This document shows, one piece after another, positions 1-64,000 of a stretch of 64,000 bases of DNA. The stretch is from a virus (Duplodnaviria > Caudoviricetes), in IMG/VR virus record IMGVR_UViG_3300033463_000004, positions 96,001 through 160,000 of that record. One strand, 5' to 3'. Below the pieces are notes generated by a model. It had not been told where the DNA came from. It made no database searches and saw only the letters and a program-made list of their open reading frames with translations. Position 1 is the first letter of the stretch, and every line of letters begins with the position of its first letter. The translations under genes were made by a program, and so were the position numbers.

Positions 1-3000
1 GTCTATGTAATTTGATAAATATTCCAGACCAGTTTTAATTGTGTATGTATTGATAATTTGTCCCTGATACACTTGATCAGGTGTTGTATTATCAAATATT
101 TGTGCAGGATTTTGATCGAAGTCTGGAACAAACATGGGTCCATCAATTTTTTCATACGGAATATTTTCAAATAATTGTGGTGTGATATAATCTTCACCAT
201 AACCACCGAACATTGATGGATCACTCATGAATTCAAGTATCGGAGATGGGTCATAGATTTCTGGAATATCAAAAGCGCTTGGAGTATATTCGTCACCAGA
301 ACCGACATATCTAATTACAATTCCTTGGTTATAACCGTTGGAATTATATTTATTTATATCAATTCCAGATCCATTTGTAGGCATTGAACCATGGCTCAAA
401 TAATAATTCGCGATGTTCTGACCCTTTACTGATTCAGAATTATTAGTAGGATCACCACCATTGAATCCATACCATTGTCCACCATATTGGAAAGCTGCCA
501 TATGTGCATGCCACATAGTTTGATCATATCTACCATTTGCTTGTGATGGAAGTGTTATATCACCTGCTTGATATGTCCCATCATTTGCAATTATCCAATC
601 TTTTGATTTTTTGCCATTTTTATCATAGATATTTGGGCGACCATCAGAGTTATTGATACCCCAACCACCGGGAGTACCATTTGCCCAACCCATATACATA
701 TTTCCTTGATATGTGTTTGTATAATTACGATTGTTGTCTTTTGGTAAATAATAACCCATACGTTTTACTATTGCTGCCTGTGTACCAGTACACATCGCGG
801 ACATATTATCAATGACCATTCCATCATCAAAGCGAACATTTTTCAATATAGCGCCGTGACCATATGGTCCATGATCTCGTTTTTGTGCTTTCAATGCAGC
901 AAGAAATGTTTCAGATGCTGCAGTCAATACTTTCTTTTTTCCTCTTAATGAAGATGACGATGCTGACGATTTACCTTTTGATCGTTTTGTGGTTGACAAT
1001 GTTTTTGATTGTTGCTTCGTTCTGGATATTGAATTTGCTGACGATACCGATGTTCCATTATATCGCCAAATTTTTTTCATACGATCCATACCGCCATTGT
1101 ATACCCATGGTATATCTTTTTTGCCGTTCAAATATGCTACTGCTGCTGCAGGAGATTGAGCAATACCGCAACCACCATCGAGACCACGAGGAGAACCCTG
1201 CAGATCAACAATTGGCATTGTAAGGTGACCACTATTGTTACCTGGTGGCGGTGGAAATGCGAGAATATCACCCGGTTCTAGTTTTGATTTAGAATACTCC
1301 AAAACTGTCCAGTCCTTTGATGGAGTCTTTGCAGTAGGTGAATCGTATATTAATGTGTTTTTAGTCTGAGTACCCCATGTTCCTGAACGTAAACCAATAT
1401 CACCAACATCATACCCATTTGCATCTCTGAGAGTATAACCAAGTTCTTGTATTGCAGCGGACATTGTACCAGAGCAGTCTGGACGAATTTGTCTGGTATG
1501 ACCTGAACGAGTTGTAATTGAATTTGGCCATAAACCGTTGCTATATGTTACTGATGGATTTGTTTTTTGATATGCTTCGAAAATCTCGGCAGCTGATTCA
1601 ATTAAATCATCTTTTCCAAGATTACCTGAACCTTTGCGTGAAGAAGATTTTTTAACCTTACGACGTTTTGCTTTTGTCTTTGGACCGACATATCTGATCC
1701 AATAACTCATCGGTGGAGCAATTGCACCGAGTTGATCTGTCCATTGATGATCATTGAACCATCTTCCTGGAACTGGATTCAATTTGGTATCGGTTGGGAA
1801 TTGTCCATGTTTCAAATAGTATTCACCAAGTTTAACAGAACTCGCGAGAGAATCGTCAGCACCACCATTGAAACCAAACCAGTTTCCATCAGCACCTTGA
1901 TATGCTCCCATATGTGCGTGTGCGCCACCGGTTCCATTGAATGTAATGTCACCTGCTTGCGCTCCGCCAGGTCCTCCAAATATCCAATCCTGAGACACAT
2001 TACCATCACGATCATAGATGTTTGGATGACCATCAGAAGCACCCCAACCCCATGAACTTGAACCATGTTGTCCACTGACTTGATACATTTGGTCGTCACC
2101 TTGATATGTGTCAGAATATTGTCTACCATTTGATGGTAAATAATATCCCATACGTTTGACAATTGCTGCCATCATTGCTGTACAATGGACAGGCGAAATT
2201 TTGTCAATAACCATACCATCATCAAATTCAACATCAGTGACTGATGTACCATTCCAATGAAGATCACTACCTGCACGTTTTCTAACAGCAGTAAATACTT
2301 CAGATGCAGCTTGGAAAATATCTCCAGTGCCACCTTCATAATAGTATTCGTCATCGTAATATTCATCATCATCACGTGCTGCATTTATAAAATCTGCAAG
2401 AGCTTGGAAAAGTTTTCCAGAATTTGATTGTGCTTTTTTGTCTTCTTCTTTAAAGAATTTTTCAAAACTATTTTCACCATTATCATCTTTTCCAAATAAT
2501 GTTTCATTAATAAGACTTATTGCATCTGACTCTGTAGCGTCTGCATTTTTCTTTACTCGTTCTTTGACGATCTCAGCAGCGGCCATTGTCCAGTATTTTT
2601 CTTTGTCCTTTTCATATCTAGCACGATATTCTTCATCGGTTTCACCATGAAGTTGTTCATTGTTTATTGTTGATTTAAACAATTCAAAAGCACGATCATC
2701 AATTTCTTTACGTGCATCATCATCCAATCCAGCCGCGTCAAATTGTGCTTTTGTATAAGCTTCCTTATCTTTCGCCGTCTGTAGTTTTGTTTCGGTATCT
2801 GCCTGATCAATATCAAATAATGAGAAAATTCCAGAAGCTAATGATTTAATATTTGACAAAGCTTCTTGTACTGAATCATCAAACTTATATGGTGCACGTT
2901 CATCTCCAGAACCATAAATACCATCCATCGGAGATCCATTTAATTTGTTAATCGTTGTTTGTTTTTGATTTACAAGTTTCTTTTCTGTCTCATCACTCGT

Positions 3001-6000
3001 TGATGTCTTTTCACTCGTTCCAAGTAACTTATTCATTGAACTTGTGGCAAGAGCAATACTACTCTTCAATCCAGAAGTAACATTATCAACACCTGATTTG
3101 AATAAGTTCTCACCGGATTTTGCGATTTCTTTACCTTTTTCATATAAAGAACCACTGCCAAGTGATAATGTTAATACACCGATTGCTGATAATATCCAAC
3201 CATGAACGGTGATGATTGTTCCAAGACCAACTTGAAGAATACCTGTGATAATCTGAAACGCATTTGCAACACCTTGAATGATGGGAACAATTACAGTTTC
3301 CATCACAGCGGTCAACGGAACAACCAATATATCCAAAACATCTGTAACAATTTTGAGAATCGGTTTTAATATATCCATCATCTGTTCAAGCAATGGACCA
3401 ATTGCTTCGAATATCGGTTGCATGATGTCGATAATTGATATGACTATATCAGAAAGATAACTTACAATCTTATTCAGAACTTTCCCAATTGTTTTCATTG
3501 TTGGTTTGATTGCTTTGTACAATGATTGGAAAGCTTTGTTCAAAGGTTTCAATGAATTCGTCAATACTTTATGGATCATATCAGTAATCAGTTTGAAACC
3601 TTTCATTGATACAACAACTGTTAGAACAGCTTGTAATATTCCAGAAAGAACACCAAGTAATCCACCAAGTATCTTACCCATATCAAATGCAAGTGATTTC
3701 TTTTTCTGTTTCTGTTGTTGTTTTTTCTTTTCTTCTTCAGCCTTTTGTTTATTAAGAGCTGTATCAAATAAATTCTTAAATTGATCTTGAATATCATCAA
3801 TCACATTAAAAATCTTATTGAATACAGATCCCATAGGTGACGTTGAACTTAATATAGAATCAATCTTTTCTGATGATTGATCTGATAATGAACTTGGTGT
3901 AATTTTTGATTTTTCTTTTTGATGTTTTGAAAATGATGAAAGAACACCTTGACCAAATTCACTCTTGCCAAGTTTATCTTTTATCTTATTGCCAATATTT
4001 GAAATTGCTTTTCCTGGAGCGCTTTCTTTCAGCATATCTGTTAAACCACCAAACAATGAATCTGAATCATTAGTGGTAGCTGTCTTTTGTTCTGATTTCG
4101 TCGTTGTTTTTGTATGCTGCCGGGGCTTGACACGAGTTTTAATTCCAGTGAATCCTTCTTTAACAGCGTTTGCTCCAGTCTTCATTTTATTTACAGAATC
4201 AGAAAGCATGGATTTGACAAAGTTTGTCACACTATTATTCAAAAACAGTTTTGCACCAGAAATAATTTTTGTAAAGAAACTTTTTGCAGTTGATAATATA
4301 AACAGAAATGTTTTACCAATGAATGATTTCTTTTCTTCCTTCTTAGAACTGCGTTCGATTGAACCTGACACAATTGTTTTCAATCGTTGTTGAACATTAA
4401 AATTCCTCATTGTTCCAAGTTGCTGTGTAATATTATTTGCGTTTGTATTTCCAGAAGATGCAGACGCCATTAACATATACGATGCTTCATTGACTTTTTC
4501 TTCATCTTCTTCATCTGTTTTATTTTCAGATGTCTTTTCTGGCACAGTAACAACTGGTACATCCACATTCGTTTCAAGTTGTGGTTTTTCATTCATTTTG
4601 TCACGAGTTGTATGTTGTGCTTTAATAGATTTGAATCCTTTATTTGCATTAACAAAATAAACATTTACGCCACGATTCAGAATTTCAAATATCTTAGATA
4701 TAATCAATAAACGATTTCGTTGTTGTCCCATTAAAAGATTTTCCATTACATCAGTAGCGGAATCTTCGATTTTTTCATTCAAATCAGCAAAAGATGTAAT
4801 GGGTTTATCCAGCTCTTCTAATTGTTCTTTTGATAATGATTCACGTTGAACATATCCATCCCGAATCAATTGTCGAAGAGTCTTCCCCTCAAATTCAAAT
4901 CGAGATGAATCATACTTCATACGTTCCAACGCACGTAAATCAAACATTTTTTGTGTAAATTGTACATCAGTCACTTTTGAAGATTCTGCAATATTTCGTT
5001 TTGCTGCATTATCTAAACCATACAACGCACGATTAATTGCTGATGCAAAATTGGATCGATAATTTTTATCAGCAATCAATTTTGATGAATAAACTGATAT
5101 AATATCCAACCAATATTTTGCAGTTTTGCCTTTACCTTTTGCAAGTAATTCTGCAATGTGTAAATGTAATCCTTGATCTCCGCCATTGATAAAGAAATCT
5201 GGACTCAAATGATTCGTGGAATGTTCTGATGAATATATGTAATACACATATTGTTGCACCATAATACGGAGAACTTCACGCATATCTGCTGATGTAAATT
5301 CATCATCAATATTCTTTACAGATTCATATGTCTCTTTAATTTGTGATTCTGAAATAGATGTAGAATCGAAAGTAACATCAATCGATTTTACAAATTTATT
5401 TTCAATTGCAGCAGTTGTTAAACTTCCATTCGCAGCAATGTTATATTTCTTTCCAGTCAAAGCATTCGTAATCTGTTTCAAATAATCAGGAATAATCGAT
5501 ATGATTGTTTTACGAACCATATTATCGAATATAGCCGGATTTCGATCAAAACCACCTTCAACAAATCTTCCATAATCTTTTACATACGAACCATAAGGAT
5601 TCATATGTTTCTTTATGAATGGAATCTCAAATATTTTTGTAAGTAAATTATGCTGGAATGATTGTACTTTTTCATTTACTTTTCTATCAATAACAGTCAA
5701 TCCAGTCATATCCATCAATGATTCTGTAATTGATTTCGTAACTTGCTGGCGGTTATTCTTGATATAATTTGATAACGAATCAACTGTAAGTCTTCCAGAT
5801 GATTGATGTAATTGATTCTTTCTTTGTTCTTTTCGTATTTGGTCCAACATGTTGGATGAAGATTGAATTAATAAATCCAATTTCTTTGAAATTTCTAATG
5901 TGGTTGAATCAATCGTACGTAAACTTGCTAATGTTTCTGCAGAACGATCATTGATTGTACTGATAATCATCGATGCATTATATAATTTCGATTCAATTTG

Positions 6001-6360
6001 TTTTGATGCAATCTTATGCATTTCACGATTACGTGCACGTATAAGATCTTTCATGTTATCTGCATCAAGAACTTTTGTTTCTTGTTCTTCTGAATTATTA
6101 TATCTGAAACCCGCATCAAATTCTTCATCGTCAGTTTCTAATGGAGAAGTTGTATTATATGGATCTTCAGATTTATTTGAGAACCATTGGAATACAGAAC
6201 GAATATGTTTGTTATTACGTTTTAATTCAGAAACTTGAAGTGACGTGTTTTGATATGTTCCCATGATACTCGACTTAATCTTTGAGGCGTCTGTTGCAAT
6301 TTGTCGAACGGTTGTGTACGTCGACGAATGTGACAATATATCACTCATCAAGTTTGCCAT
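1..6360 (-). CDS. Giant tail-associated peptidoglycan hydrolase / tape-measure-like protein, paralog B, with three NlpC/P60-like domains (3' end beyond left edge, >2120 aa)
   Basis: Not in the ORF track because no stop is reached. ATG at 6360 follows GAAAGGAAGTG. Manual translation of several segments stays in one open frame to base 1: MANLMSDIL...DDEEFDAGF...KVLD, homologous to the 13978 gene; NGSPMDGIYGSGD near 2900; Cys-His domains VHCTAMM...AGDI...HAHMG (~2330-1700), PDCSG...LEPGDIL...GHLTM (~1610-1050), AMCTG...AGDI...HAHMA (~930-300). Not every codon was checked. Confidence 0.8.
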   Translation of the reverse strand, partial: MANLMSDILSHSSTYTTVRQIATDASKIKSSIMGTYQNTSLQVSELKRNNKHIRSVFQWFSNKSEDPYNTTSPLETDDEEFDAGFRYNNSEEQETKVLDADNMKDLIRARNREMHKIASKQIESKLYNASMIISTINDRSAETLASLRTIDSTTLEISKKLDLLIQSSSNMLDQIRKEQRKNQLHQSSGRLTVDSLSNYIKNNRQQVTKSITESLMDMTGLTVIDRKVNEKVQSFQHNLLTKIFEIPFIKKHMNPYGSYVKDYGRFVEGGFDRNPAIFDNMVRKTIISIIPDYLKQITNALTGKKYNIAANGSLTTAAIENKFVKSIDVTFDSTSISESQIKETYESVKNIDDEFTSADMREVLRIMVQQYVYYIYSSEHSTNHLSPDFFINGGDQGLHLHIAELLAKGKGKTAKYWLDIISVYSSKLIADKNYRSNFASAINRALYGLDNAAKRNIAESSKVTDVQFTQKMFDLRALERMKYDSSRFEFEGKTLRQLIRDGYVQRESLSKEQLEELDKPITSFADLNEKIEDSATDVMENLLMGQQRNRLLIISKIFEILNRGVNVYFVNANKGFKSIKAQHTTRDKMNEKPQLETNVDVPVVTVPEKTSENKTDEEDEEKVNEASYMLMASASSGNTNANNITQQLGTMRNFNVQQRLKTIVSGSIERSSKKEEKKSFIGKTFLFILSTAKSFFTKIISGAKLFLNNSVTNFVKSMLSDSVNKMKTGANAVKEGFTGIKTRVKPRQHTKTTTKSEQKTATTNDSDSLFGGLTDMLKESAPGKAISNIGNKIKDKLGKSEFGQGVLSSFSKHQKEKSKITPSSLSDQSSEKIDSILSSTSPMGSVFNKIFNVIDDIQDQFKNLFDTALNKQKAEEEKKKQQQKQKKKSLAFDMGKILGGLLGVLSGILQAVLTVVVSMKGFKLITDMIHKVLTNSLKPLNKAFQSLYKAIKPTMKTIGKVLNKIVSYLSDIVISIIDIMQPIFEAIGPLLEQMMDILKPILKIVTDVLDILVVPLTAVMETVIVPIIQGVANAFQIITGILQVGLGTIITVHGWILSAIGVLTLSLGSGSLYEKGKEIAKSGENLFKSGVDNVTSGLKSSIALATSSMNKLLGTSEKTSTSDETEKKLVNQKQTTINKLNGSPMDGIYGSGDERAPYKFDDSVQEALSNIKSLASGIFSLFDIDQADTETKLQTAKDKEAYTKAQFDAAGLDDDARKEIDDRAFELFKSTINNEQLHGETDEEYRARYEKDKEKYWTMAAAEIVKERVKKNADATESDAISLINETLFGKDDNGENSFEKFFKEEDKKAQSNSGKLFQALADFINAARDDDEYYDDEYYYEGGTGDIFQAASEVFTAVRKRAGSDLHWNGTSVTDVEFDDGMVIDKISPVHCTAMMAAIVKRMGYYLPSNGRQYSDTYQGDDQMYQVSGQHGSSSWGWGASDGHPNIYDRDGNVSQDWIFGGPGGAQAGDITFNGTGGAHAHMGAYQGADGNWFGFNGGADDSLASSVKLGEYYLKHGQFPTDTKLNPVPGRWFNDHQWTDQLGAIAPPMSYWIRYVGPKTKAKRRKVKKSSSRKGSGNLGKDDLIESAAEIFEAYQKTNPSVTYSNGLWPNSITTRSGHTRQIRPDCSGTMSAAIQELGYTLRDANGYDVGDIGLRSGTWGTQTKNTLIYDSPTAKTPSKDWTVLEYSKSKLEPGDILAFPPPPGNNSGHLTMPIVDLQGSPRGLDGGCGIAQSPAAAVAYLNGKKDIPWVYNGGMDRMKKIWRYNGTSVSSANSISRTKQQSKTLSTTKRSKGKSSASSSSLRGKKKVLTAASETFLAALKAQKRDHGPYGHGAILKNVRFDDGMVIDNMSAMCTGTQAAIVKRMGYYLPKDNNRNYTNTYQGNMYMGWANGTPGGWGINNSDGRPNIYDKNGKKSKDWIIANDGTYQAGDITLPSQANGRYDQTMWHAHMAAFQYGGQWYGFNGGDPTNNSESVKGQNIANYYLSHGSMPTNGSGIDINKYNSNGYNQGIVIRYVGSGDEYTPSAFDIPEIYDPSPILEFMSDPSMFGGYGEDYITPQLFENIPYEKIDGPMFVPDFDQNPAQIFDNTTPDQVYQGQIINTYTIKTGLEYLSNYID

Positions 6361-6404
6361 ATTCATTCACTTCCTTTCAATATAAAATTATAATTATGAA
6401 TACA

Positions 6405-6426
6405 GAAGGGCTCGTGAGAGCCCTTC
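6405..6426 (-). terminator. Stem-loop between the two giant paralogs (terminator or processing site)
   Basis: GAAGGGCTC-gtga-GAGCCCTTC, 20 nt downstream of the 6446 stop; weak U-tract. Confidence 0.55.
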
Positions 6427-6445
6427 CATATCCATTTTATATACA

Positions 6446-9400
6446 TTATCCGACAGACAGACGTTCGACCTGTCTGGGGATACCTTGGTCTGGAAAAGCA
6501 GCTTCATTTGATTGCTTACTTGTCCGTCCTGTTGTGGATGCAGTTTGTCCACGTTTTTTACGTTCTTTCATCAACTTTAACATTCCGGCCAACAACGATT
6601 CGATCTCTTCGGAACGAATGTTGTACGTATTCGACATTAACATATCGATGACAGCATCACCGGTATGATCAACTGCATAATTATTTACGACAGTCGGATA
6701 TGCTTGTTGTTCAATTTGATCCATTGAGAACAATGATGACAATCCTTGATCGAATCCACCACCATAATTTGTAGATGGTATAAATACAGAAGATACATCA
6801 CCATTGCCTTTATTATTCAGCATGTCAACATATGATTGACGTCTTGAATGATCATTTGTTTCAGTATATGTTGTCGTACCTGTTGTAGATGAATTGTTAA
6901 TCACATTTATACCATTATTCACTTGCGCAGATGAAACATCTGGCCAATAAATTGAGCCATCTTTATTTACTCTGATTCTACCTGCAGATTTATTATTCTT
7001 AAAATAAACATTTCCATCTGATGTATCATAGTATAATTTATATCCATTATGATATGCATTATTGTTGAAATCATTCGCCATGTCACCACGGGACAATTTA
7101 TTTGCATAAGAATTTGAATAATTTGTATAAATAGCTTGCCAAATTTTACGCAAATCAACATCAGATGTTCCTGTTGTAATAACACTACTCTGTTGTGCCG
7201 TACTACTTGATGAATTCTTAAGTTGTTGCTCACCGTTGATGAAACTTCTTGCATTTTCACCAGCGTGTGTTTTATAATAACTATCTGTATCAACATAAAT
7301 CTTCATGAACTTTCCGCTACCTAAGTTTGCTTGTCGTTCAACATATTTATGTTTATTTGTAAACGCTTGTGCATCAGCAGTTGCATTTCCAGTTGGTACA
7401 TAGTAATCAAATAATTTTTGATTAGCTTTGTTATAGGCCGTACCAGTTCGTCCTGTTATTGTTGTTGAATATCTATATGGGGTACCATCCGTTTTATCAG
7501 ACAATGTGGTGTATGATGATTGAGCCGATGTTGCTGCAGCCGGAACAGTTGCGCCGAATCCTTCAGATTCAGTCAATGATGTTGGTGATGTTGATATTGT
7601 CGATGATGTATTATAACGAATATTAGATCTTCTACCACCTTCATCAATATACCCTTCATCAAGCAACCAGTTGTATACACCAACAGCTGTTCCAATATAC
7701 TTACGCGGACCTTCCATTTGGTGAATGACTGCAGGAACCAAAGCTGTACGATACCAATGTTCAGATCCTTCAATCAAATCTTCTTTATTCATATATGGTC
7801 CATATCGATCACCGAAGTCAAGAGCCCATCCGTCTCTACCTGTCGCAGCCATATATGCTCGTAAATCAGCATCGTCATATTGGTTATGTGACACAAGAGC
7901 ACGACCGTCTTTTGTATCCTCGTCAAAATATGTGCGTTGGATATATTGCAATTGTTTTTCAACTGTATCGCCATAATCAACACTCGTATCAACCCAGTTC
8001 ATTAGACCGACTGCCTGTTGACTATTCGAGTCATATGTGACATTTAAGAGTGATTTATCACCCCATAATTTATCACCACCGTCTTCCCAGATGCCCATAG
8101 ATGTTATAGCAGCAACTTCCGGACCTGTTAAACCAGCATCAAAAGCAGTTTGCATGAATTTTGAAACACCCGTTTTGTTTTTATGGAAAGACCAAATATC
8201 ACCAGCTTCAAGATCACCCTCATATTCAATTTCGCCGTATGGTGCATTACTACGACTACCTTCATGCCATTTAAAGAATGCATGAGGGTTCAAAATTTCA
8301 CCAGTATCGCCATCCCGGATTTCATAGTGCAAATGCTGACCTGTCGATTCACCGGTACTTCCCATGATACCGAGTTGATCGCCGCCATAAACGTAGTCAC
8401 CGACTTTAACCAATGGACCAGGATCTTCGCGCATATGTGCATAAAGGTGAATGTCTCCACCTTCGTCCTGAATTTTGACATAAGTTCCGTATCCGTCGCC
8501 ATATGATGTCTTAGCAGTTCCTATAACTACACCATCGGTTGTTGAAAGTATTGGGATATCACCGCCTAAAGTGAAGTCAACACCGGAGTGTGCACGTCCA
8601 TCATTAGTACCTTCTGCATCCTTATCAACAGGACGTCCACGCCATCTGAACGGACTTGACATCATAGTTCCCAATAACATCTTATCCATCCACTCACCCA
8701 TGACTGTGTTCGGAACAGCTGTACTAGTCCATCCAGTTGCATCATTTTCAAATACAGAAGGCTGATATTCATCTGTATACAACCGTGCACCATTATCAGA
8801 ATAGAATCCAGCATCTTCGTCATCATCCCAATAGTCACCAATCATATCTTGTAACTTGGAGAAGAACATTCCTTGTGATACACTGTCATTGTGTTTCTTC
8901 ATGCCTTCTGTTAAGCTGTCAAACAATCCACCTTTTCGTTCACCGGTTTCAGAATCAAATTCTCCAAGATTCTTTTTGATAAATCCTGGTAATGTTTCAT
9001 CTGTATAGCCAGCAGCTTTCTTGGCAGCATCTTCGAGACGTTTTGTACCAGCGACAGTGATATAGTGATTGTAAGTTGTGGTTTTCTTAAATCGTTTTTC
9101 ATATTCAGCGTTCGTTTCGCCTTTATATTTTGGATTTTCTTGTTTAAATAATTCAAATGCTTCTTTTTCTAATTTTTGTTTTTCTTCATCTGTCATATCA
9201 CCAAGATCAGTCAATACTTTATCATATTTCAATTTATCTTGTTCATTCTTGAGTTTTGCTTCAGTGCTTTCTTCACCTGTAAAGATTCCAATGATACCAC
9301 CGACAAGATCTTTCAATGTTTGCAACGCTTCTTGCACTTCGTCAGAGAACGAATATGGATATGTAGCATCACCAGATCCGTATACATTGAAAGCACCACG

Positions 9401-12400
9401 CGGAACATCACCGGAACCATACAAACCAGCAACAGAATTTGCTGCAAGTGAAGAAATTGAACGTCGTTCAATACGTCCATTCATTGGGTTAGAAACAAAT
9501 GCTGTTCCACCAGAAGAACCGATAACATTCATAAAGTGATTATTACCACTTCTGGTTGTGAAGTCTGTACCACTTCCTATCACAGTGATTGGATTACGTG
9601 GTGAAGCTTGTTTTAATGATGCAGGTGTAACACCACCGGCACGGAGATTCATACCCATGGATCCAGCAGTGTTCATAAATCCAGCCACAGAAGTTCCCAT
9701 GTTTGGATTATATGCACCAGAAGATGCCATAGCAGAAGTTAATCCACGCGCATTAACTGATGTACCTGAGCGTCTTGCATAAGCATCTGCTAATGCAATA
9801 GGTCCACAACCACGAGAATTCATATTCATGAAGTTTCCATAGCGGTTCTGGTTTGCTCCTGCACCACCATAGATGTTTCTGATATCACCATTACCATATA
9901 CGCCATCCATCGGTGAACCATTTAATGTGCCAATAATTTCTTGACGTTTTTGGACTTTTGTTTCTTCTTCAGGTTCCTCATTAGAATCATTTGTACCTAA
10001 TAAATTATTCATTGTATTTGTAGCGAGAGCAATACTACTCTTCAATCCAGAAGAAACATTGTCTACACCTGATTTGAATAAGTTCTCACCAGATTCTGCA
10101 ATTGCTTTACCTTTTTCATATAATGACGTTCCACCGAGTATTGATGTCAACACACCAATACCAGTCAATGTCCATCCGAGAACAGTTATGATTGTACCAA
10201 GTCCAACTTGAAGAATACCTGTGATAATTTGTAATGAGTTTCCAACACCTTGTAGAATAGGAACGACCACTGTCTGCATGATGGCAGTCAACGGAACAAC
10301 AAGTATGTTGATCGTGTCAGTGATCATATCAAGAATCGGTTTCAAAATTGTAAGCATTTGTTCGAGTAACGGACCAATTGCTTCAATGATAGGTTGAATA
10401 ATCTTGATAACAGATTCAACAATCTCAACAACATATCCGACAAGTTGTGTTAATACACGTTGGATCGTTTTCATAACAGGTTTGATGGCCTTATACAACG
10501 ATTGGAAAGCTTTGTTCAGAGGTTTCAAAGCAGTTTTCAAAACATTCATCGCAAGATTCATAATGGATTTTACTGCTTTCATGGACAATACAACTGTCAA
10601 TACAGCTTGTAATAATCCACCAAGTATTCCAGTAATACCACCAAGAATCTTACCAATGTCGAAACCAATACCTTTCTTTACAGCTCCAGCGGCAGCAGAT
10701 GCAGCAGAACCAGTAGCTCCACCAGTCATGTCAGTTGTTGCAGGCATTTGTACATTTTGTCGTTGACTTGAAACATTTTCATTGATATCAGCTAAGCTAA
10801 CAGTTGATTGTGATGATGTATCATCACCAATTGATGGCATAGAAGAACCGGTACCAGATATAGTTTCGGATTTACCAGATATTTTTGCAATACCTTCTTT
10901 TACGACGTCACCGATTCCAGCAAGTTTATTGACGATCGTTCCAAAGATAGATCCAGTACCGTCTTTGCTCTTCAAGATATCAACAATCGATTTTGTCATC
11001 TGATCACTCAGCGTCTGAGGTTTCATTTCTTTATTTGATTTTTTCTTTTCAAATGCAGATATAAAACCTTTACCAAAATCAGTTTGTTTAAATTTTTCGA
11101 CAAAATTGTTCATTGCTCGGGTGATTGCATTACCCTTTTTATTTTCTTCTTTTTGTTCGTTAATGTCACCACGTATCTTTTTGATTTCTTGTAATACTTC
11201 AGTATCACGACCACTCTTGATATCTTTACCTTCGCCCATATCTGATAATACAGGTGCACCAAGATCAATCAATGATGACGCAGAAACATCTGTCGTCAAC
11301 GTCTGTTTTGTTGATGTTGGTGTTTCATTGATATCAGATAACATACCATTCAAACGTCTGGATTCTTTATTTTCTCTCATTCTACCAAAGATACCAGATG
11401 ATTCATCCGAACCAAAGAATCCTTCTTTGATAGCATTTGCACCACCAAGAATTCTTTGTCCTGATTGTCTCAAACTGTTGATGATAGGTGAAAGTAATTT
11501 CTTTCCAAGTGTCGTAATGAATGTTTTTGCAGATTGTAATTTTGGTAAAATAAATCCTTTGACGATTCCGAATCCCCAAGTCAATATTTTACCAAGTTTT
11601 GATTGTGCTGGTTTCTTATTTTCTGCACGTTGTAAAGTTCCTTCAACAACTTTCGACAAACGCGCTTTCAGTTTTGGATTCTTGATTTCACTGATCTGTT
11701 GCATCAGTGGTCCAGTATCTTCTTTGGTATCACCATCTTGAACAGATGCATTCATTGCAGCCAGAACAGAATCAGCAATGTATTTATCATTCTTATCGTC
11801 TTCAGAATCACCTAATCCCGCAGCAGTACGTTGTGCCATTACACGATTATAGTCGATTGAAGCAGAATCAATCGTCATTGCTTTTAATGAAGTCATGTCA
11901 GTAGAAAGACGTTCCTTCATTTTATTGATTGGCTTCATCACAAAATTCTTTGCAGAATTAATAGTATCCGACAAAGGATTACCAGATGATGGCATATCTG
12001 GTTGCTGATGATCACCATCTGTTTCTTCACCAGAAATTGTTGGAATTTGAACAGATGGGATCGGAGTAGGTTGTTCATGAGTCAGAGTTGATTGTGGTGA
12101 TGCTGGTGTGTTTTGCTGTGCTTTCTGTAATTCAATTGGTACATATGGTTTATTTCTTCGACGTACAGCATATACATTAACACCACGATTCAGTATTGTG
12201 AATATAGATGCCAAGTAATCAACTGTTGATGCTGTTACATCACGGAAAGTTACACCAATATTACCAATCAACTCAGATTGTTTAATACGTTCACGACGTG
12301 CTTGTTTCAATGCTTCGTCGGATGCACGTGAATTTGGATCAACCCATTTGGGAATATCGCTTCGTTTGATTTCACCTGCTTCAGCACGCTCATTCCATGT

Positions 12401-13978
12401 ACGGTCATCTTTACCAGAAGCATTTTTAACATATCCACCAACAATATTACTGACCATTTCATCGGTAATTTCGCCAATGTCATATGTAACAGTTGCAGTT
12501 TCAGCATATCGTTTTGCACGAGAATGTGAACTTGTTGCGCCTTGACGGATTGTACGAGCAAAGGCATCACGTGAATTACTGTCAGTCATCAATTTCGTTA
12601 TAATCAATTGAATGACTGATGTCCAATATGCACGACCGTGTTTGTTGTTGTCACCTTGTGTCAAATAATCAATTGCTTGATCATTGACTTCAGGCAATCC
12701 ACCATTTTCAAACATTTTTCCTTGTGTTGCACGACCAGATACACGCATCTCATGGAATATGTATAAAGATACAAGAACACGTTGTGCAATAAACACATCA
12801 TTCTTATCAATGTCAGAAGATGCTTGTTTCATCATTTCGTCTATTCGACGTGAATTAAAACCACTTTGAATTGTTGATGAAAATACATTTTGGAATTCAC
12901 GAGGACGTTCCGTCGACAAACTACCTTCGGATGATACATACAAATTCTCACCAGTTAACGCAGCAGTGATTCTTCTCAAATAGCCAGGAATAACATCAAT
13001 AATCGTTTTACGTGTCATATTATCAAAGACAGCTTTTTCACGATTGTATTGATTGTCGATATATGTTGAATAATCGCGATTTTTTTCACGTGCAGACAAA
13101 TCACCAAATAACTTTTTGAATTTATCCCAATCCAAAAGTTTTGATAATAAATTATTTTGTGCATTGTTTACACGTTCATCGATTGCATCACGAATTTCAT
13201 CAATTGAACGATTATCGAGAATTCGAAGTTTTTTATCCGCAGCCAAACCGGTCATCAAACCTGCTAAAGAACCAAAACCTTCCGCTTTATTACTTGATGC
13301 TTGGAATATCATCGGAAGCATCTCTGCACCAGTTTTCAACAAACTTAATTCAGTTTGATAAGGAAGATTTTGTTTCAAATAATTAATAGTATTCCCGAGT
13401 GTCAAATTTCCAGATGAATCGAATAATGATTGTTGACGTGCCCGTTCTTGTGTTGCAACTGTACTTAATTCGATTAATTTATCAAGTTTTCCGGAAATCG
13501 TTTGTAAAGATGAATTGATATTACCCAAAGATGATAAGATTTCCGATGAACGGGTATTCATCGTCGTAATGATTTCAGATGCAGTCATCGCAGAAGCTTC
13601 TGTTTGTTTACCTGCAATCTGATACATGGAGCTGACTTGACCTTTGGCAATATCCTTCATGCCATCATAATCAAGAACTTTTGACGACGATGTATCCGAG
13701 TCTCCATCATCAAAATTAAATCCGGCATCAAATTCATCATCATTATCATTTTCAAATGATGATTTCTCACCGAATTCAGATCCACGATGGAAGAACCAAT
13801 CTGTTACCTTTTTAAAACCAGATGAATTTCGAATCTCACGATATTTATCTTGAGCAGTCTTAGCACCACCCATCAATGTATCACGTATATTCTCTGCATC
13901 TGATTTCAAATCCGATAAAGATTCAGGAGCAACTGATGAAACAAAACCCTTCGTGAAATCAAGCATCAAATTTGCCAT
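6446..13978 (-). CDS. Giant tail-associated hydrolase / tape-measure-like protein, paralog A (~2510 aa) with C39-like peptidase, M23 peptidase and phage-tail-lysozyme-like domains
   Basis: Start moved to MANLMLDF at 13978 (RBS GAAAGGGGTG). Long helical and amphipathic tape-measure-like middle region; GCGPIALA...NNHF...VSNP (C39-like, ~9870-9420); HSGVD...HLYAHM...STGQHLHYE (M23, ~8660-8270); GLTGPEVAAI...WEDGG...GLMNW...QLQYI (tail-lysozyme-like, ~8170-7650). Confidence 0.8.
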   Translation of the reverse strand: MANLMLDFTKGFVSSVAPESLSDLKSDAENIRDTLMGGAKTAQDKYREIRNSSGFKKVTDWFFHRGSEFGEKSSFENDNDDEFDAGFNFDDGDSDTSSSKVLDYDGMKDIAKGQVSSMYQIAGKQTEASAMTASEIITTMNTRSSEILSSLGNINSSLQTISGKLDKLIELSTVATQERARQQSLFDSSGNLTLGNTINYLKQNLPYQTELSLLKTGAEMLPMIFQASSNKAEGFGSLAGLMTGLAADKKLRILDNRSIDEIRDAIDERVNNAQNNLLSKLLDWDKFKKLFGDLSAREKNRDYSTYIDNQYNREKAVFDNMTRKTIIDVIPGYLRRITAALTGENLYVSSEGSLSTERPREFQNVFSSTIQSGFNSRRIDEMMKQASSDIDKNDVFIAQRVLVSLYIFHEMRVSGRATQGKMFENGGLPEVNDQAIDYLTQGDNNKHGRAYWTSVIQLIITKLMTDSNSRDAFARTIRQGATSSHSRAKRYAETATVTYDIGEITDEMVSNIVGGYVKNASGKDDRTWNERAEAGEIKRSDIPKWVDPNSRASDEALKQARRERIKQSELIGNIGVTFRDVTASTVDYLASIFTILNRGVNVYAVRRRNKPYVPIELQKAQQNTPASPQSTLTHEQPTPIPSVQIPTISGEETDGDHQQPDMPSSGNPLSDTINSAKNFVMKPINKMKERLSTDMTSLKAMTIDSASIDYNRVMAQRTAAGLGDSEDDKNDKYIADSVLAAMNASVQDGDTKEDTGPLMQQISEIKNPKLKARLSKVVEGTLQRAENKKPAQSKLGKILTWGFGIVKGFILPKLQSAKTFITTLGKKLLSPIINSLRQSGQRILGGANAIKEGFFGSDESSGIFGRMRENKESRRLNGMLSDINETPTSTKQTLTTDVSASSLIDLGAPVLSDMGEGKDIKSGRDTEVLQEIKKIRGDINEQKEENKKGNAITRAMNNFVEKFKQTDFGKGFISAFEKKKSNKEMKPQTLSDQMTKSIVDILKSKDGTGSIFGTIVNKLAGIGDVVKEGIAKISGKSETISGTGSSMPSIGDDTSSQSTVSLADINENVSSQRQNVQMPATTDMTGGATGSAASAAAGAVKKGIGFDIGKILGGITGILGGLLQAVLTVVLSMKAVKSIMNLAMNVLKTALKPLNKAFQSLYKAIKPVMKTIQRVLTQLVGYVVEIVESVIKIIQPIIEAIGPLLEQMLTILKPILDMITDTINILVVPLTAIMQTVVVPILQGVGNSLQIITGILQVGLGTIITVLGWTLTGIGVLTSILGGTSLYEKGKAIAESGENLFKSGVDNVSSGLKSSIALATNTMNNLLGTNDSNEEPEEETKVQKRQEIIGTLNGSPMDGVYGNGDIRNIYGGAGANQNRYGNFMNMNSRGCGPIALADAYARRSGTSVNARGLTSAMASSGAYNPNMGTSVAGFMNTAGSMGMNLRAGGVTPASLKQASPRNPITVIGSGTDFTTRSGNNHFMNVIGSSGGTAFVSNPMNGRIERRSISSLAANSVAGLYGSGDVPRGAFNVYGSGDATYPYSFSDEVQEALQTLKDLVGGIIGIFTGEESTEAKLKNEQDKLKYDKVLTDLGDMTDEEKQKLEKEAFELFKQENPKYKGETNAEYEKRFKKTTTYNHYITVAGTKRLEDAAKKAAGYTDETLPGFIKKNLGEFDSETGERKGGLFDSLTEGMKKHNDSVSQGMFFSKLQDMIGDYWDDDEDAGFYSDNGARLYTDEYQPSVFENDATGWTSTAVPNTVMGEWMDKMLLGTMMSSPFRWRGRPVDKDAEGTNDGRAHSGVDFTLGGDIPILSTTDGVVIGTAKTSYGDGYGTYVKIQDEGGDIHLYAHMREDPGPLVKVGDYVYGGDQLGIMGSTGESTGQHLHYEIRDGDTGEILNPHAFFKWHEGSRSNAPYGEIEYEGDLEAGDIWSFHKNKTGVSKFMQTAFDAGLTGPEVAAITSMGIWEDGGDKLWGDKSLLNVTYDSNSQQAVGLMNWVDTSVDYGDTVEKQLQYIQRTYFDEDTKDGRALVSHNQYDDADLRAYMAATGRDGWALDFGDRYGPYMNKEDLIEGSEHWYRTALVPAVIHQMEGPRKYIGTAVGVYNWLLDEGYIDEGGRRSNIRYNTSSTISTSPTSLTESEGFGATVPAAATSAQSSYTTLSDKTDGTPYRYSTTITGRTGTAYNKANQKLFDYYVPTGNATADAQAFTNKHKYVERQANLGSGKFMKIYVDTDSYYKTHAGENARSFINGEQQLKNSSSSTAQQSSVITTGTSDVDLRKIWQAIYTNYSNSYANKLSRGDMANDFNNNAYHNGYKLYYDTSDGNVYFKNNKSAGRIRVNKDGSIYWPDVSSAQVNNGINVINNSSTTGTTTYTETNDHSRRQSYVDMLNNKGNGDVSSVFIPSTNYGGGFDQGLSSLFSMDQIEQQAYPTVVNNYAVDHTGDAVIDMLMSNTYNIRSEEIESLLAGMLKLMKERKKRGQTASTTGRTSKQSNEAAFPDQGIPRQVERLSVG

Positions 13979-14012
13979 ATCAACTTCACCCCTTTCAATA
14001 TATAATAATACC

Positions 14013-14046
14013 AAAAGATGGGTGTGGGCCTAAGAGCCCACACATC
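14013..14046 (-). terminator. Rho-independent terminator
   Basis: GTGTGGGC/GCCCACAC stem followed by TTTT on the minus strand, just after the 14069 stop. Confidence 0.6.
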
Positions 14047-14068
14047 ATCTCTCAGTTTGTTTTCATAA

Positions 14069-14827
14069 TCAGAAGAACGTGATCCAATCAATTTCATCGA
14101 AATGAAATGTATTGGTCCACTTTTCAACCAATTGATTTCTCGCATCTTCTGCTCCAGACCAGTCATCAATGCGAAGTTGAATTTCTTTGAATGCAGACCC
14201 CACTTGATTCATGTTTTTCAACATGCTGTACAATGTTCTCTTGACATCTAATGTCGCTAATTCAATAAATGATTCACGACATGATTCTGGAATTGTTTCC
14301 AACGATGGATCATGATCGCATTTTACAACAAAATGAACCAATGCATCAGCAGGATAATCAAACAACCGGATCTTGTTAAAACCCAACCATTCAGAAGTCT
14401 GTGGTCGAGAAGTAACACCCGCATATTTATTAATAGCAGCTCCAGTTTGTGTTGCATTCAAAATATCTTGTGGATAGTATGAACCAAATCCAACAAATGG
14501 AGATCCAACTGTAAATGAATTGGTTGCGACAACATCACTGCTTAATTGCGATGATGCAATACATGCTTCTGCATATTGCACCGGAGTACGTGTTAAATCA
14601 CCAGGTAATACATAGATTCCCAGTTTCTTCGACATATCATCCGGAGATCGGAGATTCTTGATGGTTTCATAACCTTCTCGAATCCATGGTTTGAATTGAG
14701 AGAAGGTGCGAACAGATGTTTTGATAATATCTCTCAGCACGTTCTCAGTAGGTTGATCAAACGGCAAAGCAATTGTCTCCAATCCCAATGTCATTTTGAT
14801 ATCACCAATTACATCGGAAATATTCAA
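14069..14827 (-). CDS. Putative neck/head-tail connector protein (T4 gp13-like)
   Basis: 252 aa; N-terminal IKMTLG...DII...F and C-terminal LATLDVK..LY..LK...AE..R.QL.E.W pattern resembles gp13-type neck proteins; lies in the structural block. Confidence 0.45.
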   Translation of the reverse strand: MNISDVIGDIKMTLGLETIALPFDQPTENVLRDIIKTSVRTFSQFKPWIREGYETIKNLRSPDDMSKKLGIYVLPGDLTRTPVQYAEACIASSQLSSDVVATNSFTVGSPFVGFGSYYPQDILNATQTGAAINKYAGVTSRPQTSEWLGFNKIRLFDYPADALVHFVVKCDHDPSLETIPESCRESFIELATLDVKRTLYSMLKNMNQVGSAFKEIQLRIDDWSGAEDARNQLVEKWTNTFHFDEIDWITFF

Positions 14828-14849
14828 TCGTCACACCTTCTCTTATTCG

Positions 14850-15041
14850 TTAATCAACGCCAGGTCTTGCAAAGATATCACTGGCGGTTGGCGGTACGGG
14901 ATTATTTTCCTGAACAGAATCAACCATGTTACCACCATTCGTTGCACACGACGAACACCACTGATCAAACAGAGTGTTCGTCGTTTCTGCAAACGTTTTG
15001 CATGCATTACATGCTTCTTGATTGAATTGGAAAGTATCCAT
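14850..15041 (-). CDS. Small Cys-rich protein (two CxxC) with QE motifs
   Basis: 63 aa filling the gap between co-oriented genes; ACNAC and WCSSC; FNQEA and SVQEN motifs as in neighbouring head proteins. Confidence 0.5.
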   Translation of the reverse strand: MDTFQFNQEACNACKTFAETTNTLFDQWCSSCATNGGNMVDSVQENNPVPPTASDIFARPGVD

Positions 15042-15043
15042 AA

Positions 15044-16159
15044 TTAGTCCTGGCCACCAGGAATGAACTTGTTCTCTTCATCCTCGTAGTCAATGTCACT
15101 CTGAGTCTGATCGAGCTGAGCTTTCTTAGCAGCACGTTGCTTAGTGATGCAGTCGTCCATAGCCTTCTTGAGATCGGTGGACTTCTTCAACCACTTGTTC
15201 ACCTCTGCCATGATACTATTAGCAGTATTGATGAACTTGGTAAAGCTTTCTGCCTGTGCATTTGCTTCCCACTTTGCTTTCTTATCAGGATTTGCAGCCT
15301 GATTGTACTGATACTGTGTTTCATACACAGAATCCTTGTACGAATCAAAGTATGCACGAGCCTTATCGATACGGGACTCAATATTCTTGAGGCGCTCATC
15401 GCTCTCCTGCCAAATCTGATGAATTTCCGGATAAGGCACAGTCCTATTGTCTTTAGACCGATTGTCAATATTCATCTTCTTCAGCTTTTCAACAGCCGAC
15501 TGACACGCAGCAATCGTCTTGTGAGACGTGTTGTCCTTGTTCTGGTACTCCTGAGAAGCCTTCTCATACATACCGGCAATCTCTTCAAGATTCTTTGCAA
15601 CAATCACGAGACCACGTACCGGGAAACTGATTGCAAACTCGACCATGACGTCATTCAATGACACATAGTCGTTGTGATAATCCGAAACCTTACCGCTCTT
15701 GATTTCTTCAACAATTTCACGACCCTTTTCGGTCTTAGGAATAAGCTTACCTCCATTGCCACCAATGTTTGCAAGCTCGTACTTTGTGAAACCCTTGCGT
15801 TTGAAGAGCTTTTTGAACGCTCCACCGATAGCTTCACGGATTCTTCTGACAGCTGATTTGATCCATCCGAGAATCTTGGACAAGATGCCCTGTTTGGTCT
15901 TGTACTTCTTGCTGGGCTTTCCGACAGACGAATATGTTCCATCTTTTTCAGATGTCACGGTCTCGATACCCTTTTCACCCTTGTACTCCTGAACGATTTC
16001 ATATCCGTCAAAATCAAGACCAGTTGATGCTTCTTGGATCATGGCAGACTTCATGTATGTTGCTGCAAGAGCTGAAAGAACTTCATACTCAGCGAACAGT
16101 TGAGCGTCATCGATAGATTCGATACTGTCAAGTACAGCTTCCTGAATCATTTCATTCAT
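15044..16159 (-). CDS. Putative internal head protein, paralog family member 1
   Basis: RBS AAAGGAG; acidic N-terminus ending YEIVQE, then basic amphipathic helix ILSKILGWIKSAVRRIRE; related to the 24098 and 36202 genes; biased codon usage. Confidence 0.65.
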   Translation of the reverse strand: MNEMIQEAVLDSIESIDDAQLFAEYEVLSALAATYMKSAMIQEASTGLDFDGYEIVQEYKGEKGIETVTSEKDGTYSSVGKPSKKYKTKQGILSKILGWIKSAVRRIREAIGGAFKKLFKRKGFTKYELANIGGNGGKLIPKTEKGREIVEEIKSGKVSDYHNDYVSLNDVMVEFAISFPVRGLVIVAKNLEEIAGMYEKASQEYQNKDNTSHKTIAACQSAVEKLKKMNIDNRSKDNRTVPYPEIHQIWQESDERLKNIESRIDKARAYFDSYKDSVYETQYQYNQAANPDKKAKWEANAQAESFTKFINTANSIMAEVNKWLKKSTDLKKAMDDCITKQRAAKKAQLDQTQSDIDYEDEENKFIPGGQD

Positions 16160-16177
16160 GATATTACACTCCTTTAC

Positions 16178-16756
16178 TTATTTTGGATATTGATCGAGTC
16201 GATGCATCACGGGTGTATTCACATCCCAGAAGTTGACACGATCTTTGATTGGTGCGCATTTCGGATTGACTTTCGAAGATTTCGTAGCCAACCAGAGATA
16301 CAGTTGCATGTCATCACGATATACTTTTGCCAGTTTGTTATACTGGTTACGTGACATCGTGACCAATGATTCGGATTCCAAATCAGGATGTTTCTCCATC
16401 ATTGTTTCCATAACCATCTTAAGACGTTGTGTTCCTTGAATGAATGACTCATTCACAGTATTCATATCAGCCATCGTGATCTGATGACGATAAGGATCAT
16501 TAACGCCAGAATTTGCAAACATTGTATCATAGTATTTCTTGGTGGATGTAATGACTTTGCCATCATAATCGGTTTTGCCTTCATCCTTATAGGAAATATA
16601 ACCTTCCAAGAATGCGCACATTTCTTGAAGGATTTTCCCATAATCCATTGACGTGTATAATACATCGTCAGCCGGACGGACATTCGGAACTGTTTTGGCA
16701 ACGTCTTCGAACATCGTCCGATATTCACAGATGATTTGTTCAATTTCTCGTGCCAT
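16178..16756 (-). CDS. Hypothetical protein (structural block)
   Basis: Likely start MAREIEQ at 16756, overlapping the upstream stop (TAATG coupling); 192 aa. Confidence 0.7.
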   Translation of the reverse strand: MAREIEQIICEYRTMFEDVAKTVPNVRPADDVLYTSMDYGKILQEMCAFLEGYISYKDEGKTDYDGKVITSTKKYYDTMFANSGVNDPYRHQITMADMNTVNESFIQGTQRLKMVMETMMEKHPDLESESLVTMSRNQYNKLAKVYRDDMQLYLWLATKSSKVNPKCAPIKDRVNFWDVNTPVMHRLDQYPK

Positions 16757-17751
16757 TATCCTCGCCATCCTTCCGGCAGTGTGACATTCTGCTTCCAAAT
16801 ACCTTGTGAACGATTGATAGGTTTAACTTTCAGAATCTGAGACAGTAACTTATTCAAGTCGCTTTGCATTTGTTCAAGATATTGTCTTGTATGCGGAACA
16901 ATGTAACGATCATCCCGCGTATCAATGCAGTTCAGATAGAAGTCAACAAGTTCAATTTTTGAACAAGTATAACCTGCCAACATTGCTTGATCATTGGAAT
17001 CTTGAATGGCATTCAATTCGACAGTGATATATGCAATAACATCGCGAGGAATCGGTTTCAGTTTCTTCGGACGACGTGCAAAGAAAGCTTCTTGTTCGAA
17101 GTGTTCTTCTTCATCCTTTTCATCATCGTCATCTTCTTCAATGTCATCATCGTCGATGGTTTCCTCATCACTCAATTTCTTAATGTCTTCAACTTCATGT
17201 TTTGAATCATGAATATCATCTTTCAAGTCATTTGGTAATGAAGAATGATCCTTGATGTCAAGATAATGATCAGCAAGTTTCTCAACTTCAGCATCAGGTT
17301 CTTTCAACTGATCAATGAAGTTTTGTCCATTGGTAACATCACCAATAGAAATCTCCAAAGTACCATCATCAGACATTCGACCAATAATACCGGTCAATAC
17401 AATCTTCAGGTGTTTTGGAGTATCAACACCACAACGTGTCATTACACGATTTGGTGTATTGGTCATCATTACATAAGATGCATGATTATCCAAAGATTCA
17501 GCATCATCGAAAATTGTTCCTTTTGCAATTGCATCAGCAACAGATTCTAACTGAATCTCGGTAGCATCTTCAGGATAGATCAGATGAATATGATCTTCAT
17601 TCGTAAATGCACGAATTGTCGATCCTTTATATGAAGAAACAATCACATTCCGTTTACGTCCTGGATGTTTAATCTTAGCATATTCAGTTATGGCTTCAAG
17701 CTTTCCATTTTTCAGAAATGCTTTAACCATGTCACTACCAAAACCATTCAT
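16756..17751 (-). CDS. Hypothetical virion protein with acidic tract and FEQEA putative cleavage site
   Basis: Start moved to MNGFGSD at 17751 (RBS AAAGGTGG); long D/E tract followed by FEQEAFF and a basic C-terminal domain. Confidence 0.65.
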   Translation of the reverse strand: MNGFGSDMVKAFLKNGKLEAITEYAKIKHPGRKRNVIVSSYKGSTIRAFTNEDHIHLIYPEDATEIQLESVADAIAKGTIFDDAESLDNHASYVMMTNTPNRVMTRCGVDTPKHLKIVLTGIIGRMSDDGTLEISIGDVTNGQNFIDQLKEPDAEVEKLADHYLDIKDHSSLPNDLKDDIHDSKHEVEDIKKLSDEETIDDDDIEEDDDDEKDEEEHFEQEAFFARRPKKLKPIPRDVIAYITVELNAIQDSNDQAMLAGYTCSKIELVDFYLNCIDTRDDRYIVPHTRQYLEQMQSDLNKLLSQILKVKPINRSQGIWKQNVTLPEGWRG

Positions 17752-17799
17752 TAGCAAAATCACACCACCTTTCTTATTAAATTTTTGGAGGTAATCAAT

Positions 17800-18303
17800 A
17801 TGACCATTCATATCGACGCATTCACAGCGTACATTATCATCGGTATTTTCGCAATGATTACAATTGTATTCTGTACAACAATGATCATTGTATGTAGAAG
17901 ATTATCACATGTTCGTCGTCAGCTTGAAGATACAAATCGTTTATTGTACTTCAATCTGAAATCAAATATAGATAATCAATACAGAAACCAAGAAATCATG
18001 GAAGAATTAGATGAAGTTCGTACGAATGTAAATACATTATCATCTGGATTGCAAATTAAACTTCAGAAAGAAGAAGAACAAGCAAAGAGAAAGAAATTCC
18101 CAAAACCAGATGAGGTATCTCAAATCATGGATACAATTTCCGATTTATTATCCATTGAGACAATCAAACGATCGAATCAGAAAGTTCCAATCGCAGGCGC
18201 TCTACCTGATATAACGGAACGTGCGATACGAACGTATCCGGAAATATCAGAAGAATATATCATCGATAAATGTATTGTAATGATTGAAGATTATGTGAAA
18301 TAA
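17800..18303 (+). CDS. Membrane-anchored hypothetical protein
   Basis: ATG at 17800 with RBS GGAGGT; one N-terminal TM helix (AYIIIGIFAMITIVFCTTMIIVC) followed by a coiled coil. Confidence 0.7.
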   Translation: MTIHIDAFTAYIIIGIFAMITIVFCTTMIIVCRRLSHVRRQLEDTNRLLYFNLKSNIDNQYRNQEIMEELDEVRTNVNTLSSGLQIKLQKEEEQAKRKKFPKPDEVSQIMDTISDLLSIETIKRSNQKVPIAGALPDITERAIRTYPEISEEYIIDKCIVMIEDYVK

Positions 18304-18309
18304 TATGAT

Positions 18310-18337
18310 TGATGGCGGGGGTTAACCCCCGCCATCA
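18310..18337. terminator. Bidirectional terminator (perfect 28-bp palindrome)
   Basis: TGATGGCGGGGG-TTAA-CCCCCGCCATCA between convergent stops at 18303 and 18369. Confidence 0.8.
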
Positions 18338-18368
18338 TCACATCAGGCGTTTTGATTATGCCGCGCAA

Positions 18369-20642
18369 TTAAGCGTTCTTGGTGTAGTAGGTGTTAGCTG
18401 CCCATGTCGGTGCAACACCAGTAACCGCAGTGCGCTCACCCTCTTCGGTGGTAGCGACATAGTAGGTGCTGTAGGTGGTATCCCAATCAGCCGGCTTGGT
18501 CTGAATTGCTTCGCCACCGGTTGCAGCTGTGAAGTAGAACTTCGTGGTGTCGAACTCAGGAGCAACTGCGGTAACAGCCTCCATTGCAGTACCAGCCGCA
18601 TTCACCTTCCAGTAGTTGCCGTAAGTCGTTGCCCAGTTTGCCGGCTCCTCAGTAGTCACAGTGTAACCCTCGGTCGGATCAACCGGAGGAGTCGGGGTAT
18701 CGCCACCAGAAACCAGACCAGCGTTAGAATCTGGAACAAGAACAGTGTTCTTGCAGATCAGGCGAGCCTGAATACCCTGGATTGCGATGGTACGATACTG
18801 CGAAGATGTGGTAACGAGAACAGCTGCGCCGCCAGGATTCTGAGCGTCTGCATATGCTGCGTTCTCCGGAGAGTTGGTCAGGTGACGAGCGAAACGGAGG
18901 TGCTTGTAGGAGATGTGGAACTTATCCATCGGATAAGCGACGATCTTGTAGAAGTACTCACGAGACACATCACCTTCCTGTGCGCCATCCTGGTACGGTT
19001 CGATGTTGATGTAAGCATCGACACGGTTGGAAGCGACAACACGGATCGGAATATCGGTATCGGTCAGAACACCGAATGCATGGTTCATCAGAACGCCACC
19101 AATCTCAGTGGACTTCTTGACAGTCCAGGTGACGAACTTCTGCAGCAGACGAGCAGCCTTCGGGTTTGCATAGACGACAAATCCGAGGTTGTCGAGCTTA
19201 CCACGATCACACAGCTCATAGATCAGAGATGCGATACCGTTGTGGATGATGTTGGTTCTGTACTCGAACGGATCACCAGCAAAGCTCGGAGAGATTGCAG
19301 TCGGATCAAGATCGACGTACTCAGTAGCAGTGTAGCTCTCGAGAGCCCAGATGTCAGACTCTGCGCCGTCATACTTATTGAACTCTTCATCCAGGAACTG
19401 GAGAATGTACTCATCCTCGAACATTTCCTGTGCAGTGATGAGCTCCTGAACCAGTCTGTTGTACAGGTTGAAGTTCAGTGAAGAGTTAGCCTCAGCAAAG
19501 TCTTCAACGGTGAACGGAAGCTGGAAGCGAACGCCGTCAGCGATCTGGAACTTACGGATTTCCGGATACTCACGGAAGCCGATGGTTCTCAGGTTGGTCT
19601 CATTGGAAACGTGACCGCTTACATAGATACCAGTGATCGAACCACAGGAAGTAGCAGTGATCGTACCCTTGATGAAGTCGATAACACCAGAGAGACGATC
19701 TGCGACACCAGTAACAACCTCACCAGTGGTCTTACCGTTCTCATCGACAACAGCAAGCTTCATGTCGGAGGTAATACCACCATTCAGGAAGACACCACCG
19801 GTCTGGATATCGATCTGGATTCCACCATGCGGCAGACGAACCTTCTTACCATCGATCTGAACGTACTGAATACCGAAATCATAGGAGATACGGGTACGAA
19901 CATTCGGGGTGATGGTAGTCGGCTGATCGTCATCACCAAGCAGCCAATTGAAGAGAGAATACTTCTTGTTGGTTGCAGCCTGGATAGTAGACAGAGTCAG
20001 AACGTCCTTATCATTCAGACGCAGACCCTTACCAGCATTCCACAGCTTCTTCCACAGTGGCTGACCATTGTCATCCTTCTGGAAGTAGATTGCCGGGGTC
20101 TCATACTCCTCACCAGTCTGGTTGTTAACCAGATACTTGATGAAGATACGCTGCTCGATGTTCACCGAAGAAGCGGTCTGAACAGGAATGATATCCTTAC
20201 CGAGGAAGCGGATGTACTGCTTAATCAAAGCCGGGAAGTCAAGAGTAGACAACGGCAGATAGTTTGAAACGTTGTAAGACTCCTGAACCATGAAGGACTT
20301 GACAGAAGTATCCCAAGCCTCTTCAAGTTGACTTGCAACAGACTCGAGATGGAACTTCTCAGAAGAATCCGCCTCTGATGCAGTATTTCTCAGCTCGTCA
20401 AGGATCGGATCGAGGAGCAGAGTTTTATACTCCATCATCACGTTCTTATCTTCGAGCATCTTCTTGACGTCTTTCATGACATTGACGCCCATACGACTCT
20501 GCATCGTTCCAACAGTATCTTCCAATCTGTTGTCAAATGTGTCGCGGAGACCCATCAGTTCGGATTCAGATGCGCCATTGACGAGGCTCTGCTGTTCCTG
20601 GAACCATGAGTTGTGGGTACCAGCATTACGACTGAATGCCAT
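18369..20642 (-). CDS. Major capsid protein (T4 gp23/HK97-fold-like) with a C-terminal repeat extension
   Basis: Very strong codon bias; RBS AAGGAG; ~120-aa propeptide ending MVQE-S; FPALIKQYIRFLGKDIIPVQTAS and FTVEDFAEA...ELITAQEMFEDEYILQFL resemble gp23 motifs; located in a block with a gp21-like protease. Confidence 0.8.
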   Translation of the reverse strand: MAFSRNAGTHNSWFQEQQSLVNGASESELMGLRDTFDNRLEDTVGTMQSRMGVNVMKDVKKMLEDKNVMMEYKTLLLDPILDELRNTASEADSSEKFHLESVASQLEEAWDTSVKSFMVQESYNVSNYLPLSTLDFPALIKQYIRFLGKDIIPVQTASSVNIEQRIFIKYLVNNQTGEEYETPAIYFQKDDNGQPLWKKLWNAGKGLRLNDKDVLTLSTIQAATNKKYSLFNWLLGDDDQPTTITPNVRTRISYDFGIQYVQIDGKKVRLPHGGIQIDIQTGGVFLNGGITSDMKLAVVDENGKTTGEVVTGVADRLSGVIDFIKGTITATSCGSITGIYVSGHVSNETNLRTIGFREYPEIRKFQIADGVRFQLPFTVEDFAEANSSLNFNLYNRLVQELITAQEMFEDEYILQFLDEEFNKYDGAESDIWALESYTATEYVDLDPTAISPSFAGDPFEYRTNIIHNGIASLIYELCDRGKLDNLGFVVYANPKAARLLQKFVTWTVKKSTEIGGVLMNHAFGVLTDTDIPIRVVASNRVDAYINIEPYQDGAQEGDVSREYFYKIVAYPMDKFHISYKHLRFARHLTNSPENAAYADAQNPGGAAVLVTTSSQYRTIAIQGIQARLICKNTVLVPDSNAGLVSGGDTPTPPVDPTEGYTVTTEEPANWATTYGNYWKVNAAGTAMEAVTAVAPEFDTTKFYFTAATGGEAIQTKPADWDTTYSTYYVATTEEGERTAVTGVAPTWAANTYYTKNA

Positions 20643-20706
20643 ATAGAAACACTCCTTTTTTATTATTTTATTTGATGCTATGCATCATGGACATGTGTAA
20701 ACCAAG

Positions 20707-21300
20707 TTATTCAGAATCTTTCTGAAACTTCTTCAACACCGAATCGATTTCATTCTGCAACAAGGTGTACAAACTGGAGATCTTCTGATAATACATCAGA
20801 TTCTCACCATAGCTCAAGTTCACAAACTTATTGAGCGCGTAATCTTGCGCGTTTGTGAGTACGCGATTCAATCGATTGATTGACTTGTCGTTTTGAGCAA
20901 CGACATCACTTGGAAGAATTGGTAAGATAGCCTGAAGATTTTCTAGTGTCTCCTGAATCTCATCATTCTTATTCAGCAATTGCTGATAAAGCTGTTGATT
21001 CAAAACATCATTCGCTTTTTGAGAAAGATTTTGATTCTGAGTTTCACCTTCACCTTCTTGGTTTTCATCCTCAGGTTGTCCTTCCATGTCTCCTCCGTTT
21101 TCATCGAAGCTTAAATCTTCCATCCCACCACCTGGTTCTGGTGGAAGATCTTCTGCTCCCATGTCAGACGGTGGTTGTTCGTTTGTTTGACCTTGTTGCT
21201 GATCTGTTGCTTCGGCTGGAGGATCTTCTGTCGGTGTGAATGGTTCGAGGAGATCTCCGTCTGCCTCCATAACAGTATAGAACAAGTTCTTATCATCCAT
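20707..21300 (-). CDS. Acidic scaffold/prohead-core-like protein
   Basis: Start MDDKN at 21300 (RBS AGAGGTG); VMEA motif, acidic Pro-rich N-half, helical C-half; immediately upstream of the MCP. Confidence 0.5.
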   Translation of the reverse strand: MDDKNLFYTVMEADGDLLEPFTPTEDPPAEATDQQQGQTNEQPPSDMGAEDLPPEPGGGMEDLSFDENGGDMEGQPEDENQEGEGETQNQNLSQKANDVLNQQLYQQLLNKNDEIQETLENLQAILPILPSDVVAQNDKSINRLNRVLTNAQDYALNKFVNLSYGENLMYYQKISSLYTLLQNEIDSVLKKFQKDSE

Positions 21301-21321
21301 CCTGAACAATCACCTCTTTCA

Positions 21322-24060
21322 TTAGTAAACCGACTTCGGATTTGCAAGCGATTGCTTACGAGCATTAGTTGACATATCGACAAGTTTCTGACGCATACGC
21401 ATCAGTTTGTATAACTCTTGACGATCATCATCTGATTGTTTTTCACCCCAACGTGAACCATGTTTCAAATGTTCGATTTTTTCATCGATGATTTGAATCT
21501 CAGTTGCAATCTCTTGATTTGCTTCTTTACGCAAACGATCTCTGTCGATGAGTTTCGCACCTTCAATACCAAGATCCAAGAATCCAAGCCAAGGTGCAAT
21601 AGAATAGAACAATGCAAACTTTCCAGTTTTAATTGCTATTCTTCCGATTTTGTAAAGTGCAGATCGATAAGATGGGTTTTCAATCAGATCAGCTTTTACA
21701 CGATCTTCATCTCTCTTAATGAAAGAATCAACCATGGTACGCAACCAATTCTTTGTCCGAGTGATCGGTTTCTGAATTGCTTTGCCGGTGTTCATCACTT
21801 TTTGTACACCGCGTTTCGCTGCCTGCTGAGCAGGAAGCGTTTTTCTGTCGGCATCCATAGCGGCTGTCAACATATCTCCCTGTGGAGGTTTGCCAGAATC
21901 CGATTCGACAAATAGGGGCTCTTCGGAATTCAGAAGTGCAAAGACTTCTTGGACACTTTTTCCAGTAGAAAAAGTATCTGAATCCTTAGAATTTGAAGAA
22001 GGTCTGGTATTATCATAATTGTTTATAGGCTTATTACGAGATGCAGAATTTGTACGTTTATTCACAGACAAATCATTGTTGGTTGTCGTAATATTCGACG
22101 TATGCGATCTATTTGAAAGATCATTCGTCGTATTATGTGAATTCGTATAATTATTCGTAATATTATAAACAACTGTACCAGGTCCACCCTTAGATGCCGG
22201 TTTCACTTCACCCTTGTAATCCGCTCCAAGCATGTCACCGAGTGAGGTTGCATTTGTATCCAACCTTGCATCGATAGAACTTGCTAAATCTTCCGGTTTA
22301 TTTGCAGGAACATCAGGAGGTAACTGAATGTCTGTGATCATAGGATCAATTTCTCCAGTTGAATCCATTCTGTTCCTCATGTATTCCGGAACTTCGATGT
22401 CATCTTCTTCATCGTCATCTGTATTATTTGCTGTACGTTTCTTGGTTTTATTTTTGATTTCTTCATTCGGTTTCTTCTTTTGCTCATCAGACATACCAAG
22501 TCGTGCTTTCAGATAACTTGGCATTTCACCGTTCTCTGCAGCTTCCTGAACATAGTTGTCAATCATAATTGCAGATACACCTTTATTATACAAAGCATCA
22601 CCGATTGTATCAATATCAGCATCAACTGCATCATGGAAAGACTCACAATATCTCATATCAGAAATGGAAAGATCACCAAGTTCTTTCATCAATTCCATTG
22701 CATATTCTGTAACTTGAGAAGAACCTTCGATGGTTTTCTTTGTTTCCTTTTTCTTTTGATATGGATTTGCTGCATGTGAATTTTTGTTAATTCTTGAACG
22801 GATACGCTTGATGAACCCATCCAATGTTTCTTCTTCTTTTTTCTTTTCATCCATTACATGATAAAGAATCGTGAAATATATGTGAGAGTCGAAGATGTTG
22901 AATGTAGTCAGAAGTGTATTGTTGGAAATAACAATGTTTTCATTGTTAACCAAATTCAGTTTGAAGAAATCTTCAAGGAATTGAATCGTACCTTCTTTAT
23001 CAGTTTTAAATGTCGAGAACAAATCGATTCTGGAGAATCTTTTTGCTCCTTCATTCTGTCTGATAATAGAAGCATAGGACTTTGTATAGTCTTTGAATTC
23101 TTCCTTGTCGGTTTCTGCAACTTTATCCGGATTTACAAAAACACGAACAAGAATTGCAGGAACAACTGCATTTCTGAAAGCATACGGATTGATTGTTGCT
23201 GTCTTGAATAATGCTGCCAAATCATCCGTATTTTCACAAGCTCTCAAACGTTTCAACATATCATTGATTGCAGATGTGAATTGTTTTGAGATTTGCCATT
23301 TACCCTTTGAATACCGTATACCTTCAACGGCTTCTGTGAAATAATCAATCTTTGCAGCTTCCTGTACAGAATCATTGATAATGATTTCACAATCTTGCAA
23401 ATCACCAAATGCTTGGAAACGTTGAATTTCCGTATCAGGTTCCATTTCTTCCGGTAATTTAATTTGATCATTATCAAAAATGCTGTTGACATAATCTGAT
23501 GCGTCAAATAACTTATATTCGCCGGGAAGCTTTGCAATTGCATCCAATTCTGGCATTGGAATTGGTGCTGTGAATATAGTGATTGCATCACGATACATCG
23601 ATGGTTTAGTAAATAATTCAAATGAATAGATACCATTCATCAATGATTCGTATTTGTCAAAGTTATTTGTAATATATTGGAGAACCTTGAATCCAATGAA
23701 TGCATGGAACATATCGGAAGCATGTTTATCTTCTCCAGAAATAATCTTCACCCAAGGATTATTTGCATCAGTGGGAACTTCTTCAACGGCTTCTGTCACA
23801 TCGCCGGGTGTTGCAGCAGCTTTTCCGACAATATTTTTCAATTCATTCAATGTTTCAACTGCTTTATTTGGATCTTCGATCCAAGATGGCTCAATATTAT
23901 TCAACCATGACAATGTTCTTGCCATGATTCTATCAAGCTCAAAATCATTATTCACGACAGGAAATGATTTTGTTTTGAATCCAGAAGCAAAAAAGTTATT
24001 CATTGAATCAATAGCTACTTTGATATTATCAAAATAACTTTTGTCAATTACAATTTGCAT
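21322..24060 (-). CDS. Large putative internal head protein (912 aa)
   Basis: RBS AAAGGAG; multiple SVQEA/YFTEA/YVQEA/FVES motifs; N/T-rich low-complexity segment; hydrophobic hairpin near the C-terminus. Confidence 0.6.
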   Translation of the reverse strand: MQIVIDKSYFDNIKVAIDSMNNFFASGFKTKSFPVVNNDFELDRIMARTLSWLNNIEPSWIEDPNKAVETLNELKNIVGKAAATPGDVTEAVEEVPTDANNPWVKIISGEDKHASDMFHAFIGFKVLQYITNNFDKYESLMNGIYSFELFTKPSMYRDAITIFTAPIPMPELDAIAKLPGEYKLFDASDYVNSIFDNDQIKLPEEMEPDTEIQRFQAFGDLQDCEIIINDSVQEAAKIDYFTEAVEGIRYSKGKWQISKQFTSAINDMLKRLRACENTDDLAALFKTATINPYAFRNAVVPAILVRVFVNPDKVAETDKEEFKDYTKSYASIIRQNEGAKRFSRIDLFSTFKTDKEGTIQFLEDFFKLNLVNNENIVISNNTLLTTFNIFDSHIYFTILYHVMDEKKKEEETLDGFIKRIRSRINKNSHAANPYQKKKETKKTIEGSSQVTEYAMELMKELGDLSISDMRYCESFHDAVDADIDTIGDALYNKGVSAIMIDNYVQEAAENGEMPSYLKARLGMSDEQKKKPNEEIKNKTKKRTANNTDDDEEDDIEVPEYMRNRMDSTGEIDPMITDIQLPPDVPANKPEDLASSIDARLDTNATSLGDMLGADYKGEVKPASKGGPGTVVYNITNNYTNSHNTTNDLSNRSHTSNITTTNNDLSVNKRTNSASRNKPINNYDNTRPSSNSKDSDTFSTGKSVQEVFALLNSEEPLFVESDSGKPPQGDMLTAAMDADRKTLPAQQAAKRGVQKVMNTGKAIQKPITRTKNWLRTMVDSFIKRDEDRVKADLIENPSYRSALYKIGRIAIKTGKFALFYSIAPWLGFLDLGIEGAKLIDRDRLRKEANQEIATEIQIIDEKIEHLKHGSRWGEKQSDDDRQELYKLMRMRQKLVDMSTNARKQSLANPKSVY

Positions 24061-24097
24061 TGTGATATTTCAACTCCTTTCCATAGATTTGATTATG

Positions 24098-25177
24098 TTA
24101 CGTTGAGACAATACGTGCTTGATCTCTCGCCCCGCGGTCATGTTCCCACGCTTGCCAAATTGTAGTAACATAAGTATTGAGCATTTTAAGGAATCTGCTA
24201 TATTGCCGGAGAATCTGGGCAAGAACTGTTGTTACTTCACCATTACCTTCTTGCTCACTTTGTATTGCGTTGAGTCGAGATATCTTTTCTTCAACAAAGC
24301 TGATTAATTCATTGCATGAATTAATATTTTCCTCGTTTGTTTTCTTAAACTCTTCCATTTTTGCAACGAATTCAGAATCCTTGATTTTGATATTTCCACC
24401 ACCATTATATTGATAGCTGCCGAGTTCATTTTGTGCTTTTGCGATCCCTTTAGCCCAATTCTTTATCGTGTTAAGATGGCTTTGTAAATTCTCAATAGTG
24501 ACATCTTTATCGAATTCTTTAGAAAGACTTTTTTCACACTCACGGAACCATTCTGCCTGAATGAACAATTTATCGATGTCACCATTCTCACCCTGACCGA
24601 ATAAAATGGATGATATGACTTTATACACATCGCCCGTTTTGGTATTCTCCATGGGCGCGTTGTCTCTCAATGATTCAGTCGGAGCCGTGAGTTCAACAGG
24701 CTCTTCTTTTTTGTCATTTTCCGGTACTGACTCCGGTTCTGGTTCTGGGATAGGATTATTTTGCACGGGTTCTTTCGGAGCGATTGTTTGTTGTGTGCTC
24801 ACCGGCCTGTCAAGAGACTGTTTCATCTCTCGAACATCCGCTTCCATTCGTTCAGTAACTTTCTTATTCTTTGAGAAAAGTTTCTTGCATAAACGAATGA
24901 TTGCAGCAATCAATCTTGGAATTACCATTGCGATACGTTTCGCTACAGATTCATCCTTTGTTCCAAATATTGGTGCATTAGTATCAGCCTTAAACTTATC
25001 CCATCTTTCACCTTCTTGGAAGATTTCGAATGATGATGTATCTGTTGTATCATCGCAATTTTCAAGAATTGTCAATGCTTTATCATATGAATCAATCAAT
25101 GATTCCAACACATTGATTTCAGCATCAATTGAGTCCATATCAATATTATCAACTGATCTTAACAATTCATCATACAT
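24098..25177 (-). CDS. Putative internal head protein, paralog family member 2
   Basis: N-terminal ~105 aa closely similar to the 36202 gene (DAEINV.ESLI.SYDK...FEIFQEGE.WDKFK.DT.AP.FG). Confidence 0.7.
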   Translation of the reverse strand: MYDELLRSVDNIDMDSIDAEINVLESLIDSYDKALTILENCDDTTDTSSFEIFQEGERWDKFKADTNAPIFGTKDESVAKRIAMVIPRLIAAIIRLCKKLFSKNKKVTERMEADVREMKQSLDRPVSTQQTIAPKEPVQNNPIPEPEPESVPENDKKEEPVELTAPTESLRDNAPMENTKTGDVYKVISSILFGQGENGDIDKLFIQAEWFRECEKSLSKEFDKDVTIENLQSHLNTIKNWAKGIAKAQNELGSYQYNGGGNIKIKDSEFVAKMEEFKKTNEENINSCNELISFVEEKISRLNAIQSEQEGNGEVTTVLAQILRQYSRFLKMLNTYVTTIWQAWEHDRGARDQARIVST

Positions 25178-25193
25178 AAAACATCAACTCCTT

Positions 25194-25682
25194 TCATGAA
25201 TATGAATCGATATATTTGATTCGGGTATATATCTGACCCAATTGATTATATGTAATACCAACAACAACGTTCTGACCTTTCTGATGATATGTCAGATTTT
25301 CTGTACCTGATATACGTATAATCAATGCAGAATGTCCATCACTTGTAATGTCATTGAAAACATCGATGGTGATTCCAACATATCCAAGAACATTCATCTG
25401 ATCTTCCAATTTACTTTTAATCGTATTTGGAATTGTTTTATCATCAGAATATTCATGTAAATATTGTTCAATATCGATCCCCAACTCGGGGATCGAAGGA
25501 AATTGACCAGGTTTCATTTTCAGCAACATGAGAATTGAATTTACACACATTTCAAATGTTGGAATGACCTTTGGTTTATTCATCTCATCGACGTCGAACA
25601 GAACATCATATCCGAGGGTCTGTAAAACCCTCGGATATTTTGTATTAATTTCAGCAAGATAAATACCTTTTGGATCAAGCAT
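25194..25682 (-). CDS. gp25/GpW-like baseplate or sheath-initiator protein
   Basis: ILMLLKMKPGQFPSIPELGIDIEQYLHE matches the gp25-family L.T..GE.P..P.FG..L..LLFE pattern; start at 25682 with RBS GAGGTG. Confidence 0.6.
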   Translation of the reverse strand: MLDPKGIYLAEINTKYPRVLQTLGYDVLFDVDEMNKPKVIPTFEMCVNSILMLLKMKPGQFPSIPELGIDIEQYLHEYSDDKTIPNTIKSKLEDQMNVLGYVGITIDVFNDITSDGHSALIIRISGTENLTYHQKGQNVVVGITYNQLGQIYTRIKYIDSYS

Positions 25683-25692
25683 GAGGATCACC

Positions 25693-26580
25693 TCATTTAA
25701 GTCCGCGATTCATCAGAATATCCAATGCTTCACGTCTGACTTCGCCACGAAGTGGAATACGCATTTTGCATCCATCGGCTTGTTCAACAACAATGGATTC
25801 ATTTTGAATACCCATCAATTCATCAACCGAAATTTCGAACGATTCGCAGATTGCACGCATATCTTCAGATTGCTCTGAACAATATTGTGCAAGATTCTTC
25901 AAGAAGATGACACATTCAGATGTTTTCTCCGGAATGACACTTTCTTGATGAATGATTGGTGCAACATCGCCATCTGCTCCTTCATGTGAAGGATAATCAA
26001 CCATGTCATATGTGATAACTTTTGTAACACGCATGTTTGGTTGATTATATCCCGCATTCGGAATCATTGTACCGAGTAAACGAACAGAGAATGATGGGAC
26101 CATACCGAGATCAATAATCTCTTCAGCAACTTGTTGACCACATGCACATCCAGGATCGGTTGTGATAATCGCTTTATAACGATCACCTTCCAAACGATTC
26201 TTTCTGAGAATGTGTGAACAACGTGTCGGCTCTGGAATTGTCATACGAATATCAGTTAAACGTTCACCGGCAATATCCGGATTCGGATGATTCAATTCAC
26301 CACGCCAATCATTCTTACGTTTTAATTCCGCAATACGTTCATCTTTATCCACGACAGCACAATAGTTGACGGGATCATAGCGGCGTCTCATGCGGTTATA
26401 ACAGCCGAATGTTTGAACAGTTGCATCAAATTCGACATATGCATGCCCATTCACAGAACGGAACTGTTTGAAACCACGGGGATCATCCTTATAACTTGCA
26501 AGACCACATTCAATTGGTGCTTCTTGCACATAACACGCAGTCTCATACTTGTTGCTCTGTGTGCTTTTCTTTACAAGCAT
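25693..26580 (-). CDS. Prohead core protease (T4 gp21-like)
   Basis: GELNHP, SFSVRLLG and TYDMVDYPSH motifs correspond to the His/Ser/Asp motifs of gp21-type proteases; own YVQEA and HQES sites. Confidence 0.8.
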   Translation of the reverse strand: MLVKKSTQSNKYETACYVQEAPIECGLASYKDDPRGFKQFRSVNGHAYVEFDATVQTFGCYNRMRRRYDPVNYCAVVDKDERIAELKRKNDWRGELNHPNPDIAGERLTDIRMTIPEPTRCSHILRKNRLEGDRYKAIITTDPGCACGQQVAEEIIDLGMVPSFSVRLLGTMIPNAGYNQPNMRVTKVITYDMVDYPSHEGADGDVAPIIHQESVIPEKTSECVIFLKNLAQYCSEQSEDMRAICESFEISVDELMGIQNESIVVEQADGCKMRIPLRGEVRREALDILMNRGLK

Positions 26581-26610
26581 TCCTTAAACCTCCTTCTTTA
26601 TATAGTATAA

Positions 26611-27888
26611 TTATACTTCGGATGAACTCAAAAGTTTATCAACAACATCATTGATTCGTTGCATGATATACGTTGCAACAAAACAAATGTATGCTTTGAT
26701 AATTGTGTCATTGGATTCTCCGTATTTTCGACACATTGGAATGATTACAGGTTTTCCTGGCAAAGCACGATCGACTGCTGTTGGAAACTTTGTGATTCTT
26801 CCAATGTATTTCGAAGTATTGATATCAGAGATTTTGTTTCCTTCTTTTGTAATAAATACAAAAAGAATCAAATCAATAATTTTACCGATATCTTTCTTTT
26901 CAACTCGTTGCGCGAAGTTATATAATACTTCCGGTTGTTTGATTGCTTTCAAATTCGCAATTGCTTTGTATGTGGAATTCATTCTACGATACAAATCATC
27001 ACCATTTGAAATACGTCTCAAAAGATTCGTGCGAATCTTTGTGAGCTCCAATGTTTCAACCGTTGTTGTATCATCAGTGTCTTCTGCAACAGAATTGTTT
27101 GCTTCAACGTCAGCGTAGTAACGTTGTGCAAGTGTTCTCATATTCTGACGGAAAGTGTTTCGTACACGATTCAACATATCCGCAAGAATCTGAGGTGTCA
27201 AACCCAAACCAATCTTGGTACGATAGAATGCGTAACATGTCTCAATAGATTCACCTATCCATGTGACCATGTTTTCATCTTTCACGATATTCCAGGATCG
27301 GTCTAAGTGCATATAGGTGTACTCCATAATTGACGGGATAGGAGGTGAAGGGAATGACATTGCAAATGACATCTGATACGATGTCAATCCATATTGTTGA
27401 CGTGCGGAATCACGTAAACGATTCCGCCCTTTGTAACCTTCTTTACCGATCAACAAAGCATCGTTTGGATCGACTGCTGTAATTGAATCAGAATATATCA
27501 TTGCCATCACATGAATAATGTTCGTTGGATATGCAACGATAGAATTCCAATCAGATGCATTTACATGTTTTTGAAGAATTTCTTTAATAAGTTTCTTCAT
27601 TTCGACAGGAGTGAAACCAAACAATCCCAAAACATCATCGACATATCTACGAGGATATATGACTTTTGTTGTTGGAAATTGTTTTGCAAGCATCTCCGCA
27701 TTGAGATCAATAAACTCATTACCCAAATCCAGATATTTTTTCAATCCAGATGGTGTCTTCAAAACTTTGATGACAGGGTCCAACAGTTTTTCTTGAATCT
27801 CAATGCGACCTTCATCTGTCAAAGCAGATTCTTCGATGAAATGCATTGCTTCCTCTTCGGAAAGAAAGGATTGTTCCATAAAAAACAT
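26611..27888 (-). CDS. Hypothetical protein, probably virion-associated (425 aa)
   Basis: Long ORF in the head/RNAP block; acidic N-terminus with FMEQ/IEES/IQE motifs. Confidence 0.6.
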   Translation of the reverse strand: MFFMEQSFLSEEEAMHFIEESALTDEGRIEIQEKLLDPVIKVLKTPSGLKKYLDLGNEFIDLNAEMLAKQFPTTKVIYPRRYVDDVLGLFGFTPVEMKKLIKEILQKHVNASDWNSIVAYPTNIIHVMAMIYSDSITAVDPNDALLIGKEGYKGRNRLRDSARQQYGLTSYQMSFAMSFPSPPIPSIMEYTYMHLDRSWNIVKDENMVTWIGESIETCYAFYRTKIGLGLTPQILADMLNRVRNTFRQNMRTLAQRYYADVEANNSVAEDTDDTTTVETLELTKIRTNLLRRISNGDDLYRRMNSTYKAIANLKAIKQPEVLYNFAQRVEKKDIGKIIDLILFVFITKEGNKISDINTSKYIGRITKFPTAVDRALPGKPVIIPMCRKYGESNDTIIKAYICFVATYIMQRINDVVDKLLSSSEV

Positions 27889-27906
27889 ATTGGACCCACC
27901 CTTTCA

Positions 27907-28455
27907 TCAACGACGATTTCTCTTTTTCTTATTACCAGTATTACGCGGTTTATCCTCTTCGGACTCACCAGTAGTTTCTTCAGCAGCGGTCTCTTCAACA
28001 GGAACAACTTCTTCGATTGTCTCTTCAACAGTTTCATCGACAGTATCTTCAACAATCGGAGTCTCCTCAACAATTTCAGAAACCTCTTCGACAGGTTCCT
28101 CGATTACAGGAGTTTCTTGTTCTTCAGGAGCTGAGACAGTTTCTTCTTTAGCCGGAACTTCAATAATCGGATCCGGTTCAGTAACTGTCTCAGCAATAGG
28201 AGCAGCTTCAACGACTTCTTCCTTAACCGGGATTGGTTCCGGTTTCACTTCAATAGGTTTAGCCGTCTTTTTCGCGGGAGGCTTCTGTTTAATGAAGTAT
28301 CTCGCTGTAATCAGTTCACCGGTCTCAGCATCGTACACACGGACGTTCTTGAAATTCAACAAACGACGAACGTCATTCTCGGTAAGTTCGATGTTTCGTG
28401 CTGGAAGAATGCCAACACCCGGAAGAGCTCCACGACCAGTTACGTTAACTTTCAT
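27907..28455 (-). CDS. Acidic low-complexity (E/V/P/T-rich) hypothetical protein
   Basis: RBS AAAGGAAG; small globular N-terminus, repetitive EE[TV] segment, basic C-terminal tail. Confidence 0.7.
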   Translation of the reverse strand: MKVNVTGRGALPGVGILPARNIELTENDVRRLLNFKNVRVYDAETGELITARYFIKQKPPAKKTAKPIEVKPEPIPVKEEVVEAAPIAETVTEPDPIIEVPAKEETVSAPEEQETPVIEEPVEEVSEIVEETPIVEDTVDETVEETIEEVVPVEETAAEETTGESEEDKPRNTGNKKKRNRR

Positions 28456-28470
28456 AAAAAACTTCCTTTC

Positions 28471-29223
28471 TTAAATAGATTCACGATTGATATCCTTCAT
28501 GTTTGCATGAAGTCTTTCAATACTATAATAAGACTCTGAAATCAGATCTGTCTTAATGCCCATAGCGGCAAGATACAAATCTGTCTGAAGAACTGTGGGT
28601 TTATCATAGACACCAGTCTTGATGTTTTCCAATTTCACAGAACCAGTACGGGATATTTCATCCAACATATTATCGTATTCTGTAACATTGTCACCACGTG
28701 CTCCAGATATCTCAGAGAGAATCACATCGGCACCTGCACCTGCAAGCAACTCATTCTCGACACCAGTTGTTGTTCCAGCTTTTGATTCACCTTTCACAGC
28801 ACCGGTGTTTTCATCACGATCCGTATCAGAGATCGTCAGACCCGTCTTCTTCATGACCATCTGTTGCGGTCGTTTGATATTGAGATAACCAACAAGTACA
28901 GGTTCCTTGGTTCTTACAGGTCGGTTGGGGTCTGAAGAAAGATGTGGCATGTATACATATTCGAAAAGTTTGATTCCAAGAATATCCGCAGCATTTTCAA
29001 TATTCTCGAATTTTAATCTACGTGATTCTGGACCAAACTCTTCAATATCCACGCGTATATTTGATTTCGGATCCGCAAGAAATCCTTTGATCCATTGGTC
29101 AAATTGTTGATCATTCATCGTTTGAAACATATGACGATATTTCTCTGCGTTCTTTCCAGAAATATCCAATGCTCTCAGAACTTTATCAATCAACGTTTCG
29201 ACTTTCTTACGTTTATCAGTCAT
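28471..29223 (-). CDS. rpoB: Split RNA polymerase beta subunit, C-terminal part (jumbo-phage RNAP, probably virion type)
   Basis: EPVLVGYLNIKRPQQMVMKK...GESKAG..TGVENELLAGAGADVILSEI..ARGDN aligns with the beta C-terminal PVTVGYMY.LKL.H...GGQRFGEME.WAL.AYGA...LQE...KSDD region. Confidence 0.75.
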   Translation of the reverse strand: MTDKRKKVETLIDKVLRALDISGKNAEKYRHMFQTMNDQQFDQWIKGFLADPKSNIRVDIEEFGPESRRLKFENIENAADILGIKLFEYVYMPHLSSDPNRPVRTKEPVLVGYLNIKRPQQMVMKKTGLTISDTDRDENTGAVKGESKAGTTTGVENELLAGAGADVILSEISGARGDNVTEYDNMLDEISRTGSVKLENIKTGVYDKPTVLQTDLYLAAMGIKTDLISESYYSIERLHANMKDINRESI

Positions 29224-29248
29224 TCAACACTTCTCCTTTCGTATGAAG

Positions 29249-29261
29249 TTACTGAAACGTT
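29249..29261 (-). promoter_or_regulatory. Candidate late promoter AACG-N6-TAA
   Basis: AACGTTTCAGTAA upstream of the beta-C gene; same pattern at 35160, 52873 and 62280. Confidence 0.45.
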
Positions 29262-29286
29262 GAAATACACACTTTTCTAAGATTCT

Positions 29287-29310
29287 ATATGTATATTATT
29301 AATCCGAATA
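29287..29310 (+). promoter_or_regulatory. Candidate early promoter ATATGTATATTATT-N5-GAATA
   Basis: Exact 14-mer repeated at 39977(-) and 52908(+), each upstream of an isolated small gene. Confidence 0.65.
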
Positions 29311-29355
29311 AGATAGTGAGAGTCTTATTCATAATAAATGAAAGGGGCATTTATA

Positions 29356-29823
29356 ATGTCTGAGAAAAATTTTATTGAACGCCATCGTGAAAGATACAAA
29401 GAAATCATTGATACGGTAGAACGTATTTTGATGAAAAGCGTCATACCGTCTTTCATCATTTCAATATTATCATTGAAGAAGATGGCAAAGATATTCGGCT
29501 ACAAAAGTATTTCTACATTTCTGAAAGAAGATGACGAAGTTCTTTCGGAGAAATTTGAATCAATGGATCAAGAAACACAGGATCGGTTGTACGACATGTA
29601 CAAAAATGTTGATGTCCAACTCGAAGGTGTTGAAAACATCTGTGATGAAGGCATCAATCAATTGGGTGAAGCTGAAATTGTTTCAAATGTCTTGGATGCC
29701 CTTGATCCGGAATGGGAAAATTCGGATGAGGACACTGATGATAGTGCCATTGAAGACTTTTTATCATCAGAACTTGGAGAGTTCTTTAACGAATTAACCG
29801 AGCTGACTGATGACGATGAATGA
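29356..29823 (+). CDS. Hypothetical acidic protein (probable early gene)
   Basis: ATG at 29356 with RBS AAGGGG; very acidic C-terminus; flanked by the early motif and a terminator. Confidence 0.7.
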   Translation: MSEKNFIERHRERYKEIIDTVERILMKSVIPSFIISILSLKKMAKIFGYKSISTFLKEDDEVLSEKFESMDQETQDRLYDMYKNVDVQLEGVENICDEGINQLGEAEIVSNVLDALDPEWENSDEDTDDSAIEDFLSSELGEFFNELTELTDDDE

Positions 29824-29825
29824 TT

Positions 29826-29859
29826 TAAATGAATGGGGGCAAATGCCCCCATTCATTTA
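29826..29859. terminator. Bidirectional terminator
   Basis: TAAATGAATGGGGGC-aaat-GCCCCCATTCATTTA plus T-tract, between convergent genes. Confidence 0.85.
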
Positions 29860-29866
29860 TTTTTTT

Positions 29867-32053
29867 TTATGATTTTGCAGATTCAGTTACAGTGATATTG
29901 TTATTTGTAACAATATCCTGGAGATGTTTATCAAGATCTTCTGCTTCTTTCGGATCAAAGATGTTAGATGCAAATATTTCTTTCACATCAGTATCTTCGA
30001 GAGATGAATAGTTTGCAATAATCCATTCGCAATATTTCTTAACTTCAGGATCAAGTTTCTCACCACTATCAAGAAATTTCTTTGCGACTATCATTGCGGC
30101 ATACGATCTTTCCTCAGACGATGGGTGCGGATCAAACATCAGCTTACCGATCTCACGTTCAAGTGTCGTAAGCTTTTGCAAACGTGCATGATCAAGTTTA
30201 TTTGCAGTAATGCCTTTCATCACATCACCAACACCGAACACATTCGGAAGTCCATACATTGCAGAAAATAAATCCGCATAGTATTCTTCTTTGTCAGTGA
30301 TGGACAGCCATCTTTTCAATTCATCAGCATATGCGTTGGAAAATCCATTAGCAGTCGCTAAGCCACCGCTTCCAAGAATCAATGCAATACCCAACGGCCA
30401 TATCATAGAATTACATGCCATGAGTATGACACCACCAACAAACATTACTGATGCAGCGATTGTCCTGATAACACGTTTTACACCTTTTCCTTTTTTCTTC
30501 GAGGGATCATGTTTGTTGACATAATCTTCCATCTTTTTGATGTATTTGTCAACATTTTCAAGTTCTTCTGGTGTTGCTGCAGCTTCTTTCAATTGTGATC
30601 CATCATAACGCATTGCAGCAATCGACATTAAACGTTTCACAAGCTTTCGTTTGGAAATAACATTTAATTTCTTTCCGCCGATGGATGATAATGCATTAAC
30701 ACAATTCGAAAGAATCACACGACGATTTTTCATATTATCGGTCGATGTTGCAAGTGCCATACCGGATGACAATGTAAAGATAAACTCATCATTATCTTTT
30801 CTTAAAGAACCAGAAATGTTATGCCAAATTTCATGAAGAATGACAGCAAGAACAGATTGACCAAACAACTCACGATTTTTACCAGCTGGATTGATTTGGA
30901 AAATCTTACCGGCAAAATCAATATCAATTGGAGTTCCATGAAGTTGGAATCCTTTTGCTTTTGATACAGTGATTGGTTGTGTCACATCATTAAATATTGA
31001 TGTGTATCCATCTGTTACTTCTTTACCCTTTGAATCTTTAGCATCATAGAATCTGATGGCAAGATGACAATCAAACTGTTGTTCAATACATTTGATTGCT
31101 TGTTTGAATTTGTCGTTTCGACAGATGTCTTTCAGAGAAGGCTCGGTATCCATAAAGGATAACCGAGCCGCATTAAAAAGTTCAACTGCCTTCATGAGAT
31201 TCTTATTGTCGAATCTCATATGTTTCAGATCACTCACGGAAGGTTGTGCAGACCCCACGTTTGATTCCTGAATCATACCCTGAGTCGGTTGTACAAAATC
31301 AAATCCTTGAGATTTGAGAAGATCATAACCGAGTGTGGTTGTTCCATCGAATTGATCAATCAGATCCATGAAATATGCAGATTCACCAATCTTTTCAGAA
31401 ATATCATGAACCTGTTTATCGATATCCATTTTAATATCATCATTGGTTTTAACACCTTGCATGATATCAGCTTCTTCATCAGAGAAGTATGAATTTGTTT
31501 GAACAGGTTTACTTGGTTCTGAAATAATATCAGGAATCTGTTTAGTTGCACGGAGTTCTCTGACCTTTTCATTTGCTGCATGAGTATTATCCATATCAAC
31601 AAGACCAGATGAATATGCAATGATTTCACTTCCATCTGATGCTGTGAATCGACCAATCACTTCACCCTTGGAAGGATCAGGTTGTTTTTGATTCTCCAGC
31701 GCTTTGTTTTTCTCAATGATTTCAGACTGATAAACATTCAGCTTCTGATCGATTCTTTGAGAAATGTTATCAAGCACAGCACCAATAGCACATACAATCG
31801 CCTTTGTATTCGCGGATGGGTTCGGTCTATCAGGTGTAATGATTGAGTCACCTGTGACACTGATTTGTTTTGCACGATCATCAACAATAATGTTTGATGC
31901 AGGAATTTGATACATTGCTGCAACAGATTCCAATGCTTCCACAAGAGTCTGAGACTCATTAATTGCTTTCTCAACAGCTTCCTTCGTTGGAGTTACTTGA
32001 GAATTGGAAGTATTGATTGTCACATTCGATGCACCAATTTGTTCGTTAGCCAT
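29867..32053 (-). CDS. Putative virion Zn-metalloprotease (M48-like) with hydrophobic hairpin
   Basis: AVILHEIWH (HEXXH), KEEYYADLF (E..AD) and DPHPSSEER (HP...R); TM-like IAASVMFVGGVILMAC...WPLGIALILG; MIQES site. Confidence 0.65.
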   Translation of the reverse strand: MANEQIGASNVTINTSNSQVTPTKEAVEKAINESQTLVEALESVAAMYQIPASNIIVDDRAKQISVTGDSIITPDRPNPSANTKAIVCAIGAVLDNISQRIDQKLNVYQSEIIEKNKALENQKQPDPSKGEVIGRFTASDGSEIIAYSSGLVDMDNTHAANEKVRELRATKQIPDIISEPSKPVQTNSYFSDEEADIMQGVKTNDDIKMDIDKQVHDISEKIGESAYFMDLIDQFDGTTTLGYDLLKSQGFDFVQPTQGMIQESNVGSAQPSVSDLKHMRFDNKNLMKAVELFNAARLSFMDTEPSLKDICRNDKFKQAIKCIEQQFDCHLAIRFYDAKDSKGKEVTDGYTSIFNDVTQPITVSKAKGFQLHGTPIDIDFAGKIFQINPAGKNRELFGQSVLAVILHEIWHNISGSLRKDNDEFIFTLSSGMALATSTDNMKNRRVILSNCVNALSSIGGKKLNVISKRKLVKRLMSIAAMRYDGSQLKEAAATPEELENVDKYIKKMEDYVNKHDPSKKKGKGVKRVIRTIAASVMFVGGVILMACNSMIWPLGIALILGSGGLATANGFSNAYADELKRWLSITDKEEYYADLFSAMYGLPNVFGVGDVMKGITANKLDHARLQKLTTLEREIGKLMFDPHPSSEERSYAAMIVAKKFLDSGEKLDPEVKKYCEWIIANYSSLEDTDVKEIFASNIFDPKEAEDLDKHLQDIVTNNNITVTESAKS

Positions 32054-35000
32054 TATTGTTCACCCCCTCTTTGGTTTGTTCAGCAGCCGCTTCAGATTTT
32101 TGTTCAAGATTTCCTTGATTTACATTTTTACTTTGAGTCTGGTAATTATCAACAATCTGCTTATATGCTTGATAATATGTGTTGAAGAATTGATTTGTGA
32201 TAGTATTCATGACATTCATTTGATATGTCTTTGCAACTTGTTGGAAAATTTTGAATAATGTTTCACAATTCTGTGAAACTGGTTTCGTGACACCATCAGC
32301 TTCTTTTACAGCTTGTGTTTTTTGCATTGAAGCTTCTTCATTTTTACGAATCTTTTCAAGAACTTTCATGCCATCTTGAAGAGATTTTGTCATGGCTTTT
32401 CCAGCTTCGTCAACAAGTCGTTGAGAATTTGTTAAATCACTCACCATATCTTTCCACATATTTGGTGCCAATGGACCAGTATATGATTTTATATGCTGAT
32501 CAGGTGTTATATCGGAGAATAAAACATAATTACGAATTGCTTCAGCTTCTTTATTTTCATCATTTAATTCTGCAATAGCTTTAGCTGTATCATTATTACC
32601 CGGATAAATTTTAGATTTGATTTCAATAACATTTATTTCTTTTGAAGGATCACGAGCATAATCATCAAGAATCTGTTGAACAGCATCTGTTTTACTCACA
32701 ATATCTTTGAGAGGAATTTTATATAACGGGAAATTTGAAAATTGCGGATTGAATTGTTTATTCGTGATAGCTTGTTCAATTTGATCATTTATTTTTTGAT
32801 GTTGAGTCACCCATGCTGCTTTTGCACCATTAATTTTTTGGAATAATGCAGGAATTTGAGAAAGTTTCTTTTGAATCCAATCTGAAAATTGGCGCATAAT
32901 TGTTGTTAACTTATTTAATGCGCCGGTTTTTGGTGCAGTGTTCATGGTCTTTCCATTTGAATCAGCAAATGATACTGATGGTGGTGCCGGTTTTTCTCCA
33001 GCTTGTTCAGCCTCCATGTATACAAATGCTTCGCAATATGTATAACCAGGAATCATGGTGTCATTCATGTCATCGGAGTACGTAACAATCGTGCAGTGAT
33101 TGTTGTACAGCTTGATGACATTACGGGTGAAGCATTCACCGAGAACTGCAAGAATATCTTTGACAAGATCCTTGTTGTAACATGTCCACGGCTGTTCATT
33201 GATAATAGCCAACATAACACCGGTGATATTCAAGATGTTATTTGCAAGCTCTTCATTGGTTTTCAATGAGCAACCACAATACATCTTATGAAGCATTTTC
33301 AAAGTAACATAAATCGGATGACGATTTTCATTACCCATTGCATCCATACGATAATTGCCATCAAGGAAATTGTTGCCGTATGCAATCTTGTCAAGCCAGT
33401 TTACATCCGTAAGGAATCCAGCATGATCATAATCATAATCCGTATGACATGTTGTCGGACGGAAATATGGTTCAAACATTTGTAATGTTGACTGACAATT
33501 CATTCTGTTTGGAATTCGTTTCTCGGTAGCAGATTCAATCAGCATTGCATGAATCGGAGAACGTGAATCCTTCATCATGAAATGAAGTGCACTCTTTGTA
33601 TCTTTGAAGTTTGGTGTACAATCTTGCAGAACGATATTCCGCATATTGAAATCAAATGGAATACGAGAACGAATCATCATATCATTTGTTTTCACCAGAC
33701 AGAATTCAGATACATACTCAGAGAACGTTTTTGAATCTGCATCTTTTGCAAATTGCTTCAGTTTTGTTTTTACTGCAGCAGCGTCATACATTGTGCACGG
33801 ACCTTCATACAGTTTCACAAACTCGTTTGAATCCATGCTTTCCAATGATTTGAACATGTCATCCGGAGAAGGTGAATTCTTATCAGAGATTTTACCGATA
33901 AACTCTGCAATGATTGAATTCACAAATGCAGAACAAATCTTCTTGTTGTTATCCACACTTTCTTCGGCATTATCATTGAATGCTTTCTTCACAAGCAAAC
34001 CAAGATCATATTTTGTTTTACCAGAATCAATACGATCGTTGATTGCTTGCTTCATATCTTTGACGGTTTTATTTGGAGCATAGAATCCATAAATACAAAC
34101 TTCACCAGCAATGTTATTCAACATCTTAATGGATTCACGACGAAGTCCTTGTGATGCCGGAGCATATTCAGTTGTCGCAAATGTATACGAATACAAATGT
34201 TCCATGTCTTCGTCAAATGAAATTGCTGCATGTGACCATTTAGAATGTGTAAATTTCTTAATGGTGTTTGAAACAATATTTGTTCCAGAAATCAGTACAA
34301 CAAACACAGGTTTATTTCCACGAGTAGAAACACTTTCCTGTGTAACAGTTGATGACTTATCCTTTCGCAGATATGTGGACATTGGTTCACAATATCCAAT
34401 CATCTGTGTCAACATGCAAGTATTCAAACCAACTGTGAACAGAATAAAGGTTTCAATGTATGTCATAACGGTATCACAGTTACAGCACACAAAACTTGCA
34501 TATGAAGGATCAGTCATAGCTTTCTTGATAATGGTTGGAAGATTCTTTACAACCGCTTTCATGGTTGCGCCGAAATGCATGCTATTAATTTTGTCATAAT
34601 CAGACTTTGCATCTTTTGCACGTTTTTCCATTTCAAATTTAGAATACACACATCTATCAAAGAATGTATTCTCTGTTTGAACCAGGAGATCCATCAGAGT
34701 TTCATTTCTTGGATCAGAATATGTACCCTTTGCAAAGATATTATCCGGTTCGATATTCTTTCCGGTGTTCTTTGCAATAAAACATTTTGCCATTTCAACA
34801 GAAAACTTTTCCAGATCAGCAATATCACATTTGATCAGTTTCATGTTGATTGCTTTGAACATATTCGAAATATATTCCGAAATATCGTTCGGGGTAATGT
34901 ACCGCATATCATAGCAGCAATTGCAGATGCCATACTCATCCGTGAATCCTTTACCACTAACCAATGATTGAAGTTGGTCGAGTGCTTCATCATATGATTT

Positions 35001-35111
35001 GATTGCTTTATCAAATGATGCATGGAATTCAGGAGAGAATTCAACAACTGGTTTTCCGTCGGACTTGTTGTAATCAACAACTGCCGTTGTCTTACTATCA
35101 GCCATGTTCAT
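32046..35111 (-). CDS. Large virion protein with a permuted papain-like (YiiX/YaeF-type NlpC/P60) domain
   Basis: IKKFTHSKWSHAAISFD...YDL...KICSAFV...PSPDD shows the His-before-Cys order of the YiiX family; domain preceded by VTQES; RBS AAAGGAG. Confidence 0.65.
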   Translation of the reverse strand: MNMADSKTTAVVDYNKSDGKPVVEFSPEFHASFDKAIKSYDEALDQLQSLVSGKGFTDEYGICNCCYDMRYITPNDISEYISNMFKAINMKLIKCDIADLEKFSVEMAKCFIAKNTGKNIEPDNIFAKGTYSDPRNETLMDLLVQTENTFFDRCVYSKFEMEKRAKDAKSDYDKINSMHFGATMKAVVKNLPTIIKKAMTDPSYASFVCCNCDTVMTYIETFILFTVGLNTCMLTQMIGYCEPMSTYLRKDKSSTVTQESVSTRGNKPVFVVLISGTNIVSNTIKKFTHSKWSHAAISFDEDMEHLYSYTFATTEYAPASQGLRRESIKMLNNIAGEVCIYGFYAPNKTVKDMKQAINDRIDSGKTKYDLGLLVKKAFNDNAEESVDNNKKICSAFVNSIIAEFIGKISDKNSPSPDDMFKSLESMDSNEFVKLYEGPCTMYDAAAVKTKLKQFAKDADSKTFSEYVSEFCLVKTNDMMIRSRIPFDFNMRNIVLQDCTPNFKDTKSALHFMMKDSRSPIHAMLIESATEKRIPNRMNCQSTLQMFEPYFRPTTCHTDYDYDHAGFLTDVNWLDKIAYGNNFLDGNYRMDAMGNENRHPIYVTLKMLHKMYCGCSLKTNEELANNILNITGVMLAIINEQPWTCYNKDLVKDILAVLGECFTRNVIKLYNNHCTIVTYSDDMNDTMIPGYTYCEAFVYMEAEQAGEKPAPPSVSFADSNGKTMNTAPKTGALNKLTTIMRQFSDWIQKKLSQIPALFQKINGAKAAWVTQHQKINDQIEQAITNKQFNPQFSNFPLYKIPLKDIVSKTDAVQQILDDYARDPSKEINVIEIKSKIYPGNNDTAKAIAELNDENKEAEAIRNYVLFSDITPDQHIKSYTGPLAPNMWKDMVSDLTNSQRLVDEAGKAMTKSLQDGMKVLEKIRKNEEASMQKTQAVKEADGVTKPVSQNCETLFKIFQQVAKTYQMNVMNTITNQFFNTYYQAYKQIVDNYQTQSKNVNQGNLEQKSEAAAEQTKEGVNNNG

Positions 35112-35159
35112 TCTCCTTTACATAAAATTTGAGTAAAAACTCTCTTAACACAGAGAGGT

Positions 35160-35172
35160 TTAACTCTTCGTT
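35160..35172 (-). promoter_or_regulatory. Candidate late promoter AACG-N6-TAA
   Basis: AACGAAGAGTTAA ~50 nt upstream of the first gene of the leftward structural block. Confidence 0.45.
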
Positions 35173-35446
35173 TTCATACAATATAAATGGTATTTTTCTT
35201 TTAGAAATTTTTTTAAATTTTGAAATATATAATCATTCCGATGAATGATTTCATATCATTTATTTCAAGTATGTACTTGGAAATTCATACGTCATTATAC
35301 TTGGGATTATTTTCAAAATTTAAGTATTAAATTAAGAACTCCCTAAAATGAATACTATATAAAGAATATAATAAATGAGATTGACAAAAATTTAATCTAT
35401 TTCCAATAGATTCTCTCATTCAATAGAAAGGAGGTTGCTTTTAATT

Positions 35447-36190
35447 ATGCGCAACACACGTTGTCCTTTTTGTGGAAAAATATATAATGACAAACATAAA
35501 TTTTGTAATCATATTGCAATGCAACATAATGAACAAATTCCAGAAGATCAACAACCTTTAGAATTTGCATATTCATTATTAGTACATAAACCAACAGGAA
35601 GAGTTTGTGTAATATGCAGAAAAAATCCTGTTCGATTCAATAACGAGACATTGAAATACGATAGACTGTGTGACAATCCTGCATGTAAAGATGAATATGT
35701 CAAAATTATGAAAGCCCGTATGGTAAAAGTACACGGACAAGAACATCTTCTCAATGATGCAGACATGCAACGAAAAATGATTTATAATCATCACAATGCA
35801 AAAGATTTTATTTGGGATGATGAACATAAATTCAGAATCATTGGAACATACGAAGAAGATTTCTTACGAAAGATGAAATCAATTGGTTGGTCTCCAAATG
35901 ATATTATTGCTCCATCTCCAAATAATTATTGGTACAAATGGAAAGATGGTACCACACATTTGTATATCCCTGATTTCTATATTCCTTCTCTATCATTGGA
36001 AGTTGAAATCAAAGAATCGGATAATCAACATCCAAGAATGGAACATGAGCGCGAAATGGAAGCGCTCAAGGATAAACGTCTTGCTGCTGAAGAGAAGACG
36101 ACGAATATCCATTACATCAAGATCGTTGACAAAAAATACGATGAATTCATGCGAGACTATGTTAAGTCTGATGAAAATAAACCAGATTGA
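35447..36190 (+). CDS. Zinc-finger plus TnsA-like PD-(D/E)XK endonuclease
   Basis: CPFC...H...H, CVIC...C...C zinc motifs; HLYIPDFYIP...EVEIK nuclease motif; ATG at 35447 after AAGGAGG. Confidence 0.7.
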   Translation: MRNTRCPFCGKIYNDKHKFCNHIAMQHNEQIPEDQQPLEFAYSLLVHKPTGRVCVICRKNPVRFNNETLKYDRLCDNPACKDEYVKIMKARMVKVHGQEHLLNDADMQRKMIYNHHNAKDFIWDDEHKFRIIGTYEEDFLRKMKSIGWSPNDIIAPSPNNYWYKWKDGTTHLYIPDFYIPSLSLEVEIKESDNQHPRMEHEREMEALKDKRLAAEEKTTNIHYIKIVDKKYDEFMRDYVKSDENKPD

Positions 36191-36201
36191 GGTGAATATA
36201 A

Positions 36202-37605
36202 ATGGAAGGATTACTCCAATACATTGATCAGATCGATCAATCGGTTGCAGATGCTGAAATCAATGTCATCGAATCATTGATTCAATCATATGATAAGTCA
36301 ATTACGATCATCACAGAGGCGTCTGATGATACAGACTTTTCTGCTTTCGATATCTTCCAGGAAGGTGAAAAATGGGATAAGTTCAAGGAAGATACAAAAG
36401 CTCCTATGTTTGGTAAAAAGGGCGAAGGTCTTATCAAACGAATACTGATGATTCTCCCGCGATTGATACAGAAGTTTGTGGCATTAATCCGCAGGCTTGT
36501 ATCAAGAAATAAAAGTTTCGAACAAAAAATGGATAAAGATATACAACAAATGAAGCAGCAAGCAACCACCGTTGTGGCAGAGCCTATTACTGATGAACAG
36601 GCTAAAATTATTGCCACCCGTGCAAAGGAACTTGAAAAGAAAAAACATGAAGAAATGCAAGCGGCTTATGATAAGTCTGCGGAAGAAGTTAAGCAGTCCA
36701 GCAGAGATTTGGAAGCAACAAAGAATCGTACGATGGATAGCATCTCCGCACGACACGCCGCATTCTGGCAATCATATGACGAGCTGATGAAATCATTGTA
36801 CGGCTCCGATGTACCAACACATTCTGAAACTATGCAAAGTATCAACAACATCGCAGATTCTATTCAGAAGATCGACAAAAAGAATCCGGGGTTTGCCGAT
36901 CAAGTTCTCGAGGAATTGGGAGCCCCGCCTCGTAAAAAGACAAAGCTCGAAGATACAGAAATTACAGTCAGAAATACGACATTCTTTGGTGCTGGTTACA
37001 GCGTACCAGAAACGACTGTATATGACGAAGATAACATAGGGGATCCTGTCGGAATGTGGAAATCATCGATTCCAGACGTGGTATCAAGAGATGCTTCCCT
37101 TGAGGAAATCAATAAATATAATAGAACGCTGATCATTGTACGTGACGAGTATAACAGACGAAATGAGAACTTCTTTCAGCAGCGGGGTACTCGACTCTTC
37201 AAAGTGAAATATAGCGAAGCATTGCATGTGTTTGAAGAGATGAAGCGTAAATTCGAGGAAAGCGTTGTTTCAAACAAAAATCTTATCTCGGTACTTGAAT
37301 CAAACGCGAAATGGCTGAGTGACCAGTGTGAAAGATTATCCGGCGAAGCAAATATGCGTGCTATAGAAATAGCTCAACGTGATAAAACATCTGTTGATAA
37401 TGTAAAAAATACTGACGCTGAGACAAAAGATAAACTTGAGAGAGCCAAAGCATTGCAACGCTCAACATCCTTACTCACTCAAATAGTATCACTCATTACA
37501 AACTTAATCGCTAATAAGGAAAATGAGTGGAATATAAACTACAAAGTTGTGAAGTCACACCTTGAGGCAATGACACCTTCTACAGTAGCGGATATCGATT
37601 TGTAA
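36202..37605 (+). CDS. Putative internal head protein, paralog family member 3
   Basis: Shares the N-terminal propeptide/amphipathic module with the 24098 and 15044 genes; coiled-coil remainder; RBS GAGGTG. Confidence 0.7.
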   Translation: MEGLLQYIDQIDQSVADAEINVIESLIQSYDKSITIITEASDDTDFSAFDIFQEGEKWDKFKEDTKAPMFGKKGEGLIKRILMILPRLIQKFVALIRRLVSRNKSFEQKMDKDIQQMKQQATTVVAEPITDEQAKIIATRAKELEKKKHEEMQAAYDKSAEEVKQSSRDLEATKNRTMDSISARHAAFWQSYDELMKSLYGSDVPTHSETMQSINNIADSIQKIDKKNPGFADQVLEELGAPPRKKTKLEDTEITVRNTTFFGAGYSVPETTVYDEDNIGDPVGMWKSSIPDVVSRDASLEEINKYNRTLIIVRDEYNRRNENFFQQRGTRLFKVKYSEALHVFEEMKRKFEESVVSNKNLISVLESNAKWLSDQCERLSGEANMRAIEIAQRDKTSVDNVKNTDAETKDKLERAKALQRSTSLLTQIVSLITNLIANKENEWNINYKVVKSHLEAMTPSTVADIDL

Positions 37606-37620
37606 AGGAGGAGAGTATAA

Positions 37621-37761
37621 ATGGCAAAACCTAGAAAAACTGAAAATCCGGATGAAATCTTAAAGTGGATTAATCCGGACATGGATGAAGAAACCTCTAA
37701 CGGTAAAGACGAAGATGAACTGGATTTGCCAGAAGAAAAGAAGGAGGATGAATCATCATGA
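37621..37761 (+). CDS. Small acidic protein (46 aa) translationally coupled to the endolysin
   Basis: Below the ORF-track cutoff; RBS AAGGAGGAG; MAKPRKTENPDEILKWINPDMDEETSNGKDEDELDLPEEKKEDESS; its TGA overlaps the endolysin ATG (ATGA). Confidence 0.7.
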   Translation: MAKPRKTENPDEILKWINPDMDEETSNGKDEDELDLPEEKKEDESS

Positions 37762-39608
37762 GTAACTTCACAAATTCCCCGTTAGTATCGTATACAAGAA
37801 TTTCTCCTAACAGAAATTCTCCACGTACTGAAGACAAGATCACGAAGATCATTATTCACCATATGGCAGGTGTTGCATCCGTTGAATCATTTGGTGAATT
37901 GGTTGCAAATCCTCAACGTGAGATGTCAGCAAACTATGCAATCGGCAATGATGGACGCATTGGTCTTTACTGTGAAGAAAAAGATAGATGTTGGTGTTCA
38001 TCTTCCAGATGGGCAGACAATCGTGGAATCGCGATTGAAGTATCAAATTCCAAACTCGGTGAACCATGGCCAATATCCAAGAAGGCATGGGATTCTATGA
38101 TCAATCTGTGTGCAGACATCTGTAAACGTAATGGTATTCCAAAGATGACATATACCGGAGACAAAGACGGTGTATTGTGTTTCCATCGTTGGTTTGCTGC
38201 GACAGGTTGTGTTCCGATTGATACTACTGAAGTATTGACACCAACTGGATGGGTTCCGATCCGAGATATCAAAGTTGGTGATGTAATTGCAACTGTGAAT
38301 CCGCGTGATTTTTCAATTAAATTTGATACAGTTGAAAATATGACTCCAGTTCATAAAGACACTGTATTCAAATTGAATGGAATGGATATCACGCGTGAGC
38401 ATCGTGTATTATATACATCAAATGATATCATTGGGTACAAACTTGATGAATATCAAAAGATTTGTAATCAAGCATTCACAGTACCAACTGCTGGAACATA
38501 TGAAACATCCGGAATGGATATCACATCTTCGGAAATGGTATTTCTTCTTGAGATACAACGTGTCGGTTCATATGATGAAAAGAATAAATATATCGAATTC
38601 CATTATATATCCGAACAGAAAGTTGGATATATGGATGGTCTCTTGAAGAATCTTGGATACAAATATGCAAGAGAACAAGAAGATCTGGGTCCTGTGAAAT
38701 TCACAATTACAGATCCTCGTGCATGGTCGCTTTGTAAAACTTATCTGTCTGGAATAGATTTCAACTGGAAATGGTTGAAGATGAATCCAACACAATTCTC
38801 ATACTTTATTTACAAAGCAACATCGCATGTCGATACTGGTTGGACACGCCGTTATGTGTCTGAATCTATTGTAAACATTGACATCGTTCAAGCATTGTGT
38901 GCTCTGAATGAACGGGGATCTCATTACATTCCTGAGGAAAATGCGTTGTATGTCAACGATGCATATAGAATGATTCACACTCATAATGTGAAAACACAAG
39001 AAGATGTTGATGTTGCTTGTGTCACTGTGAAAAGCGGATGCTTCCTGATGCGTCAATGTGGTACAACAACATTGACAGGCAACTGTCCTGGTGAATATAT
39101 TTATTCTCGAGCACAACAGATCTGTGATGAAGTCAATGCAAAGCTTGCTAAGATGAAAGATGATGCAAAACCTGAACCTGTTGTTGAACCCCAGAAACCT
39201 GCAGATGAGGTAAAACCATCACCATCAACAGCAATTGTTCCATATCTGAAAAGAATTGAACAAGGTACACGTGTGTACAACATTGATACATTAACTTCAG
39301 GACGAGTTGTTCCGATGACATCAGTATACACGATAGTCGAGGAAAGAATTGTCAATGGTACAAAATATGGAAAAATGAAGTCTGGTATTGGTTGGATTAT
39401 ACTCGAAACCAATATTGCAACCAGTAATCAGTTTTTCCCTGGTGATACTGTAGCACCTATTCAACCGATAACATATGATGGAAAAGCATTTGTTATCTAT
39501 GAGAAATCATATAAAGTTCTTCGAGTGAATGGAGATCGTGTCGTAATCTCTTCTGATGGTGTGAATGTCACTGCTGCCGTCAGAGCTTCTAATTTAATGA
39601 AACTTTAA
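37758..39608 (+). CDS. N-acetylmuramoyl-L-alanine amidase (Amidase_2) endolysin interrupted by an intein
   Basis: IIIHHMAG, SANY.IG.DG.I, IAIEVSN, HRWF..TG|CPG amidase motifs; C-terminal SH3-like YTIVEE...YGKMKSGIGWI cell-wall-binding region. Confidence 0.88.
   Translation: MSNFTNSPLVSYTRISPNRNSPRTEDKITKIIIHHMAGVASVESFGELVANPQREMSANYAIGNDGRIGLYCEEKDRCWCSSSRWADNRGIAIEVSNSKLGEPWPISKKAWDSMINLCADICKRNGIPKMTYTGDKDGVLCFHRWFAATGCVPIDTTEVLTPTGWVPIRDIKVGDVIATVNPRDFSIKFDTVENMTPVHKDTVFKLNGMDITREHRVLYTSNDIIGYKLDEYQKICNQAFTVPTAGTYETSGMDITSSEMVFLLEIQRVGSYDEKNKYIEFHYISEQKVGYMDGLLKNLGYKYAREQEDLGPVKFTITDPRAWSLCKTYLSGIDFNWKWLKMNPTQFSYFIYKATSHVDTGWTRRYVSESIVNIDIVQALCALNERGSHYIPEENALYVNDAYRMIHTHNVKTQEDVDVACVTVKSGCFLMRQCGTTTLTGNCPGEYIYSRAQQICDEVNAKLAKMKDDAKPEPVVEPQKPADEVKPSPSTAIVPYLKRIEQGTRVYNIDTLTSGRVVPMTSVYTIVEERIVNGTKYGKMKSGIGWIILETNIATSNQFFPGDTVAPIQPITYDGKAFVIYEKSYKVLRVNGDRVVISSDGVNVTAAVRASNLMKL
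38208..39083 (+). mobile_element. Intein (292 aa) with degenerate LAGLIDADG-type endonuclease region
   Basis: Block A CVPIDTTEVLTPTGW.PI..IKVGD; block B ITREHRV; blocks F/G VACVTV.SG.F....GN followed by +1 Cys; removal restores FAATGCPG. Confidence 0.88.
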
Positions 39609-39613
39609 CAAAA

Positions 39614-39645
39614 AAAATGAGTGGGGCAAATGCCCCACTCATTTT
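39614..39645. terminator. Bidirectional terminator
   Basis: AAAATGAGTGGGGC-aaat-GCCCCACTCATTTT between convergent genes. Confidence 0.85.
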
Positions 39646-39922
39646 AATTCTTATATGACAATTCTGTCACGTCACCATCTTTGATGACGCGAATTGTAAT
39701 ATGACACATTCCGTTTGAAGAATGATCAAACATAGTATACCATCCGATGAGAATGGTATCCATTTCATCATGATCGACAGCCATTGTTCGACCGCCATGG
39801 GTATATATCCATATACCCTCACACAACTCCAGTACTTCTGTATCTGTACCGTACTGGAAAGAAATTTTGTCACCCGGGATTGTAAAAGTGCATCCCAGGA
39901 TGACTACCGGAATTTTTTCCAT
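39644..39922 (-). CDS. Small hypothetical protein (probable early gene)
   Basis: Start MEKIP at 39922 with RBS AAAGGAG; preceded by the early motif. Confidence 0.65.
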   Translation of the reverse strand: MEKIPVVILGCTFTIPGDKISFQYGTDTEVLELCEGIWIYTHGGRTMAVDHDEMDTILIGWYTMFDHSSNGMCHITIRVIKDGDVTELSYKN

Positions 39923-39965
39923 ATTAGTCTTCTCCTTTCTATATTGAGACATTTGAATGTCTCTT

Positions 39966-39990
39966 TATTCCATAAGAATAATATACATAT
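39966..39990 (-). promoter_or_regulatory. Candidate early promoter ATATGTATATTATT-N6-GAATA
   Basis: Exact copy of the 14-mer on the minus strand; a variant ATACACATATTATT at 40018-40031 points the other way, toward the polymerase gene. Confidence 0.6.
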
Positions 39991-40103
39991 GAAATCTGTG
40001 AAAATATTCCTATTTACATACACATATTATTTGCTCGATGAGCCCGGGACTATCTAACAATCCAATTTGGGTTTATCAGAAATAAGAAAGTGAGGAATTA
40101 TTC

Positions 40104-41936
40104 ATGGCTGAAATGATAAGATCGAATCCACCGAAACCATTGACATATTCGGCGGATTCAGTGTTATTTGATGTTCGGTATTATCGTCAATCCGGACAAA
40201 ATAAAGAATGCTTTGAAGTCATCACATGGAATCCAATTACACGTCAATTGGAAGTAAATTATGAAGAACCAATTATTGATATCTGGTTTTTGAAACCGGA
40301 ATTCAGGAATAATACATATCAGATTGCTCAAGTTAATATGGATTTATGTTATCCATTCTACTGTAAGCCATCACAAATCGCCCGAGTCATTGCACAAGAA
40401 ATTGGTGGTGATTGGGCAGATTGGTATAATACATATAAAGATCAATATGAGAAAAATGATATTACACGTCATATGTGTGAATGTCCATGGGTATTTACAG
40501 CAGACTTTGAACCAACGGTATATTTCAGATTAAGATGGTTTGAGCAATATGGAAAAACAATTGACTTGACAAAAGTATCTACAGCACAACTTGATATTGA
40601 GACTGATGTTATTGATAGACCAGCTGATCCGAAAGATATTAACAATTCTCCGAATCCGATCAATGCGGTCTCATTGATTCTTCCACATGTTAAGATTGCT
40701 GTATTGTTTGCATTGGGTCCACGTCCACGACATAAGATTGATCAAAAGTTCTGGCCATATCTTGAAATGCAAGAAAAAGAATATGAATGGTTAATTAATC
40801 ATCAAAATGAATTCAAACGAATGATGTTAGAAGATGATGAAGATAACAAGAAATGGTTGGAAGGATTTGATATCCGTTTACATATATATGAATATGATGA
40901 TGAAATAAAATTGATCAAAACTGTATTTGATTATATCAATAAATATAGACCGATGTTCTTAGAATCATGGAATGCAAAGTTTGACCATCCGAAGATGTGG
41001 CATCGAATTGAATATCTTGGGTATGATCCGAAAGACATCATGATTCCAAAGGATTTTAAGACAGGTCGTATTTATTATCAAGAAGATCAATCTGGTAACT
41101 TCCAAATGAAGAATTCTCGAGATTGGTTTCATACATCGACATATTCTGTGTATATATGTCAAATGAGATTGTTCGCGGCAATACGTAAATCACAACAAGA
41201 ACGTAGATCATATGCATTGAATTCTGTTGGTAAGGATATGTGTGGTATTGTAAAATTAACAGATTCTAAAAGTGGTTCTTTCCGTACGTTTGCATATACA
41301 GATTACATCAAATTCTTGTTATATAACTTTCGTGATACTGTTGTTCAATATGCAATTGAACATACGACAAATGATTGTCGTACATTGGTTTCACGTTCAT
41401 TCAATTTTGCGACGATATATCCAAAGTGTTTCCAAGAAACTCATATCGTTCGTAATGCACGTGAATATTATTATCGCAAATTTTCAAATACAACACAAGC
41501 GTGTAGATTATTGGTCGATAAAGATCGAGATACTTCATTCAAAGGTGCATTTGTTGCACCGCCAGAAAAGAATGCACCAACTGGATTATTGTTAAATGGT
41601 AAGAATCATAATAACATCATATTCGGTGCATTGGATGCGGATGCTGCATCATATTACCCATCAACAAAGATGGGTATGAATATGGATCCAATGTCATTGT
41701 TGTACAAATGCATCATATCAAATGACAATTTCCAAAATGGCAATTGTATGAATCATTCATTATGTCAAGAATACATTTGGAAAGATTCTAAGAATAATCC
41801 ACATCCAGAAGATATGGCTGGACCGATTATCAATGCATTTAAGAATAAGAATGTTTGTTCATTAATGAATAACTGGTTTGCTTTACCAACCATGACCGAA
41901 TACTTTGAGTATTTGGATATGTGCGATACAAAATAA
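40104..41936 (+). CDS. Family B DNA polymerase fragment (3'-5' exonuclease plus motif A; split enzyme)
   Basis: Exo I LDIETD, Exo II SWNAKFD, Exo III YNFRDT, FKGAFV..P and DADAASYYPS; motifs B and C absent. Confidence 0.8.
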   Translation: MAEMIRSNPPKPLTYSADSVLFDVRYYRQSGQNKECFEVITWNPITRQLEVNYEEPIIDIWFLKPEFRNNTYQIAQVNMDLCYPFYCKPSQIARVIAQEIGGDWADWYNTYKDQYEKNDITRHMCECPWVFTADFEPTVYFRLRWFEQYGKTIDLTKVSTAQLDIETDVIDRPADPKDINNSPNPINAVSLILPHVKIAVLFALGPRPRHKIDQKFWPYLEMQEKEYEWLINHQNEFKRMMLEDDEDNKKWLEGFDIRLHIYEYDDEIKLIKTVFDYINKYRPMFLESWNAKFDHPKMWHRIEYLGYDPKDIMIPKDFKTGRIYYQEDQSGNFQMKNSRDWFHTSTYSVYICQMRLFAAIRKSQQERRSYALNSVGKDMCGIVKLTDSKSGSFRTFAYTDYIKFLLYNFRDTVVQYAIEHTTNDCRTLVSRSFNFATIYPKCFQETHIVRNAREYYYRKFSNTTQACRLLVDKDRDTSFKGAFVAPPEKNAPTGLLLNGKNHNNIIFGALDADAASYYPSTKMGMNMDPMSLLYKCIISNDNFQNGNCMNHSLCQEYIWKDSKNNPHPEDMAGPIINAFKNKNVCSLMNNWFALPTMTEYFEYLDMCDTK

Positions 41937-41956
41937 AGAAAGAAGGATTGTATATC

Positions 41957-44233
41957 ATGGCAGAAGAATTTTATGATGATGACATTCAAAGTGTTGACTT
42001 GAATGAAGTTTCTAAGAAGTACATGTCATTATATGGCATGAACATTATATTGCAACGCGCAATTCCAATGTTGACCGATGGATTGAAGCCAATCCACCGA
42101 AGAATTATATGGGCGATCAAACGTGCATCGAATGGAAGTCCAATGAAAGTTGCAGAGATTCAAGGTGACACTATGAAGTTTTCTCCACATAGTGAATTGG
42201 GTACACGTTTCATTGTTGCAGGTTTAGCACAACCGTTTGCGAATAATGTTCCGTTGTTGGCATCGTCTTCTGGTTATGGCACCCCAACATGTGGTGATGA
42301 TGTTGCTGCCGCAAGATATTGGAGTGCTGGAATATCAAAATTTGCAATGGAAGTATTTTTCTCTGAATTTGACCCAAACGTAAACATGAAAGACAACTAT
42401 GATGGCAAATATAAAGAACCTATTACATTTCCTGCAAAGTTTCCGACGATTCTATTGAACGGATCTCATGGTATCGCATACTCAATGTCATCTGATATTC
42501 TTCCATATAATATCAATGAAGTTGCAGATGCAACAATTAAACTTCTGAAGAATCCTGATGCAAAAGTTCATTTGATTCCAGATTCACCGACATGGTGTGA
42601 TGTTATCAAACGTGATGATACGACGTTTGTATTCCAATCGTCATATGATGTTGATAATATCAATTATAAAATTATCATTATGAATACACCACCTGGTGAA
42701 TATTTACAAGACATTGATAAGAAACTCCGTGAAATACAGGATTCGCCAAATCCGATTAAGGAAATCATATCTGCTGATAATGAATCGGATTTGGCAGAAG
42801 GTGTATTCAAATATGTGATTCGGTGCAAGCCGTGTAATTTGTATCAAGTTATCAATACATTATTCCGTCGCGTACCCGGATTCCGTATTACAGTATCTAC
42901 ACGCAATTGTAGTGTTGTTGATGCTTCTTTGCAAACACGGTATTACAATGAACGGCAAATTCTGTTATCATGGATTAAGAATCGTTTAACTGAAAAACGT
43001 GCATGGTTCTTGAGAAAGTTAGTTGATGCTTCGACGGAATATAACATGTTAGAAGGTAAACGATTTATGTTATCTCCAGAGAATTTACAGAAGACAATTA
43101 AAGCATTCCGTGGCTGTGAAGAAGAATCCGAAATCATTCAAAAGTTGGTTGACACATATAAGGGAAAAGTCACAACATCACAAGCAAATTATGTTTCCGG
43201 AATGAAACTTGCAAAATTAACAAACGGCGAATACAAACGAACTGTTGAACGAATGGATGTCGTCTCAGAAGAAATCAAACGATTGAAGACAATTGTAAAT
43301 GATCCAGATTGTATCCGTGATGAAATCATAAATGACATAAAAAATATTCGAACAAACTTTGGACATCCTAGACGTTCAAAGATTCTGAACAATCAGAATG
43401 GTGATAATGTCAATATCGGTATCTGTCAAATATTAACGGATGGGACTGTTGTATTTTCTGAGACAGAAAATCCAAATCATTTTGCATCTGATGTAACTCC
43501 AATTGATGGTGACGAAGTTTGTCTGATCGATCAATATGGTAAATCATTATGGGTGAATGTAAATCAAGTTCCACATGATAAACCGATTACTTTAACATCG
43601 ATCGGGAAAGAACCAATGAGTGCGTGCATTGCAGTTGTTCCCAGATCGTCTAGGTCAATCGTGATGCTGTCAAATAAAGGACGTATCAAATTGATGCCAA
43701 TCGAAAAGATTCCTTCTAATCAGTCACGTAAAGCATTGATTCCTTTAAATGATGATGAACATCTTGTGACAATTCTGAATGTAGATCAATCCTCTGAGGA
43801 TTTACTCGTTTATACTTCTGACGGTTACGGGAAGCGTTTTTCTGTCGCTGATTTAAATTCTGTGAATTCGCCTGATGCACAAGGACAGTTCATTGTCAAA
43901 GGATACGACGTTGCTGGAGTCTTCGCAATAAGCTCCAGTAAGCCGTATATTTTCTATGCTACCCGACTGGGAAGAGTTCGTTTGAATAATGCTCGATTCC
44001 TTGTATCCGGAAAGAAGTTTGGCGGTTTGAAACCAATCATCAAGCTTTCCCCACAAGATGATTTAGTATCTGTTTTCTGTGCAGACAAAGATCAATCTGT
44101 TACATTATATCATGCAGATGGACGAGCTTCTACCGTTAATATCGATTCATTGGCAGTTGTCACGATGAACACACCTCCGGCCAAACCAAAACATGTTCCC
44201 GCAGTAAAAGTAATCCGAGCAACATTATCGTGA
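41957..44233 (+). CDS. gyrA: Type IIA topoisomerase subunit A (GyrA/ParC-like)
   Basis: RAIP...DGLKPIHRRI, SPH, AAARY (catalytic Tyr), P.ILLNG..GIA; C-terminal beta-pinwheel repeats; start MAEEF at 41957. Confidence 0.85.
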   Translation: MAEEFYDDDIQSVDLNEVSKKYMSLYGMNIILQRAIPMLTDGLKPIHRRIIWAIKRASNGSPMKVAEIQGDTMKFSPHSELGTRFIVAGLAQPFANNVPLLASSSGYGTPTCGDDVAAARYWSAGISKFAMEVFFSEFDPNVNMKDNYDGKYKEPITFPAKFPTILLNGSHGIAYSMSSDILPYNINEVADATIKLLKNPDAKVHLIPDSPTWCDVIKRDDTTFVFQSSYDVDNINYKIIIMNTPPGEYLQDIDKKLREIQDSPNPIKEIISADNESDLAEGVFKYVIRCKPCNLYQVINTLFRRVPGFRITVSTRNCSVVDASLQTRYYNERQILLSWIKNRLTEKRAWFLRKLVDASTEYNMLEGKRFMLSPENLQKTIKAFRGCEEESEIIQKLVDTYKGKVTTSQANYVSGMKLAKLTNGEYKRTVERMDVVSEEIKRLKTIVNDPDCIRDEIINDIKNIRTNFGHPRRSKILNNQNGDNVNIGICQILTDGTVVFSETENPNHFASDVTPIDGDEVCLIDQYGKSLWVNVNQVPHDKPITLTSIGKEPMSACIAVVPRSSRSIVMLSNKGRIKLMPIEKIPSNQSRKALIPLNDDEHLVTILNVDQSSEDLLVYTSDGYGKRFSVADLNSVNSPDAQGQFIVKGYDVAGVFAISSSKPYIFYATRLGRVRLNNARFLVSGKKFGGLKPIIKLSPQDDLVSVFCADKDQSVTLYHADGRASTVNIDSLAVVTMNTPPAKPKHVPAVKVIRATLS

Positions 44234-44248
44234 AAGGAATGACCAAAG

Positions 44249-44467
44249 ATGTTTAAGAAATTATTCAAAAAGAAGAAAGTATCATCATTGGCAGAAATTA
44301 GAGAGAAAGACGGTCATAAGGTATTGACAAAAACTGAAGATTTCCGTTTATATGTGATACGTGATAATTCTGATGAAATACTCGGGACGATTCTATTGAC
44401 TGAAGGACAACAAAATGTGTTGAATAAGTCAATTAATGATCAAGGAATTCATTTCACAAGGAAGTGA
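44249..44467 (+). CDS. Small hypothetical protein
   Basis: 72 aa, RBS AAAGGA, fills the gap in a co-directional operon. Confidence 0.6.
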   Translation: MFKKLFKKKKVSSLAEIREKDGHKVLTKTEDFRLYVIRDNSDEILGTILLTEGQQNVLNKSINDQGIHFTRK

Positions 44468-44472
44468 TGTAA

Positions 44473-46005
44473 TTGTCATTTAAAGTGACAATTCGTGCGA
44501 CGTCGATAACGGTGCGACCGGGAATAGAAGCGATGGTCCCGTTAGCACCGTTATTGGCAATGCATGAGTATGAAGACGAATACCAAGATACTACCGCAGT
44601 TCTTGGATATATGCTTGACGAAGAGCATGACGTTTTGTATCTTCATAAAGGTGTCGATATAGAATATCTTCGTCGATTATTGAAAGATATTGAATTCGAA
44701 TATGACAGATTCGATGAATATAAACAAATGAATTATGAATTCGAAGAAGCTTTTTCTCCACGTGATGAAGATCAGCAAGATGTGATAGACTTTATATCAG
44801 GAAAACCTCCATATCGTGATTCAATAAATGAATCGCAGATATTTGTTGTTAAGAAAGGTGGATTCGGCAAGACATATTGTTCTGGATATGCTTTAGGTGT
44901 TTTAGGTATGAAAACATTGATTATCATGCATCGTGATGCACTTCGAACACAATGGGTGAAATCATTGTACGATTTGAATGGATACCCCTCATCTGCAGTG
45001 TATGAACTAACATCTTCCGAAGAACTAGAAGCAATTGCTCATGGACAAATAAAGCTTGATTATGATGTGTATCTCATGACACATGCAACATTCCAAGCTG
45101 CATGTAATCGAATCCGTGATTGTGAGCTGATTCATAATATAACGAAAAATCTAAACATCGGTTTCAAGATTATTGATGAAGCACATTTATATTTCAAAGA
45201 TACATTATTGATGGATTTTCTGTTTAATGTAAAACGAAACTTGTATTTGACAGCAACAGATGGTAGATCATCAAAGGATGAAAATGCAATTTTCAGACAT
45301 GTCTTTTCCAAATCTGTGTTTTACAGAAAAGCTTCTACGTCTGAAACAGAAAAACACCCAGACAAATGGGTTGAATATATAACAGTAGACATCAATACAC
45401 ACTGCAAACCAAACATTTACAAATATCGAGTAAATGGTGGTCGTGGTATGTCTGCGGTCACATATGGAAAATGGGTTATCCAATATGATAAAAAACAAAC
45501 CCATTTCAAAGTATGCCGTGATATCATAAAAGAAATCTATGCGAATGAATCATCAGCCAAAGTTATTGTATTTATGCCATTGATTGATTTATGTACCGAT
45601 TGTGCATATTTCTTAAATATGGAATTAAACAATGATGAATCGTTTGAATATTCACTTGACATCAAAACAGTTAATTCACATAATTCAAAATCGGATAATG
45701 AATATAACAAACATCATGCTGACATCATTGTCACAACTGTACAATCGCTCGGAACTGGTTCGGACATTAAAGGTATTACCGATATCATAAATTGTTCACC
45801 AATCGTTTCGAAAATTGTTGTGCAGCAAGTTATGTGGCGTATTCGTTATATTCCAAAACCATGTCATTACTATGACATTGTTGATATATCCGTACCAATG
45901 GATCGTCATTGGTGGAATTCTCGTAAGAAAACATTGAAAGCAATGTGTACAAAATATTCACACATTTCATGGACTGACGAGGAGGAAGAAAATGACTCCA
46001 ATTAA
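44473..46005 (+). CDS. Superfamily 2 (DEAH, UvsW/XPB-like) helicase
   Basis: GGFGKT (motif I), IIDEAH (II), LTAT (III), LGTGSDI (V), QQVMWRIR (VI-like). Confidence 0.82.
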   Translation: MSFKVTIRATSITVRPGIEAMVPLAPLLAMHEYEDEYQDTTAVLGYMLDEEHDVLYLHKGVDIEYLRRLLKDIEFEYDRFDEYKQMNYEFEEAFSPRDEDQQDVIDFISGKPPYRDSINESQIFVVKKGGFGKTYCSGYALGVLGMKTLIIMHRDALRTQWVKSLYDLNGYPSSAVYELTSSEELEAIAHGQIKLDYDVYLMTHATFQAACNRIRDCELIHNITKNLNIGFKIIDEAHLYFKDTLLMDFLFNVKRNLYLTATDGRSSKDENAIFRHVFSKSVFYRKASTSETEKHPDKWVEYITVDINTHCKPNIYKYRVNGGRGMSAVTYGKWVIQYDKKQTHFKVCRDIIKEIYANESSAKVIVFMPLIDLCTDCAYFLNMELNNDESFEYSLDIKTVNSHNSKSDNEYNKHHADIIVTTVQSLGTGSDIKGITDIINCSPIVSKIVVQQVMWRIRYIPKPCHYYDIVDISVPMDRHWWNSRKKTLKAMCTKYSHISWTDEEEENDSN

Positions 46006-46360
46006 AACAATAACCGAATTGTTACATCGATCTTATACGCGATCTCAAATCCATATATTTATAATGGGAATTCCATTGTTATTGTATTTCATTCTAACGC
46101 ATGTTGATAGCTTAACTAATCTACAACGGTTCTTAATTGTAATAATTACATATCGAATTCTATGGAGAATCGTTTCATATATCGATCGCAAATATTGTGA
46201 TCGATTAATAAAGCTTTATAACAAAATGCGTGAAGAAGAAAATCATGAATTTGCAACACTTATCATCGATGGTAAATTATATACGGATAATCGTATTATG
46301 GATATCATCGAAGAAATGGGTAAAATCATGATTGAACACGAGCAAACAAAAAGTGATTAA
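45992..46360 (+). CDS. Hypothetical membrane protein
   Basis: Two hydrophobic segments; RBS GAGGAGG; overlaps the helicase stop. Confidence 0.6.
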   Translation: MTPIKTITELLHRSYTRSQIHIFIMGIPLLLYFILTHVDSLTNLQRFLIVIITYRILWRIVSYIDRKYCDRLIKLYNKMREEENHEFATLIIDGKLYTDNRIMDIIEEMGKIMIEHEQTKSD

Positions 46361-46391
46361 TATGGAGGGGCAAAGCCCCTCCATATTAATC
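46355..46391. terminator. Bidirectional terminator
   Basis: GATTAATATGGAGGGGC-aaa-GCCCCTCCATATTAATC between convergent genes. Confidence 0.85.
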
Positions 46392-46886
46392 TTATTCAGT
46401 TTCTTCTTTGTCGGTGTCTTTTGGAAATACATTCGGTGGGTCTGTATGTGACGGGAACTCAATAGAAGGATCAAGATCTTGAAGAGTTTTTTCAAGCCAG
46501 TCACGATAACGTTTATCATCACCGGTAACCCAGTTCATCAATGATGTAAGCTTCTGTTTCAAATCGTCAACACTTGATTTCAACGATGTTGATTCAGCAT
46601 GAAGCTTTTCATTTGATTCACGAAGTTCTTTGATCTCTTCTTTGAGTTCATCAATGGTTGCCTTGGCGGTATCTTTAAACTCATTGAATTGAGCCTTTGT
46701 CTCTTCATTGAGTTCCTTAAAAGATTTCTTGATATATTCCATCTCAGTCTCTTCGTTCTGTACACGAATAGAGTCTGCTTCAGCTTTGAATTTCTTTCGG
46801 GATAATACTGTCGTCAAGATGGATGTGATACCACCACCGCCAAGTGCACTGACAATTGCAATGACTACATCTGAAGTGTCCATCAT
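46392..46886 (-). CDS. Membrane-anchored coiled-coil protein (possible lysis accessory)
   Basis: N-terminal TM VVIAIVSALGGGGITSILTTVL followed by basic residues and a coiled coil; close to the holin. Confidence 0.55.
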   Translation of the reverse strand: MMDTSDVVIAIVSALGGGGITSILTTVLSRKKFKAEADSIRVQNEETEMEYIKKSFKELNEETKAQFNEFKDTAKATIDELKEEIKELRESNEKLHAESTSLKSSVDDLKQKLTSLMNWVTGDDKRYRDWLEKTLQDLDPSIEFPSHTDPPNVFPKDTDKEETE

Positions 46887-47016
46887 ATTTACCTCATTTC
46901 TATTTTAAATTGGTGGATAATGGTAAGATATACTTACTTACATTTGAGTCCGGGTTACACAAAATCGGTAACATATCAAAAATGATATGTAATTTTATTT
47001 ACATTGGAGGGTATCA

Positions 47017-47241
47017 ATGAAAAAAGGAACTATAATCAAACGTATTGTTATTTCAAATGATGGTAAAATAACGGCATATGCAGCTGTCCGAAATGGTGAA
47101 GAGTTTGTTTTACCGTTGACACGATCACAACGTAATGTATTCAGTCGATGGGGCAAAAAAGATTTCTTTGATGCCGTCCGTTCTGAATTTGGTATCGACT
47201 CAATTATTGATGAAAATACTTTTAAAATGGAAAAGAATTAA
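47017..47241 (+). CDS. Small hypothetical protein
   Basis: 74 aa, RBS GGAGGG. Confidence 0.6.
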   Translation: MKKGTIIKRIVISNDGKITAYAAVRNGEEFVLPLTRSQRNVFSRWGKKDFFDAVRSEFGIDSIIDENTFKMEKN

Positions 47242-47245
47242 TTGA

Positions 47246-47272
47246 TTGGAGGGGAGATAAACTCCCCTCCAA
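47246..47272. terminator. Bidirectional terminator
   Basis: TTGGAGGGGAG-ataaa-CTCCCCTCCAA. Confidence 0.8.
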
Positions 47273-47280
47273 ACTCAATA

Positions 47281-47703
47281 TTAGCTGTCTTCGGATTCTG
47301 TTTCGGTTTCTTCCTCCGAAACATCATCACATTCAATCGGAGACTCATCGTCAATATCATCAATATCAACGATTGCATCTTCTTCGATTTCTTCTGTTAC
47401 GGATTCTTCTTCATCATTAGATGTAGGCGATTTCTTCAATTGTTTGAATACCTGATGGTATCCTGTTGCAGAAGCACCAGAAGCAAGACCGAAGAAAATT
47501 GCTTCGACAATGTTATTGCCCATTGTGACATTTGGCATGAAGTATCCGATTATGCCAAGAATCACACCGAATACGAGAGAGAAGATCGGAATGTATCGTT
47601 TGATCTTTTCCTCGTCACCTGTGATTGCAACAGCGATAATTTTTACGACTTCATTCAAAGCGACAACAAACGCGGCAAGAGTAATTGCTGTGAATTCCAA
47701 CAT
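47281..47703 (-). CDS. Holin (three TM segments, long acidic C-terminal tail)
   Basis: Start at 47703 (RBS AAAGGAG); RYIPIFSLVFGVILG and AIFFGLASGASATGYHQVFKQ are typical of Firmicute phage holins. Confidence 0.75.
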   Translation of the reverse strand: MLEFTAITLAAFVVALNEVVKIIAVAITGDEEKIKRYIPIFSLVFGVILGIIGYFMPNVTMGNNIVEAIFFGLASGASATGYHQVFKQLKKSPTSNDEEESVTEEIEEDAIVDIDDIDDESPIECDDVSEEETETESEDS

Positions 47704-47787
47704 AAAAATCTCTCCTTTACATATATATTCTTCATTCGATATCAACAACAGTGTGTTGTGATATTAATAATTCGTGGAGGTGTTCTT

Positions 47788-47961
47788 TTGGATATTTTCA
47801 AGAGACCTAAAACAAAACCGAAAAAGGTGCATCGTTTAGATGTGCATCGGATCGTAACCGTAAAACGTCGTGATATGCGAGAGTATATCATAAATGGTGA
47901 AAAGATTCCTGATGTTGTCAGAAAACCTGAAGTGAGGAGTGAAAATACAAATGGCGATTGA
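47788..47961 (+). CDS. Small basic protein (57 aa)
   Basis: TTG start after GGAGGTG; the real 3' part of the 47242-47961 ORF; overlaps the next gene. Confidence 0.55.
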   Translation: MDIFKRPKTKPKKVHRLDVHRIVTVKRRDMREYIINGEKIPDVVRKPEVRSENTNGD

Positions 47962-48532
47962 TCCCAGAATTTTAAAACCGACACCAAAACATATTGACAT
48001 TACTGAAGAGCGTGATGTTTCTGAGGAAGTTATGGAACACGCCGAAGAACATACTGTTGATGAATCTACTATTCCATCAGATGATGAGATGCCTGTTAAT
48101 GGTATCATATTCCATTCTATGGATGGTAAAAGATATTTAATCAACAGAGATTCCATTAATTGGATGGATGCTGCGGCGAGTGTTCAGACAATTGAAAGTA
48201 ACCTGTTAGTTGTCAGACAGGTTCTTCAGCAATTGATTGCTTCCGCAGTTGAACCGAATTCAGAACCTGATACATCATTTGCTTTATCTGTTATCAAGGA
48301 TATTGTTGAAGGTTTTTGTAAACCAACATATACTGAATTATATTCTGGACTTGATACGGCAGATAATGATTATCATCTTGCCGTGTTATATTGTACGGAT
48401 GCGATTGAACTGATGAATATCATGTTGAAAGAAATCGCAGTTTTCAATGTGAGTAAATCATTTTCTGATTTATTTAATATCTATTCACAGGAGGAGATAC
48501 CCAATGACGATCACATTCAAGAAGATCAATGA
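47951..48532 (+). CDS. Hypothetical protein
   Basis: Start MAIDP at 47951 (RBS GAGGAG); acidic. Confidence 0.7.
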   Translation: MAIDPRILKPTPKHIDITEERDVSEEVMEHAEEHTVDESTIPSDDEMPVNGIIFHSMDGKRYLINRDSINWMDAAASVQTIESNLLVVRQVLQQLIASAVEPNSEPDTSFALSVIKDIVEGFCKPTYTELYSGLDTADNDYHLAVLYCTDAIELMNIMLKEIAVFNVSKSFSDLFNIYSQEEIPNDDHIQEDQ

Positions 48533-49358
48533 ACTGCCCGAGGGAATTCATAAGTTAACTGACAACTTTATGATTCTCGAAACCCCGCAGGATGATAAGG
48601 TTCAACTCGACCTTGTGTTTCCTGCAAAGAATGTAGAAGGAACTTACTATGATTTCATTGTAATTCCGGATGAGAGATATGGTTCTCTTACAGGTATTAT
48701 GCAGGAAATCATGAAGGGTCTTTACAGCAATGAAATTCAACTGGGAGATGCTGACGTAAATGATGTTATGCGTGCTGCAACAATTGCTTCCGGTGAATTG
48801 GCTGCAGATGGCCGCGATTATCAGAAACAGGAAGAAGATAATTCAAACAAAATCTTCTATCATCTGATCAATGGACAGATTATGTTTTCTGATGCAACCC
48901 AGATGAACTGGGATGAAAACATCAAAAACATGGGTAATACTATTTCTGCTGCAGATAGTGTTCGTCAGTTGATTGCACTGTTGGAATCTCGTGAAGAAGT
49001 TGAAATCAAATCTTCCGAAGAGGAAACAACTGGTGAGATGAAGTCTACGATTGAACTTGCCAAGGCTGAAATTGCAAAGTTCCATGAGATTCATAAGCTT
49101 GATATCGATTACAAAGTATTCGAAGAAGCAGGTATTGCAACTGAACGTGAACTGCTTGTTCTGAAGTTGATTGATATCCTTGAAGTTTATCAGCAGCTGA
49201 TTACAGCAACAGCTCTTGTCACAAATCAGCAGCAGCTCATTAATATGTATGAGCAGAGAATCAGAGAGTTGACAAATACAACATCTGAAACATCTGAAGA
49301 TGCTGGTGAAATGAAACCTATTGATGTTGAAGAAGTGACATCTGATAAGACGGAGTAA
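48504..49358 (+). CDS. Hypothetical protein
   Basis: 284 aa, RBS AGGAGG; its Y.LING....DA segment faintly resembles the preceding gene. Confidence 0.72.
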   Translation: MTITFKKINELPEGIHKLTDNFMILETPQDDKVQLDLVFPAKNVEGTYYDFIVIPDERYGSLTGIMQEIMKGLYSNEIQLGDADVNDVMRAATIASGELAADGRDYQKQEEDNSNKIFYHLINGQIMFSDATQMNWDENIKNMGNTISAADSVRQLIALLESREEVEIKSSEEETTGEMKSTIELAKAEIAKFHEIHKLDIDYKVFEEAGIATERELLVLKLIDILEVYQQLITATALVTNQQQLINMYEQRIRELTNTTSETSEDAGEMKPIDVEEVTSDKTE

Positions 49359-49362
49359 ATAT

Positions 49363-49542
49363 ATGAAAAAGGTACTGATCGGTTGTATGATTGGTGCCAT
49401 CGTAGCACTGGTCATTGAAAAATGCCATGAATTATATCAAAATAAATTAGAATCAGAACAAAGGGCAGCGGCTTCCCGCTGCCCTTATTTTGTTGAAACT
49501 GATTCGAAAGGAGAAAAACATGTCTTTCATTATTCACCATAA
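49363..49542 (+). CDS. Possible small membrane protein (59 aa)
   Basis: MKKVLIGCMIGAIVALVIEK..., RBS GGAG; reads through a hairpin and overlaps the DHH start. Confidence 0.35.
   Translation: MKKVLIGCMIGAIVALVIEKCHELYQNKLESEQRAAASRCPYFVETDSKGEKHVFHYSP
49461..49486 (+). terminator. Terminator-like hairpin
   Basis: AAGGGCAGCGG-cttc-CCGCTGCCCTT followed by ATTTT. Confidence 0.65.
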
Positions 49543-50524
49543 TGATGACGATGGTAGATGTTCTGCAGCAATTATTTATAATGATTGCTGTATGGCGGAT
49601 CCATCTATGGAAATTCAAGGAAAGATATTTGAATATTCACACGGAAAAGATTTTCCCACAATTAACCCAGAAGAAATTCAGAAGAATGATACAATCTATA
49701 TTGTTGATCTTGCTTTAGATTGGACCATCTTCAATTTCATGGTTAATGTATTGCATGCATGTGAAAATGTAAATATTGTTCACATTGATCATCATCAAAG
49801 CACACTTACATTTATCGAGAGCCTTGATGAACAAGGAAAAGCGTTCATGAAGAACATCACGACAATGTACAAGATTGGTGTATCCGCAACAATCCTGTGT
49901 TGGGTTTATTCATGCATGAATGAAGATGAGAGAAAACGTCTCGATACAGTTGTCTGGGACAATACAGCACAGTTTTCTCATATTGGTATTGGTCCAGATT
50001 TTGATCATCTTCGTGAATATCGTGTACCAATGGTTGCACGTTTTATCAATGACTGGGATGTATGGATTCATGAATTAAGCGGGACGCGAGCATTCCATTA
50101 CGGTTTCTCATTAGAACAGGATAAGAAACCAACTAGCAGAGTTTGGGTTGATTTGTTATGGAGTACAAACAACAAAATGCTCAATGATAAATATGTTGAA
50201 CCCGGCAATGCAATTGTTGCATATAAGGATTCCGACGCAAAGAATTGCATGCAACAAGCGTTCCAATATGACCTTGAATACAATGGGAAAACCATTAAAG
50301 TTCTTATGGTAAATGCACGTGGAGATTCATTCTTATTTGGTGATCTGATAAAAGACTATGATGCAGTATGCATGTTCTGGAGAACTGCTGCGAAGTGGTA
50401 TTATAGCTTTAGATCCGATGAGGAGAAAGGTGTTAACGTCGCTGAAATATGTGAATCATTTGGTGGTGGTGGACATATACACGCTGCTGGATTCACCAGT
50501 GATGAATTAATGTTTATCAAATAA
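49520..50524 (+). CDS. DHH-family phosphoesterase (DHH/DHHA1)
   Basis: HHNDDDG..SA, IYIVD, HIDHH, SFRS and GGGGH..AAGF motifs; ATG at 49520 after AAAGGAG. Confidence 0.88.
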   Translation: MSFIIHHNDDDGRCSAAIIYNDCCMADPSMEIQGKIFEYSHGKDFPTINPEEIQKNDTIYIVDLALDWTIFNFMVNVLHACENVNIVHIDHHQSTLTFIESLDEQGKAFMKNITTMYKIGVSATILCWVYSCMNEDERKRLDTVVWDNTAQFSHIGIGPDFDHLREYRVPMVARFINDWDVWIHELSGTRAFHYGFSLEQDKKPTSRVWVDLLWSTNNKMLNDKYVEPGNAIVAYKDSDAKNCMQQAFQYDLEYNGKTIKVLMVNARGDSFLFGDLIKDYDAVCMFWRTAAKWYYSFRSDEEKGVNVAEICESFGGGGHIHAAGFTSDELMFIK

Positions 50525-50530
50525 TGGGGA

Positions 50531-50565
50531 TTAATTGTGAGGGGCTGTTCGCCCCTCACAATTAA
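50531..50565. terminator. Bidirectional terminator
   Basis: TTAATTGTGAGGGGC-tgttc-GCCCCTCACAATTAA. Confidence 0.85.
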
Positions 50566-50902
50566 CCGTACCTTTGACGCGAGAAAATGCTTTCCTTTGA
50601 CACTACTGACCGACTATAAGGATCTCACAGAAGAAGTAGGTTGGACGGAACCTCATAGAAGACAATACCATCAGCTTGTGTCTATATATGTATCAAATCA
50701 CACAACATATGCATGTCATTTGTCATGTTCCGAATCTGTGTATGCGTGTCACAGATTGATGGCCATCTTTACGGATTCATATGATCATAATCTGAAAATA
50801 ATAAATGAGACTTTATTTTTTATAGACATAACCTGTCAAAGATATCTCTTGTATTACTTCGTCATATGATACATATTACATGACGCCTGACAATTCTATG
50901 CC
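50566..50902 (-). ncRNA. Candidate structured non-coding RNA (unclassified)
   Basis: ~340-nt gap with no credible ORF; nested 8-bp stems 50595-602/50834-841, 50679-686/50821-828 and 50733-740/50750-757; bounded by an AACA-N6-TG motif and a terminator. Confidence 0.4.
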
Positions 50903-50922
50903 ATGTAATTGTTAACATATCA

Positions 50923-52845
50923 TCAAGCTTTTACAACTTTTTCCAAAGGTGTTGTTGTCGGTTTAACCCCATCGATTGTTTGTGCAAGTCCAACATTAAT
51001 TGCAGATGAAATATCTTGGAATAATAAACCTTGTAAGATACCTGCACGTTGAACTGCAACACGGAATTGTTCCTTGTCATATGACATTGGATCAACTCCA
51101 CCATGACCATATTTCAATGCAAATGATTTACCACCAGCGCGACAAACACGTCTTGCAATAATCTCATATGTAATAGAAGGTCCGGTCAAATCAATTTTGT
51201 TAATTTCCATACAACGGAACATCATTTCTGTCATCATATTATATGGAATTTGTGCAGTCTTTGAATACAAATATATTTGGTTAATATAAAACTCAACATT
51301 CTTAACAGATTGACGAATTGCAACAGAACAGATTTGTGAGTCAGGTTCATATTGCAAAATAAAGTAATCAGGGTCTTCTTGAATGTCATCATAGATTTTG
51401 AAATCCAATGTTGTCGGCACAGTCATTCTGGTTGACAGTATTTCACGTCCTTCGTTGTTATAGAACTTCACAGGGACAACCCCGAATGAAGAACATGTGG
51501 TTGCTTCCAATGAGAATCCCTTAAATTCATCAAACATTTTCGGAATGAATATTTTCATCGGAAGCTTATTAACAATAAATCCTTCTTGAATATCAAAATA
51601 ACTATTCGGTTGCTCAAAAATCCATTTCTTATCAATGACCGCAGCCGATTGTGATAAGTCATGCTTTGATTTCAATTTCAAGTTCAATAACTTTTGTGTG
51701 ATTGATGTAACAAGTAGACCAATCTGTGTGACTTCCAAATTATGGAATACTCTACCTGCACATTTGCCACAAATTTGTTCGTGTGTACAACACTGCGGTG
51801 AATACATATTGACAGTCTTACCAACATAATTACCAATATTATCAATGGTAGTTAATACTTTCTTACCACCTTCATTGATATATCGATAAAGCATATACTG
51901 TTTATTTCGATCAGTAATTGTGAGAGGTATCGCTTGTGTAGTACCACAATCAGAATCAGGATCTGGGTCGATACTAATGGATTGCAACAATGCAAGAATG
52001 ATTTTTGCCATATAACCGGCATCAGCAGTACCAATTGCTGACGGATATGCACCTGCAACAACAGAGTTAGCAAATGACGGAATGTCTTTTTTATTGATAC
52101 CATCCATCAGTGAAGACTCAGAAATATCGAATCGACCAGTTAAACTATTGAAAACTGCACCACGCATGACATTAATTGTCTTATAATTGTTATCCAAATT
52201 TCCGTCACCAGATGCATACATGTCATATCCGTAATCATTTTTCAGATTCTCACGGACGAGTTTCATCAACTCTTTTTCAACTGCATTTGATGCAAGTAAT
52301 TGTTTTGTTGGATCTTTTGAATGTAAGTCATCATGATATTTTTCAAGTAATTGTAATTTCAATTGTTTTACATTTTGCATGGGTCGAACAAGTGATGGTG
52401 AAATTGTTGATGATAAGAATGAAGCACTTTGGAATCCAAGTTTATCACGTCTATCAACAAACATACCAAGAATTTTTGTATCGATTTGAGATGTGATAAC
52501 GAGGTTATTCACCAACATATTTAACTGTCCCAAACCTTTCTTGTGAAGAGGGATGTTCCAATATCCAAGAAATTTAATGATACCTGTATATTCCAATAAG
52601 TATCGGTTCATGAATAATATCCCAAGTGTTGTTTCAACTTCATCTTTCACGAATTCATATTCTGAATGTGTTAATTTGATATGATCATTGGCATTAAATG
52701 CAGATTGTTTTTGTGAATTTGTAGACCTATCATAATAAGATGCAAACAAGCTTTCAAGAAAAGCTTTATTAAATTCTGATATATCAGCACCCAAGATACG
52801 TTGTTTTCCAACCTGGGATGATGACGATGTCATAGGTTGTGCCAT
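50923..52845 (-). CDS. rpoC: Split RNA polymerase beta' subunit, C-terminal part
   Basis: Bridge-helix-like GAYPSAIGTADAGYMAK, DCGT, Zn site SPQCC...ICGKCAG, and IG...S.TQ.LLNLKLKSKH trigger-loop-like segment; no NADFDGD motif. Confidence 0.85.
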   Translation of the reverse strand: MAQPMTSSSSQVGKQRILGADISEFNKAFLESLFASYYDRSTNSQKQSAFNANDHIKLTHSEYEFVKDEVETTLGILFMNRYLLEYTGIIKFLGYWNIPLHKKGLGQLNMLVNNLVITSQIDTKILGMFVDRRDKLGFQSASFLSSTISPSLVRPMQNVKQLKLQLLEKYHDDLHSKDPTKQLLASNAVEKELMKLVRENLKNDYGYDMYASGDGNLDNNYKTINVMRGAVFNSLTGRFDISESSLMDGINKKDIPSFANSVVAGAYPSAIGTADAGYMAKIILALLQSISIDPDPDSDCGTTQAIPLTITDRNKQYMLYRYINEGGKKVLTTIDNIGNYVGKTVNMYSPQCCTHEQICGKCAGRVFHNLEVTQIGLLVTSITQKLLNLKLKSKHDLSQSAAVIDKKWIFEQPNSYFDIQEGFIVNKLPMKIFIPKMFDEFKGFSLEATTCSSFGVVPVKFYNNEGREILSTRMTVPTTLDFKIYDDIQEDPDYFILQYEPDSQICSVAIRQSVKNVEFYINQIYLYSKTAQIPYNMMTEMMFRCMEINKIDLTGPSITYEIIARRVCRAGGKSFALKYGHGGVDPMSYDKEQFRVAVQRAGILQGLLFQDISSAINVGLAQTIDGVKPTTTPLEKVVKA

Positions 52846-52872
52846 ATCTTTTCCTCCTTTATATGATAAAGA

Positions 52873-52885
52873 TTATCGTTCGGTT
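52873..52885 (-). promoter_or_regulatory. Candidate late promoter AACC-N6-TAA
   Basis: AACCGAACGATAA upstream of the beta'-C gene. Confidence 0.35.
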
Positions 52886-52907
52886 TCCTGAACTATTTTT
52901 ATTTTTG

Positions 52908-52931
52908 ATATGTATATTATTGCCATGAATA
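52908..52931 (+). promoter_or_regulatory. Candidate early promoter ATATGTATATTATT-N5-GAATA
   Basis: Exact copy of the motif at 29287. Confidence 0.65.
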
Positions 52932-52980
52932 GGATGAATGTTCCTATTTAAATAATTAAATTGAAAGTGAGGACTCCACA

Positions 52981-53577
52981 ATGATTATCCCCGACCAACT
53001 GCTAAAAGAGATAGCGGAAAAGAATCTTGAAATGTTTTTCGCAAGGAATGTATTTCAGATTGAGATTGAGCATATCAAACATACATTATTGCTCAAGATC
53101 TATCCAGCAGACAGACATGATTCACCATTATCTGCAATACTTGAAATCAATTGTAAAGAGAGACGAAAGATGATGACATTTATGAGCGTTCAATTGTATT
53201 GCGAAGCAATTGATGATGATTTCTTGGAGTTCGTGAAATGTTGCCAAGAAATCCAAATCAAGATCGATCAGATATCCTGTTATCAGAAAATTTATTATGG
53301 ATATGAAGATCGATTGTTGGTAAACTTCACAGAAATCGGTATCGACAAAGATGATTTAACGAGAGACCTGATCGTTAAACGTGACGGTGATATCTCGTTA
53401 ATCAGTTTCAAAGAAGACGGTACTGCAACAACAACAGCATTTTTATCGATCGACGAATTCGTTGAATACTTGGATAAAATTGATGATGTAAATATCGATT
53501 ACTGTGGAGCAACATTCGTCTATCTGACAGATTATGACCGTTATGATGATTCTGATATCGATGATGAGGATGAATAA
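52981..53577 (+). CDS. Hypothetical protein with acidic tail (probable early gene)
   Basis: 198 aa, RBS GAGGA; flanked by the early motif and a terminator. Confidence 0.7.
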   Translation: MIIPDQLLKEIAEKNLEMFFARNVFQIEIEHIKHTLLLKIYPADRHDSPLSAILEINCKERRKMMTFMSVQLYCEAIDDDFLEFVKCCQEIQIKIDQISCYQKIYYGYEDRLLVNFTEIGIDKDDLTRDLIVKRDGDISLISFKEDGTATTTAFLSIDEFVEYLDKIDDVNIDYCGATFVYLTDYDRYDDSDIDDEDE

Positions 53578-53602
53578 ATGTGGGGGCGAAAGCCCCCACA
53601 TT
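53577..53602. terminator. Bidirectional terminator (GAAA tetraloop)
   Basis: AATGTGGGGGC-gaaa-GCCCCCACATT. Confidence 0.85.
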
Positions 53603-53620
53603 ACCCATTTCTTCTTTTTT

Positions 53621-54064
53621 TTACTTGAATATCTTTCCGAATATCTTGTAGCGAGGTTCCTCCTCGTCAAACCAGATATACCGGATTACATCATCAAGAA
53701 AAATTCCGATTGCTGATAATAAGAACCACAAGCATGAATTTAACAGACAAATTTGTCCATAGAAGTTCAGAAATCTTCCTGAGTAATCCCAGATGTTCCA
53801 TCCAAGTTTGATATTAAGAATATATCCAGATATCAATTCGAGTGCTGTAATCACAAATGCACCATAGAACATTTGTAACAGTAAAGGAATATCCCAAGTA
53901 TACCACTCATTCAGAAGACCAATGATGACAAAACAAATACCACCGACAATGAACATTGACCAATGTGTGAATCCGCGTAAACCAATTTCAATACCGGCAT
54001 AAATAAAACCGCCAATTAGAAACAGTATACATTCCATGATCAAATTTTTTGTCAGTTTATTCAT
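53621..54064 (-). CDS. Membrane protein of the putative ABC-transporter type IV (CmpB-like) family
   Basis: Four TM segments; GG..Y..IE...RG.THWSM, IT.LE...G.ILN..LG..IWDYS...N..GQIC pattern. Confidence 0.7.
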   Translation of the reverse strand: MNKLTKNLIMECILFLIGGFIYAGIEIGLRGFTHWSMFIVGGICFVIIGLLNEWYTWDIPLLLQMFYGAFVITALELISGYILNIKLGWNIWDYSGRFLNFYGQICLLNSCLWFLLSAIGIFLDDVIRYIWFDEEEPRYKIFGKIFK

Positions 54065-54462
54065 TATGATTCACCACCATTGTTCGCGTTTATTACAGCG
54101 GTAAAGATTTCTTCAAACAATCCAATGATCATGGTGTGATCAACGACATTATCGACATTTGATAACGCTTCACTGATTGTTCTTGACGATGTGATTGTCA
54201 TTGTTGCAAATCTTGCATACTCTTGTGATTCAAGTTTTTTATTGATTGCAACAATGACTGTACCGTTGTACAGATCCTCATTCAACGAAACTGCAATCAA
54301 CCATGTATGATCAACAACGAGATCATATGTTGTCGCGGAACGACGATTCATCGTATCTGAATAATGTTCTTCAATAACAGATATTGTTGTATCAAACAAC
54401 GTATTCTGATTTCGAACTTCTGTAACATTGGTTTCCATGTGTTCTTGAATTTCAGGTTTCAT
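54064..54462 (-). CDS. Hypothetical protein
   Basis: 132 aa, RBS AAGGAGG, coupled to the next gene. Confidence 0.65.
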   Translation of the reverse strand: MKPEIQEHMETNVTEVRNQNTLFDTTISVIEEHYSDTMNRRSATTYDLVVDHTWLIAVSLNEDLYNGTVIVAINKKLESQEYARFATMTITSSRTISEALSNVDNVVDHTMIIGLFEEIFTAVINANNGGES

Positions 54463-54477
54463 AAGTCAGTTTCCTCC

Positions 54478-55167
54478 TTACATTGTAAAATATGCATTCA
54501 TATCAACCATCGGTATTGATTCTTCACGTTGAGGATGATAGATACTTTCATAATCAAACGGATCTTCAATAATACTCGTAAACGTGACTTGAGTCGTTTC
54601 TATAATTGCTTCCATCTGTCTATTGAGTTCATCATCTTCAATTCTGGAACCATAATTGAATGCAGCTATCTGTTCGAAATCAGATAGTGATTTGATATAT
54701 GCCTTAACAAAGTTATTATATGTCGTGTGGTATGTAACCCAGTTGACACAAAGTTGCGAAATCATCAGAATCTCTTCTGGTGTATATTGCCGACACAACT
54801 TCCCATCTGCATGATAAAAGATGGGAAGTTGCGGAGCCATAGCTGCTTGTGTTGCCAATTTAGATAAATTCATCTGATCATTTGTTGTTAATGAATAATG
54901 ATCGTCACCAACTTGAATGCCTGATTCAATCATTGAATGACATGTGGATGAGATGAATTCAAGTTTGATACGTTTTGCTTCTGCAATATGTTCTGCATCA
55001 GCATCAGCACGTTTTACGAATCTTCCTTCGATATATCGATATGAAAAGATATCATCTGCAATGTCTGGTGGGATGTTATCTACTTGACAACACCCTTCCG
55101 CGTTGGGATCTCCTCCAACGCGGCAGAATTCAATAATGTTATATTCATTATCAAGCTTAATAACCAT
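54478..55167 (-). CDS. Tail-fibre-associated assembly/chaperone-like protein
   Basis: AK..KL..IS..C...I..G...HYSLT..DQ.NL...YHADG..CR.Y pattern, commonly found downstream of Firmicute phage fibre genes. Confidence 0.5.
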   Translation of the reverse strand: MVIKLDNEYNIIEFCRVGGDPNAEGCCQVDNIPPDIADDIFSYRYIEGRFVKRADADAEHIAEAKRIKLEFISSTCHSMIESGIQVGDDHYSLTTNDQMNLSKLATQAAMAPQLPIFYHADGKLCRQYTPEEILMISQLCVNWVTYHTTYNNFVKAYIKSLSDFEQIAAFNYGSRIEDDELNRQMEAIIETTQVTFTSIIEDPFDYESIYHPQREESIPMVDMNAYFTM

Positions 55168-55183
55168 TTTAGATCAAACCTCC

Positions 55184-58100
55184 TTACATGATTCCATAAA
55201 TTCTTATTGATTTAAATTTCAAATAATAAGAAGTACTGGTCCATCTAGAACCAGTGAACGTGAGTGTGTAGTTATTGCTGTACCCGACATTTAGTGTTAA
55301 ATGTGGACCATATGATGATGAAGATCCCCAGTTTGGGTGATAACCGATACCGACATTATATGAAACACCGGTTCCACTTACTGCCAACAAGTACTTTATT
55401 GGTATTAAGAAATTAAATCTGAAACCATATGAACCTTCACCAGAATCAGTCGATGATGTTGAAATTGTACATGTCATGACGCAATATAATAATTTCCATT
55501 GAGTCATAATAGCGTCTGTACATGTAACACTGGCATTTGAAACATTTCCACCTGAAGTATTGTTCCATGTTTGATCTGCCAATAATGGTTGAATCTCTTC
55601 ACGACCATTTGAGTATCCATCGATAGTCCAATGCGGATTATAATTCGTATTTTGTGACAAATGATATGTTGCAGTATGACCAGAAGGAAATTCATAATAT
55701 CCTGATGTGATCGTACCGATACGTTGTTCTGCACCCGAGGTTATTTTCAACAAATATGTTCCATAACTTTGTGGTGGATGTGAGCCTGTATTTTCACACA
55801 TACCAATGAATTCAAAAGTTGCACCGCATAAATGCATTTCATAATAAATTCCATCTACAGTAAATTGTAGAATGTCATTATAATCATAAGAATATTTTGA
55901 TTGAATAATCACATGTTCCCATGTACTTGCGTGAATATATCCTTGTGATATAAAATGTGCCATCAAATCAGCTAATGTAACTCGTTGTTTGTCACTTGAT
56001 TTACATTTGATATATACATTTCCAATAGTGGAGATTTGTCCGGGAATTGTTAATAAACCATTTGAATTAAATACCCATGATTTAGACGAATTTTGTATTT
56101 TTAATGTTGTTGAAGCAGCTGCTATATTCCAATCATATGTTGACGTTGCGGTATCTGATGTATGGAAGTTAATACCTGAACCAATACCCATAGCACCATC
56201 AGATGCAATCCATGGGAACTTATCAAACCATGCACCTGAAACAGCTTTTACAGATGTATCGATAATATCATAATATGTACTTCCATTAGAAAGATAATGT
56301 CGAAACAATCCTGTTGTAGAAGCTAATGCGAGATATCCGAGTGTTTGTGTTGCATTATTATTTACATTTGTAAATTTAATCGCAGCAGTACCAGTGCCTT
56401 CACGATGAATTGTCAAAGGTGCCCATGAAGAATTGGATATGTTTACATTTGCAAAGTATCCCCAATTCCATCTGGCTGTCGAATAACCTATCTGACCTTT
56501 TTTGTCTATCGACGGACAGAAAACACCTTGTGAATCAATATATATTGTTCTTAAATTTGTCCAATCTTCATGCGCTGTTGTTGATAAACTATCAGAACCA
56601 GTTATGAATGTAATATTTGTATCTGAAGATATTATCATCCGTTCTTCAGTAACACTGAATGCTGATGAATATGGGGTCAAGCTTGCATCAAATGCTGTCT
56701 CAAATAGATTTTTACCAGATTCACCAGAACTAATCATTGTTATTCCGCCATGAGTGTACCCCAAAAATAATCCGTAACCATAACTATTACCAGGGATCAT
56801 TTTAACGAATGAACCTGAGTAGCTCGATGAAAGATTCGCAGGTTGATAATTTATCACAAAGCCAGCATTATCTGCATCTGATAATAATATAGAATCTTTG
56901 TAAAGACGCAACCATGTATTGTTATAAGCCGTACCCATATAGAAATATTGAGTTTCAGTATTATTTGCAGAAAAGGCACCAAATGAACCAATTGCAGTTG
57001 ACCAGTCATCAGAGAAAACTGTTATTCCACGTGCCCATGATGAATTTATAACTTGGAATTGTGTGCCATAATATGTTAAACGACAGCTGTTTGCGTTACT
57101 TGATGGGATCGTTATCGTCGCAGATGCATCCATAGTTCCACCTGCAAGCGGTAAATACGGGTGTGTATGCGAAGGTAAATCAGATGCCGCAACTGAAGCA
57201 GTACCTGTGATATGACCGGATGCATTGTATTTGATTTTATATAAACCTGCTGTTGTCACTGCGGTAACAGAATCCGTATGATTAATCGTATATGTATTAC
57301 CAGTATAACTTGTCGAAGCAGCTGTAGCAATTGATAAACCTGTTCCTGCTAATAGATTTCCAGTATGGAGTATTGGATATTCTGTACTATGACTAGAATT
57401 ACTTGCATTGGGCAAGTAAACATTGATTGTCATATTACCTTTTGAATTTGTTGAATCATATCCTGTTGAAATATATGTCTTTCCAACGTGTCCTGCAACC
57501 GACGACGATTTTGCACCAATCCACAAATTCGTACCATTATCACTGATTCCTGCATAAACATTCGATCCACTGTCTTTCAAGTAAATACCTTTACCTGTTG
57601 CATTAAACTTTAAGTCACCAGAAATCTGATCGGAACCAGCTAATGGAATATATGAATGTGTATGACTGATGGGTGCGTAAACACTGTCAGCTTTTCCTTT
57701 TACATATGACCATAAAGCAGACATTGGTCGACGGTGATATGTTGTTGTAGATGTTCCACCGCCAACATATTGAGAGACATAATAATCGGCATCTACAGGT
57801 GTGGATGATCCTGTACTGAGTTTGTTTATTAAACCGCTTACATCAGTTGCATCCAAAGCTGATGCAGCTGAAACATGACCAGTGCCATCAACTGTAATTT
57901 TATAAACGCCTGACGATTTTGAAGTGTATGTCTTGTGTGAAAGTGACACACCATATTTGACTGTAACCGCGGTATTACCGGATCCAATTGTTTGAGAATT
58001 CTCTGTTACTGTTATAACATTATCTCCGCTGGTTATACATCCAGGTGTTAATAATCCAACCCAATCACTCCATGTATCAGTGTCTTTTTGTCTAAATAAT

Positions 58101-59905
58101 GGACGATCATTTGTTGCAGTCATCTGCCATACGTCTGCTGCTGAACCAGATTGAATACCAACCCAATCGTACATTCCACCAATCAAGTCATTACCCCAGA
58201 AGAAGAAATTTCCATCAGTGGAATCAACTGTCGATGATGTCAATTGTTTTACATAACCGGCAGCTAAATCATATGCAGATTTAACAGCAGATGGTGTGGC
58301 TGCTAATGCTGTTGATGTTGATGATGTAGATGATGATAATTTGACAAGACCATATGCCGATGTTGTACCAGCTGGAACTGTTGCGGTTGTTGCAGATCCG
58401 GTAGATGGTGTTAATGTGACAACGTACGTTGCATCACTCGCAGCTCCTGACAATGAATATGTTGTATTCGTGTCACTACCAGGAATACCCAACGCAGTGA
58501 TATCCGCTTTCACAACTGCTGTAGAACCAGTGATATGTCCTTGTGCATCATATTTGAATTTCAAAAATGAATTCGATGTTACTGCAGTAACAGAATTCGT
58601 ATGACTTAAACGCACACCAGAATTGAATGTCACAGCACCATCATCGGTTCCAATTGTCGTTGTTGTAATTGTAGCAGTTATACCACCATTCGCCGTAACA
58701 GATGATGGTGATAATAAACTGATCCAATCTTGCCAAACAGTACTACTTCCACCGTTATCATTTTGACGATATAGCAACATATTTCCTGCATATGGCATAA
58801 GTTGAAATTTATCGGAACCAGAATCTCCCTGGATACCAATCCAGTCATAGCTTCCATTACCTAATAAATTATCACCATAGAAAAAACAAGATCCCGCGGT
58901 AGAATCAACTGTTGATGATGTAAATAATTTTGGTGCAAGGAATCCATCAAATTTAGTCGCAAAAATTGTACCAGATGCTGGTTGACAATAAATTGCCTGT
59001 GTTGTAAACGTCGTATCTGTCACAGTTGATGGTGCGAATCCAGCAGTTGCACTATTGGATGCACCTATTACGAGTGGACGATAATTTGTATATGTCGATC
59101 CAACTGCGGTTTGTGTAACCTTCGTATCAGTATTAGTATTCGTCTGACAATAGATATCTGTTGACGTACCGTTGATCTTAATTGTACCAATCTTTGTTCC
59201 AGAGGTGAGTACTTGTGTGAATGACGTCGTCCCAGTATTCAGAACTGTTCCTGATGTTGCCGGAAATGTTTGAATGATTTCAGAATTCGTCGATGAAACT
59301 TTGAATGTGTGGTACGATGTTCCAGGAGAATATAAACGGATCAAGCCCTCTTCATTGTCAGCTGTTCCTGAAGCTGTTGAATTACCTAATATCAACCGTG
59401 AATTACCGACTGCTGATGTTGTACCTTTGGTATGATTGAACTTAATTGATGCCATGATATTAACACCAGCAGTACCTGCGCCAGTTACAAACGTCGGCAT
59501 GTAAGAGGTGTCAGCAGTTGATGCAGGTAATAATGTCGCAGTAACCTTGGTATCAGTATTGGTATCATCGTGATAATCATTCATAATCCATGAGGTTCCA
59601 TCATATGTAAATGATACAATGGATCCAGCAGGCCATGATGCTGCAACAGTTGTACCAGGAACTGTTGTTCCATATCTATACACATTCTTTGCTGCAGTTG
59701 ATCCGACCTTTAATGTCGGTGAAGCAGCTGTATTTGAATATGTAAATTTGACATGGATTGTGACTCCGGATAATAATTTATCGAAATCTGCACATGTGAC
59801 AACCTTTGCTGCGGTTGCAGCTGCTGTGTCACATGTTCCATATAATGTAGAACCAATCAAGCCGGTACTACCGGCTGAGTCGGTTATCTTACCTACAAAC
59901 GGCAT
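55184..59905 (-). CDS. Tail fibre / receptor-binding protein (1573 aa)
   Basis: Thr/Ser/Gly-rich; tail-fibre repeat YGLVKLSSSTSSTSTALAATPSAVKSAYDLA, HTHSY and YLPLAGGTM motifs, repeated DAQGHITG modules. Confidence 0.8.
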   Translation of the reverse strand: MPFVGKITDSAGSTGLIGSTLYGTCDTAAATAAKVVTCADFDKLLSGVTIHVKFTYSNTAASPTLKVGSTAAKNVYRYGTTVPGTTVAASWPAGSIVSFTYDGTSWIMNDYHDDTNTDTKVTATLLPASTADTSYMPTFVTGAGTAGVNIMASIKFNHTKGTTSAVGNSRLILGNSTASGTADNEEGLIRLYSPGTSYHTFKVSSTNSEIIQTFPATSGTVLNTGTTSFTQVLTSGTKIGTIKINGTSTDIYCQTNTNTDTKVTQTAVGSTYTNYRPLVIGASNSATAGFAPSTVTDTTFTTQAIYCQPASGTIFATKFDGFLAPKLFTSSTVDSTAGSCFFYGDNLLGNGSYDWIGIQGDSGSDKFQLMPYAGNMLLYRQNDNGGSSTVWQDWISLLSPSSVTANGGITATITTTTIGTDDGAVTFNSGVRLSHTNSVTAVTSNSFLKFKYDAQGHITGSTAVVKADITALGIPGSDTNTTYSLSGAASDATYVVTLTPSTGSATTATVPAGTTSAYGLVKLSSSTSSTSTALAATPSAVKSAYDLAAGYVKQLTSSTVDSTDGNFFFWGNDLIGGMYDWVGIQSGSAADVWQMTATNDRPLFRQKDTDTWSDWVGLLTPGCITSGDNVITVTENSQTIGSGNTAVTVKYGVSLSHKTYTSKSSGVYKITVDGTGHVSAASALDATDVSGLINKLSTGSSTPVDADYYVSQYVGGGTSTTTYHRRPMSALWSYVKGKADSVYAPISHTHSYIPLAGSDQISGDLKFNATGKGIYLKDSGSNVYAGISDNGTNLWIGAKSSSVAGHVGKTYISTGYDSTNSKGNMTINVYLPNASNSSHSTEYPILHTGNLLAGTGLSIATAASTSYTGNTYTINHTDSVTAVTTAGLYKIKYNASGHITGTASVAASDLPSHTHPYLPLAGGTMDASATITIPSSNANSCRLTYYGTQFQVINSSWARGITVFSDDWSTAIGSFGAFSANNTETQYFYMGTAYNNTWLRLYKDSILLSDADNAGFVINYQPANLSSSYSGSFVKMIPGNSYGYGLFLGYTHGGITMISSGESGKNLFETAFDASLTPYSSAFSVTEERMIISSDTNITFITGSDSLSTTAHEDWTNLRTIYIDSQGVFCPSIDKKGQIGYSTARWNWGYFANVNISNSSWAPLTIHREGTGTAAIKFTNVNNNATQTLGYLALASTTGLFRHYLSNGSTYYDIIDTSVKAVSGAWFDKFPWIASDGAMGIGSGINFHTSDTATSTYDWNIAAASTTLKIQNSSKSWVFNSNGLLTIPGQISTIGNVYIKCKSSDKQRVTLADLMAHFISQGYIHASTWEHVIIQSKYSYDYNDILQFTVDGIYYEMHLCGATFEFIGMCENTGSHPPQSYGTYLLKITSGAEQRIGTITSGYYEFPSGHTATYHLSQNTNYNPHWTIDGYSNGREEIQPLLADQTWNNTSGGNVSNASVTCTDAIMTQWKLLYCVMTCTISTSSTDSGEGSYGFRFNFLIPIKYLLAVSGTGVSYNVGIGYHPNWGSSSSYGPHLTLNVGYSNNYTLTFTGSRWTSTSYYLKFKSIRIYGIM

Positions 59906-59929
59906 AAAATAACCTCCATTATTTTATTT

Positions 59930-60865
59930 TTAACTCTTAACAGCCACCACCGTCTTCGAAGAAACAGAAATATTCGGAATACTTCTTGCAGTGTATGAAA
60001 GAGATGGGAGCGTACCCGGATCCCAACTATCTGTTGTGATTGCATCAAATGTAATTGCGGTACCAAGAACTGGTAATGTACCGGCAGACCAAGAATCTGC
60101 GGAATTTACTTTGATAGCTGTACCGAGTGTTGCAGCAGATCCAGCTGACCATGCTGAAATATATGTTGCAGTTTTATCTTCTGTCACCACAGTTGCAGTT
60201 GGAGTTGCTATTGTCAATACACCTTCTGAAATGGTTGCTGATGGAACAGCATTGTTTATCGTCTTAACTGATTTTGCAGTAACATTTGATTTTGTCATTG
60301 ATGGCGCCGTTCCTGCTGATGTTACATTTGGAATAGTCTTTTCAGTTGGTGTTAATGAAGGTAGTGTACCAACTGATGTAACATTTGGAACAACTATTGT
60401 TTCAACAGTTACGCTTGGTAATGTACCGGCAGACCACGCAGTGATATCATCAGCGGCAATTGCTGTACCTGCAGTTGCAGACCCCACTGATGTAGTTGTT
60501 AAAGCGGGTTGATCATTTAATACCCAATATCCTGTACCGGATACTTCAACATATGTCACCGCAATGATTGCACCAGCAGGCCATGATTCAATCACAGTTG
60601 TGCCAGGTTTGACAATTGTTCCATCGATACCATAACGAGCAATTGTTTTTGCACCTGTTGAATTAATATTCAATGTTGGATTTGCTACAGTATTGGAATA
60701 TTTAAATCGAACATGTACAGTGACGCCAATGAGTAATTTATCAAAATCAGATAACGTTACAACCTTTGCAGCAGTTGCAGCTGCTGTGTCACATGTACCA
60801 TATAATGTAGAACCTACTAGACCAGTTGTACCACTGGTATCTGTTATTTTACCTACATATGCCAT
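59930..60865 (-). CDS. Tail-fibre-related protein with WSAGTLP repeats
   Basis: N-terminal ~110 aa paralogous to the 55184 gene; internal (W)SAG[TS]LP repeats. Confidence 0.7.
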   Translation of the reverse strand: MAYVGKITDTSGTTGLVGSTLYGTCDTAAATAAKVVTLSDFDKLLIGVTVHVRFKYSNTVANPTLNINSTGAKTIARYGIDGTIVKPGTTVIESWPAGAIIAVTYVEVSGTGYWVLNDQPALTTTSVGSATAGTAIAADDITAWSAGTLPSVTVETIVVPNVTSVGTLPSLTPTEKTIPNVTSAGTAPSMTKSNVTAKSVKTINNAVPSATISEGVLTIATPTATVVTEDKTATYISAWSAGSAATLGTAIKVNSADSWSAGTLPVLGTAITFDAITTDSWDPGTLPSLSYTARSIPNISVSSKTVVAVKS

Positions 60866-60878
60866 ATAGTTTTCCTCC

Positions 60879-62249
60879 TTATGGTGTTATACTTGAATCA
60901 AGCGTAAATGTTAATACACCTTGATTAATGTCACATGTTGTTGGATTTGGTGCATAGAGTTTCGTTCCATTCACAGAACCAATCTCAACACCAGACGTCA
61001 ATGTCTGTTGTACATCAACCGCAATCGCAACCGCATCATCTAAAAATTTTTTATCCGCATCAATCAGATTTGTACCATCATAATATAACACCGGATGCAT
61101 TTCCGTCAATGATATTTGATACGTGTTTCGTGGCATTCCAATATAAATATAATAGTACCCTGATCGAAGTGTTTGTGTTAAACCATTTTCCGTAACAGAC
61201 CAATGTCGATTTTCATCAAATGTTACTTCCCAATATATTGGTTTATACATCGTCCATCCAACTGTATCAGTGATACCGGTTGCTGAATAACGGGAATCAA
61301 TCGTTGTAATAATTGGAAATTCTGCGTCAGAACCTATCGCACTGCCTGATGCAACATTGGAGCTTCCAGAATAATAGTATATGTTTGGCTTATATCGGAA
61401 CTTTCCTGTTGTATAGAAAGACTTTGTTCCTGTACCATGTGTTGTTGTCAATGATTCCATTTGATCGTCTTTATTGATTGCGCACAATGAATATTGCTTT
61501 ACACCATTTGGTCCAGCTTTTAGACGTTCATTAACGTATGTCTGACTGTATGTATTATTGTCAGGAAGCGTTTGGTTTCCTGTAAACGCAATCGTGGAGA
61601 CAGAGAAGTTTGTTGAACTATATCCCGGAACGTCGGCAGGTTTCAAAGCATTATCATAGAACGTGAATTCACAACCTTGTTCTTCAAGTATCTCCAGAAC
61701 AATTGTACGTTTGTAACTCGCACTGGTTGGATTCGAGGATGATTGCATACCGATGCCAATTATGTTTCCATAATTTGTTGACGCATTATATCCGGCAGAA
61801 GTTAATCTTCCAATATAATGATAATATACTGGACGATACGATGTGTTCACCATATTATTGATGATATTATAAGACAACGCCGCTCTGGTGATTGTATATG
61901 TAACATCAGCATATGCCCGGTAGTTCACCTGACCAGGGACGTATATAAGAATTCGAAATCGGATGAATGCCGTATCGTCATACGTTGTAGGTCTCGCATA
62001 TCCAAAATAAAACACAGCACCCGTAGAATCATTTGAGGAGCCTATTACATCGGTAAATGTTTTGGATCTGATAATTAAATCATTTCGTGATGTACCATTA
62101 AATACTTCTGGTCGAAAGTCTTGATACCATTTTTGTATCTTACCCATCTGAGTTGCCAAATCTTCCGATGTTGATAACAGGTTTGCACGTGTCTGTTGTT
62201 CATGTAGCGTCATATTGACTTTGACGTTATCAAATTCCTTGTTCGACAT
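60879..62249 (-). CDS. Tail-fibre/baseplate-associated protein
   Basis: 456 aa, beta-rich; C-terminal LTSGVEIGSVNGTKLYAP is shared in style with the fibre repeats; RBS AAAGGAG. Confidence 0.6.
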   Translation of the reverse strand: MSNKEFDNVKVNMTLHEQQTRANLLSTSEDLATQMGKIQKWYQDFRPEVFNGTSRNDLIIRSKTFTDVIGSSNDSTGAVFYFGYARPTTYDDTAFIRFRILIYVPGQVNYRAYADVTYTITRAALSYNIINNMVNTSYRPVYYHYIGRLTSAGYNASTNYGNIIGIGMQSSSNPTSASYKRTIVLEILEEQGCEFTFYDNALKPADVPGYSSTNFSVSTIAFTGNQTLPDNNTYSQTYVNERLKAGPNGVKQYSLCAINKDDQMESLTTTHGTGTKSFYTTGKFRYKPNIYYYSGSSNVASGSAIGSDAEFPIITTIDSRYSATGITDTVGWTMYKPIYWEVTFDENRHWSVTENGLTQTLRSGYYYIYIGMPRNTYQISLTEMHPVLYYDGTNLIDADKKFLDDAVAIAVDVQQTLTSGVEIGSVNGTKLYAPNPTTCDINQGVLTFTLDSSITP

Positions 62250-62279
62250 ATACGGATAACATCTCCTTTCTGTAAAAAT

Positions 62280-62292
62280 TTACCGAAACGTT
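62280..62292 (-). promoter_or_regulatory. Candidate late promoter AACG-N6-TAA within a small inverted repeat
   Basis: AACGTTTCGGTAA lies between a terminator and the 62249 gene; ACCGAAA/TTTCGGT dyad. Confidence 0.45.
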
Positions 62293-62309
62293 TTCGGTGA
62301 TATAGTAAA

Positions 62310-62337
62310 AAGGTGCGGGGTTAATACCCCGCACCTT
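62310..62337 (-). terminator. Rho-independent terminator
   Basis: AAGGTGCGGGGT-taat-ACCCCGCACCTT with a T-tract on the minus strand. Confidence 0.8.
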
Positions 62338-62348
62338 AATTATATTTA

Positions 62349-64000
62349 TCAAACGACGTTCAATGTGAGAATATCCAATTCAATAACTGGATCATCACTC
62401 CATGTTCCATCTGCACGGAGATAATGCGTTCCGTTTGTTCCAGATGCAGCAGCAGGTACAAGACCGTGTGTGCCAGCGGCATTTGCTGTTGATCCAACAT
62501 AATCCGAATTATTGTTGGAACCAAGTTGATTCAAATACTTCCACTGAGCAGTACCTGAAGCAGAATATACTAAAATCTGATCTGCAGCACCACCTGTCGG
62601 AATATGTTTGTTTCCGGCTGTTGTTGGGTGTGTATATATCGTTAAATCTGAATCTGGTTTATCACTGTATTTGCGCGTGATAACGCCATTGGATTTATAT
62701 ATAACATCCAATAATGCAGATACCGAAGGTGATTTCAGTGATACGAACGTTGTACCACTCCAACGATATGTTGGACCATCATCTTTTACCGGATCACTCA
62801 GGTCAACATAGATTTTATCACGTGCAGGCGTGATCTCTTGTGTTTTTGCAGAATCAGAGTAAATCTTTCCTGCCGTAGAATCATAGTAACACTCAATAAC
62901 ATCATCGACATATGATGGCAAATAAATCGAGTTAACAACTTTTGCACCACCATCAGTGATAATCAAATCATTTGTCGAGTCAGGTTTTGCTGGAACAAAT
63001 GCTGTTGTCGGTTGATAAGCTGCGGTGTTCAAACCATGAATTGTGACAGATTGTGCAGTTCCACCAGAAGGTGTAACAGTAAACTTACCATTTGTCGAAC
63101 CTTCCGCAAATGTGTATGTTGTATCTGTAAACACAGCGTCTGAAGGAACAGACACATTTACATTACCACCGATTGTATAGTTGTTTACCTTACTGACGAT
63201 ATTTGTTGCAACGATTTCACCTGCATTTGTTGATAAGTAAACACCTGTGTCAGCAACAGATTCAACTGCTGCTGCTGTCGTCGTAGGTGTTGTTGTTGTA
63301 CCAAGTAAATATGCTTTATGTGTTTCATCTTTGGTAACATTGACTTTGGTATCAGTATTGGTATTCGTTTGACAATAGATATCTGTTGACGTACCGTTGA
63401 TCGTGATCGTACCAATCTTTGTTCCAGATGTAAGCACCTGTGTAAATGAAGTTGTTCCGGTATTCAGAATCGTACCAGCTGTTGCAGGTAATGTTTGTGT
63501 AACATCAGCTGTTGTTAATGAAGCAGATGTTAAGATATTTGCATATGATCCACTTGTAACTGCTAATGAACCAACTTGCAATCTACCCGCAGTTGTAGTC
63601 AAGAATACACCAGTATCAGCAATTGATTCAACTGCTTGGTTGGATGACGTTGGTGTTGTTGATGAACCTAATAAATATGCCTTTGTTGTTGTACCAAGCT
63701 TCATATTAACCTTGGTATCAACATTCGTTTGACAATACAGATCCGTCGATGTTCCATCAATCGTAATCGTACCAACTTTTGTACCAGAAGTCAGATTACG
63801 AGTAAATGAAACTGTTGATTTTCCTGATGCTAAATCATATGCCGATTTAACCGCCGATGGTGTTGCAGCAACAGTTGTAGATGTCGAATCTGTTGCAGAT
63901 GAAAGTGTTGTAATACCATATACAGATGTAGATGCCGTTGGAACAGTTGACGTTGTGGCTGATCCGGTTGACGGTGTTAATGTTGTAACCCATGTATTTC
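62349..64000 (-). CDS. Tail fibre protein (5' end beyond right edge)
   Basis: Frame stays open from 63704 to the window end (…YGITTLSSATDSTSTTVAATPSAVKSAYDLA…); LPSYVDDVIE, YRWSG, HPTTAGNKHIP and GLVPA...YLRADGTW fibre motifs. Confidence 0.8.
   Translation of the reverse strand, partial: NTWVTTLTPSTGSATTSTVPTASTSVYGITTLSSATDSTSTTVAATPSAVKSAYDLASGKSTVSFTRNLTSGTKVGTITIDGTSTDLYCQTNVDTKVNMKLGTTTKAYLLGSSTTPTSSNQAVESIADTGVFLTTTAGRLQVGSLAVTSGSYANILTSASLTTADVTQTLPATAGTILNTGTTSFTQVLTSGTKIGTITINGTSTDIYCQTNTNTDTKVNVTKDETHKAYLLGTTTTPTTTAAAVESVADTGVYLSTNAGEIVATNIVSKVNNYTIGGNVNVSVPSDAVFTDTTYTFAEGSTNGKFTVTPSGGTAQSVTIHGLNTAAYQPTTAFVPAKPDSTNDLIITDGGAKVVNSIYLPSYVDDVIECYYDSTAGKIYSDSAKTQEITPARDKIYVDLSDPVKDDGPTYRWSGTTFVSLKSPSVSALLDVIYKSNGVITRKYSDKPDSDLTIYTHPTTAGNKHIPTGGAADQILVYSASGTAQWKYLNQLGSNNNSDYVGSTANAAGTHGLVPAAASGTNGTHYLRADGTWSDDPVIELDILTLNVV

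What the first reader, a model, noticed from the sequence alone, without database searches (positions are those of the whole stretch)
37758..39608. Intein-gated endolysin: intein inserted at the amidase Zn-ligand cysteine, homing endonuclease decayed
Seen: a 292-aa intein (Cys151 to Asn442, nt 38208-39083) splits HRWFAATG|CPG, so the +1 splicing nucleophile is the Cys of the T-x-C-P-G motif. The splice blocks look intact (C1, TREH, terminal Asn; penultimate Gly rather than His). The central LAGLIDADG-like blocks have lost their acidic catalytic residues (FLLEIQRVGS, FIYKATSHVDTG). Known: in Amidase_2/T7-lysozyme enzymes this Cys is the third Zn ligand; inteins sit mostly in replication, repair and packaging ATPases, and Zn2+ and thiol redox state modulate splicing. 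Inference: the precursor is catalytically dead until spliced, and a non-mobile intein retained here may have been domesticated as a post-translational switch (Zn, redox or time) for lysis.
Basis: partly seen in the sequence, partly recalled or inferred. Interest (0 to 1): 0.8.

Follow-up and report, generated by a model that had tools for sequence, protein, structure and literature searches.

The report
Endolysin intein with dead homing endonuclease
The cell-wall-cutting lysis enzyme of a 263-kb uncultured jumbo phage is split at its zinc-binding cysteine by a genuine self-splicing intein that can probably no longer move but is still kept intact by selection; a role as a lysis switch is possible but unsupported.

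Summary
ORF 37758-39608 encodes a 616-aa Amidase_2 endolysin. A 292-aa insert (Cys151-Asn442, nt 38208-39083) lies between the second zinc histidine and the zinc cysteine.

- **The insert is an intein.** It models at pLDDT 95 as a Hint domain plus a LAGLIDADG domain. Its best fold matches are the TliVMA, PI-SceI and PI-PfuI inteins. The splice residues Cys1, TxxH, Asn and Cys+1 are invariant in 119 relatives.
- **The family is very large and, as far as I found, unpublished.** It comprises amidase-resident inteins from metagenomes. This scan has noted the same allele on other DNA.
- **Sister clade B** keeps both catalytic Asp residues and is scattered among intein-free alleles, so it looks mobile.
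- **Clade A, which includes the query,** lost both Asp residues and a basic patch on one long stem branch. It occupies essentially one extein lineage of syntenic jumbo phages.
- **The dead domain is not decaying.** Its length is constant, dN/dS is about 0.1-0.2, and there are new invariant residues.

An intein-free allele inside the lineage, a holin gene nearby and a cytoplasmic enzyme argue against an obligatory lysis gate. Best reading: a fixed, immobile intein that splices constitutively. Exaptation remains open, at about 0.2.

The parts
37741..37747 (+). Shine-Dalgarno AAGGAGG, 10 nt before the ATG
   Evidence: read directly from the sequence
37758..39608 (+). precursor ORF, 616 aa (about 69.4 kDa), stop codon included
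37758..38207 (+). N-extein, aa 1-150: Amidase_2 catalytic domain up to T-G, with the zinc histidines H34/H35 and H143
   Evidence: Pfam PF01510 57.8 bits; PHROG endolysin; invariant His columns in A2 and A3
38208..39083 (+). intein, aa 151-442 (292 aa, about 33.5 kDa)
   Evidence: AF2 pLDDT 95; Foldseek matches to TliVMA, PhoVMA, PI-SceI and PI-PfuI inteins; boundaries fixed by intein-free alleles
38208..38210 (+). Cys151 = intein Cys1 (block A nucleophile)
   Evidence: invariant in 119/119 relatives
38391..38402 (+). block B, T212-R-E-H215 (TxxH)
   Evidence: His and the following Arg are invariant, Thr at least 90%
38505..38957 (+). LAGLIDADG-fold domain, aa about 250-400, catalytically dead but conserved
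   Evidence: alpha-beta-beta-alpha-beta-beta-alpha twice in the model; Foldseek matches to I-DmoI, I-SceI and WhiA; dN/dS 0.1-0.2
38541..38567 (+). former LAGLIDADG motif 1, F262-G270 (FLLEIQRVG); Val269 stands where clade B has the catalytic Asp
   Evidence: position 269: Asp 55/55 in clade B, Ile/Val/other 64/64 in clade A
38805..38840 (+). former LAGLIDADG motif 2, F350-G361 (FIYKATSHVDTG); Val358 stands where clade B has the catalytic Asp; T355, H357 and W362 are new clade-A invariants
39012..39083 (+). blocks F and G, aa 419-442: Cys421 at F:4, Thr440 at G:5, Gly441 at G:6, Asn442 at G:7
   Evidence: Cys, Gly and Asn invariant in A1
39084..39605 (+). C-extein, aa 443-616: Cys443 (+1 nucleophile and third zinc ligand), P-G, a Pro/Lys-rich linker and a C-terminal module with no Pfam or PHROG match (presumed wall binding)
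47281..47703 (-). holin homologue (140 aa, hydrophobic segments and an acidic tail), the likely timer of lysis
   Evidence: phrog_1299 and phrog_1129 holin, E 2.5e-12; hydropathy scan

Best explanation
This is a genuine class-1-type intein (Hint splicing domain with a nested LAGLIDADG-fold domain) in the Amidase_2 endolysin of a 263-kb jumbo phage. It is inserted so that its +1 residue is the enzyme's third zinc ligand. It belongs to a very large intein family specific to this amidase site. Its ancestors were ordinary homing inteins, and the sister clade still looks like one. On the stem of the query's clade the endonuclease lost both catalytic Asp residues and a conserved basic patch. The element can therefore no longer home. 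It is now inherited with the lysin gene in a lineage of syntenic jumbo phages. It must still splice, because the lysin needs its zinc cysteine joined to the rest of the fold. Selection therefore keeps the whole intein foldable, including the dead endonuclease domain nested in it. I infer that splicing is constitutive and that lysis timing is left to the holin. Shown: the anatomy, the fold, the family, the loss of catalytic residues, purifying selection and the distribution. Inferred: that it splices, that the endonuclease is inactive, and that the constraint on the dead domain is structural.
For: Fold: pLDDT 95, pTM 0.91; Foldseek E 7e-11 to 3e-6 against TliVMA, PhoVMA, PI-SceI and PI-PfuI, then I-DmoI and I-SceI. 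Splice residues are invariant in 119 relatives and intein length is 290-313 aa. Zinc site: H-x7-C-P aligns with T7 lysozyme His122/Cys130. Family size: 1093 full-length matches and 321 50%-identity clusters at E<=1e-30. 79 of 86 representative N-exteins are Amidase_2. Canonical state: 149 of 168 related intein domains have Asp/Glu at both LAGLIDADG positions, as does clade B in 55/55 sequences. Loss: clade A (64 sequences) has Ile/Val at 269 and Val/Glu at 358. Net charge of the domain is -4.3 in clade A against +0.1 in clade B, and the conserved K/R run of clade B is absent. Single origin: clade A is monophyletic (support 100) on a stem of 1.03 substitutions per site. Distribution: at least 31 presence/absence changes on the extein tree. 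Clade-B inteins sit singly next to intein-free sisters at near-zero branch lengths. Clade-A inteins fill one extein clade (62 tips) with one intein-free tip. The 30 N-exteins closest to the query (77-90% identity) all carry the intein. Gene order is conserved (nuclease, variable ORF, amidase, small ORF, DNA polymerase) in five to six jumbo contigs. Intein GC is 37.2%, the genome's 37.3%. A penultimate Gly spliced completely in a tested phage intein (PMC5050341). A holin homologue is present.
Against: A purely structural constraint does not obviously explain three things. First, the dead domain is better conserved than the N-terminal splicing lobe in clade A (58% against 50% mean identity), whereas in clade B, where it is presumably an active enzyme, it is less conserved than the splicing lobes (63% against 71-78%). 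Second, new invariant residues (E265, T355, H357, W362) replace the old active site. Third, a free-standing relative without any splice residue keeps the clade-A signature (P0407). The homing-cycle model (PMC3229294) predicts decay towards a mini-intein, and none of 64 clade-A sequences shows that. Splicing and endonuclease inactivity are not shown experimentally. Fixation is firmly sampled only for the query's own subclade. dS is saturated for most pairs.
Confidence: 0.55

Rival explanations
1. Domesticated lysis gate. The immobile intein is retained because slow or condition-dependent splicing (zinc, thiol redox, temperature, time) controls when active amidase appears.
For: Long retention with purifying selection over the whole intein. 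Three cysteines lie at or near the splice site (C151, C421 at F:4, C443). The +1 Cys doubles as a zinc ligand. The gene sits among replication genes on the + strand and so may be expressed before the late genes. Conditional inteins exist in other proteins (PMC6195587, PMC5050341).
Against: There is no signal peptide or membrane anchor, so the precursor stays in a reducing cytoplasm. A holin homologue is present. An intein-free allele sits within the same extein clade (P0305), and a related phage has an intein-free amidase at the syntenic position (L005). The same splice-site chemistry occurs in the mobile clade B, so nothing at the junctions is special to the fixed clade. Penultimate Gly went with fast, complete splicing in the one tested phage case (PMC5050341).
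Confidence: 0.12
2. Exaptation of the former endonuclease domain for something other than gating. The remodelled domain, either in the precursor or as the excised 33.5-kDa protein, binds a ligand, protein or nucleic acid. This would resemble WhiA, which reuses a catalytically dead LAGLIDADG fold.
For: A long stem branch is followed by tight conservation. There are new invariant residues at the old active site. The ratio of endonuclease-domain to splicing-domain conservation is higher than in the active clade. Free-standing ORFs P0407 and P0444 keep the fold signature but no splice residue. WhiA is among the fold matches.
Against: The domain became acidic and lost its basic run, which argues against DNA binding. 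The free-standing ORFs are seen on only one and two short contigs. No partner or ligand is suggested by any result. The intein-free allele P0305 shows that the lysin lineage can do without it.
Confidence: 0.15
3. Still mobile. The domain cleaves or nicks DNA with non-canonical residues (for example E265, H357, D359), or the intein is spread by recombination between co-infecting phages or by another nuclease acting in trans.
For: Conserved polar residues lie at the old active site. The Mantel correlation between extein and intein distances is only 0.59, the same as in clade B, so some exchange is not excluded. Clade-B inteins occur in clade-A-like exteins (P0094, P0102, P0106), which shows that empty sites existed in this lineage.
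Against: Both metal-binding Asp residues are absent in 64/64 sequences. E265 lies one helical turn away from the canonical position. The basic DNA-contact run is lost and net charge is negative. Clade-A inteins are confined to one extein clade, unlike clade B.
Confidence: 0.08
4. Not a splicing element. It is a permanent insertion that leaves the amidase inactive or altered, that is, a pseudo-lysin or a repurposed protein.
For: Pfam and NCBIfam do not recognise the insert. The penultimate His is absent. The phage has another peptidoglycan hydrolase candidate (a CHAP ORF).
Against: Every residue needed for splicing is invariant across deep divergence. The exteins are under strong purifying selection (dN/dS 0.02-0.15). 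The fold is that of solved splicing-competent inteins.
Confidence: 0.03

Closest known systems
LAGLIDADG-containing inteins with solved structures: TliVMA and PhoVMA (7QSU, 7QSS, 7QST), PI-SceI (1VDE, 1LWS), PI-PfuI (1DQ3)
   Same: Same two-part architecture, a Hint splicing domain interrupted by a two-lobed LAGLIDADG domain. They are the best Foldseek matches (E 7e-11 to 3e-6, TM 0.5-0.66). They share Cys1, TxxH, terminal Asn and a +1 nucleophile, and insertion at an active-site residue of the host protein.
   Different: Sequence identity is only 9-12%. The host is a lysis enzyme, not an ATPase or polymerase. The insert is smaller (292 aa) and has no extra DNA-recognition region. The penultimate residue is Gly. 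In the query's clade both catalytic Asp residues are replaced.
Mycobacteriophage class-1 inteins without a penultimate His, for example the Bethlehem gp51 RDF intein (PMC5050341)
   Same: A phage intein with Cys1 and a penultimate Gly. The tested example splices completely, and changing Gly to His slows it.
   Different: Those inteins sit in DNA-related proteins and the tested ones have active endonucleases. No mycobacteriophage lysin A among 224 examined carries an intein (PMC3314691).
Amidase_2 / T7-lysozyme-type endolysins, for example Faecalibacterium phage FP_Epona endolysin and T7 gp3.5
   Same: The N-extein is 55% identical to the FP_Epona endolysin over residues 4-151. It passes the Pfam Amidase_2 threshold. 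The H...H-x7-C-P zinc motif matches T7 His122/Cys130 (the ligand identities are from my knowledge of Cheng et al. 1994).
   Different: These enzymes are uninterrupted. No record among 50,697 GenBank phage genomes covers 80% or more of the precursor.
Class 3 inteins (WCT motif), for example the AceL NrdHF intein 6ZGQ
   Same: Cys at block F:4 and Thr at G:5, both conserved here. 6ZGQ is among the fold and profile matches.
   Different: Cys1 is present and invariant, and B:12 is Val rather than Trp. Cys is the second commonest residue at F:4 overall (PMC4031507). This intein is therefore not class 3.
WhiA (3HYI), a bacterial regulator built on a catalytically dead LAGLIDADG fold
   Same: A LAGLIDADG fold that lost its acidic residues yet is conserved; it appears among the fold matches (ranks 18-19).
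   Different: WhiA is free-standing and binds DNA. The domain here is nested in an intein, is acidic, and has no shown function.
Long-persisting inteins, such as fungal PRP8, discussed against the homing-cycle model (PMC3229294)
   Same: Long vertical persistence under purifying selection rather than decay and loss.
   Different: In those cases the endonuclease is described as retained. Here the catalytic residues are gone.

Membership tests
Intein (protein-splicing Hint element, class 1) | Hint (HINT) fold | tested here: met
   AF2 model at pLDDT 95; Foldseek probability 1.0 to solved inteins and mini-inteins; profile match to the RecA mini-intein at E 7e-4. Pfam Hint_2 reaches only E 0.15.
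Intein (protein-splicing Hint element, class 1) | N-terminal nucleophile (Cys/Ser1) and block B TxxH | tested here: met
   Cys151 is invariant in 119/119. T212-x-x-H215 is present, with His invariant.
Intein (protein-splicing Hint element, class 1) | C-terminal Asn followed by a Cys/Ser/Thr +1 residue | tested here: met
   Asn442|Cys443, invariant.
Intein (protein-splicing Hint element, class 1) | penultimate His (G:6) | tested here: not met
   Gly441, invariant in the family. This is an assisting residue, not a defining one. Inteins without it splice (PMC5050341 and Chen et al. 2000, cited there).
Intein (protein-splicing Hint element, class 1) | in-frame insertion absent from otherwise collinear homologues | tested here: met
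   177 intein-free homologues read T-x-C-P-G across the site.
Intein (protein-splicing Hint element, class 1) | protein splicing demonstrated | not testable with these tools
   Needs expression; predicted masses are 69.4 kDa giving 35.9 + 33.5 kDa.
Active LAGLIDADG homing endonuclease | two-lobed alpha-beta-beta-alpha-beta-beta-alpha fold | tested here: met
   Secondary-structure order in the model; Foldseek matches to I-DmoI, I-SceI and I-Tsp061I.
Active LAGLIDADG homing endonuclease | acidic residue ending each LAGLIDADG helix | tested here: not met
   Val269 and Val358 in the query. Clade A has 0/64 Asp at 269, and Val (36) or Glu (23) at 358. Clade B has Asp 55/55 at both.
Active LAGLIDADG homing endonuclease | sporadic distribution among closely related intein-free alleles | tested here: not met
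   Clade A is confined to one extein clade and fixed in the query's subclade. The feature is met for clade B.
Active LAGLIDADG homing endonuclease | site-specific DNA cleavage | not testable with these tools
   Needs an enzyme assay.
Amidase_2 (T7 lysozyme / PGRP type) endolysin | Pfam PF01510 above the gathering score | tested here: met
   57.8 bits against a cut-off of 26. It is the only Amidase_2 match in the genome.
Amidase_2 (T7 lysozyme / PGRP type) endolysin | His, His, Cys zinc triad | tested here: met
   H34/H35, H143 and Cys443 after splicing. These columns are invariant in A3. H-x7-C-P aligns with T7 His122/Cys130, although hhalign statistics are weak (E 0.038).
Amidase_2 (T7 lysozyme / PGRP type) endolysin | cell-wall-binding module and holin partner | tested here: inconclusive
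   The C-terminal 174 aa have no Pfam or PHROG match. A holin homologue lies 7.7 kb away on the other strand.
Class 3 intein | no N-terminal nucleophile; Trp B:12, Cys F:4, Thr G:5 | tested here: not met
   Cys1 is present and B:12 is Val217. Only Cys421 (F:4) and Thr440 (G:5) fit (definitions from PMC5050341).
Conditional (sensor) intein | splicing shown to depend on redox state, metal or temperature | not testable with these tools

The most novel reading that the evidence does not exclude
After the homing endonuclease died, its domain was rebuilt on one long branch and has since been held by selection for a new job. The job could be tuning when the lysin is spliced, or a function of the excised 33.5-kDa protein. 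That would make this a rare exapted intein in a lysis enzyme. Free-standing descendants (P0407-like ORFs) that have shed all splicing residues would fit this reading.
Probability: 0.2. Interest if true: 0.75.

Novelty: new member of a known kind. Interest (0 to 1): 0.5.

Why it matters
Inteins are textbook residents of replication, repair and packaging proteins. I found no paper reporting one in an endolysin, and a survey of 224 mycobacteriophage lysins found none (PMC3314691). Yet public metagenomes hold hundreds of diverged clusters with an intein at the zinc cysteine of Amidase_2 lysins.

The family contains a natural contrast. One clade has an intact endonuclease and a patchy, mobile-looking distribution. 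A sister clade has a dead endonuclease, is fixed in a jumbo-phage lineage, and is still under purifying selection. This pair makes two long-standing questions directly testable. What keeps an immobile intein whole? Can an intein be co-opted by its host?

There is also a practical point. Endolysins mined from metagenomes for enzybiotic use will be mis-sized, and may be inactive in expression hosts, if the intein goes unrecognised. Pfam and NCBIfam do not flag it.

Tried and rejected
1. Pfam, NCBIfam and single-sequence PDB searches barely see the insert (Hint_2 E 0.15, BIL domain E 0.02). Identification rests on the fold and on the family alignment.

2. I first took helix 371-383 for the second LAGLIDADG helix and concluded that the whole superfamily had only one acidic motif. 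I withdrew the earlier conclusion.

3. A class 3 mechanism was considered because of Cys at F:4 and Thr at G:5. I rejected it because Cys1 is invariant and B:12 is not Trp.

4. Mantel and nearest-neighbour comparisons of intein and extein trees gave the same value in both clades (r 0.59), so they do not separate vertical from horizontal descent.

5. dN/dS: most pairs have saturated dS (median pS about 0.7). Only L099/L101 (dS about 0.2) and two or three pairs near dS 1 are usable.

6. Mapping the zinc ligands through PDB sequence searches failed: the alignments stop before the His...Cys motif. The T7 comparison succeeded only at motif level.

7. A megablast of 10 kb around the gene against GenBank phages found nothing.

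9. The tools do not give model coordinates, so I could not check whether the new invariant residues cluster in space.
Full report
**What is there**

The + strand ORF 37758-39608 is intact, has a strong ribosome-binding site (AAGGAGG, 10 nt upstream), and encodes 616 aa. Residues 26-131 match Pfam Amidase_2 at 57.8 bits against a cut-off of 26. Residues 5-151 match PHROG endolysin families at E 1.6e-44. GenBank phage endolysins, such as that of Faecalibacterium phage FP_Epona (55% identity), align to residues 4-151 and then stop.

Intein-free relatives read H-x5-T-x-C-P-G straight through. The query instead reads ...H143-R-W-F-A-A-T-G | C151 ...

**Is the insert an intein?**

Sequence libraries hardly see it: Hint_2 scores E 0.15, a bacterial intein-like domain E 0.02, and NCBIfam finds nothing.

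The fold is clear. An AlphaFold2 model built on 64 relatives has mean pLDDT 95 and pTM 0.91.
- Its best matches among solved structures are the TliVMA, PhoVMA, PI-SceI and PI-PfuI inteins (E 7e-11 to 3e-6).
- Next come free-standing LAGLIDADG enzymes (I-Tsp061I, I-SceI, I-DmoI), WhiA and several mini-inteins.

In 119 aligned relatives, Cys1, the block B His and the Arg after it, the block F Cys, Gly-Asn at the end, and Cys+1 are invariant. The insert is 290-313 aa in all complete sequences.

The penultimate residue is Gly in the whole family. A mycobacteriophage class-1 intein with a penultimate Gly splices completely, and is slowed when His is put in (PMC5050341). This is therefore not a defect.

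Cys at F:4 and Thr at G:5 recall class 3 inteins. However, Cys1 is invariant and B:12 is Val, and Cys is the second commonest F:4 residue overall (PMC4031507). I file it as class-1-type.

**The insertion site**

The Amidase_2 zinc triad of T7 lysozyme is His17, His122 and Cys130 (my knowledge of Cheng et al. 1994). A profile of intein-free relatives aligns its H-x7-C-P with T7 His122...Cys130. The statistics are weak (E 0.038), but the motif match is exact. The same His, His and Cys columns are invariant in the alignments.

The +1 splicing nucleophile is therefore the third zinc ligand. The precursor is most likely inactive. That is an inference, and it holds for most inteins, which typically sit at active-site residues.

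**How common is it?**

- The whole precursor has 1093 database relatives.
- A profile of the intein alone finds 321 clusters (50% identity representatives) at E<=1e-30 among 1.84 billion proteins.
- Of 86 representatives with a single intein near the N-terminus, 79 have an Amidase_2 N-extein.
- More distant relatives of the intein sit in long multi-intein proteins.

I found no paper describing an intein in an endolysin or amidase. A study of 224 mycobacteriophage lysins states that none is interrupted by an intein (PMC3314691). Earlier notes of this scan report the same allele, and inteins in other lysin types, on other DNA.

**Two clades of amidase inteins**

The relatives fall into two clades.

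| Feature | Clade B (55 sequences) | Clade A (64 sequences, includes the query) |
|---|---|---|
| LAGLIDADG motif 1 | F-L-V-A-V-Q-A-D-G, Asp in 55/55 | F-L-L-E-x-Q-[RK]-[IV]-G, no Asp in 64 |
| LAGLIDADG motif 2 | F-M-D-A-I-L-Q-Y-D-G, Asp in 55/55 | ...K-x-T-x-H-[VE]-[DN]..W, Val (36) or Glu (23) at the Asp position |
| Net charge of the domain | +0.1 | -4.3, and the conserved K/R run of clade B is gone |

Clade B shows the normal state of the wider superfamily: 149 of 168 related intein domains have Asp or Glu at both positions.

On an intein tree rooted with inteins from other host proteins, clade A is monophyletic (support 100). It sits on a stem of 1.03 substitutions per site. The endonuclease was therefore disabled once, in the ancestor of clade A.

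**Mobility**

I built a tree of the catalytic exteins from 291 proteins, 114 with and 177 without an intein. It needs at least 31 gains or losses of the intein.
- Clade-B inteins are scattered singly, often next to an intein-free sister at almost zero branch length. This is the pattern expected of an element that still homes.
- Clade-A inteins fill essentially one extein clade: 62 tips, one intein-free tip (P0305), and three tips carrying clade-B inteins.
- When the database is ranked by N-extein similarity alone, the 30 closest clusters (77-90% identity) all carry the intein.
- The related contigs are 83-278 kb and share the gene order nuclease, variable ORF, amidase, small ORF, DNA polymerase.
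- The query genome is a 262,694-bp virus record rated 98% complete. It holds this one intein and this one Amidase_2 gene.
- Intein GC equals genome GC.

There is a caveat. Fixation is well sampled only for the query's own subclade. Distance-matrix tests did not separate the clades.

**Is the endonuclease domain decaying?**

No.
- Its length is constant across clade A.
- In clade A its mean pairwise identity is 58%. The splicing lobes are at 50% and 57%, and the N-extein at 71%.
- In clade B the domain (63%) is less conserved than the splicing lobes (71-78%).
- For the one pair with unsaturated dS (L099/L101, dS about 0.2), dN/dS is 0.11 for the domain, 0.16 for the N-terminal splicing lobe and 0.02 for the N-extein. 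Pairs near dS 1 give 0.06-0.23 for the domain.
- In all 91 pairs, uncorrected pN/pS stays below 0.6.
- New residues are invariant in clade A where the active site was: E265, T355, H357 and W362.

So 'decayed' is right for catalysis and probably for DNA binding, but wrong for the domain as a whole.

**What this means for the 'gated endolysin' idea**

For some retained function:
- the selection pattern just described;
- the contrast with the homing-cycle expectation of decay to a mini-intein (PMC3229294);
- a free-standing 297-aa ORF (P0407, on L106) that keeps the clade-A signature but has lost Cys1, TxxH, the block F Cys and the terminal Asn.

Against a lysis gate in particular:
- the lysin has no signal or anchor sequence, so splicing would take place in a reducing cytoplasm;
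- a holin homologue lies at 47281-47703 on the other strand (E 2.5e-12), so the usual timer is present;
- an intein-free allele (P0305) is nested in the same extein clade, next to an intein-bearing sister;
- a related contig has an intein-free amidase beside the same DNA polymerase (L005);
- the splice junctions are the same in the mobile clade B.

**Verdict**

I conclude that this is a fixed, immobile intein that must splice for the lysin to work and most likely does so constitutively (0.55). An exapted domain is a live minority reading: about 0.15 for an unspecified new function, and about 0.12 for a lysis gate. A residual non-canonical nuclease (0.08) and a non-splicing insertion (0.03) are unlikely.

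The element is a new member of a known kind: a LAGLIDADG intein in an unreported class of host protein. The contrast between clades A and B is the part most worth an experiment.

Noticed in passing
L106:465-1358 (protein P0407); L107:188-1081 and L108:93-986 (protein P0444): These are free-standing 297-aa ORFs homologous to the whole intein. They lack Cys1, TxxH (TGEQ in P0407), the block F Cys and the terminal Asn. P0407 keeps the clade-A motifs (VFLLITQEYG; T-x-H....W), has its own intergenic spacer, and is followed by a CmpB-like membrane protein (PF06541). They may be ex-inteins with a new role, or may be relics. They are seen on only one and two short contigs respectively.
   Followed up: partly
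window 47281-47703 (-) and 46392-46886 (-): The first is a holin homologue: 140 aa, phrog_1299 E 2.5e-12, with a very acidic C-terminal tail. The second, next to it, is a 164-aa protein with one N-terminal hydrophobic segment and a coiled coil, with weak 'hol-like' PHROG matches. Both lie 7-8 kb from the lysin on the opposite strand.
   Followed up: partly
G000:C1:94682-94942, about 1.3 kb before the window's first base: A CHAP-domain match (E 3.7e-15) lies in a 322-aa open frame. It is a second peptidoglycan hydrolase candidate in the same phage and could be either a virion-associated or a lytic enzyme.
   Followed up: no
window 35435-36190 (+): A 251-aa protein matches PHROG 'endonuclease' (phrog_15137, E 1.7e-40). 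It is 80-93% identical in all related jumbo contigs, more conserved than the lysin exteins. It therefore looks like a core gene rather than a selfish homing nuclease.
   Followed up: partly
L005:3501-4440 (IMG/VR contig of 26.8 kb): A related phage fragment carries an intein-free amidase of 319 aa (63% N-extein identity) directly upstream of a DNA polymerase that is 57% identical to the window's. It is an empty site at the syntenic position.
   Followed up: partly
proteins P0094, P0102, P0106: Clade-B inteins with canonical catalytic motifs sit in exteins that belong to the clade-A lineage. Intein-free targets must therefore have been available in that lineage, or one intein type replaced the other.
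   Followed up: no
window 1-6366 (-) and 6446-14014 (-): Two giant ORFs (more than 2122 aa, running off the window, and 2522 aa) lie head to tail on the minus strand. I did not examine them.
   Followed up: no
MT835481.1, 60231-61184 (hit H3): An unannotated 74.7-kb human-gut phage record matches only the intein part (residues 150-443, 27% identity). It is presumably a related intein in another gene.
   Followed up: no
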